Positions 1 through 32,000 of a stretch of DNA of 32,000 bases are shown piece after piece; positions within the stretch are counted from its first letter, which is position 1, and each line of letters begins with the position of its first letter. The notes beneath the pieces were generated by a model. The model ran no database searches. It had not been told where the DNA came from and worked only from the letters and a program-made list of their open reading frames with translations. This DNA is from an uncultured Gammaproteobacteria bacterium (GTDB taxonomy: Bacteria; Patescibacteriota; Microgenomatia; Daviesbacterales; UBA10151). Position numbers and translations under genes: made by a program. The stretch lies in contig CAZFVS010000001.1 of the NCBI GenBank assembly GCA_964522265.1, positions 50,605-82,604 on the forward strand, read 5' to 3'.

Positions 1-408
1 ATAGTCCGATAAAACCAGATGTCCGTTACCATGGTTAGGCGGAATTAAAACTTGCAGTCTGTTAGTTCCCGACAGTGTAAATGATTCCCACTTTCCGTAA
101 TCTTTTGAATTTTTATCAAAATTTAAAACAACAAGATAAAATTTTCCATACAGACATGAAACCATCTTCCAGGTTTTGATATCACCATGAATACCTTTTA
201 AAACACCTTTAGTGCCGGTTGAAATATCATCTTCTACAAATTTTAAGTTAAGGGCATCTTTTGCGTATGGGGTTCCTTTTAATGCATCTGTAAGCGTTTC
301 CTTGTATAATTTTTCATTGTACAGTCCAACATATTCTCCCCTAAAATCTTCATAAGAATCCAGTTTTATAAGGAGTACTCCCTCAAGTTTTGTTTTAGAT
401 ACTTTCAT
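1..408 (-). CDS. RmlC-like cupin, NDP-4-dehydro-6-deoxyhexose 3,5-epimerase family; N-terminal 136 codons only (gene continues past the window start)
   Basis: Absent from the ORF track because no stop lies in the window. My hand translation of the reverse strand from ATG 408..406 stays open to base 1: MKVSKTKLEGVLLIKLDSYEDFRGEYVGLYNEKLYKETLTDALKGTPYAKDALNLKFVEDDISTGTKGVLKGIHGDIKTWKMVSCLYGKFYLVVLNFDKNSKDYGKWESFTLSGTNRLQVLIPPNHGNGHLVLSDY. DFRGE, GIHGD, KMVSCLYGKFYLVVLN and IPPNHGNGHLVLSD follow the RmlC-type jelly-roll pattern. ATGA start/stop overlap with the SDR gene ending at 405. Confidence 0.7.
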   Translation of the reverse strand, partial: MKVSKTKLEGVLLIKLDSYEDFRGEYVGLYNEKLYKETLTDALKGTPYAKDALNLKFVEDDISTGTKGVLKGIHGDIKTWKMVSCLYGKFYLVVLNFDKNSKDYGKWESFTLSGTNRLQVLIPPNHGNGHLVLSDY

Positions 409-1388
409 TTGAAGTAATTTTTCTTTTTTAAATAATCCTTCCGGTTGTTTATAAACCAATTCCAGGTTTTCTGCAACCCTGTTTTTAATGGGGTAGTCGG
501 ATTATAATGGATTATTTTTTTAGCAAGGGATAAATCCATCACTCTTTTGGGAAAACCTGAAGGTTTGGTTGCATCAAATCTATAGTTAAAATCTAAAAAG
601 GTATGCAAAGCGTTAACAAGTTGTTTGATCGAATACCCTTTTCCGCTGCCTAAATTTACAAAACTGCCTTTGGTTCCGTAATGCAAAGCCAGAATAATTC
701 CCTCAGCTACATCTTTGGAATAAGCAAAATCCCTTATAGCTTTTCCATCCCCCCAAACTACTACAGGATCCTCTTTTTGATAAATCCTATACATTAGGGA
801 AGGGATGACCATGGCATTATTCGGGTCAAAATTATCCCCAGGCCCATATACGTTGCAGGGCCTGACAACAGCAAAATTCTCAAGCCCGTACTGTATTTTA
901 TAAGATTGTATTTGCAGTTCTGATATCCTTTTTGCCCAACCAGGAAACATATCCATCGGCGGCCCATCCTGGTTTTGATTTTCTTTAAAAACTGCAGCCG
1001 GTGTGTAAGCACCAATGGATGAAGTGTAGACAACTTTTTTCACATTGTTAATTCTGCATGCTTCCAGTACATTTGTATTGAACATCAGTAGTGGTACAAA
1101 AAAGCTGGCAGGTTTTGTTTTTGTGACTTCAATAGATCCCTTTATTCCCGCTAAATGAAAAACAAAATCTGTATTATTAGTAACTTTTTTACAAAAATCA
1201 AAACTTGTTAAATCACCATAAATATGCCTGGCCTTTTTATTTACGTTAACTTTATCCAAAGAAACAATTTTAACCTTAGCGCCGGATTCGATCAATATGT
1301 CAACTACCTGCCTGCCGATTAAACCGGTTCCACCGGTCACCAAACATTTTTTATTCCTGAAGTTTCTTAAAACTTTGCGATCAATCAT
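405..1388 (-). CDS. NAD(P)-dependent epimerase/dehydratase family protein, GDP-L-fucose-synthase-like extended SDR (paralog A) with non-canonical active-site positions
   Basis: The ORF-track start at 1394 is TTG; the first ATG is residue 3 (1388). Rossmann motif VTGGTGLIG is present. SSIGAYTP, NVYGPGDNFDP and VWGDGKAIRDFAYSKDVA are collinear with Fcl-type SDRs. The expected YxxxK reads PGWAK. 8-nt overlap with the upstream gene and ATGA overlap with the downstream gene. Confidence 0.85.
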   Translation of the reverse strand: MIDRKVLRNFRNKKCLVTGGTGLIGRQVVDILIESGAKVKIVSLDKVNVNKKARHIYGDLTSFDFCKKVTNNTDFVFHLAGIKGSIEVTKTKPASFFVPLLMFNTNVLEACRINNVKKVVYTSSIGAYTPAAVFKENQNQDGPPMDMFPGWAKRISELQIQSYKIQYGLENFAVVRPCNVYGPGDNFDPNNAMVIPSLMYRIYQKEDPVVVWGDGKAIRDFAYSKDVAEGIILALHYGTKGSFVNLGSGKGYSIKQLVNALHTFLDFNYRFDATKPSGFPKRVMDLSLAKKIIHYNPTTPLKTGLQKTWNWFINNRKDYLKKKNYFK

Positions 1389-2139
1389 AGACAAAATATG
1401 AGACCCTTGATGTAAATTTATGCCTTTTTAATTTAATATTATTTAGCCCAAAAACCTCACTTAAGGCAATAGTTTCTCCGGGGCTATCTGCGTCATTTAG
1501 CTCGTCGAATGCAAGCAAGCTTCCTTTAATAAGGTGAGGCTTTATAGCTTCGAGGCATTTTTTAGTAGGCTTATACAGGTCAAAATCGAAATAAGCCAGT
1601 GAAATTATTGTTTCAGGATATTTTTTTAAGTATTTAATTATTTCTATTGTTGCATCTCCAGCTATTAATTCATATTTTTTGATGTGAGAAAGAGGATTTT
1701 CCTGTTCATGGTAATCCATGATTTTTTCAAGATAATTCTGATAATTTTTTGTTAGAGCCAACCCTCTTTTTACCATCATTTTTGATGTACCATCCTTGGA
1801 ACTGATTTGGGGAAATCCTTTAAAAGTGTCAAACCCGACAATTTTTCTGTGTCTGTTAAATGGGTCATAGATTCCTCGTAGAGCCGAAAATAGAGCCAAA
1901 TTTTGTCCCCACCTGGTTCCAAACTCAAAAACAACTCCTGGAATATCAACAATTTTTTGAAAGATGTGGTCCATAAATAAAATCCTGGACAAATTTTTAG
2001 AATTTAGGAAAAGCCCTAAATTAGATAAAATCTGTTCATCGGGAATGGGACAGTTTTTTAAATAACCAATAATCTCTTCCCGTATTTTTTTCTCTGTAGC
2101 ACTCTCGTAAGTTAAAATTTTTTGAAGATCTTTTTTCAT
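1381..2139 (-). CDS. TylF/MycF-family (macrocin-O-methyltransferase-like) SAM-dependent sugar O-methyltransferase
   Basis: The ORF-track start at 2184 is TTG and would overlap the AKR gene by 44 nt. ATG at 2139 (residue 16, MKKDLQ) lies 1 nt after the AKR stop. FEFGTRWGQN...KIVGFDTFKGFP and LAYFDFDLYKPTKKCLE...LLAFDEL match the TylF-family pattern, including the DxDxY metal site. Confidence 0.7.
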   Translation of the reverse strand: MKKDLQKILTYESATEKKIREEIIGYLKNCPIPDEQILSNLGLFLNSKNLSRILFMDHIFQKIVDIPGVVFEFGTRWGQNLALFSALRGIYDPFNRHRKIVGFDTFKGFPQISSKDGTSKMMVKRGLALTKNYQNYLEKIMDYHEQENPLSHIKKYELIAGDATIEIIKYLKKYPETIISLAYFDFDLYKPTKKCLEAIKPHLIKGSLLAFDELNDADSPGETIALSEVFGLNNIKLKRHKFTSRVSYFVYD

Positions 2140-2140
2140 T

Positions 2141-3238
2141 TTATTCAACAATTGCTGAAATGGGTTTTTTGCCTTTGTGTGCAATTACCCAGGCCCAGTA
2201 CCTGATACGTCCTCCTACAAGGTCGTATTTGTATTTTCCGCTTTCAGATTTTTGCAATTTGACAGGTTTTAAAAAATCCCCTTTGTATACTTCTTCAGAT
2301 AGCATGAGGGGTGAAGGGAAAAAATTCAATTTATTGGATAAGGCCTGTTGTAGTGTCTGATAGGCCTTGTGGTTTCCACTAGTTAAAACATTGATATCCT
2401 GTACGGGTACATAAATAATGTTTTGCTTGAAAACATTGTTTAACATAAATTTATCGCTTGCTGATAATTTAAAATACAGACTGCCGAAGTTTTCTTTGAC
2501 ATGGCCGATGTTAGTAGTACCAGGTATGGCAATGACATTTTTATGTGAAACGATCCAGTTTAGTATAATCTGGCTTGCTGTGACGGAATATTTTTTTGAT
2601 AATGAATTTAATTTTTCCAGATATTGAGGATTCTTCAAAATGGCGCCCGCGTTTAAAGGGCTGTAGGAAATTAAGGTGATATTATTTTTTTGGCAATATG
2701 GCAAAATGAAATCTTCTACAGTTCTGTCCAATAGGTTATACTCTGTTTGTAATGATACAAGAGGGGCAAATTTTAATACCCCCCTCACTATTTTTAACTG
2801 CCTTAGCGAAAAATTGCTGATTCCGACATATCTGATTTTACCAATCTTGACTAGCTTTTCCATGGCAGCAACTGTTTCTTCTATATCGGTATTAGGATTT
2901 GGCCAGTGTATCTGGTATAGGTCAATATAGTCAGTCTGAAGCCTTCTTAGACTTTCTTCACATGAGCGGATAACATCTTTATACGAGTTATGTTGCGGAG
3001 AAAATTTTGTAGCGATAAATATTTTTTTTCTGATCTTTTTTAAAGCAGTTCCGATTAAGACTTCGGCATGACCGTCAAAATACACTTCAGCAGTGTCTAT
3101 TAATTTAAGACCCAGGTTTACTGATCCACGGATAAGTGATATTAATTTTTTATCGCGGTATTTATTCTGAGACTCGAAACCGGTTCCGGTACCGAGGCCT
3201 ATTTTAGGGATTTTTGAAAAGGGATTTTTGAGTGACAT
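2141..3238 (-). CDS. Aldo/keto reductase (residues 1-270) fused to a C-terminal ParB/sulfiredoxin-like domain of about 95 aa
   Basis: AKR hallmarks are present: LIDTAEVYFDGHAE, IFIATKF, DYIDLYQIHWP, GKIRYVGISNF, SLQTEYNLLDR, AIPGTTNIGHVKEN. The C-terminal extension IIYVPVQDINV...FLKPVKLQKSESGKYKYDLVGGRIRYWAWVIAHKGKKPISAIVE is collinear with the ParB N-terminal domain core (xPLLVRxxxxxYELVAGERRYRAAxxAGxxxVPAVV). Confidence 0.8.
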   Translation of the reverse strand: MSLKNPFSKIPKIGLGTGTGFESQNKYRDKKLISLIRGSVNLGLKLIDTAEVYFDGHAEVLIGTALKKIRKKIFIATKFSPQHNSYKDVIRSCEESLRRLQTDYIDLYQIHWPNPNTDIEETVAAMEKLVKIGKIRYVGISNFSLRQLKIVRGVLKFAPLVSLQTEYNLLDRTVEDFILPYCQKNNITLISYSPLNAGAILKNPQYLEKLNSLSKKYSVTASQIILNWIVSHKNVIAIPGTTNIGHVKENFGSLYFKLSASDKFMLNNVFKQNIIYVPVQDINVLTSGNHKAYQTLQQALSNKLNFFPSPLMLSEEVYKGDFLKPVKLQKSESGKYKYDLVGGRIRYWAWVIAHKGKKPISAIVE

Positions 3239-3243
3239 CGGAT

Positions 3244-3669
3244 TTATTTAGGATCTATATTCCAACCTTTTAAATCATCGGTTTCAATATTGGTACGTTT
3301 TAAACTCGGTTCTTTGTCGCCGAACTCTTCGAGTAATAAATTTTTCATCCTGTTTCTGATTCCATTAAGTTGGTGAGCCATTTTCAGCAGCTTATCATAT
3401 TGATCAGGTTTTTCTTGCAGCTGATCTTTATTGTTCCAAATATAAACATTGATTTGTGCGATTGTAGTAACCAGTCTAATAATTTTAGCTGTTATTTTTG
3501 GATTCTTCTTTTCTTCTAAAATAAACTCGATATCATGGGAGATTTTCCCTAATTCTTTTGAATAACTGTCTTTATTTTTTGATAATTTAATCTCTTTGAT
3601 CTGGTCAATAGTCAGTGCGTCTATCAGATCGGCTAAAGTCGGAAGAAATTGTCTTGTTTTATGGCTCAT
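3244..3669 (-). CDS. Hypothetical small (141 aa) predicted all-helical protein
   Basis: ATG start, ATGA overlap with the upstream SDR gene, and a 5-nt gap to the AKR start, so it is embedded in the operon. No catalytic motif recognised. Charged helical sequence (LADLIDALTIDQIKEIK..., AHQLNGIRNRMKNLLLEEF). Confidence 0.6.
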   Translation of the reverse strand: MSHKTRQFLPTLADLIDALTIDQIKEIKLSKNKDSYSKELGKISHDIEFILEEKKNPKITAKIIRLVTTIAQINVYIWNNKDQLQEKPDQYDKLLKMAHQLNGIRNRMKNLLLEEFGDKEPSLKRTNIETDDLKGWNIDPK

Positions 3670-4649
3670 CTTTTAAATTTTTGATAATCACTTACATACC
3701 AATTAATAGTTTTTAAAATTGCCTGTTCTAAACTGTGCTTAGGCTTAAAGCCCAGAATGTCGGTAGCCCGTTTTACAGAAAGAAGCCTAATTGGGTCTCC
3801 GGTTGGTTTGGTGGTGTCCCAATCAATTTTTTGTTTTTGGGGGACATTTCGGGCAATTGTTTGAGCTATTTTTTTGATGATGTATTTTTTGCCGGTTCCC
3901 AGGTTTATTGGCAAGCAAGTTGGGGCTTTTTCTAATGCAAGAATCATCCCGTCTGCTGCGTCATCAACAAAAATAAAATCCCTGATAGCGCTTCCGTCTC
4001 CCCAGATTTTGACCGGGTTTTCTCCGTTTATCATTCTGGCAATTAACGCTGGAATAACCTGAGCAGTTTTTGGATTAAAATCATCAAAAGGACCAAAGAC
4101 GTTAGAGGGTCTGACAATCTTTACAGCATCCCAGCCGTATTCCTTAAGATAAGTTTCACCCTGCAACTCGCCGACCCTTTTGGCAATGCCGGGAATCCTG
4201 TCATTTTGTTTAGGCATACCATCCCAGACTGTTTCTTCTTCTTTGGGTTTATTTGACTGTGGATAAGCGCAGATGCTGGAAACAAACAAAAACTTTTGAA
4301 CATTATTTTTAAAGCTTGCATCCATCAGATTTGTCTGAAACCTTAGCATTGGTACGAAATAACTTGCAACTTTTGTTTCATCTATACCTACAGATCCTTT
4401 AATTCCAACCAGATTAAAAACATAATCTTTGCCTTTGGTAACTTTTAGGCAGTTATTTAAGTCAGTTAGATCTTTATGGATAAATTCAACCTGTTTTTGG
4501 AAAACTTCATCAACAAATTTTTTATCATCAAGCGATACTATAATAATTTTTGCACCGATTTTAAGCAGTTTATTGACCAGAGAAATGCCAATCATGCCGG
4601 AGCCGCCTGCCACTAAAATTTTCTTATCTTTATAAAAACTATTGGACAT
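3666..4649 (-). CDS. NAD(P)-dependent epimerase/dehydratase family protein, Fcl-like extended SDR (paralog B of 405..1388)
   Basis: VAGGSGMIG Rossmann motif. SSICAYPQ, NVFGPFDDFNP and IWGDGSAIRDFIFVDDAA are collinear with paralog A along the whole length. The YxxxK position reads PGIAK. Confidence 0.85.
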   Translation of the reverse strand: MSNSFYKDKKILVAGGSGMIGISLVNKLLKIGAKIIIVSLDDKKFVDEVFQKQVEFIHKDLTDLNNCLKVTKGKDYVFNLVGIKGSVGIDETKVASYFVPMLRFQTNLMDASFKNNVQKFLFVSSICAYPQSNKPKEEETVWDGMPKQNDRIPGIAKRVGELQGETYLKEYGWDAVKIVRPSNVFGPFDDFNPKTAQVIPALIARMINGENPVKIWGDGSAIRDFIFVDDAADGMILALEKAPTCLPINLGTGKKYIIKKIAQTIARNVPQKQKIDWDTTKPTGDPIRLLSVKRATDILGFKPKHSLEQAILKTINWYVSDYQKFKR

Positions 4650-5613
4650 TATTTTTTTTGTTGTTAGTCCATCGCCTTATATTTTTTATCAAGGTCTGAT
4701 TGTTGAGTCTTAGCGATGAAAGCATATAATCTCTATCGCCATATGTAAAGCAATGACCATCGGAGAACCCAAATCTTAAAAACTTTACAGGTAGATTATG
4801 GTCAGTTAAGAAATCACTGATGATTGTTCCAACACCACTGTAAGATAAATGTTCATCAAGCGTTATAACAAAAGGGTATCTTTTTATCAAAGAATACAGC
4901 AGCTTTTCGTTTAAAGGTTTTAACCGATAAACATCAATAACACCAAGTTTTAAGTTGTTAGTTTCTAAAGCCTTAGTAATTTCAATTGCTTTATGTACAA
5001 ATACACCTGTTGTAACAATTACTCCATCATTGCCTTTTTGAACTTCCTTTAGTCCGTCCAAAAAATTATCTTTTTTGTCATAAAGCTCAGGATAGTTGCC
5101 TTTATCAAAACGTATATAGGTAAGTCCTGGATATTTATATACTAAATGAGGGAAAACAGATAAACTAATATTATCCGAAGCATTTAAAATCCTCATATGC
5201 GGAATTGCCCTCATTGCCGCAAGATCTTGGTTGGCATGATGGGTTGGACCGTCACTTCCGTAAGTTAATCCTCCGCCTATTCCTGCAATTACAACAGGCA
5301 GGTTCATTAAAGACAAATTAACTTTAATCTGTTCCAAACAGCGGATAGTGGCAAAGTTGACAATTGCATGGACAAAAACTTTTTTACCCGAAAGTGCCAG
5401 TCCTGCTGCCACATTGATCATATTTTGTTCCGCAATTCCCGCATTTATAATCTGCGTTGGTATTTCTTTGTAAAATTTTTCAAAAGAACGAACTCCCTGG
5501 TCTGCATGGAGAAGGATTACATCCTTATCTTTTTTTGCAATAACAAAAAGCTCTTCAAAAAAAGCATCCCTCATATCTGAATATTTTGTATTTGGTGCGG
5601 TTATTTTTTTCAT
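4639..5613 (-). CDS. Transketolase-family protein, C-terminal (pyrimidine-binding plus C-terminal domain) subunit
   Basis: INAGIAEQNMINVAAGLALSGKKVFVHAIVNF, GPTHHANQDLAAMRAIPHMRIL and a C-terminal alpha/beta domain. Its start overlaps the stop of the N-terminal subunit gene by 1 nt (TAATG). Confidence 0.85.
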   Translation of the reverse strand: MKKITAPNTKYSDMRDAFFEELFVIAKKDKDVILLHADQGVRSFEKFYKEIPTQIINAGIAEQNMINVAAGLALSGKKVFVHAIVNFATIRCLEQIKVNLSLMNLPVVIAGIGGGLTYGSDGPTHHANQDLAAMRAIPHMRILNASDNISLSVFPHLVYKYPGLTYIRFDKGNYPELYDKKDNFLDGLKEVQKGNDGVIVTTGVFVHKAIEITKALETNNLKLGVIDVYRLKPLNEKLLYSLIKRYPFVITLDEHLSYSGVGTIISDFLTDHNLPVKFLRFGFSDGHCFTYGDRDYMLSSLRLNNQTLIKNIRRWTNNKKNNVQ

Positions 5614-6425
5614 TAAAGCCCCAGTTCTTTTTCTGCTTTTATTTTCTGATCAGGGTTTGGAACACCGTGGTGCCAATGGGGGTTGTTTTCCATGAATGAT
5701 ACTCCTTTCCCCTTGATTGTGTTTGCGATGATTGCCAGCGGTTTGATTCTTTTTTTTTGCTTTGCTTTTTTGATTGCGTTTATGATCTGCTTAAAATTAT
5801 GCCCATCTATGTTAACTGTTTCCCAGCCAAAAGCTGCCCATCTGCCTTCCATTGGTGAGTTGCCTGCAAAATCTTTCGTATTTGTTGTTGCGGCAATGGA
5901 ATTATTATCTACGAAGACCGTTAAATTATTCAATTTTTGTGAGGATGCAAAGTTGGCAGCTTCCCAGACAGACCCTTCAGCGCATTCGCCGTCTCCTAAA
6001 ATAACAAAAGTGATAAAATTTTTTCTGTCCAGTTTGGCACCCAAAGCAAGTCCTGCACCAATACCCAACCCGTGGCCCAGAGATCCTGAGGATATTTCGA
6101 TCCCCGGTATAAAATGGTCAGGGTGTCCGCCCAAGATTGAGCCATTTTGCCCGTATGTGTTTAATACCTCTTTTTTGAAAAAACCAGCATCTGCAAGTAC
6201 TGCATAAAGTGCCAGACAGGCATGACCTTTGCTGAGTATGATCCGGTCGCGGTTAGGGTCATTTTGGTTTTTAGCAGATATTTTTAGAAGTTTTGAAAAA
6301 TAAAGAGATACTAAAATCTCGGTAACTGAAAAAGCTCCTCCAAGATGTCCTTTCCCTGCCTGGGATTGCATCCTGAAAGCTTGTTGTCTGACCCATTCCG
6401 CTTTTTGTACCAGCTTCTCATTCAT
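5613..6425 (-). CDS. Transketolase-family protein, N-terminal ThDP-binding subunit
   Basis: The ORF-track start at 6428 is TTG; ATG at 6425 gives a 1-nt TGATG junction with the E1 beta stop. GHLGGAFSVTEILVSLYF, LSKGHACLALYAVL, GSLGHGLGIGAGLALG and the ThDP motif GDGECAEGSVWEAANFASSQKLNNLTVFVDNN are present. Confidence 0.85.
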   Translation of the reverse strand: MNEKLVQKAEWVRQQAFRMQSQAGKGHLGGAFSVTEILVSLYFSKLLKISAKNQNDPNRDRIILSKGHACLALYAVLADAGFFKKEVLNTYGQNGSILGGHPDHFIPGIEISSGSLGHGLGIGAGLALGAKLDRKNFITFVILGDGECAEGSVWEAANFASSQKLNNLTVFVDNNSIAATTNTKDFAGNSPMEGRWAAFGWETVNIDGHNFKQIINAIKKAKQKKRIKPLAIIANTIKGKGVSFMENNPHWHHGVPNPDQKIKAEKELGL

Positions 6426-7498
6426 CAAAAAGGTCCTTTAAATTTATTTTCATAACTGTAGAACTGCTCGTTGCTTAAATCTGTTGGTTGGAAAAGCTTT
6501 TCTTCAATCGCCCTGATGATTGTTACTGCATTAGGATAAAACTCATTTTCTAAGGGTCTGGTGCAGGGGCAGGGTGTGGGTGCAAAACCGATTCTTTTAA
6601 CCGCTGATTTTAGGATTTTATAGCATTGATCATAAACCCGGGTAGCCACTTCAGCGCTAAAACCGCAATTTATCCAGTCGTAGTCCGCAATAATAAGATG
6701 CCCTGTTTTTTTAACTGAGTTGATGATTATCCCCTCATCCAGAGGGGAAATTGTCCTGGGGTCAATTACCTCTACCGATACCCCTCTTCTTTCAAGTATC
6801 TCTGCAGCCTTGAGTGCCTCCACATTCATATAGGATGTGGCAACAATTGTTACATCTTTCCCCTCATGTAAAATTTTGCCCTGGCCCATGGGTAGGGGAT
6901 CTGGGTTTTCATCAACCTCTCCCATGACATCATAGAGCATCCTGTGTTCCAAAAAAACCACAGGATTATTATCTCTGATTGCAGCTTTCAACAGCCCTTT
7001 GGTATCTGATGGAGTAGTGGGCATAATAACTTTCAGGCCCGGAATATGGGCAAAAAAAGACTGAAGACTTTTACTATGTTGGTAGGACTGGCCCCAGCCT
7101 TTGCCAATGACAGCTCGGATAACAAGAGGGATTTTATATCTGCCGTTTGAACCGTAACCATAACTTGAGACCATATTTACAAGCTGGTTCATGGCCAAGA
7201 GTAAGAAATCCAACCTAATATGTACATTAACCGGCCGCATCCCGTTTATTGCTGCCCCGAGTCCGAACCCTAAAAGAGCCTCTTCCGATAAGGGAGTTGA
7301 AAAAATCCTTTCAGGCCCAAATTCCTCCAGGAGTCCCGAAGTTGAGCCGAATATTCTTTTATGGTCAGCGGCATCAATTCCGTATACGAAGACATTTGGA
7401 TCCAACCTCATCTCTTCAGCAAGTGCTTCAGCAATAGCCTGGCGGTAACTGATCAAACGGGTTTTAGAGTTTAAGTTGTTTGTTTTGGTACTTTTCAT
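6425..7498 (-). CDS. 2-oxoacid (pyruvate/acetoin/BCKA-type) dehydrogenase E1 component, beta subunit homolog
   Basis: ISYRQAIAEALAEEMRLDPNVFVYG, ERIFSTPLSEEALLGFGLGAAINGMRPV, HSKSLQSFFAHIPGLKVIMPTTPSDTKGLLKAAIRDNNPVVFLEH. ATGA overlap with the E1 alpha stop. Confidence 0.85.
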   Translation of the reverse strand: MKSTKTNNLNSKTRLISYRQAIAEALAEEMRLDPNVFVYGIDAADHKRIFGSTSGLLEEFGPERIFSTPLSEEALLGFGLGAAINGMRPVNVHIRLDFLLLAMNQLVNMVSSYGYGSNGRYKIPLVIRAVIGKGWGQSYQHSKSLQSFFAHIPGLKVIMPTTPSDTKGLLKAAIRDNNPVVFLEHRMLYDVMGEVDENPDPLPMGQGKILHEGKDVTIVATSYMNVEALKAAEILERRGVSVEVIDPRTISPLDEGIIINSVKKTGHLIIADYDWINCGFSAEVATRVYDQCYKILKSAVKRIGFAPTPCPCTRPLENEFYPNAVTIIRAIEEKLFQPTDLSNEQFYSYENKFKGPF

Positions 7499-8466
7499 TC
7501 TTGGTAAACATTATTGTATAGATCTTCTTTTTGGGGAAACGGGGTTTTTTGGGCAGATTCCAGGCTTTTGTATATTTTTTCCGAAATCTGCGCTTCTAAT
7601 TCTTGGATCTGTTTTTCTGTAAACTTAAGACCTAACAGTTTTTTCCTTTGAATTAAGTATGGGTCGATTCTTTTCCATTTTTCAAACTCATCCTTGCTTC
7701 TGTAACCTGCTTGAAAATCCTCATGTACTCCGACATGTTCAAGATAGCGGTAGTATTTTAACTGTATAAATGCCGGTGTTTTATCTTTTTCAATTTTAGC
7801 AATGGCATTTAGTGTCAGGTTATAAATTACTTCCGGGTCAGTTGTATTTTCTTCAAAAAAATTGATTTTATATTGGGATATAATTTTTGTTAAAGAATCA
7901 TAGCCGCGCCTTAAATGAGTAGCTGTGTGGACTGCCAAACCATTATCCTCGCAAATGAACAGGACAGGAAGCTTCATCAGGCAGGCTATGTTGAGGCTTT
8001 CCCAAAACACGCCTTCATCTGTTGCCCCATCCCCGAAAAAAACAGCAACAACTTTGCCGTTTTTTTTCTGTTTATTGACAAACGCAGCCCCTAGAGCAAG
8101 CGGGATTGTGCTTGCCACAATTGCAGATACACCCAGGAGGTTATGTTCTGGCGAAATCAGGTGCATTGATCCGCCCTTACCTTTGACAACACCAGTAGTC
8201 TTACCGTACATTTCCCCAAAAAACCCTTCCACATCACCTGTTTTTGCAAGATACAACCCATGGCTTCTGTAAGTTCCGAAAGCTTGGTGGTTTGTACCAA
8301 GGGCAAGGCAGCAACCTGCAGAAATTGCCTCAGAACCCATTGACATGTGCATTGGTGTTTTCATCTCATCAGATTCATAATTTTCAATAATAAGCTCTTC
8401 ACTCCGTCGTATCAGGTAAACAGTTTTATATAAATTAAGATTTAAATTCTTCCTATCAGATGGCAT
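7495..8466 (-). CDS. 2-oxoacid dehydrogenase E1 component, alpha subunit homolog (ThDP-binding)
   Basis: The ORF-track start at 8517 is TTG, followed by ATG at 8514; either would overlap the Gmd-like gene by about 60 nt. ATG at 8466 (MPSDRKNL) overlaps by 11 nt and has a GGAGGG about 13 nt upstream. TYRSHG, GKGGSMH and the ThDP motif GDGATDEGVFWESLNIACLMKLPVLFICEDN are present. Confidence 0.8.
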   Translation of the reverse strand: MPSDRKNLNLNLYKTVYLIRRSEELIIENYESDEMKTPMHMSMGSEAISAGCCLALGTNHQAFGTYRSHGLYLAKTGDVEGFFGEMYGKTTGVVKGKGGSMHLISPEHNLLGVSAIVASTIPLALGAAFVNKQKKNGKVVAVFFGDGATDEGVFWESLNIACLMKLPVLFICEDNGLAVHTATHLRRGYDSLTKIISQYKINFFEENTTDPEVIYNLTLNAIAKIEKDKTPAFIQLKYYRYLEHVGVHEDFQAGYRSKDEFEKWKRIDPYLIQRKKLLGLKFTEKQIQELEAQISEKIYKSLESAQKTPFPQKEDLYNNVYQE

Positions 8467-9445
8467 TTTTGTAGTAATCCCTCCAATAGTTAAGCATGTC
8501 CAAAAGCGTGTCATCAAACTTATAAAGCGGTTTCCAGCCAGTAGCTTTTATGAATTTATCAACGGAGGGGATTTGCAATGTTACATCTGAAGGCCTCAGT
8601 CTTTTGGGATCATCTTTTATCCCGACACCCTTTTTGGTGGAGAATGAGATAAGTTTATTTAACATCTCCCCTACAGTCATGGTTTCAACTCCGCCGATAT
8701 TGTAAACTTCTCCGTCCTTGCACTTGTTTACCAGAAGCCAATAAGCCCTAACAGCATCCCGCACATCCATAAAAGTACGTATGCTATTTAAATTGCCTAC
8801 CATCACTGTAGGTTTTTGTTTCCCTACCTCTATAGCTGCTATCTGTTTTGCAAAATTGGAAGGTGCAAAAACCTCGCCGCGTCTTGGACCTTCATGGGTG
8901 AACATCCTTGTCCTGATTGTTTTTAAACCCCATGATAAAAAATATTGATATGCAATCATATCCTCACCAACTTTTGATACCGCATAAGGGGAGGCAGGCC
9001 GCAACGGGTTTGTTTCTTTAATAGGTATCTCATTTTTTGTCACCTGACCATAAACTTCCGAAGAACTACAAATATGAATAATGGGGTCATAACCGGATTT
9101 ACGTTTATTTTGTAAAATAGCCTCCAATAAATTACATGTTCCAATAGTATTTATTTCAAGTGTTGATGAAGGGGCAAGAAAACTGAAGTCAACATAAGAT
9201 TGGGCTGCCAGATGAAATATGACGTCGGGTTTTTCCTCACTTATAGTTTTGTTTAAAGAATGGGAATCTAAAAGGTCGCCGTGGATCAGTTTTATTTTAT
9301 GCAATACATGAGAGATGTTATTCTTTGGGGATCGCCACCTGACCAATCCTGAAATTTTTACTTTAGGGTGATTCTCTAAAATATAATCGACAAGATGACT
9401 ACCGACAAAACCGGTGATGCCGGTGATTAACGCCTTTTTATACAT
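8456..9445 (-). CDS. gmd: GDP-mannose 4,6-dehydratase family SDR (Gmd/Rmd-like NDP-hexose 4,6-dehydratase)
   Basis: ITGITGFVGSHLVDYIL, FHLAAQSYVDFSF, SSSEVYG, SPYAVSK (YxxxK), MFTHEGPRRGEVF, VGNLNSIRTFMDVRDAVRAY. The PRRGE and GNLxxxR blocks are Gmd-type. Nucleotide specificity cannot be read from the sequence. Confidence 0.65.
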   Translation of the reverse strand: MYKKALITGITGFVGSHLVDYILENHPKVKISGLVRWRSPKNNISHVLHKIKLIHGDLLDSHSLNKTISEEKPDVIFHLAAQSYVDFSFLAPSSTLEINTIGTCNLLEAILQNKRKSGYDPIIHICSSSEVYGQVTKNEIPIKETNPLRPASPYAVSKVGEDMIAYQYFLSWGLKTIRTRMFTHEGPRRGEVFAPSNFAKQIAAIEVGKQKPTVMVGNLNSIRTFMDVRDAVRAYWLLVNKCKDGEVYNIGGVETMTVGEMLNKLISFSTKKGVGIKDDPKRLRPSDVTLQIPSVDKFIKATGWKPLYKFDDTLLDMLNYWRDYYKNAI

Positions 9446-9489
9446 TCGGGACTATTTTGATAGCAGTTTAATTTTTCTGATCCGTTTTG

Positions 9490-10416
9490 TCAACGCGTGC
9501 ACAATAAATTTGTAAATATTATTTTTGAAGTTTCAGCAGGATAAATTTTTAGTAATTTACTAGCGGAGGTGTAAATTAATTTTTGTGAGCCCTCATTAAT
9601 ATCATAAAGTTTAAAATGGTTGAATGCTAAAAATTTTAGGTAATTTTTTGGTTTACTTTCTGCGGCAATTAACCCTTGAGGCCAAAATTCGGTAATAATT
9701 TTTATATCATGATTATTATTAATTAAATTAACGCCGCTTGTTAATGCCTGAAGTTCTCCGCCCTGGATATCGATTTTTATAAGGTTTACTTTTTGGGTTT
9801 GTTTAAAAAAACTATCAAGAGTTACAGATTTGACACTGATGGTTTTTATTCTATCTTTGAATTTATAAGACCGATGATCGGTTGTATTTGATGGAATGCT
9901 TAAGTAAAATTTTGATATTCCGTTTCTGTCCGTTACAGCTTGGTTGATTAATATAACATTTTGATATCCGTTAGCCGCAACATTCTTCTTCAGTAATTGA
10001 AAATTTTTTGGATCAGGTTCAAAAGCATAAACCTTGCCCTTTTTCCCGACAATTTTTGCAGCGATCAGGGTATAATAACCAATATGTGCGCCTATATCGA
10101 TTACTACATCACCTTTTTTAACATTCTTTCTGAAAACCTCTGTTTCAAAAGGTTCCCAAACTTTATATACTAATAACTGTTTTGATAAAATATCATCAGT
10201 TTTATCAATATGCATTTTGTTGCCTAGGATAGTGATAAACTCAGGTTTTAAAAAATTTGTGATTAATTTTACTATTTTTTTTGAGTATGAATCTTTAGGT
10301 AACCAATCCAAAAGTGAATATGTGAGGCCCTTAATTCGTAGATCCTTTCTTATTTTAAAAAAAGTGCGTTTTGTTTTTATGTAAGCTTGATGTATTAATT
10401 TTTTGATTGATTGCAT
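9490..10416 (-). CDS. FkbM-family SAM-dependent methyltransferase
   Basis: The ORF-track start at 10425 is TTG; the first ATG is residue 4 (10416). VVIDIGAHIGYYTLIAAKIVGKKGKVYAFEPDPKNFQLLKKNV...VTLDSF...VNLIKIDIQGGELQAL is the FkbM pattern. Confidence 0.8.
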   Translation of the reverse strand: MQSIKKLIHQAYIKTKRTFFKIRKDLRIKGLTYSLLDWLPKDSYSKKIVKLITNFLKPEFITILGNKMHIDKTDDILSKQLLVYKVWEPFETEVFRKNVKKGDVVIDIGAHIGYYTLIAAKIVGKKGKVYAFEPDPKNFQLLKKNVAANGYQNVILINQAVTDRNGISKFYLSIPSNTTDHRSYKFKDRIKTISVKSVTLDSFFKQTQKVNLIKIDIQGGELQALTSGVNLINNNHDIKIITEFWPQGLIAAESKPKNYLKFLAFNHFKLYDINEGSQKLIYTSASKLLKIYPAETSKIIFTNLLCTR

Positions 10417-10457
10417 ATTTTGCAAAATAGATAAACTATATTATAAACTTGTTTGCA

Positions 10458-11010
10458 ATGATATATAAATTTTTAGGCAAAACAGATCTTAGAATTTCAG
10501 CAGTAGGACAGGGGACAACCGGTACAGGAGGGTATATTAATGCAGATTCAGCGAAAGATAAAAACAGGATAAAAGTTTTAAGATATGGTATTAGTTTAGG
10601 AATGAACTTTATTGATACTGCTGAGCTTTATGGGGGGGGGACATGCAGAAGAGATAGTAGGCAAGACGACAAGGGAACTTCGGAAAAAAATTATTATTGC
10701 CTCAAAATTTAATCCAGGAAATGCCAATAGAATTAGCAAAGCTTTGGAGGGAAGTTTGGGACGGGGGATTCAGTTAAAATTCATTTTACGTAAGTTGTTT
10801 TTAATGTTGCATCTATTGAGTTTCTTAAAAAAAGCAGAACTTGAAATACAGATTTACGCAAAAAAAGCGGGAATAAGATCTTTAAAACAGACAATAGTCT
10901 ACTATATAAAATTAATTGTTTTTGTTTTTGTTTTTCTATTTGTTGACTGGATAAAAATTTTAAGCTTGAGAGATATTGATTATAATTTACTACGCGGCCA
11001 TTTATCGTAG
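10458..11010 (+). pseudogene. Aldo/keto reductase pseudogene: +1 frameshift in a G9 run and 3' truncation (paralog of the AKR at 2141..3238)
   Basis: Two ORF-track frames (10449..10712 and 10612..11010) splice into one AKR if the G9 run is read as G8: MIYKFLGKTDLRISAVGQGT...NFIDTAELYGGGHAEEIVGKTTRELRKKIIIASKFNP...ALEGSL...MLH...KKAGIRS...SLRDIDYNLLRG. These align with LIDTAEVYFDGHAE, IFIATKF, EESL, IHWP, GKIRYVG and SLQTEYNLLDR of the intact paralog. The last roughly 100 codons of an AKR are missing. Homology after EGSL is weak. Confidence 0.65.
10632..10640 (+). repeat. G9 homopolymer at the frameshift point of the AKR pseudogene
   Basis: Read directly: TAT GGG GGG GGG ACA. Eight Gs would restore YGGGHAEE. 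Position anchored on the ORF-track frame (Y61 codon at 10629). Confidence 0.9.
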
Positions 11011-11920
11011 GAGTAAGTAGGTTAATGTATGCCTGGCTTTGGTATTTTTCTAAAACGCCTTTTTTTTCGGCTTCCTGTAAAAGTTCAACTGCACAGTCTT
11101 GAAGTTTGATGATTTCCATAAAACTTGCAAGCTTCAGGATTCTTTTTTCGTTCCAAAATTTTCTCCAACCTAATTTTTGCATTTGAGAGACTGCATCCTT
11201 TAAATATACGGCTTGCCCTATTATTGCTTGGCCAAATTCCGTAGGACTGGTTTTTTTTGAAAAAAGATTAGGAGATAAACCTCTTCTTCCATATCTGTAC
11301 ATGCTTAAATCAAAAAATGTAAATCCCAGTGATGATAAGAGTGAGTCTAATTGGCTAAAGGTTGGTCTATTGATGTGTAATGGGTTAAACGAGATCTCAA
11401 TGCTTAGGCCGAAAACAGACTTTTTCAAAATCTCTTTAGCACCTTTTAAAACATCTAATTCTGCGCCTTCTATATCAAGTTTGATAAAATCTATCTTGCT
11501 TGTCTTGTTTTTTTTAAGAAAAGAATCCAGAGTTATGGTTTTTATTGTTACAATTTTCCTAATACTCATATTTTTTTCTGAGGGTAACCTTTTATAGAAT
11601 TCCATATTGGGTTTATAAAAGCCTGAAGAAGCCGGGTAATTTGTAATATAAAATTTTCTTTTTCCTGCAGTTTTGCTTAAAGCAATAGGGTAAAATTTAT
11701 GTTGAGAGCTTTTATATTTTTTATTTAACCTAGTACACTCCTTTAGATCTGGCTCAAATCCGATAATTTGAAATTGATCATTAAATGCACGCCATTGTTT
11801 TCGAAACCCCCCTCTTGCCCCCACGTCTATAATTATAAATTTATCATCATCAAATGTTTTTTGTCTTACTAAAGTATTAGTAAGTTTTGTGTTCTGTTCG
11901 ATATTTTTTAATGCGCACAT
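10781..11920 (-). CDS. FkbM-family methyltransferase with a C-terminal extension; the last ~76 codons are encoded antisense to the AKR pseudogene
   Basis: IIIDVGARGGF...IIGFEPDLKECTRLN...ITLDSFLKK...IDFIKLDIEGAELDVLKGA is the FkbM pattern. Residues 304-379 (10781-11010) lie opposite the AKR remnant and end in a hydrophobic/amphipathic stretch, LILYSRLLSVLKILFPLFLRKSVFQVLLFLR. The stop of wzt lies 3 nt upstream of the ATG at 11920. Confidence 0.75.
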   Translation of the reverse strand: MCALKNIEQNTKLTNTLVRQKTFDDDKFIIIDVGARGGFRKQWRAFNDQFQIIGFEPDLKECTRLNKKYKSSQHKFYPIALSKTAGKRKFYITNYPASSGFYKPNMEFYKRLPSEKNMSIRKIVTIKTITLDSFLKKNKTSKIDFIKLDIEGAELDVLKGAKEILKKSVFGLSIEISFNPLHINRPTFSQLDSLLSSLGFTFFDLSMYRYGRRGLSPNLFSKKTSPTEFGQAIIGQAVYLKDAVSQMQKLGWRKFWNEKRILKLASFMEIIKLQDCAVELLQEAEKKGVLEKYQSQAYINLLTPTINGRVVNYNQYLSSLKFLSSQQIEKQKQKQLILYSRLLSVLKILFPLFLRKSVFQVLLFLRNSIDATLKTTYVK

Positions 11921-11923
11921 AGC

Positions 11924-13186
11924 CTAGGTTCCTATAAATTCTTTTGACCAATCAAGCTTAGGTCTGACAATTCCTGGGAAAAATCCAGTTGAAGAACCCC
12001 TAACAGAGTCTCCTTCAATGGTGTCAATGACTCGGAAAGTAATAGCCTCATTGAAATGAACTGCAGGATATCTTTTTTCAATAAAACCGTCAAGTGAAGC
12101 TCTAATAACAAAAACACCTTCTGCGAGAAAATTTCCTGGTATCCAGCAAGTACTTTTATATATACCAGATTTTTGGGGTGCATTGCTTCGAATATGTTTA
12201 ACATCCTCCGGTGAATTAAATATTACAATTCCAGTTTCATTTGTGAGTTGAATATTACAGGAAAAATAGATTTTTGATTTTATAACCTTATAAAAAATCT
12301 CCACACCCAGAGGTTTTCTGATATCAAAACTTTTGTTCACTTGGCCATCTTTATTAATAATCCTAACTCTTGTCATCTGAACCGCGTCGTTTCGAAAATT
12401 TAAATTTTGGCAGTTTACTTCGGGAGTTAATCCAATGCCTGCATTCAGGTATTCGGAAACAACTTTTTGTGCAGGACCTGATTTCACAATTTTTCCTTCG
12501 TCTAATAAATAAACCTTTTGACATAGGGAGGTTATAGCATGCATGTTATGGGAAACAAATAACACTGTTCTTCCTTTCTCGCTGACATCCTGCATTTTTC
12601 CCAAGCTTTTTTTCTGGAATGCCGCATCTCCTACCGATAGAACTTCGTCCACAATCAGGATCTCAGGTTCAAGATGAGCTGCTACAGAAAAAGCAAGCCT
12701 CATATACATTCCCGATGAATAGTGTTTGACAGGAGTATCAAGAAACTGATCTATCTCCGCAAAGGTTACAATTTCATCAAATCTTAAATTAATCTCTTTT
12801 TTGGTCATGCCAAGCAGAGTTCCATTTAAATAAATATTCTCTCTGCCTGTAAGTTCCGGATGGAATCCTGTTCCAATCTCAAGTAAGCTGGCAACCCGGC
12901 CCCGGAGAATTGTTTTACCTTTTGTGGGAGGGGTTATTTGGCTTAAAATTTTTAGAAGAGTACTTTTTCCGGAGCCGTTTTTACCGATAATTCCTATTAC
13001 CTCACCTGGGTATACATCAAAGGATATATTTTTTAACGCCCAAAATTCCTCGCTTCTGTTTTTTTTCAAGACGGATAATGGGTTTTTAACGATATCAGTC
13101 AATATATCACGGAATGAATAATAGCCTTTTTGTTCCATAATCCGGTACTTCTTTGAGATTTTTTTTATTTGAATAATAGGTTTCAT
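11924..13186 (-). CDS. wzt: Polysaccharide ABC exporter ATP-binding protein (Wzt/TagH type) with a ~165-aa C-terminal beta-rich domain (Wzt_C-like glycan-terminus binding)
   Basis: Walker A GKNGSGKST, signature YSSGMYMRLAF, Walker B ILIVDEVLSVGD, H-loop SHNM. The N-terminal KKYRI...SFRD start is typical of Wzt/TagH. The extra C-terminal domain spans residues ~255-420. ATGA overlap with wzm. Confidence 0.85.
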   Translation of the reverse strand: MKPIIQIKKISKKYRIMEQKGYYSFRDILTDIVKNPLSVLKKNRSEEFWALKNISFDVYPGEVIGIIGKNGSGKSTLLKILSQITPPTKGKTILRGRVASLLEIGTGFHPELTGRENIYLNGTLLGMTKKEINLRFDEIVTFAEIDQFLDTPVKHYSSGMYMRLAFSVAAHLEPEILIVDEVLSVGDAAFQKKSLGKMQDVSEKGRTVLFVSHNMHAITSLCQKVYLLDEGKIVKSGPAQKVVSEYLNAGIGLTPEVNCQNLNFRNDAVQMTRVRIINKDGQVNKSFDIRKPLGVEIFYKVIKSKIYFSCNIQLTNETGIVIFNSPEDVKHIRSNAPQKSGIYKSTCWIPGNFLAEGVFVIRASLDGFIEKRYPAVHFNEAITFRVIDTIEGDSVRGSSTGFFPGIVRPKLDWSKEFIGT

Positions 13187-14001
13187 ACTGTATCGGCGAA
13201 AAAATTCTCGGTTCTTTTAAAGTAATACAATCCCGCAATAAATATTATGACGGATATAAAACAGGATATAAAAAGCATCGGATAGTCAAAAGAAGAAGAA
13301 CCCTTAAATGCAACACGCATTGATTCTATCACACCGGTCATGGGGTTTAAGGCAAAGAGGTATCTTAATGAATCCCGCAGGACTGAGCTTGGATAAATGA
13401 CAGGAGTTAGAAATAATAGAATCTGTATAAAGTAGGGTAAAATATACCGTATATCACGGTACTTAACGTTAATCGAAGCCAAGAAAAAACCTAAGCCAGA
13501 GGCTGTAAAAATAGTTATTAATACACAAAAGGGCAGTAGGGCCAGTATATAGAGTGAAGGGGTAAATCCATAATAAAGAGCCATAATAATAATTACTACA
13601 AAATTGATTGCAAGATCAACAAAGCTTGTGACAACGGCAGATAAAGGCAAAATCTCCTTAGGGAAATAAATCTTTTTGATAATATTTGCATTATCAACCA
13701 TTGAATTACTGGTGTGAGTTAAACTGCTTGAAAAAAAGGTCCAGAAGACAAGACCGATAAAAACAAAAAGTTCGTAAGGGAGTCCCTCGGAGGGAATTTT
13801 TGCAATTTTTCCAAAAAAAATAGTAAAAATACCCATTGACATTAGGGGTTGGAATATTACCCAGGTAATTCCTAAAAAAGTTTGTTTATAACGGACCTTT
13901 ATATCCCGCCAGGTAAATATAAAAAAGAGTTCCCGGTATCTCCAAAGTCCTTGGAAGTCTAAAAGCTTCCATTTTTTTCTTGGTTTTATTACAATCTCCA
14001 T
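13183..14001 (-). CDS. wzm: ABC-2 type polysaccharide exporter permease (Wzm/TagG type)
   Basis: 272 aa with about 6 hydrophobic segments. The N-terminal WRYRELFFIFTWRDIKVRYKQTFLGITW motif is characteristic of Wzm/TagG/KpsM permeases. Translationally coupled to wzt. Confidence 0.85.
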   Translation of the reverse strand: MEIVIKPRKKWKLLDFQGLWRYRELFFIFTWRDIKVRYKQTFLGITWVIFQPLMSMGIFTIFFGKIAKIPSEGLPYELFVFIGLVFWTFFSSSLTHTSNSMVDNANIIKKIYFPKEILPLSAVVTSFVDLAINFVVIIIMALYYGFTPSLYILALLPFCVLITIFTASGLGFFLASINVKYRDIRYILPYFIQILLFLTPVIYPSSVLRDSLRYLFALNPMTGVIESMRVAFKGSSSFDYPMLFISCFISVIIFIAGLYYFKRTENFFADTV

Positions 14002-14049
14002 AACTTTTTAGAGATGATACCAGAATTTATAGTAATTTGAAATTCAAAC

Positions 14050-14706
14050 TTAAGTTTTTACGGAGTAGCAGGAAATGTAACTAGCCTTAAATGGAACATA
14101 ATTAAATAAAGTATTTCCCCGCAAGAGTAATCGGGCTAACCCAAATGGTATTTGTAATATACCTCCTTCTTGACCCATTTTAACTAGTTTAAACCTATGT
14201 TTTTGTAAAATTACCTTCAGACTTAGAGGGGTATAGAAATTAACGTGCGTTTCTTCCTTAATACATTTTATAAAATCAGGAAGCCTGATACATAACAACC
14301 CACCCTTTTTTAATAGTCGATGGGCTTCTCTGAGGGCATGTTGTGGATTCTCTATATGCTCTAATGAATCAATCATTGTTACTACATCAAAATAATTATT
14401 AGGAAAGGGAAGTTTATCGTTTGATAAATCAGCTTTGTATAAATCTTTTGAACCCAAGTAGCTTTTTGCAGCTTTGACAATATAATCTGAAATATCAACA
14501 CCAAATACCTGGAACCCATTTTTCCTGCAAATTTCTAAAAAATATCCTTTTGCACATCCAATATCTAAAATTTTACCTTTAAAGCCCAAAAAAATTATCT
14601 CTGCAGCAACCTTATTAAATGTTGGGTTATTTTTATACTCTTGATAATTTATTTTTCCAGATCCATAATGTTTGAAATATTTTTTGGTATAAGTATACTT
14701 CCTCAC
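14050..14706 (-). CDS. Class I SAM-dependent methyltransferase
   Basis: GTG start forming a GTGA overlap with the GT4 stop; there is no ATG before motif I. Motif I ILDIGCAKGYF, then VFGVDIS, FDVVTMIDSLEHIENP and LLKKGGLLCI. Confidence 0.8.
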   Translation of the reverse strand: MRKYTYTKKYFKHYGSGKINYQEYKNNPTFNKVAAEIIFLGFKGKILDIGCAKGYFLEICRKNGFQVFGVDISDYIVKAAKSYLGSKDLYKADLSNDKLPFPNNYFDVVTMIDSLEHIENPQHALREAHRLLKKGGLLCIRLPDFIKCIKEETHVNFYTPLSLKVILQKHRFKLVKMGQEGGILQIPFGLARLLLRGNTLFNYVPFKASYISCYSVKT

Positions 14707-15794
14707 TTGCAGACCTTTCCGATAATTCTTAACAAATTCTTTTCTAGAATTGGCAAAGAAAAATTTTTTAGTACAGTATCTCTTGCATTTAATCCTATTT
14801 TATCAACAATTTTTTTATTTTTCTTATAATCTATTAATATGTTCTCCAATTTATTAACTAAGGCGTCAGCGTTAGATCTTTGAATAATATAACCATTGGA
14901 TCCATCCCTAATGAATTTTTTAATTTCCGGACAATTACCTACCACTACCGGTAGAGACATTGCCATGGCAGCTATCATGTTTGATGATAAAGCCCGTTCG
15001 CCTTGAATCCCTTTTCCCAATGATCCTACCCAAATATCGGCGAGCGAGAGATATTTTGGTAAATCAATATATTTTACAAAAGATATGGAAACAACGTTTT
15101 TAGCGGTATAAGGTAATTTTTGACCTAGTATAAAAAAAATAACATTTTTATTTTTAATTTTTTTTGCAGCTTTAAGAATTATGTCAACTCCGTGGTAAGG
15201 ATGGAAATACCCATGGTACATGATCACAATTTTATTTTTTAGTTTTTTACTGATATTGGGTATAGGTTGAGTATTATTTTTGGTAAATAATTCACTATCC
15301 ACGCAGCTATAAGTTACAAAAACTTTATTTTTAGAGATTGCATAATATTGAACTATTAAATTCTTCATATTTTGAGTATGAGTTATTACTAAATCAAATA
15401 ATTTATATAAATAAGGATCAATATATTTAAATAAATATTTTAATTTATTATCTGTTACCTCATAGTTATAAATTGAAGTAGTGAAGTGGTCTAAAACAAG
15501 CTTTTTTCCAAAAATTTTTGCAATTGGAGCAAATAAAAACCAAGAAATAGATGTATATATGATTACCACATCACACAATGCGATTTCAGTTAATATCTTT
15601 GGTAGAAGGAAGAATAAACGAAATACCCTTATTACCAAAGCAGACTTTTCTAATTGGTAATCGGTAATTGATATAGGGGAAATTACATTGACAGCATACT
15701 GTTTAGATAATATCATTAATTCCTGATCGGCACGAAAATAGTAAGCTGATGAGGCTTTTTCTCTCGGTGGGAAAAGTATCAATATTTTTTTCAT
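14703..15794 (-). CDS. GT-B fold glycosyltransferase (GT4/group 1 like)
   Basis: YHGYFHPYHGVDIILKAAKKI...FFILG, followed by the C-terminal EX7E-type region GERALSSNMIAAMAMSLPVVVGNCPEIKKFIRDGSNGYII. First gene of the minus-strand arm. Confidence 0.75.
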   Translation of the reverse strand: MKKILILFPPREKASSAYYFRADQELMILSKQYAVNVISPISITDYQLEKSALVIRVFRLFFLLPKILTEIALCDVVIIYTSISWFLFAPIAKIFGKKLVLDHFTTSIYNYEVTDNKLKYLFKYIDPYLYKLFDLVITHTQNMKNLIVQYYAISKNKVFVTYSCVDSELFTKNNTQPIPNISKKLKNKIVIMYHGYFHPYHGVDIILKAAKKIKNKNVIFFILGQKLPYTAKNVVSISFVKYIDLPKYLSLADIWVGSLGKGIQGERALSSNMIAAMAMSLPVVVGNCPEIKKFIRDGSNGYIIQRSNADALVNKLENILIDYKKNKKIVDKIGLNARDTVLKNFSLPILEKNLLRIIGKVCK

Positions 15795-15968
15795 ATTAAA
15801 GTTAGGCTAAACCTAATGCTAATTATATACCCTTCATACGAGACTGATTATTCCAGAAATAAAATAATAATCAAAGGGTTAAAAAGATGCCGGATGACGG
15901 ATTGGATGATTTACATAAAATATCTAATGTTGTATTATCCCCACACACAGTAAGTTGGAATATCAGAT
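15795..15968. promoter_or_regulatory. Strand-switch intergenic region (divergent promoters expected), largely occupied by gene remnants
   Basis: At 174 nt this is the only sizeable divergent non-coding stretch in the window, so promoters for the minus arm (GT4 onward) and the plus island must lie here. No individual -35/-10 element can be called above the AT-rich background. Confidence 0.3.
15816..15890 (+). pseudogene. 5' fragment (about 25 codons) of a GT-B glycosyltransferase paralogous to the gene at 17206
   Basis: A short ORF at 15816..15953 begins MLIIYPSYETDYSRNKIIIKGLKR. The GT at 17206 begins MKVIYFGSYEPDYSRNRIIIKGLKR. My hand alignment gives 16 of 18 identical residues and 43 of 54 nt identical over the core. 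Similarity ends after KGLKR. Coordinates are anchored on ORF-track frame 15887. Confidence 0.6.
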
Positions 15969-17204
15969 ATGCCTTCAGGAAAACTACCAAAACAACTTCA
16001 AAGCAACCAGGAGCACATCATCAAGAAAGTTTTGTATGCAATGGCGGTTTATGGAAAAGAAGAAATCAATGCAGTGATTAAATCATTGCAGAATAGGTGG
16101 TTGGCTTCCGGTCCCCTAGTTAAAGAATTTGAAGAAAAAATGGCATCCTTATTTGGTAAAAAATATGGAATAGCCGTGAACTCTGGATCATCCGCCAACT
16201 TAATAACCTTGCATTTACTGGATCTTCCAGAAGGGAGCGAAGTGATTACCCCGGCTTGTACATTTTCTACAACAGTATCCACAATAATCCAAAACAGACT
16301 AATCCCTGTTTTTGTTGATAGTGTTATCGGAAGGTACACGATTGATGAAAATTTAGTGGAAGGAGCAATTACAAAAAAAACAAAAGCCATACTTGCGCCA
16401 CATTTAGTTGGAGGGGTTTGTAATATGGAGAAGTTAAAAAGAATTACAGATATGTATAATTTGTTTCTAATTGACGATTCGTGTGATGCTTTGGCTCCGA
16501 AACTGCATGGAAGACCGATTGCTGTTTTTGGGGATATGACTACTACTTCTTTTTACGGTTCACATATCATAACTGCTTTGGGATTTGGTGGAATGCTTAT
16601 GACAGATGATAAAAAAATATATACACGAGCACTAGCTTTAAGGGATTGGGGGAGGGTTGGGGATGATCGTGAAGCTTTTGAAGACAGATTTAATTTTGAG
16701 ATTGATAATATCCCTTATGATTCAAAATTTCTATATACGGAAATAGGCTATAATTTAAAAATGAATGAGGCTGCAGCTGCTTTTGGATTAGAACAAATAA
16801 AAAAATTACCCCAATTTCTTAAAATACGTCAGAATAACTTTGATACGATGAAAAAGTTTTTTTCTCAATATTATGAATGGTTCTATATACCCTATCTCAT
16901 TTCAGGTGCAGAAACTGCTTGGTTAGCTTTCCCGTTAACCATCAAAGCAGAAGCCCCGTTTAACAGGTATGATTTTTTAAAACACATGGAAATGAATGGG
17001 ATTCAAACAAGGGTTCTTTTTTCAGGTAATATCACAAGGCATCCTTTATATAAAAAAATAGAACATAGGATTTACGGAAACTTAAAAAATGCCGATGAAA
17101 TTATGAGATCCGGATTACTTCTTGGATGTCATCATGGTATGGCAGATCAAGATGTAGCTTACGTTCTGGATACCGCCGAAAAATTTCTTAACTCATATCG
17201 TTAG
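15969..17204 (+). CDS. RfbH/AscC/ColD-type PMP-dependent NDP-4-keto-6-deoxyhexose 3-dehydrase (DegT family, active-site His instead of Lys), copy 1
   Basis: NRWLASGPLVKEFE, VNSGSSANL, IDDSCDALA, TSFYGSHIIT (His199, nt 16563-16565, where aminotransferases have Lys), LRDWGR, YDSKFLYTEIGYNLKMNE, QTRVLFSGNITRHPLY. GFGG replaces the usual GEGG. There is no Cys after RDWGR. Confidence 0.75.
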   Translation: MPSGKLPKQLQSNQEHIIKKVLYAMAVYGKEEINAVIKSLQNRWLASGPLVKEFEEKMASLFGKKYGIAVNSGSSANLITLHLLDLPEGSEVITPACTFSTTVSTIIQNRLIPVFVDSVIGRYTIDENLVEGAITKKTKAILAPHLVGGVCNMEKLKRITDMYNLFLIDDSCDALAPKLHGRPIAVFGDMTTTSFYGSHIITALGFGGMLMTDDKKIYTRALALRDWGRVGDDREAFEDRFNFEIDNIPYDSKFLYTEIGYNLKMNEAAAAFGLEQIKKLPQFLKIRQNNFDTMKKFFSQYYEWFYIPYLISGAETAWLAFPLTIKAEAPFNRYDFLKHMEMNGIQTRVLFSGNITRHPLYKKIEHRIYGNLKNADEIMRSGLLLGCHHGMADQDVAYVLDTAEKFLNSYR

Positions 17205-17205
17205 C

Positions 17206-18237
17206 ATGAAAGTCATCTATTTTGGTTCTTATGAACCTGATTATTCAAGAAACAGAATAATAATTAAAGGGCTGAAAAGGAATGGAATACATGTTGTAGA
17301 GTGCCGAGCAAAAGGAATTGTCTTCAAAAGATATCCTAAGCTATTTCTAAACTTCTTAAAACAATTTAGAGGATCTAGTGCAATAATAGTGGGATTTTCA
17401 GGACATACTGATGTTCCAATGGCATTTTTACTCTCTAAAATCTTCCGAAAGAAATTATTTTTTGATATTTTCACTTCACAATATGAAACATACGTTCAAG
17501 ATCGAAAAGAGGTTGAGGCACAATCAATATCCGCTAAAATATTTTTTTTAATAGATTGGTTTGGGATTCATTTGGCGGATTATGTAATTTGTGATACTAG
17601 GGCTCATTCTAAGTACTATAAAAAAATGTTTGGATTACAAAAAAAGAGATCTCTGATTTTATATCTAGGTTCTGATTATGATATTTTTACTCCGTCTAGA
17701 TATAGAGAAGTAACAGATGTATTGTTTTACGGATATTTTCAACCACAGCATGGAGTTTTAACAATAATTAAAGCAGCAGCTAAACTTCCATATTTAAAAT
17801 TTAAAATGATTGGTCATGGACAGGACAGAAAACCTGCGGAGCAATTAGCTAAAAGGCTCAAATTAAAAAATATCCAATTTGTAGATAAGATGGAAATTAC
17901 AAAACTAGCAAAGGAATTAAACAGATCAAAAATAATCCTTGGCATCTTCGGATTAACTGAAAAAGCAGATTGCATTGTTAATAACAAAGTATACGATGGA
18001 TTGGCAGTGAAAAAACCCGTAATTACTGCACTAACTAAAGGAACTGCGGAGCTCCTAAGTAATGAAACTAACTGTATTTTAATTGAACCAAATAATCCCG
18101 CCCATTTAGTTAAGAGTATTAAACTTTTAATCAAAAATAACAAATTAAGAACTAAAATTGCCGAGAATGGATATAAATTATATATGGATAAATTGAAACC
18201 TGAAATTGTGACTAAACAATTAATTAAATACTTATGA
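17206..18237 (+). CDS. GT-B fold glycosyltransferase (GT4-like)
   Basis: The start lies 1 nt after the preceding stop. The N-terminal YFGSYEPDYSRNRIIIKGLKRNGIHVVEC is typical of a GT4 subgroup. C-terminal Rossmann half: FYGYFQPQHGVLTIIKAAAKL...NNKVYDGLAVKKPVIT...NCILIEPNNP. Confidence 0.75.
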   Translation: MKVIYFGSYEPDYSRNRIIIKGLKRNGIHVVECRAKGIVFKRYPKLFLNFLKQFRGSSAIIVGFSGHTDVPMAFLLSKIFRKKLFFDIFTSQYETYVQDRKEVEAQSISAKIFFLIDWFGIHLADYVICDTRAHSKYYKKMFGLQKKRSLILYLGSDYDIFTPSRYREVTDVLFYGYFQPQHGVLTIIKAAAKLPYLKFKMIGHGQDRKPAEQLAKRLKLKNIQFVDKMEITKLAKELNRSKIILGIFGLTEKADCIVNNKVYDGLAVKKPVITALTKGTAELLSNETNCILIEPNNPAHLVKSIKLLIKNNKLRTKIAENGYKLYMDKLKPEIVTKQLIKYL

Positions 18238-19208
18238 AAAAAGTTCTTTTTTTGGCCCCAGGCCATTCATCATTTAGAAAACCGATAACTAAGACTTTTC
18301 TGCATCTAGGTTGGGAAGTAAAATTTTTTGACTATAGGAAGGGGGATTTACTTATTAGAATTCTCAGGTTTTTGCCAATTGTGGGCGGATTCAAAAAAGC
18401 AAAAGAGGCTATTAATAAAAAAATCGTTAAAATTGCTAGAAGTTATGATCCGAAACTTATTTTTGTAAATAAAGGAGAATTAATACCAAAGGTAGTCATT
18501 CAGGAAATAAAATCAAAAAATAATAGAATCATCAATCTTTTCCCGGAGTATTTAAATTATTGGAAAATGGCAAGAGATTTATCGTCGTTTTATGATATTT
18601 TTTTAGTTTTCGATTACCCGTTACTTAAAAGGCTTAATAAAATTGGGAGAAAAAACGCTTATTATTTACCTTTTGGAGCAGAAATAGAAAAAAAAGAAGA
18701 TAGAAAGAAAATTTATGACATTTCTTTTATTGGCACCTGGAGAAAATCAAGGGAAAATACTTTAAAAAAATTATCTGAGTTTAATTTAAATATCTGGGGA
18801 GATTCCAGATGGTATAATTCTTCGTTGAAACAGTTTGTTAAAGGAGGTAGAATTTCTCAACAAAAAATGAAAGATATTATTAAAAAAAGCAAAATTAATT
18901 TGAATATTTATTTTGCCGGATTTAAACTTGATGGAGCAGCTTTGAGAGTATTTGAGGTAACAGGATGCGGAGAATTTTTATTAAGTGAATATAAGAACTC
19001 TATCTCAAAACTTTATAAGCTAGGTAAGGAAGTAGTCTGTTACCGAACAATTCAGGAAATGAAAAAAAAGATTACTTATTTTCTGAACAACCCGGAAGAA
19101 AGGGAAAAAATTGCTCTTTGGGGATACAATAGAGCCAGAAAGAATCACACTTGGGAAAAAAGATTAAATAAAATTTTAGCCATGTCCAAATCTGATAGCA
19201 TATTTTAA
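18234..19208 (+). CDS. CgeB-family (Glyco_trans_1_2 type) glycosyltransferase-like protein
   Basis: ATGA overlap with the upstream GT. INLNIYF...GAALRVFEVTGCGEFLLSEY...GKEVVCYRTIQEMKKKITYFLNNPEEREKIALWGYNRARKNHTWEKRLNKIL matches the CgeB/YkvP C-terminal domain pattern. Confidence 0.7.
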   Translation: MKKVLFLAPGHSSFRKPITKTFLHLGWEVKFFDYRKGDLLIRILRFLPIVGGFKKAKEAINKKIVKIARSYDPKLIFVNKGELIPKVVIQEIKSKNNRIINLFPEYLNYWKMARDLSSFYDIFLVFDYPLLKRLNKIGRKNAYYLPFGAEIEKKEDRKKIYDISFIGTWRKSRENTLKKLSEFNLNIWGDSRWYNSSLKQFVKGGRISQQKMKDIIKKSKINLNIYFAGFKLDGAALRVFEVTGCGEFLLSEYKNSISKLYKLGKEVVCYRTIQEMKKKITYFLNNPEEREKIALWGYNRARKNHTWEKRLNKILAMSKSDSIF

Positions 19209-20150
19209 ATAATCTTTTATTCCGTTTTCCAAACTATATTGTAGATTCCATCCCAGCAAGATTCTTATCTTTGTTATATCCATGGTTCCTCTTTTGGGCC
19301 TATCATCGGGTTTCCCTTGCAGCTCATACTTTAAGTCTGGGAAATGTTTTTTTAATTCATAAACAAATTCAGGGAGCAAAACAGCACCACCTCCGGTAAT
19401 TTGAAAAATTTCATTAACTTGTTTGGATAGCACCACACTGGTAATGCCAGAAACAAGATCTTTTACATAGGTGAAATCTAAAAGTGCATCTTGATTTACC
19501 CAGAATGTTTCTTTTTGAATAGCTTTATTGACAAAAACTTGGGCAACCCGCATATTTGCATCCCCAAATCCATAAACTGATGTTGTTCTGACTATGTTCC
19601 ACCTACTTAAATATGATTTAGTGATTATTTCACCGATTGCTTTAGATATACCATAAGGGGTTTTAGGGTTAAGAGGGGTTTTCTCGGTTGTGGACCAGTC
19701 ATCAATATCACCATTGGCAAAAATCGATGATATATATAAAAACCTGTCAACATCATTTTTTTTAACATCAGAGACGATAGATTCTGTTAAAATAGTGTGA
19801 TCAACTACTTGTTTTTTACCTAAATTCGGATCTGTAGAGCCTTCTATGGAGATGGCTGCCAAATCTATTACAATATCCGGTTTTACATCCTCCATAATTT
19901 TGGTTCCTCCGTACATATAGTCAATAGGAAAAATTATAGCCCCTTTTATTAAAAATTTATTTCTGAAGTTCAAAACTTTTTGTAAAAATTCGGAAGATAT
20001 TTCTGAATAATTATAAAAGGGATCAATAATAAAAATTTTATGGCCTAAACTAATAAGTAGATTGGTTAGCCATGAACCAATAAATCCACCTCCTCCTATA
20101 ATTAAGATTTTTTTTTGTAATTTTTTTTGACCCAAGAATCTTGGTTTCAT
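19176..20150 (-). CDS. NAD-dependent epimerase/dehydratase family SDR
   Basis: IIGGGGFIGSWL Rossmann motif, canonical TPYGISK (YxxxK), and YGFGD. It lies immediately downstream of 3-dehydrase copy 2, so it is a plausible 4-reductase or epimerase partner. Its 3' end overlaps the convergent CgeB-like gene by 33 nt. Confidence 0.8.
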   Translation of the reverse strand: MKPRFLGQKKLQKKILIIGGGGFIGSWLTNLLISLGHKIFIIDPFYNYSEISSEFLQKVLNFRNKFLIKGAIIFPIDYMYGGTKIMEDVKPDIVIDLAAISIEGSTDPNLGKKQVVDHTILTESIVSDVKKNDVDRFLYISSIFANGDIDDWSTTEKTPLNPKTPYGISKAIGEIITKSYLSRWNIVRTTSVYGFGDANMRVAQVFVNKAIQKETFWVNQDALLDFTYVKDLVSGITSVVLSKQVNEIFQITGGGAVLLPEFVYELKKHFPDLKYELQGKPDDRPKRGTMDITKIRILLGWNLQYSLENGIKDYLKYAIRFGHG

Positions 20151-20183
20151 TAATACAGGGCAGGTAATTTAAATGAGTAGTTT

Positions 20184-21398
20184 TTATCGTTCAAAATACT
20201 CTTTGAAAGAAGAAACTATGTAATTTATCATTTCTTCGGTTACGGTAGGGTGGACGCTGATAAAAAACGAGTTGAATAAGATATTATTGGTGATTTTTAA
20301 ATCTCCTTCTCGTCGGTGGTCAATATTTTGATAGGCGGGCTGTTTTAAAATATTACCTGCAAAAATAACTCTTGTCTCAATATTTTTTTCTTCTAAAAAC
20401 TTTAACATATTTTTACGGGCTTGATCTTTACAAAAAACACAGTTTTTTAATGTAATTGGAAAAGAAAACCAGCTGATTTGGGCTTCTTCGTGTACTTTTG
20501 GCAGCAAAAGATATTCAGAGAACTGACTTAAACCTTTATGAAGCATGTTAAAATTATTTTGTCTGTCATCAATTATTTTTTTGAGTTTCTTAAGTTGAAT
20601 TCTACCCATCGCTGCCTGTAGTTCAAGAGGTCTGAAATTAAAACCACGGGTGATATATGTATAACGGGATTGATAGTCGGGTGGTAATTCTTTGTATTGA
20701 TCATGTACCCCTTCATCTGAATCGAGCGCCCGGCCCCATTCCCGCAATGAAACCGCTTTTTTGTAAAGATTACTATCATTTGTGAACAAAGCTCCTCCCT
20801 CACCGGTTGTGATAATATGTGCTGCCATAAAAGAAGTGCATGATAAATCCGCAAAAGACTCAACGGGTTTACCAGCAAATTTAGATCCATAGCCATCGCA
20901 ATTATCTATAATTAGAAAAAGTCCATGTTTTTTGGTAATTTCCCGAAGTTTCTTTAAATCCGGCACACTACCGGCAATATTGACACACAAAACAGCTTTG
21001 GTTTTTTGAGTAATCGCCTTTTCGACTTCCCCTAAGTCTAAACAATAATTTTGAGGTTCTACATCTATAAAAACGGGTTTGTAGCGGTTTAACAAAACAG
21101 CGTTGATAGCTGTAGGAAAGTTTACGGCAGGTATAATAACCTCTGATTCATCCGGCAGTTCTATAGCTGAAAAAGCCAGCATTAGTGCAGAAGAGCCGGA
21201 GTTTACAAACACGGCATGTTTGACTTCTGATGTTTGGGCAAGTTCTTTTTCAAATTCTCTTCCCTCCGCATCAAGCGTCCACCAATTGCGCGATAAAACC
21301 TTATTGATAGCATTTATTTCTGTTTTATCTACAACAGCCCCCCCATATTTTATGCGAGTTTTACCAGGGATAAAACTTTTGGAAGTATCAGCCTGCAT
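20184..21398 (-). CDS. RfbH/AscC/ColD-type PMP-dependent NDP-4-keto-6-deoxyhexose 3-dehydrase (His instead of Lys), copy 2
   Basis: RNWWTLDAEGREFE, VNSGSSAL, IDNCDGYG, TSFMAAHIITTGEGG (His194, nt 20817-20819), LREWGR, YQSRYTYITRGFNFRPLE, ETRVIFAGNILKQPAY. I judge roughly one third identity to copy 1 by eye. Confidence 0.75.
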   Translation of the reverse strand: MQADTSKSFIPGKTRIKYGGAVVDKTEINAINKVLSRNWWTLDAEGREFEKELAQTSEVKHAVFVNSGSSALMLAFSAIELPDESEVIIPAVNFPTAINAVLLNRYKPVFIDVEPQNYCLDLGEVEKAITQKTKAVLCVNIAGSVPDLKKLREITKKHGLFLIIDNCDGYGSKFAGKPVESFADLSCTSFMAAHIITTGEGGALFTNDSNLYKKAVSLREWGRALDSDEGVHDQYKELPPDYQSRYTYITRGFNFRPLELQAAMGRIQLKKLKKIIDDRQNNFNMLHKGLSQFSEYLLLPKVHEEAQISWFSFPITLKNCVFCKDQARKNMLKFLEEKNIETRVIFAGNILKQPAYQNIDHRREGDLKITNNILFNSFFISVHPTVTEEMINYIVSSFKEYFER

Positions 21399-21485
21399 AA
21401 CTTCCCTTTTTTACCAAATATAAACTTTTTTCACAAGGGGGAATGTGGTACCAAATTTGACCCGGAGATATTTCAAAAAGAACCC

Positions 21486-22841
21486 TTAATGATAATCGTA
21501 AAGTTTGTTAAGGATGTTGACTACTTTTTTTAGTCTTTGGGAATAGGAAAGATTGTCATGGTATAAATATTTTTTAATTGCTTGAGACAGCACTCCCTTA
21601 TATGTTCTGTGGTTTGGATTATCTGCATAAAATCTTTTAACCATTTGCCTGAACAATTTTGATAACTCTGTATCAGTGTTAGCAATAAACCACCCGGGGA
21701 TATCTTTTGCCCCTTTAAAATGATGCCATTTTAAATGGTTAGCAGGCGACATTGGGTTTGGGTCATGTTCGGTTGCAGGGATTAGCGAAGGAACATCAAA
21801 GATAGCAGCCTCTAAAATTAGAGATGATAGAGGAGAAATTATAAATAAGGCATTTTTCATTAACTCGGTATTATAATCCAGTTCCGGAAAGTTTTGGCTT
21901 AATGCTGATTCCAACCCCTTTTCTTTATTGTTGTAGTAATCATTAGCGATTTGAGGATCCAAAACGATATTTTTGTAGTCAGATGCTTGAAAGAAATCAT
22001 CACCCGAGCGCTTTTCTCTATTGGGATGAGGGCGGTAAATAATTTTTACATTTTTGATTCTCAATTTTGAGACCGTTTTGTCTAAAAGCCTTAAAGGTGT
22101 TATTTCATCATGTGCAGTTTGTGTACCTGCAAAAAGTATATATTTAAAAGGAAACGGTTTTTTTTTATATTCATGTGTTTTGAAGTAATCCTCATATCTC
22201 GCACAACCAATCAAAAAACATCTCTTGGGAGCCATACCCTGGATTTTAACTGCATCATTAAATTGTTGAGGCCCCCAAACCCCCAAAAAATCAGGTTTGA
22301 GTAAAAATACAGCTTTACTGGAGAGATTATCCCAACCGTTGACAAGAAAAAAAGTTTCAAAGCTATATTTTTTTGAAAGCGCGATCAATTCGTATGAAGT
22401 GCCTTCGGTTCCCGTTAAAGGCAGAATCACTAAATTGGGTTTGTATATCTTAATAATTTTTTCAAGAGAGGGGTTTGGTTTCAATTTATATATAAATATT
22501 TTTTTTGTAAAGTTAAAAATTAAAGGAGAGGAGAATATTCTAAACATAATCTCGCTTTTTAAATCATGTTTATAAATTATGGTTTTTATATCAAATGTAG
22601 AAGACTTTTTTCTTAGGGTCCTCATGGCGATTTTATTCCAAATAAAAACTGTTTCTTTATTTTCCTCAGATCTCTTATAAGGCAATATAAATTTATTTTT
22701 AGGAATCCGTGGGTCCTTTGAAATTACTTGAGTAGCTTTACTAATTTTAAAATTATTTTTTTTTAAAAGCTCATCAAAGGCCCCGGATTTAATAAAGTTT
22801 CTAAAATACAGATCATTATCAATAACAGCTAAAATTTTCAT
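21486..22841 (-). CDS. Uncharacterised 451-aa protein, possibly a two-Rossmann-domain (GT-B-like) glycosyl- or phospho-transferase
   Basis: Long ORF with an ATG start. The alternating beta/alpha pattern, FLVNGWDNLSSK, YILFAGTQ, IIYRPHP and FIISPLSSLILEAAIFDVPSLI loosely recall capsule-synthesis or TagF-like GT-B enzymes. I cannot recognise a family-level match. Confidence 0.4.
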   Translation of the reverse strand: MKILAVIDNDLYFRNFIKSGAFDELLKKNNFKISKATQVISKDPRIPKNKFILPYKRSEENKETVFIWNKIAMRTLRKKSSTFDIKTIIYKHDLKSEIMFRIFSSPLIFNFTKKIFIYKLKPNPSLEKIIKIYKPNLVILPLTGTEGTSYELIALSKKYSFETFFLVNGWDNLSSKAVFLLKPDFLGVWGPQQFNDAVKIQGMAPKRCFLIGCARYEDYFKTHEYKKKPFPFKYILFAGTQTAHDEITPLRLLDKTVSKLRIKNVKIIYRPHPNREKRSGDDFFQASDYKNIVLDPQIANDYYNNKEKGLESALSQNFPELDYNTELMKNALFIISPLSSLILEAAIFDVPSLIPATEHDPNPMSPANHLKWHHFKGAKDIPGWFIANTDTELSKLFRQMVKRFYADNPNHRTYKGVLSQAIKKYLYHDNLSYSQRLKKVVNILNKLYDYH

Positions 22842-22893
22842 TTGAACTCAAGTGCGGTTACTATAGCAAAGTTAAGTTATACACACAAGCTTT

Positions 22894-24696
22894 TTAGGAG
22901 GTTAATAATTCATAATTTAGATATGGGTATTTATCTTTAAAATAGCGTTGGAATAAAAACAGATTCGGGTTTGTAAATAATAAAAAAAAGTAATCTATGT
23001 CTGAAGTTTTCAATTTCTGGGCTGATTTTTGCCTTTGTCTATCTGCACGGATTGTTATTACACGGTTTGATGGCTTGATAATTCTCCGATCCGAATTAAA
23101 GATTTTTACTAAGTACTGAACATAACCAGAGTTAAGTTTATACAAAGATTTATCCCCTATGATTAGATGATAAATTAAATCATATCTTCCTGCGAGCAAA
23201 GTATTGGCTTCTAGGCTTTGTGCAGTCTCAATCATGTTTGGTTCTGCAAAGAGCAATATTACGTGAGCATTAGCGGGAGTTTGATTTTGTATTTTAATGA
23301 TTAATGAAGTCCATGCTTGTTGATCAACACTGTCTTTAATAGAATTTTTTATAATTAGATCAAAGTGAGGAATTAATAAAAGAAATAACAAACCGGAGTA
23401 AAGTATACCCTTAATATTATCAAAATTAATTGTTTTGGACAACTTTTGAGCAACCATAAAAATAAGTAGCACAATAAATATTAGGAAAATGTTTAGGAGC
23501 GTAAAAAACAATCCTCGTGCTGGATAAATTAATATAAATGATAATAAGACTAAACTAGTACTGGGCTTTTTAAGGAGGATTTTTTGGATGAATGGCATAA
23601 ATGGTGAAAGAACCTGCGCGAACAGTAGAGCAGTTAGAAAATTTGATGGAACAATATAGTGTCCAATTAGGCTACGATTAGTAAGGTAGTAAAAAGCAAT
23701 TGAAAACACAGTAGATAGCAGTAGAGAAAAGAATAGGAATAAAAACTTAAAATTTAGCAATAAGCCGGTAATAGAAATTTCTTGGATAAAACGTTTACCC
23801 ATAAAGTATAAAAAAAAGACAAATATCAAAAGAGGTATCCATAAACCTGAAAAAAAAGTAGGAAGTATTTGAGGTATAAAGTTTTTAAGATAATCAATTA
23901 AGTTTGGTAATAAATAGCTATTTTGAAATGAATATCCGGGGTTATTTAATGAGTAGCTAAGTTTTAAGAACACTACAAAAATCAAAAATAAGATTAAAGC
24001 TGCCATATGAGGAAGTAAGTATTTGATATTAGATATGAAATGTGATCTATAATTATAAAAGGAAATTTTTGAATCATCGTATAAGATTAAAGCAGGTATC
24101 ACTACCCAGCATACCAAAAAGGTTTCTTTGGAAAGCACGGCTAGTAACATCAAGATTGCCGAAGCAATACTACCCCGTATATTTTTAAATGTAAGTAAAA
24201 CAAAAAATGATGCCATTGCGAAAAAAATTCCTTTTGGCTCAGAGGTTTGATAGTTAGTCCATATGTCTAGAGGAGCTACCATCAACCCAACAGATAAAAG
24301 AGTTGATAGAAAGACAGATAAACCCATACGTATACAAATTAAATAGAATAACCCGACTGAAAAGGATAAAAATATTATGAATTCGAGTCTCCAAATGTCA
24401 GGATTGTTCCCGGCAGCATGAGCCATAACACGAAATAGATAAAAATCAACGATATTAAACCTGCCAGTAGTTTGATAATATTTCTTATAACTAGAAATAA
24501 AATTATTAGGAAAAGCACCCAATTCTTGTAAATATAACGGTATTTCTCTACTGCGCACATTGTTATCAGTTTGTAAACGGAAATACCAATTAACATCACT
24601 TTGCAATAGAATTTTATAATTTGGGAAAAAATGCAACAAAATAGCAAAAAGAAAAAATGAGCATAAAACTTTAAATACAAAGTTAAGGCATATCAT
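22894..24696 (-). CDS. Polytopic integral membrane protein (600 aa, at least 10 hydrophobic segments plus a ~140-aa C-terminal soluble domain); candidate GT-C fold glycosyltransferase
   Basis: Hydrophobic segments run through residues ~1-455, followed by a soluble tail. Size and topology resemble ArnT/PMT-type GT-C enzymes, and a polyprenyl-phosphate-sugar-synthase-like GT2 lies nearby. No signature motif was verified. Confidence 0.45.
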   Translation of the reverse strand: MICLNFVFKVLCSFFLFAILLHFFPNYKILLQSDVNWYFRLQTDNNVRSREIPLYLQELGAFPNNFISSYKKYYQTTGRFNIVDFYLFRVMAHAAGNNPDIWRLEFIIFLSFSVGLFYLICIRMGLSVFLSTLLSVGLMVAPLDIWTNYQTSEPKGIFFAMASFFVLLTFKNIRGSIASAILMLLAVLSKETFLVCWVVIPALILYDDSKISFYNYRSHFISNIKYLLPHMAALILFLIFVVFLKLSYSLNNPGYSFQNSYLLPNLIDYLKNFIPQILPTFFSGLWIPLLIFVFFLYFMGKRFIQEISITGLLLNFKFLFLFFSLLLSTVFSIAFYYLTNRSLIGHYIVPSNFLTALLFAQVLSPFMPFIQKILLKKPSTSLVLLSFILIYPARGLFFTLLNIFLIFIVLLIFMVAQKLSKTINFDNIKGILYSGLLFLLLIPHFDLIIKNSIKDSVDQQAWTSLIIKIQNQTPANAHVILLFAEPNMIETAQSLEANTLLAGRYDLIYHLIIGDKSLYKLNSGYVQYLVKIFNSDRRIIKPSNRVITIRADRQRQKSAQKLKTSDIDYFFLLFTNPNLFLFQRYFKDKYPYLNYELLTS

Positions 24697-24697
24697 C

Positions 24698-25408
24698 TTA
24701 TTTAATTTTTATACTTGAGGATATGATTATACCTCCGAGGGTATTTATTAGTGGTAATTTTCCTAAATATTTGTCTGAGTATCTAATGAACTTCTTGTTT
24801 AATGAAATATTTAAATTATAGAGAAGATGTGGTGGTATATATCCCTTAACTGAAATAGAAGGAGTAAAATTTGCATTATTGAGCCACCTATTTAAATCCG
24901 CCTTATTTATCAAGTGATTTTTGTGTCCCTCGTCATCATAAAGTTTATAAAATCTCATCATTAGGTCAAATATAAACCTTACTGGAGAATCGTGAGGGTC
25001 TAATGTAAAAAATAATCCGTTATCTTTTAATTTCGATTTAATCCATTTAACGAATATTTCTTGGTCAACTGCTTTGTAAAAATTACTAGAAACGATATTT
25101 TTTTCATATTTATCCCAGTCATTTTTGAAATGTTTAATTTGTTCAAACTTATCTTTAGAAGCATGTGTAGATTGATTAATTATTTTGAGTTTGTATTTTT
25201 TAGTAAAAGGAAAATATAAATCGTTTCGCCTTAGATTGAATGGTAGCAAGTCTAGGATTGAATCTTCTATCCGAAACCAAGCACGACACTCCCTACAGGT
25301 TAATACACCATCTATAATTTCATTATCTTTTGATTTAAATTTTTTAACACTGAAGTTATTTGTATGACACTGCGGGCATAAAATAAATTTTAATATATGC
25401 AGCCTCAT
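24698..25408 (-). CDS. Trm112-like zinc-ribbon protein with a methyltransferase-like C-terminal region that lacks the SAM-binding core
   Basis: The N-terminal CPQCHTNNF...LTCRECRAWFRIEDSILDLLP is a CxxC...CxxC Trm112-type ribbon. No GxGxG motif I follows. Sequence resumes with LKDNGLFFTLDPHDSP, which resembles the post-motif-III region of class I methyltransferases. ATGA overlap with the upstream gene. Confidence 0.55.
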   Translation of the reverse strand: MRLHILKFILCPQCHTNNFSVKKFKSKDNEIIDGVLTCRECRAWFRIEDSILDLLPFNLRRNDLYFPFTKKYKLKIINQSTHASKDKFEQIKHFKNDWDKYEKNIVSSNFYKAVDQEIFVKWIKSKLKDNGLFFTLDPHDSPVRFIFDLMMRFYKLYDDEGHKNHLINKADLNRWLNNANFTPSISVKGYIPPHLLYNLNISLNKKFIRYSDKYLGKLPLINTLGGIIISSSIKIK

Positions 25409-26418
25409 GCATTTTTTTTAAAGGCTAACAATTTTTCAGCTATCTTAATAGTTCTTAGCCCATCAATACCCTCAACTAAAAATGGCTTATTTTCTAAGAC
25501 ACTATTTACAAAAGCTTTTAGTTCAAGCTTTAAAGGTTCATCCCGGGCGATATAATATCTGATCATATTTCCTTCAGCCATTCCCCTAAAGATTTGTAAA
25601 CTGCCCCAAGGACCCGGTGTATAATTATTTTCATAAAAATATAAATCTTGGGAAAGAAAATCAGCCAAAAACATACCTTTTTCACAATTAATTATCAAAT
25701 CCCGGATTTTAGTTGGACTTAGCCAATTTTCTATCATCACGCCAATTATGCCATTTTTAAATCTAACGAGCGCAGTTGCTAAATCTTCATGTCCTTTATT
25801 TAAAAATCTTGAGGTTTCGATAGAAAAATTTTTAATTTTAGACTTAGTAAGATAATACATAATATCTATGTCGTGAGTTGCAAGATCTAAAATTACACCA
25901 ACATCTTTAATTCTATGCGGGAATGGTCCGATTCGTCTGATTGTTATTTGGAAAATCTTTCCTGCCTGATTATTATCCAGGTATTTTTTTAATAACGTAA
26001 TCACTGGGTTAAACCTTTCAACATGGCCAACACCTAATTTAACCTTGTATTTTTTTGCCAATTTTATGATTATGTTAGCGTCTTTAACGGTTGCTGCAAT
26101 AGGTTTTTCGATCAGTGTGTGAATTTTTTTGGAGATAGTATCTTTGGCAACGGTTAAATGCAAGCCAGTCGGTACAGCTATAGAAACAATATCTAAATCC
26201 TCATTATCTAACATTTTTTTATAATTGGAGTATGTTTTTAAAAAGAACTGCGAATAAATATTATGAAGCAATTTTGAATTGATATCTGCAACTGCAACCA
26301 ATTTTATGTTTTTAAGCTGGGAGTATACACGGATATGATTTTGACCCATGTTACCTGCCCCAATAACACCAACCTTAAGTTGTGGTATAGCAGAAGAGTG
26401 AGAAGTAGCTTTTCCCAT
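25405..26418 (-). CDS. Gfo/Idh/MocA-family NAD-dependent sugar oxidoreductase (WbpB/WlbA-like nucleotide-sugar 3-dehydrogenase candidate)
   Basis: LKVGVIGAGNMGQNHIRVY...LVAVADIN...IVSIAVPTGLHLTVAKDTISKKIHTLIEKPIA is the family N-terminal pattern. It sits in the same gene string as an aminotransferase and an acetyltransferase. Confidence 0.7.
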   Translation of the reverse strand: MGKATSHSSAIPQLKVGVIGAGNMGQNHIRVYSQLKNIKLVAVADINSKLLHNIYSQFFLKTYSNYKKMLDNEDLDIVSIAVPTGLHLTVAKDTISKKIHTLIEKPIAATVKDANIIIKLAKKYKVKLGVGHVERFNPVITLLKKYLDNNQAGKIFQITIRRIGPFPHRIKDVGVILDLATHDIDIMYYLTKSKIKNFSIETSRFLNKGHEDLATALVRFKNGIIGVMIENWLSPTKIRDLIINCEKGMFLADFLSQDLYFYENNYTPGPWGSLQIFRGMAEGNMIRYYIARDEPLKLELKAFVNSVLENKPFLVEGIDGLRTIKIAEKLLAFKKNA

Positions 26419-26427
26419 TAGTTATAG

Positions 26428-27123
26428 TTAGTTTGCTAAAAGTTTTAGTAACATTAACTGATAGATTCCCCTAAAAGCTCTAACCAGGACATTTTTTCTG
26501 GAAGGTCGAATTTCTTTTATTACAACCGGAATCTCTAAAATTTTAAGTGAGGCACTTGTTGCTTTTAAAATAAATTCGGTATCAAATTCCTCACCGCCAA
26601 ATTTGCAATTCTTAATTATGTTTATCACATCCTTTTTTCTGGCAACCTTAATTCCATGAGTATCTGTGATATGAAATCCAAAAAGAAATCTAATTATTTT
26701 TGAATATAATAGCCCTCCCGTTTTTCTTAAAAATGGCCGTTGATCCAGACTTAGGTGAGAGTTTTTTGTGGCAACAATAATGCTGTATTGTTGAATTTCA
26801 GTTAAAGCTTTTTTGAGAAAATTTAAATCTATCCAATCAGCGCTAAAATTTACCAGAATATCTTTAGTGCTTGTTAAGTACCCTTTTTTGACGGCATTAC
26901 CATAGTTTGCCTCTGTCATATGCAAAGTTTTAACATTTTGGTTTTTTTTAGAGAGCTGATCTGAGATTATGGCAGAAGCATCTGTGCTTCCGTTTTCCAC
27001 CAGTATTATTTCAAAATTTAATGTAATTTTTTTAAGGTCACTGATAAGTTTAAGAACAACTTTTTCTATCTGCTCTACTTCGTTGTAAATTGGAATAGTG
27101 ATTGAAATACTAGGTTTAATCAT
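26428..27123 (-). CDS. GT2 glycosyltransferase, short soluble Dpm1/GtrB/ArnC-like (polyprenyl-phosphate sugar synthase type)
   Basis: ISITIPIYNEVEQIEKVV...FEIILVENGSTDAS...ANYGNAVKKG...SADW. 231 aa with no TM segment. 8-nt overlap with the upstream SDR gene. Confidence 0.7.
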   Translation of the reverse strand: MIKPSISITIPIYNEVEQIEKVVLKLISDLKKITLNFEIILVENGSTDASAIISDQLSKKNQNVKTLHMTEANYGNAVKKGYLTSTKDILVNFSADWIDLNFLKKALTEIQQYSIIVATKNSHLSLDQRPFLRKTGGLLYSKIIRFLFGFHITDTHGIKVARKKDVINIIKNCKFGGEEFDTEFILKATSASLKILEIPVVIKEIRPSRKNVLVRAFRGIYQLMLLKLLAN

Positions 27124-28069
27124 TTCTTAAATACCAACTGGTTGTAATTTTAAGTCCTTTATCCAGATGCCACCTGGGTATATATTTTAAATATCTTTCT
27201 GCTTTTTTGATATTCGGTCTAAACTCATCAATATCTCCGGTTCTTCTTTTGGTGTAATTAGGTTTTAAATTTGAATTGAATTCTTTTAATATCAAATTTG
27301 CTAATTTATTGACTGAAGTGATTTCAGTTGTCCCTATATTAAATATCTCTCCACGGCTTTTATTGCTAATTGCAGCAAGGATATTAGCCCTTACAACATC
27401 ATCTACATAAGTAAAACATCTCTCCTGTTTTCCGGTCCCCTCTATTATAGGTGGAAAATTTTGAGCCACCCGTGTAATAAATATTGGTATAACCCCCCCT
27501 TTTTCTTTTGAGTTTTGCCTAGGGCCGTAAACATTATAGTAACGAAGAGAGGTAGTATTCAGACCATACAATTTATTCCAAAGTAAAACATATTTTTCTG
27601 CTGCAAGTTTACTAATTCCATAAGGAGAGACCGGTTCTAGGGGATGATTTTCATCCTGCGGTTGATACTTTGGTTCCCCATAAACCGAACCCGTAGAGCT
27701 AAAAATTAATTTCGGTCTTTTTTTCATTTTTTTTATGGATTCTAAGATATTCAACATACCTAAAATTGTAGTGCTAATGTCTTTTTTTGGATTCTCTAGT
27801 GAAGTTAATAAATTACCGGCTGCTAAGTGAAAAATATAGTCGCAACCTTTGTTTACAATTAATTCTTCAACCAATTTTCTATTAATTACAGACCCCTTAA
27901 TTATTTTTAGATTTTTGGATTTTTCAGACCTTTCTAAATTTTTTAAATAACCGTTAGAGAAATCATCCAAAACAATAACATTGTTTTTAAGTTCAATTAA
28001 TTTATCTGTTAAATGACTGCCTATAAATCCCGCCCCTCCGGTTACAAGACAATGTTTATTTAATATCAT
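27116..28069 (-). CDS. NAD-dependent nucleotide-sugar epimerase/dehydratase (GalE/WbpP-like)
   Basis: LVTGGAGFIGSHLTDKLI, FHLAA, SSTGSVYG, SPYGISK (YxxxK), RYYNVYGPRQ. Confidence 0.8.
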   Translation of the reverse strand: MILNKHCLVTGGAGFIGSHLTDKLIELKNNVIVLDDFSNGYLKNLERSEKSKNLKIIKGSVINRKLVEELIVNKGCDYIFHLAAGNLLTSLENPKKDISTTILGMLNILESIKKMKKRPKLIFSSTGSVYGEPKYQPQDENHPLEPVSPYGISKLAAEKYVLLWNKLYGLNTTSLRYYNVYGPRQNSKEKGGVIPIFITRVAQNFPPIIEGTGKQERCFTYVDDVVRANILAAISNKSRGEIFNIGTTEITSVNKLANLILKEFNSNLKPNYTKRRTGDIDEFRPNIKKAERYLKYIPRWHLDKGLKITTSWYLRND

Positions 28070-28075
28070 GTTCTT

Positions 28076-29152
28076 TCAATCTATTATTTTAAGTATGTTT
28101 TGTGAAATATAATTTAACTCCGCCTTTTTTAAAAGAGGGTGGATTGGAATAGATAAAACCTGTTTACAGATTTGTTCCACCACGGGAAATTTTTCTTTTT
28201 TTGACACTAAATTTTGATAAATTTTATATTTATAAATAGGTTTTGGGTAATATATCTCAGAGGATATACCTCTATCTTTAAGTAATTTCTTAATTTTATC
28301 TCTTTTTTTATTAAACCTTAAGGTGTATTGATGAAATACATGGTTTCTATTTGAAGGTTGTATTGGGGTGATTAAATTCTGAAAAGAGGCATTATAGTAT
28401 ATTGCATTTTTGAGACGCTGTTGATTCATTTTATTCAATCTACTCAGTTGTGTTAGACCTATTGCAGCTTGAATTTCAGTCATCCGGAAATTATACCCCA
28501 AAAGTTTATAAGAATATTTTCTGTTCATGCCATGATTTCTTAATAGGCTTAAATTTTTAGCTAAATTAGTATTATTGGTAGTTATCATACCCCCTTCTCC
28601 TGTTGTCATATTTTTTGTAGGATAAAATGAGAAACAACCAAGATGGCCAATTGACCCCACACGGCTATTTCCGAATTTTGCACCATGTGCCTGACAAGCA
28701 TCCTCTAAAATATAAAGTTGATATTTTTTTGCAATCTTTATAATTTTATCCATCTGGGCAGATAAACCATAAAGATGAACAGGCAGAATAACTTTAGTTT
28801 TTTTAGTTATTTTTTTTTCTATTTCATCAGGATTAATATTAAAGTCATCTGCAGTTATATCCGCAAACACAGGCTTTGCGCCGCAGTAGAGGATTGAATT
28901 GACTGTTGCTACAAATGTAAAAGGTGTAGTGATGACCTCGTCACCCCTGCCTATCCTAAGTGCCATTAATGATAAGTAAAGTGCTATGGTACCGTTTGTA
29001 ACGGCAACTGCATATTTTGTTCCAATGTATTGTGCAAACTCATGCTCAAATTTTTCAATGTACTCACCTTGAGTAAGTTTGCCGGAGAGTAGAATAGCTT
29101 GCAATAGTTTCAGATCGGTTTTGCGGATATCAGGTTTAGCAATTGGGATCAT
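28076..29152 (-). CDS. DegT/DnrJ/EryC1/StrS-family PLP-dependent sugar aminotransferase (canonical Lys)
   Basis: The ORF-track start at 29170 is TTG. ATG at 29152 (MIPIAKPDI) gives an ATGA junction with the acetyltransferase stop. EDACQAHGA and FSFYPTKNMTTGEGG (Lys present) are found. Confidence 0.85.
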   Translation of the reverse strand: MIPIAKPDIRKTDLKLLQAILLSGKLTQGEYIEKFEHEFAQYIGTKYAVAVTNGTIALYLSLMALRIGRGDEVITTPFTFVATVNSILYCGAKPVFADITADDFNINPDEIEKKITKKTKVILPVHLYGLSAQMDKIIKIAKKYQLYILEDACQAHGAKFGNSRVGSIGHLGCFSFYPTKNMTTGEGGMITTNNTNLAKNLSLLRNHGMNRKYSYKLLGYNFRMTEIQAAIGLTQLSRLNKMNQQRLKNAIYYNASFQNLITPIQPSNRNHVFHQYTLRFNKKRDKIKKLLKDRGISSEIYYPKPIYKYKIYQNLVSKKEKFPVVEQICKQVLSIPIHPLLKKAELNYISQNILKIID

Positions 29153-29721
29153 CTTTTTTTGGCCAGGCAATCTTTACATTTTAAAATCTTAGGTTTAATT
29201 GGTATTTTTGTTAAAATTTGGCTGCATTTACAAACAAAACCAATAATTCTTGCAGGGTTGCCAAGAGCCAAAGCATGGGCGGGTAAACTTTTTGTGACAA
29301 TTGACCCTGCCCCTATCAGTGCAAAATCTCCTATGCTGACACCCGGCAAGATTATTGATCCCGCCCCTATAGACGCTCCTTTTTTCACAACACTTTTGGA
29401 TATGAGCCATTCCTTTTCTGTTTTTAGGATCCCTTCTGGGGTAGTGGAGCGGGGGAATTTATCATTAGTGAGTGTTACAGCGGGGCCTATAAATACATTG
29501 TTTTCTATTGTTACACCCTGGTAAATATTAGAATTGTTTTGGATTTTGACATTACTGCCAATTTGTACACCTTGGTCTACATATACCCCTTTTCCGAAAA
29601 TGCAATTTTTTCCAATCCTGACATTCTCCCGAATTAGAGTATAATGCCAAATTTTTGTGTTTTTTCCGATTTTTACTTTTGGAGATACTTCTGCCGTGTC
29701 ATGAATAAATGCGATATCCAT
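29149..29721 (-). CDS. Left-handed beta-helix (hexapeptide) sugar N-acetyltransferase, WbpD/WlbB-like, with a C-terminal CxC-x15-CxxC ribbon
   Basis: The ORF-track start at 29724 is TTG. ATG at 29721 gives a 1-nt TGATG junction. Hexapeptide repeats: IGKNTKIWHYTLIRENVRIGKNCIFGKGVYVDQGVQIGSNVKIQNNSNIYQGVTIENNVFIGPAVTLTNDKFPRS. The tail is FVCKCSQILTKIPIKPKILKCKDCLAKKR. Confidence 0.8.
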   Translation of the reverse strand: MDIAFIHDTAEVSPKVKIGKNTKIWHYTLIRENVRIGKNCIFGKGVYVDQGVQIGSNVKIQNNSNIYQGVTIENNVFIGPAVTLTNDKFPRSTTPEGILKTEKEWLISKSVVKKGASIGAGSIILPGVSIGDFALIGAGSIVTKSLPAHALALGNPARIIGFVCKCSQILTKIPIKPKILKCKDCLAKKR

Positions 29722-30584
29722 CAACTAAAACCTCCATCCCATATTGGTTTTATTGCTAAAGCTTGACGCTTATTTTTTATAAATTTTTTATAAGGATTTT
29801 GAATAAATTTAGGTAATAGGGGAAAGATCATTGAAGCCGCGCTTATTCTGATTTTTTGAAGTAATACTTGGTTTTGTAAGCCATATTGTTTCATGAGCCT
29901 TTCCCTGTCTTTAAACAACTTTTCAGTTCTATTTACCGCTGCACTATGATCCTCCAGAGGATGATGGAACATATTAATTCTGCAAAATTTTACTTTTGCG
30001 CCAGAGTAAATTGCTTTTGCAAGATAATCATTATCCAGTGATAATGATTCAGAGGAGAACAAACCTGTAAGTGAAAAAGCAGACCTTTTTATTATCATCC
30101 CCAGTCCGCATCCACCATAGCGGAACACATCGGCAACTTCTTTGCCATAATTTACTCCGGGGGGGGCATAAGCATTCCATTTTCTCCTTCCTCGGGCTTT
30201 TGTGCCTCCACAAAGCAGCACATCAATATCCGGATTTTCTTCCATGACTTCGATAGCCTCTTCGATAGCCTCTTTATAAAAGGTATCGTCATCAGTAAGG
30301 ATTTTAATATATTTCCCGCTGGCTAGTAACACGCCTTTATTGGTAGCATGGCTTTCACTAATATCATCTTCCGAAACAAAAAGACTAACTATTTTTTTAT
30401 ATTTATTAATAACACTTAGTGTCTGATCAGTGGAGTTACCATCTATAATTATCAATTCATCATTTAGTCCAATTAAAGTTTGGTGTATGATCAGAGTTTT
30501 TTCTAAATATTTTGCTCTATTTTTTGTTGCCAAAAGAAAGGATACTCTTTTGGTTGCTTTGGAATCAAAAGAATTTTTAGACAT
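29721..30584 (-). CDS. GT2 glycosyltransferase
   Basis: VSFLLATKNRAKYLEKTL...ELIIIDGNSTDQT...ILTDDD is the GT-A N-terminal and DxD region. It contains a C8 tract in frame (A140-P141-P142). Confidence 0.75.
   Translation of the reverse strand: MSKNSFDSKATKRVSFLLATKNRAKYLEKTLIIHQTLIGLNDELIIIDGNSTDQTLSVINKYKKIVSLFVSEDDISESHATNKGVLLASGKYIKILTDDDTFYKEAIEEAIEVMEENPDIDVLLCGGTKARGRRKWNAYAPPGVNYGKEVADVFRYGGCGLGMIIKRSAFSLTGLFSSESLSLDNDYLAKAIYSGAKVKFCRINMFHHPLEDHSAAVNRTEKLFKDRERLMKQYGLQNQVLLQKIRISAASMIFPLLPKFIQNPYKKFIKNKRQALAIKPIWDGGFS
30159..30166 (-). repeat. C8 (G8 on the plus strand) homopolymer inside the intact GT2 coding sequence
   Basis: Read directly: GCC CCC CCC GGA encodes APPG. Position was computed from the ORF-track frame and agrees with the numbered sequence. 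Confidence 0.9.
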
Positions 30585-31503
30585 TAGAATAAAACGGTTC
30601 TTTTGACAATAAAGGATATGTTTTAATCAATTCTTTGATTCCTTCGTCTATTGTAATTGAAGTATAGAAACCAAGAGAATTAATTTTTTTAAAACTTACG
30701 GCATAATTTCTCTTATCACTATCTTCGCCGATTGACGAATAATTTACATGTACTTTAATCCTTTGTTTTATTAAGTCGCATACTTCTTTTTTACTAAAAC
30801 TTAAATTGTCAGAACCAATGTTATAAATTTGGTTTTTCATTTTTTCTGAGTTTTCAATGGCAAAACACAAAGCTTTACCCATATCTGAAACATGAATAAA
30901 AGTCCTCTTGTAATGTTTCTCGTATACTACCAGGTAACCTTGGGAAAGAGCCCTATATGTAAAATCATTGATGAGTAAATCCAGTCGTAATCTGGGTGAA
31001 ATTCCAAAAGCAGTTGCAAAACGATAGACAATTACATTTCCCCGTTTTAATAACAATTGCTCACCCAGGCTTTTTGTCTGGCCGTACAGGCTTAGAGGTT
31101 TTAGTGGGGTTTTTTCCGTTGCAATCTCACGTACGTATCCGTAACCGCTGCCGGTAGATGCAAAAATAACAAGTTGGCTTTTTTCAGTTATTTTAATAAG
31201 ATTTTTAACCCCTCCGATATTGACATCTTGAGCAAGTTTGGGGTCTTTTCTGCAAGCAGGATAACCGACAATTGCTGCCAGATGTATGATTATGTCAGCA
31301 TTTTTGACTGCCTTTTTAACATCGTTATAACTTCTTATATCTCCTTTTTGAAATTCAAAATTAGCATTTCTAATAAAAGGCAAAAGAGGATTACCTCCAA
31401 AAATTAAACTGTCTAAAACCCTAACCTTATAACCTGTCTCAAGTAATTGTGGAATCAAAGTTGTTCCGATGTATCCTGCTCCTCCGGTGACGAGTACCAT
31501 CAT
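30577..31503 (-). CDS. NAD-dependent epimerase/dehydratase family SDR
   Basis: LVTGGAGYIGTTLIPQLL, HLAA, ASTGSGYG, SLYGQTK (YxxxK). Confidence 0.8.
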   Translation of the reverse strand: MMVLVTGGAGYIGTTLIPQLLETGYKVRVLDSLIFGGNPLLPFIRNANFEFQKGDIRSYNDVKKAVKNADIIIHLAAIVGYPACRKDPKLAQDVNIGGVKNLIKITEKSQLVIFASTGSGYGYVREIATEKTPLKPLSLYGQTKSLGEQLLLKRGNVIVYRFATAFGISPRLRLDLLINDFTYRALSQGYLVVYEKHYKRTFIHVSDMGKALCFAIENSEKMKNQIYNIGSDNLSFSKKEVCDLIKQRIKVHVNYSSIGEDSDKRNYAVSFKKINSLGFYTSITIDEGIKELIKTYPLLSKEPFYSNV

Positions 31504-31516
31504 AATAATGAACTAT

Positions 31517-32000
31517 TTATAACACAGAGAGATAGTATTTAACAGTCTCTTTGATTGCTTTTTCGTGATTTGTAAATTTGAATTTTGGAAATAATTTTCT
31601 AAATTCTTTATCATCTAATACTTTTTTATAAGCTCCGTCAGGATAAGCGGCATTAAAGTATAATTCTCCTGCATATTCAAGAGTTTTTGCTATTGTTTGA
31701 GCAGATTCGGCAATAGTGTACCCTTTATTTTGAGCGATATTAACAGGATATATCAACTCATTAATTTCTATTCCTTTCAAAAGAATTTTAACAATATCAT
31801 CAATATACCCCCATTCTCTGATTGGTTTACCGCTACCCCAGATTTCAAATTTGTTATCACCACGCCTTTTGGTGTTAATCATCCTAATTATTAAACCACC
31901 CAGAGCATGTACTTTTTTAGGGTCCGTTTCATCACCAGGGCCGAAATAAGTAGGCATAATAAAATGTACTGACTTTATTCTATATTGTTGTTTATAGCGA
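31517..32000 (-). CDS. GDP-L-fucose-synthase-like SDR, C-terminal ~160 codons (gene continues past the window end)
   Basis: The ORF-track ATG at 31957 is internal. My reading of the same frame stays open to base 32000 (...RYKQQYRIKSVHFIMPTYFGPGD...), matching the Fcl-type xxYxxQYxxxxxxxxPTNLYGPxD block. IWGSGKPIREWGYIDDIV also fits. Confidence 0.7.
   Translation of the reverse strand, partial: RYKQQYRIKSVHFIMPTYFGPGDETDPKKVHALGGLIIRMINTKRRGDNKFEIWGSGKPIREWGYIDDIVKILLKGIEINELIYPVNIAQNKGYTIAESAQTIAKTLEYAGELYFNAAYPDGAYKKVLDDKEFRKLFPKFKFTNHEKAIKETVKYYLSVL

Follow-up and report, generated by a model that had tools for sequence, protein, structure and literature searches.

A candidate GDP-heptose-modification operon with both an E1 alpha/beta pair and a split transketolase

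The known branched sugars of lipopolysaccharides are made by single-chain YerE-type enzymes using long keto-acid donors (PMC9306805). Two-subunit E1-type enzymes also branch keto sugars, as indicated genetically for AlmDI/DII and in vitro for KbDH (PMC12247030). A 2025 review and literature searches yielded no characterised pathway that joins an E1 alpha/beta pair to a split transketolase, in line with a sequence-only reading of the present locus. The same reading drew an analogy with erwiniose and caryophyllose, which is weak, as a single YerE-type step using a long keto-acid donor accounts for the long branches of these sugars (PMC9306805).

Here, both enzyme types are encoded in one minus-strand operon (1-9445) of the window, the whole 32-kb stretch of DNA analysed, which also carries surface-glycan genes (Wzm, Wzt, glycosyltransferases and FkbM methyltransferases). 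We put at about even the chance that the operon is a GDP-heptose-modification cassette, predicted to supply an unusual (C-branched, methylated) sugar for an ABC-transporter-dependent surface glycan.

Operon architecture and gene content

Recomputed from 9445 down to base 1, the junctions measure -11, -4, -1, -1, -11, -4, +5, +1, -8 and -4 nt; none leaves more than 5 nt between genes, and all ten lie exactly where the sequence-only reading had placed them. The ten complete genes all have an ATG start and an intact frame. For E1 alpha (8466), the methyltransferase (2139) and SDR2 (1388), starts had been chosen over longer TTG-initiated frames, and this choice is supported by the agreement with orthologue lengths (318-327 aa for E1 alpha homologues). 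The remaining 18 same-strand junctions in the window measure 355, 3, -4, 48, -4, 44, 33, 87, 52, 1, -4, 9, -8, 6, -22, -4, -8 and 13 nt. Since about half of these are no longer than 5 nt, ten consecutive tight junctions are unusual even in a compact genome (~0.5^10). No minus-strand terminator-like hairpin was found within 1-9445 in a scan that did not exceed shuffled controls. We infer a single transcript with coupled translation. Gene eleven has 136 codons against ~184 in its orthologues, and synteny shows that the predicted operon extends past base 1, where the window edge truncates it. The first gene is itself preceded, after only 44 nt, by an FkbM methyltransferase gene on the same strand, so that the count of eleven is a lower bound.

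Table 1. Genes of the operon and two putative partner genes elsewhere in the window
Feature	Position	Strand	Supporting match
NDP-sugar 4,6-dehydratase (gene 1), nearest GDP-D-glycero-D-manno-heptose 4,6-dehydratase	8456..9445	-	Pfam GDP_Man_Dehyd 259 bits; 7US5 277 bits
ThDP-dependent E1 alpha-like subunit	7495..8466	-	Pfam E1_dh 161 bits
E1 beta-like subunit	6425..7498	-	Pfam Transket_pyr + Transketolase_C
Split transketolase N-terminal (PP-domain) subunit, TKN	5613..6425	-	Pfam Transketolase_N 147 bits
Split transketolase C-terminal (Pyr + C domain) subunit, TKC	4639..5613	-	Pfam Transket_pyr + Transketolase_C
GDP-fucose-synthase-like extended SDR (SDR1)	3666..4649	-	NCBIfam Fcl 175 bits, under cut-off 500
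141-aa four-helix protein, uncharacterised family	3244..3669	-	AlphaFold model
Aldo-keto reductase (AKR) with conserved ~100-aa C-terminal extension, weakly ParB/Srx-like	2141..3238	-	Pfam Aldo_ket_red 229 bits
CalS11-type nucleotide-sugar O-methyltransferase	1381..2139	-	CalS11 214 bits
GDP-fucose-synthase-like extended SDR (SDR2), 'core cassette' type	405..1388	-	NCBIfam Fcl 153 bits
RmlC-fold 3,5-epimerase, truncated at window edge	1..408	-	Pfam dTDP_sugar_isom 83 bits
RfbH/ColD-type putative 3-dehydrase, outside operon	15969..17204	+	NCBIfam RfbH 373 bits, under cut-off 423
Second RfbH/ColD-type putative 3-dehydrase	20184..21398	-	NCBIfam RfbH 365 bits; motif SFMAAHIIT

Profile or structure-database searches bore out ten of the eleven family calls of the sequence-only reading (Table 1). 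SDR1, whose best solved relative is a GDP-fucose synthetase (131 bits), shares 61-69% identity with the SDR encoded after TKC in the related loci L004, L005, L044, L069, L075 and L077, and moves together with the transketolase module. SDR2 is missing from the otherwise closest loci and is 70-77% identical to the SDR preceding RmlC in L003, L007, L012 and L025. The gene for the 141-aa protein invariably lies between SDR1 and the AKR. Its product matched no Pfam or NCBIfam family, and its 212 homologues (22 invariant columns) are unnamed or 'hypothetical' save for one evidently unrelated automatic label; the AlphaFold model (pLDDT 83) has four helices and gave no significant fold match.

The reductase domain of the AKR covers residues 12-262 of 365. 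The tail, called a ParB fusion earlier, is kept across the aligned orthologues and matched nothing when queried alone. A profile of 14 orthologous tails matched solely the N-terminal domains of Noc, ParB and Spo0J, in register (E 0.07-0.45), giving weak but coherent support for a ParB-like nature. Further, the call of a TylF-type O-methyltransferase holds in a more specific form: Pfam TylF is matched at only E 0.023, and CalS11, a TDP-rhamnose 3'-O-methyltransferase, at E 2e-62. The likeness to an enzyme acting on TDP-rhamnose suggests that the late steps occur at the nucleotide-sugar level.

The two ThDP-dependent enzymes

The E1 pair, judged from its sequence and neighbours, is no pyruvate dehydrogenase. 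E1 alpha has the GDG...N ThDP motif, scores 252 bits against NCBIfam PDH_E1_alph_y (cut-off 394) and reaches only 114-126 bits against its best solved relatives, the BCKDH and PDH E1 alpha subunits. E1 beta scores 303 bits against NCBIfam PDH E1 beta (cut-off 321) and has relatives in 72 genome loci at 44-72% identity. Homologues of the E2 catalytic domain, the lipoyl domain and LpdA were absent from the window, the 72 genome loci and 79 metagenome loci (151 in total), while control probes for E1 alpha and E1 beta matched 69 and 73 targets in the genome-scan locus set. In contrast, a true complex on Phaeobacter plasmid pGal_E78, at 43% identity, is encoded as E1a-E1b-lipoyl-E2-LpdA. The pair is thus predicted to be a stand-alone carboligase working without E2/E3, and its separation from the housekeeping complex, anticipated in the sequence-only reading, is upheld.

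It is very improbable that the E1 pair and the transketolase belong to ordinary central metabolism, as a pyruvate or acetoin dehydrogenase and a pentose-phosphate transketolase, and sit in a glycan locus by chance. Their best family names are indeed PDH E1 alpha, PDH E1 beta and transketolase, both enzymes have intact active-site residues, and E1 beta is ~43-45% identical to its counterparts in true complexes. However, NCBIfam scores fall below the equivalog cut-offs, no E2/E3 homologue occurs in any of the loci scanned, synteny with sugar-nucleotide genes is kept across many phyla, and the transketolase carries an altered phosphate site.

This alteration is seen in 13 of 13 aligned cassette transketolases, wherein His461 of the E. 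coli enzyme (His416 in human), the otherwise invariant phosphate-site histidine, gives way to Gly, Ala or Pro, and Arg520 to Lys. TKN scores 234 bits against 6YAK, the N-terminal chain of the Carboxydothermus split transketolase, and keeps the four donor-site histidines, the GDG motif and the Asn. TKC, with 6YAJ as its best solved relative (137 bits), retains the equivalents of Arg358, the catalytic Glu, Asp469 and His473. The substrate may still be phosphorylated, since the Arg358 equivalent is kept and a Lys occupies the Arg520 position.

The split transketolase is, by prediction, a dedicated pathway enzyme. It may act earlier, on sugar phosphates, leaving only the E1 pair to branch the nucleotide sugar; it would then supply sedoheptulose-7-phosphate, or a higher ketose phosphate (e.g. 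octulose) activated by GmhA, HddA, GmhB and a nucleotidyltransferase. The transaldolase LmbR in lincosamide octose biosynthesis offers a parallel. The fairly canonical TKN, related to a functional split transketolase, and the positive residues of TKC fit this alternative, as do the transketolase-only cassettes L087, L089 and L090, wherein the genes directly adjoin GmhA, GmhB and HddA. We nevertheless consider an early role rather unlikely, given the loss of the phosphate-site histidine in all 13 aligned cassette enzymes. Further, the transketolase follows E1 beta in the window and in 11 of 12 transketolase-carrying genome loci, mostly with tailoring genes next; in L153 it forms a fusion with a methyltransferase, and it fills the slot of E1 in sister cassettes (L084, L087, L089 and L090).

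The sugar scaffold

The sequence-only reading called gene 1 a Gmd-like dehydratase. The family assignment stands and the implied substrate probably does not: the best solved relative is the GDP-heptose dehydratase 7US5, against which it scores 277 bits versus ~134 bits for GDP-mannose dehydratases. The second-best solved relative is a reductase (Rmd, 219 bits), an observation that counts against the heptose-dehydratase reading. Campylobacter GDP-heptose 3- or 3,5-epimerases, including 7ANG, 7AN4, 7M14 and 8DCO, make up all eight of the best solved relatives of the epimerase.

Heptose-activation genes are absent from the 32-kb window, and the heptose link rests on orthologous loci. At least one HddA-, GmhA- or GmhB-like gene occurs in 43 of the 72 E1 beta-related loci (HddA-like kinase in 40, GmhA in 9, GmhB in 5), and a ManC/HddC-like nucleotidyltransferase in 24. 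Downstream of the epimerase orthologues (~184 aa) come genes for an SDR, a nucleotidyltransferase and GmhB. In the closest loci L004, L044 and L077, the order past the equivalent of the window edge is RmlC-SDR-nucleotidyltransferase-GmhB, the nucleotidyltransferase being guanylyltransferase-like and HddA lying nearby in L077; in L005 and L069 this order is seen as far as the nucleotidyltransferase. Upstream, L004 and L077 carry a gene for a glycosyltransferase of the GDP-fucose-using family GT10, and L044 and L069 carry its cluster mates. The scaffold is most likely a GDP-heptose rather than GDP-mannose or CDP/dTDP-glucose, the substrates proposed earlier, which are probably wrong. It should be noted that the scaffold may be a different higher sugar, since two of the calls fall short of their equivalog cut-offs, with 147 bits for the HddA-like kinase (cut-off 600) and, against HddC, 142 bits for the nucleotidyltransferase (cut-off 300).

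A hexose pathway leading from GDP-mannose or CDP/dTDP-glucose to a 3,6-dideoxy-4-C-branched hexose of the yersiniose, erwiniose or caryophyllose class would find a place for the two DegT genes outside the operon. In support of the two 3-dehydrases named in the sequence-only reading, both are RfbH-like and have His in place of the Schiff-base Lys (SFYGSHIIT in 15969..17204). Among the 72 related loci, 27 have such His-type genes, often adjoining E1 beta, and the putative 3-dehydrase at 15969..17204 is a probable pathway partner. Membership of gene 1 in Pfam GDP_Man_Dehyd also fits a hexose, as do its similar NCBIfam scores of 167 bits for gmd and 164 bits for dTDP-glucose dehydratase, both below cut-off. 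However, the solved relatives of the dehydratase and epimerase and the recurrent heptose genes make this route improbable; moreover, neither a glucose-1-phosphate cytidylyl- or thymidylyltransferase, among the window proteins scanned, nor a single-chain YerE-type enzyme was found in the window.

Proposed route and the cassette family

Family assignments, synteny, E2/E3 absence and active-site motifs were read directly; the substrates, step order, branch position and product given here are proposals. GmhA, HddA, GmhB and HddC-type enzymes would provide GDP-D-glycero-alpha-D-manno-heptose, with activation supplied, to judge by the closest relatives, from the nucleotidyltransferase and GmhB just past the equivalent of base 1 and the HddA-like kinase nearby in L077. 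Gene 1 would dehydrate it to GDP-6-deoxy-4-keto-heptose, and the 3-hydroxyl may also be lost through the action of one or other of the His-type DegT enzymes. The E1 pair would decarboxylate pyruvate and transfer the ThDP-bound two-carbon unit to a sugar carbonyl, giving an acetyl-branched tertiary alcohol. The split transketolase would add two more carbons (a glycolaldehyde unit) to a nucleotide sugar, either the same intermediate or one of a parallel pool. The two Fcl-like SDRs and the AKR would reduce carbonyls, the RmlC-like enzyme would epimerise, and the CalS11-like enzyme would O-methylate the nucleotide sugar. One conflict is that RmlC-type epimerases and Fcl-type reductases require the 4-keto group that C4 branching consumes, so that the step order, the branch position or the single-product model must depart from this simple scheme.

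The E1 pair and the transketolase may instead serve two different sugars, since their modules occur separately, and divergently in L075. The operon would then be a fusion of two independent modules, each forming one C-C bond: Gmd-E1ab-SDR2-RmlC for an acetyl-branched 6-deoxyheptose, and TK-SDR1-small protein-AKR-methyltransferase for a hydroxyacetyl-branched, O-methylated one. E1-only cassettes are the majority of the 72 loci and transketolase-only cassettes comprise L084-L090, module content is combinatorial across loci, and in L075 the transketolase side has its own nucleotidyltransferase-GmhB fusion gene. We regard two sugars as possible but less likely: in the window, L004, L005, L044, L069 and L077, the two ThDP enzymes share one dehydratase gene, which stands ahead of them in a co-directional tight block, and stacked ThDP sets recur in 16 of the 72 loci, including E1+E1. 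In L153 and L154, two split transketolases stand directly in tandem after a dehydratase-like SDR.

Returning to the GDP-heptose cassette, the co-occurrence in other genomes for which the sequence-only reading had suggested looking is extensive. Of the 38 loci with the dehydratase orthologue cluster, 36 have it within three genes of E1, and the transketolase sits between E1 beta and an SDR in 12 genome loci. The combinations seen are E1+TK, TK+TK, E1+E1 and E1+ALS-like+TK, and cultured carriers include Solidesulfovibrio magneticus RS-1 and Azospirillum lipoferum 4B. The operon unites two distinct ThDP-dependent C-C enzymes in one sugar operon, a combination for which we found no characterised precedent. 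Collectively, E1 pairs and split transketolases are interchangeable, stackable modules of a large, cross-phylum and uncharacterised cassette family.

Operon layout and gene identities

The ten junctions between the eleven minus-strand genes, which run from position 9445 down to 1, are overlaps (negative) or gaps of -11, -4, -1, -1, -11, -4, +5, +1, -8 and -4 nt. These values, taken from the ORF table and recomputed directly, are the same, at the same coordinates, as in the sequence-only reading, which had reported only overlaps or gaps of ≤5 nt. As only about half of the 18 other same-strand junctions in the window are tight, ten consecutive tight ones are unusual even for this compact genome (roughly 34% G+C). 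The ten complete genes are all intact and ATG-initiated; the starts at 8466, 2139 and 1388 were preferred to longer TTG-initiated ORFs, and orthologue lengths agree. No terminator-like hairpin was found on the minus strand inside the block, but promoter and terminator scan counts were no higher than in shuffled controls. We infer a single transcript for the operon. Since gene 11 is truncated by the window edge at base 1 and an FkbM methyltransferase gene lies on the same strand 44 nt upstream of gene 1, eleven genes are a minimum.

Searches against Pfam, NCBIfam and solved structures bore out the proposed gene order, with refinements.

Operon genes and the two RfbH-like DegT genes of the window, with their principal matches
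Feature	Position	Strand	Match or character
Dehydratase (gene 1)	8456-9445	-	277 bits to 7US5 (GDP-D-glycero-D-manno-heptose 4,6-dehydratase)
E1 alpha	7495-8466	-	PDH-E1-like; 252 bits (NCBIfam equivalog cut-off 394)
E1 beta	6425-7498	-	PDH-E1-like; 303 bits (NCBIfam equivalog cut-off 321)
TK-N (transketolase, N-terminal half)	5613-6425	-	234 bits to N-terminal chain of Carboxydothermus split transketolase
TK-C (transketolase, C-terminal half)	4639-5613	-	Less canonical; 137 bits in solved-structure search
SDR1	3666-4649	-	Resembles GDP-fucose synthetase
Small protein, 141 aa	3244-3669	-	No family
AKR with conserved tail	2141-3238	-	Tail of ~100 residues
Methyltransferase	1381-2139	-	Clear relative of CalS11 (TDP-rhamnose 3'-O-methyltransferase), 214 bits
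SDR2	405-1388	-	Resembles GDP-fucose synthetase
RmlC-like epimerase (gene 11), truncated	1-408	-	Best eight solved relatives all Campylobacter GDP-heptose 3- or 3,5-epimerases
RfbH-like DegT	15969-17204		RfbH, 373 bits; His in place of Schiff-base Lys
RfbH-like DegT	20184-21398		RfbH, 365 bits; His in place of Schiff-base Lys

The supposed TylF-type O-methyltransferase is indeed a methyltransferase, but clearly related to CalS11; Pfam TylF reaches only E 0.023. The AKR had been read as a ParB fusion. A profile of 14 orthologous tails matches only the N-terminal domains of Noc, ParB and Spo0J, and does so in register; however, the E values are just 0.07-0.45, the tail alone has no Pfam or PDB match, the Pfam ParBc model is undetected, and the GERRxR motif reads EGRIRY in this protein. 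The fusion is plausible, not proven. The 141-aa protein has 212 homologues, all unnamed or 'hypothetical' save for one evidently unrelated automatic label, which share many invariant polar residues. Its structure is confidently modelled as four helices, and a fold search with the model returned only generic helical bundles and no match at E ≤0.001.

A 174-aa antisense ORF within the TK-N gene (5683-6207, plus strand) is most likely a by-product of coding-strand composition rather than a gene. The G+C content is 0.38-0.425 over positions 5000-9000 (TK-N, E1 beta, E1 alpha and dehydratase) versus ~0.29-0.36 elsewhere in the window, and the same module has 60-78% amino-acid identity to loci of other lineages, which together hint at its lateral acquisition.

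The remainder of the window has further features on the minus strand. Within 9490-14706, Wzm and Wzt ABC transporter genes are flanked by two FkbM methyltransferases and another methyltransferase, and the carbohydrate-binding Wzt_C tail of Wzt scores weakly (25 bits, below the cut-off of 30.4); we take this layout to represent ABC-dependent glycan export with a methylated chain terminator. Two large ORFs of 451 and 600 aa (21486-24696) have no Pfam or NCBIfam family, and the ~9-11 hydrophobic segments of the 600-aa protein suggest that it may be a GT-C-like transferase, polymerase or ligase. At 24698-25408 lies a Trm112-like zinc ribbon fused to a weak methyltransferase domain. A GFO oxidoreductase like UDP-GlcNAc 3-dehydrogenase (307 bits), a Lys-type DegT aminotransferase and a hexapeptide acetyltransferase (25405-29724, with GT2 and SDR genes interleaved) look like a separate WbpB/WbpE/WbpD-type pathway to a 3-acetamido sugar. 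A 146-aa ORF (31517-31957) matches just the C-terminal half of an extended SDR; with a complete SDR gene beside it, it is possibly a remnant.

Sugar scaffold and related loci

The sequence-only reading had proposed GDP-mannose or CDP/dTDP-glucose as the substrate of the operon. Both terminal genes argue against this: the dehydratase matches the GDP-heptose enzyme 7US5 ahead of an Rmd reductase (219 bits) and GDP-mannose dehydratases (~134 bits), and the epimerase is nearest to GDP-heptose enzymes.

Scanning a genome collection with E1 beta yielded 72 loci (44-72% identity) from Microgenomates and Levybacteria, Omnitrophota, SAR324, Chloroflexota, Planctomycetota, Verrucomicrobiota, Rhodospirillales, a Woesearchaeota MAG and others. 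The ORFs of these loci were clustered de novo and the clusters annotated. E1 alpha is present in 56 of the 72 loci, an HddA-like GHMP kinase in 40, the dehydratase in 38 (in 36 of them no more than three genes away from E1), Fcl-like SDRs in 37, the RmlC-like epimerase in 27, DegT proteins, nearly all with His for the Schiff-base Lys, in 27, a ManC/HddC-like nucleotidyltransferase in 24, an unassigned methyltransferase-like protein of ~314 aa in 21, a FabG-type reductase in 17, B12-radical SAM enzymes in 13, GmhA in nine and GmhB in five. At least one HddA-, GmhA- or GmhB-like heptose gene occurs in 43 of the 72; the HddA-like kinases and nucleotidyltransferases of the related loci score under equivalog cut-offs. 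The 32-kb window itself has no GmhA, HddA, GmhB or HddC gene. A typical arrangement, as in loci L013 and L032, is (NT)-GmhB-GmhA-dehydratase-HddA-Nudix-E1a-E1b-MT-FabG-SDR-RmlC-SDR, where NT is the nucleotidyltransferase.

The gene order of the window is reproduced in its nearest relatives, the genome loci L004, L005, L069 and L044 and the metagenome contig L077. In all five, the epimerase is followed by another SDR and then a nucleotidyltransferase, with GmhB next in L004, L044 and L077 and an HddA-like kinase nearby in L077. We conclude that the operon extends beyond base 1 of the window, where its further genes can be deduced from these orthologous loci, and that its scaffold is most probably GDP-heptose, rather than GDP-mannose or CDP/dTDP-glucose. 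L004 and L077 encode a GT10 fucosyltransferase-like glycosyltransferase shortly upstream, and members of its cluster also precede the operon in L044 and L069. An additional gene separates the last SDR from the nucleotidyltransferase in L077 (11620-12498) and L044 (13890-14786); that of L077 belongs to the inositol-monophosphatase family and possibly encodes an extra sugar-phosphate phosphatase. The whole window-type operon recurs among metagenome loci, for example L077, and in its complete form may be confined to CPR Microgenomates and one unclassified bin.

The core E1 cassette was found in two cultured bacteria, on plasmids in both. Plasmid pDMC1 of Solidesulfovibrio magneticus RS-1 (5906-16971 of locus L158) has the order rSAM-NUDIX-kinase-E1a-E1b-Fcl-DegT-SDR-NT, followed at some distance by genes for a GT-C 'protein O-glycosylation' transferase and a SIS-domain protein, and plasmid p6 of Azospirillum lipoferum 4B (9554-14402 of locus L155) has SDR-E1a-E1b-DegT.

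The two ThDP modules and a proposed pathway

The E1 pair comprises the Pfam domains E1_dh (alpha) and Transket_pyr plus Transketolase_C (beta), and its translations show an intact GDG...N ThDP motif and the QHS and EH histidines. Its surroundings are not those of a housekeeping complex. With the lipoyl protein, E2 and LpdA of Phaeobacter plasmid pGal_E78 as probes, tblastn gave no match in the window, the 72 genome loci or the 79 metagenome loci (151 loci in all), and both subunits score under their NCBIfam cut-offs. On pGal_E78, the positive control, an E1 pair 43% identical to that of the window is followed by the lipoyl protein, E2 and LpdA, and the E1 alpha and E1 beta control probes matched 69 and 73 targets, respectively, in the genome-scan locus set. 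Identity of the window E1 beta is ~43% to that of a true complex versus 44-72% to relatives in a sugar context. By the gene content of the window and these loci and by the sub-cut-off scores, the E1 pair is not part of a dehydrogenase complex. The absence of E2/E3 and the fixed place beside a 4,6-dehydratase match the architecture of the two-subunit 'alpha-KADH2' enzymes.

Two further comparators were discarded. The E1 pair of Streptomyces griseofuscus plasmid pSGRIFU1 adjoins an NRPS-type condensation protein, not sugar genes. An E1 alpha/beta pair supposed to lie in the Coxiella O-antigen region was dropped as a lead: one Coxiella LPS paper, searched in full text, names no pyruvate dehydrogenase, E1 component or thiamine, and transketolase occurs in none of the Coxiella papers listed.

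In the second module, TK-N retains the four donor-site histidines and the GDG...N motif. Synteny places split transketolases inside the sugar pathway in 12 genome loci and several metagenome loci, the latter context coming from a TK-C-anchored metagenome scan and one neighbourhood look-up; the hosts include CPR bacteria, Omnitrophota, SAR324 and Desulfuromonadaceae-like bacteria. Some cassettes have a transketolase only (GmhA-GmhB-SDR-SDR-HddA-TKN-TKC-B12 rSAM-DegT in L087 and L089, variants in L084 and L090), and here it occupies the slot held by E1 elsewhere. In L075, the transketolase module and a dehydratase-E1 module are divergent. L153 (2497-7080) and L154 (2487-7080) contain a tandem of two split transketolases behind a dehydratase-like SDR. 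The second C-terminal subunit (639 aa) carries a fused methyltransferase domain, and downstream come a B12-radical SAM gene and an SDR1-small-AKR-AKR-MT block, in this order.

At least two ThDP sets are present in 16 of the 72 genome loci, as E1 plus transketolase in 12 and as duplicated E1 in four. Two of the 12, L011 (11694-14623) and L035 (6914-9835), additionally encode a class I/II aminotransferase and a 574-aa ALS/YerE-type ThDP enzyme between E1 beta and TK-N, which brings these loci to three ThDP enzymes each; no other relatives have an ALS/YerE-like gene.

An alignment of 13 cassette TK-C proteins with the human and Carboxydothermus enzymes bears on the substrate. All 13 conserve the catalytic Glu and residues equivalent to Arg358 and His473, and all but one conserve the Asp469 equivalent. 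At the phosphate site, however, every one of the 13 has Gly, Ala or Pro instead of the His (E. coli His461, human His416) and Lys instead of Arg520. Slot, synteny and altered phosphate site speak for a non-canonical function dedicated to nucleotide sugars, although, with the Arg358 equivalent retained, the cassette transketolases may act on sugar phosphates instead.

Based on homology and synteny, GDP-heptose would first be dehydrated to a 6-deoxy-4-keto sugar. At the level of enzyme families, this could be followed by 3-deoxygenation by one of the two RfbH-like His-type DegT enzymes, addition of a pyruvate-derived acetyl unit by E1 alpha/beta and of a glycolaldehyde unit by the transketolase, and finally reduction by the SDRs and AKR, epimerisation by the RmlC-like enzyme and O-methylation by the CalS11-like enzyme. 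As RmlC- and Fcl-type enzymes need the 4-keto group that C4 branching removes, they would have to act first, unless the branch is placed elsewhere or two products are made. We advance tentatively, as a proposal that may well prove wrong, that the E1 pair and then the split transketolase act on a single GDP-6-deoxy-4-keto-heptose, adding acetyl and then hydroxyacetyl units to give a doubly extended or branched C11-class higher sugar, and that the building of higher sugars by iterated, mix-and-match ThDP modules (E1+TK, TK+TK, E1+E1, E1+ALS-like+TK) would then be a general, hitherto unrecognised strategy in surface glycans of uncultured bacteria.

Relation to known branching systems and significance

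The GDP-heptose pathways of Campylobacter jejuni and Yersinia employ a GDP-heptose 4,6-dehydratase, RmlC-fold 3- or 3,5-epimerases, Fcl-like 4-reductases and a PLP-dependent 3-dehydratase. Gene 1 and gene 11 have their best solved relatives in these pathways (7US5 for the former; 7ANG, 7M14 and 8DCO for the latter), and the likeness extends to the Fcl-like SDRs and His-type DegT genes and to the HddA, GmhA, GmhB and HddC homologues of related loci. The products of these pathways are unbranched 6-deoxy- or 3,6-dideoxyheptoses, and we know of no ThDP enzyme in them. Literature searches combining a heptose pathway with a ThDP enzyme, E1 or transketolase returned nothing relevant; the ~120 published E1-type clusters were not compared.

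In the biosynthesis of aldgamycin, kibdelomycin and related antibiotics, two-subunit alpha-KADH2 enzymes branch keto sugars with a C2 unit taken from pyruvate; members are AlmDI/DII (aldgarose) and KbDH-alpha/beta (kibdelomycin), with others proposed for avilamycin, trioxacarcin and paulomycin (PMC12247030). Like these actinomycete enzymes, the window has E1 alpha and beta without E2/E3 beside an NDP-sugar 4,6-dehydratase and reductases; the likeness lies in architecture, gene context and the expected C2 addition from pyruvate to a keto sugar. In contrast, the pair here comes from uncultured bacteria other than actinomycetes and belongs to a locus for cell-surface glycans that includes Wzm/Wzt export; the scaffold is probably GDP-heptose instead of dTDP-hexose, and a second ThDP enzyme is stacked. 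Split-gene transketolases have been proposed for hydroxyacetyl branching in miharamycin, amipurimycin and 13 Streptomyces gene clusters; only 13 such putative enzymes are listed, all from Streptomyces and none characterised in vitro, and no ketone-accepting transketolase has been characterised to date (PMC12247030). The transketolases described here resemble this type in their separate N- and C-terminal genes inside a sugar pathway and in the expected glycolaldehyde transfer to a keto sugar, but they occur outside Streptomyces and have heptose genes as partners, joined in the window by an E1 pair.

YerE, ErwE and MMAR_2332 (yersiniose, erwiniose and caryophyllose; LPS/LOS) install a ThDP-dependent C-branch on a 3,6-dideoxy-4-keto nucleotide sugar of a surface glycan, with a 3-dehydrase upstream. 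Putative 3-dehydrases of this type, with His for the Schiff-base Lys, are encoded in the window by the two RfbH-like DegT genes. However, YerE-type enzymes consist of one chain, belong to the decarboxylase superfamily and use a CDP-hexose, and the scan of window proteins detected no single-chain ThDP protein with TPP_enzyme_N, _M and _C domains. The sequence-only reading had also drawn an analogy to erwiniose and caryophyllose, which is weakened since the long branches of these LPS sugars are explained by one YerE-type step with an aldolase-made long keto acid (PMC9306805).

E1-type branching enzymes, known from ~120 gene clusters, are tied to specialised natural products and YerE types to LPS, and the E1 and transketolase types belong mainly to antibiotic pathways (PMC12247030). 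What is new relative to the known branching systems is the probable heptose scaffold, the surface-glycan context in uncultured phyla and the stacked, interchangeable ThDP modules.

Few enzymes have so far been established as ThDP-dependent C-branching enzymes of sugars, namely YerE types for LPS and E1 types for a small number of antibiotics; split transketolases are proposals only. The operon and its relatives (72 genome loci, further metagenome loci and >200 small-protein homologues) place both the E1 and the transketolase type in surface-glycan loci of many phyla, on what is probably a heptose scaffold and often stacked. The hypothesis is directly testable, as GDP-heptose is obtainable by enzymatic synthesis and the core cassette is found in two bacteria in culture. 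Confirmation of the chemistry would define heptose-derived sugars, branched or extended in chain, as a new class, provide new carboligases for tertiary alcohols and offer a way into the surface chemistry of CPR cells, of which almost nothing is known.
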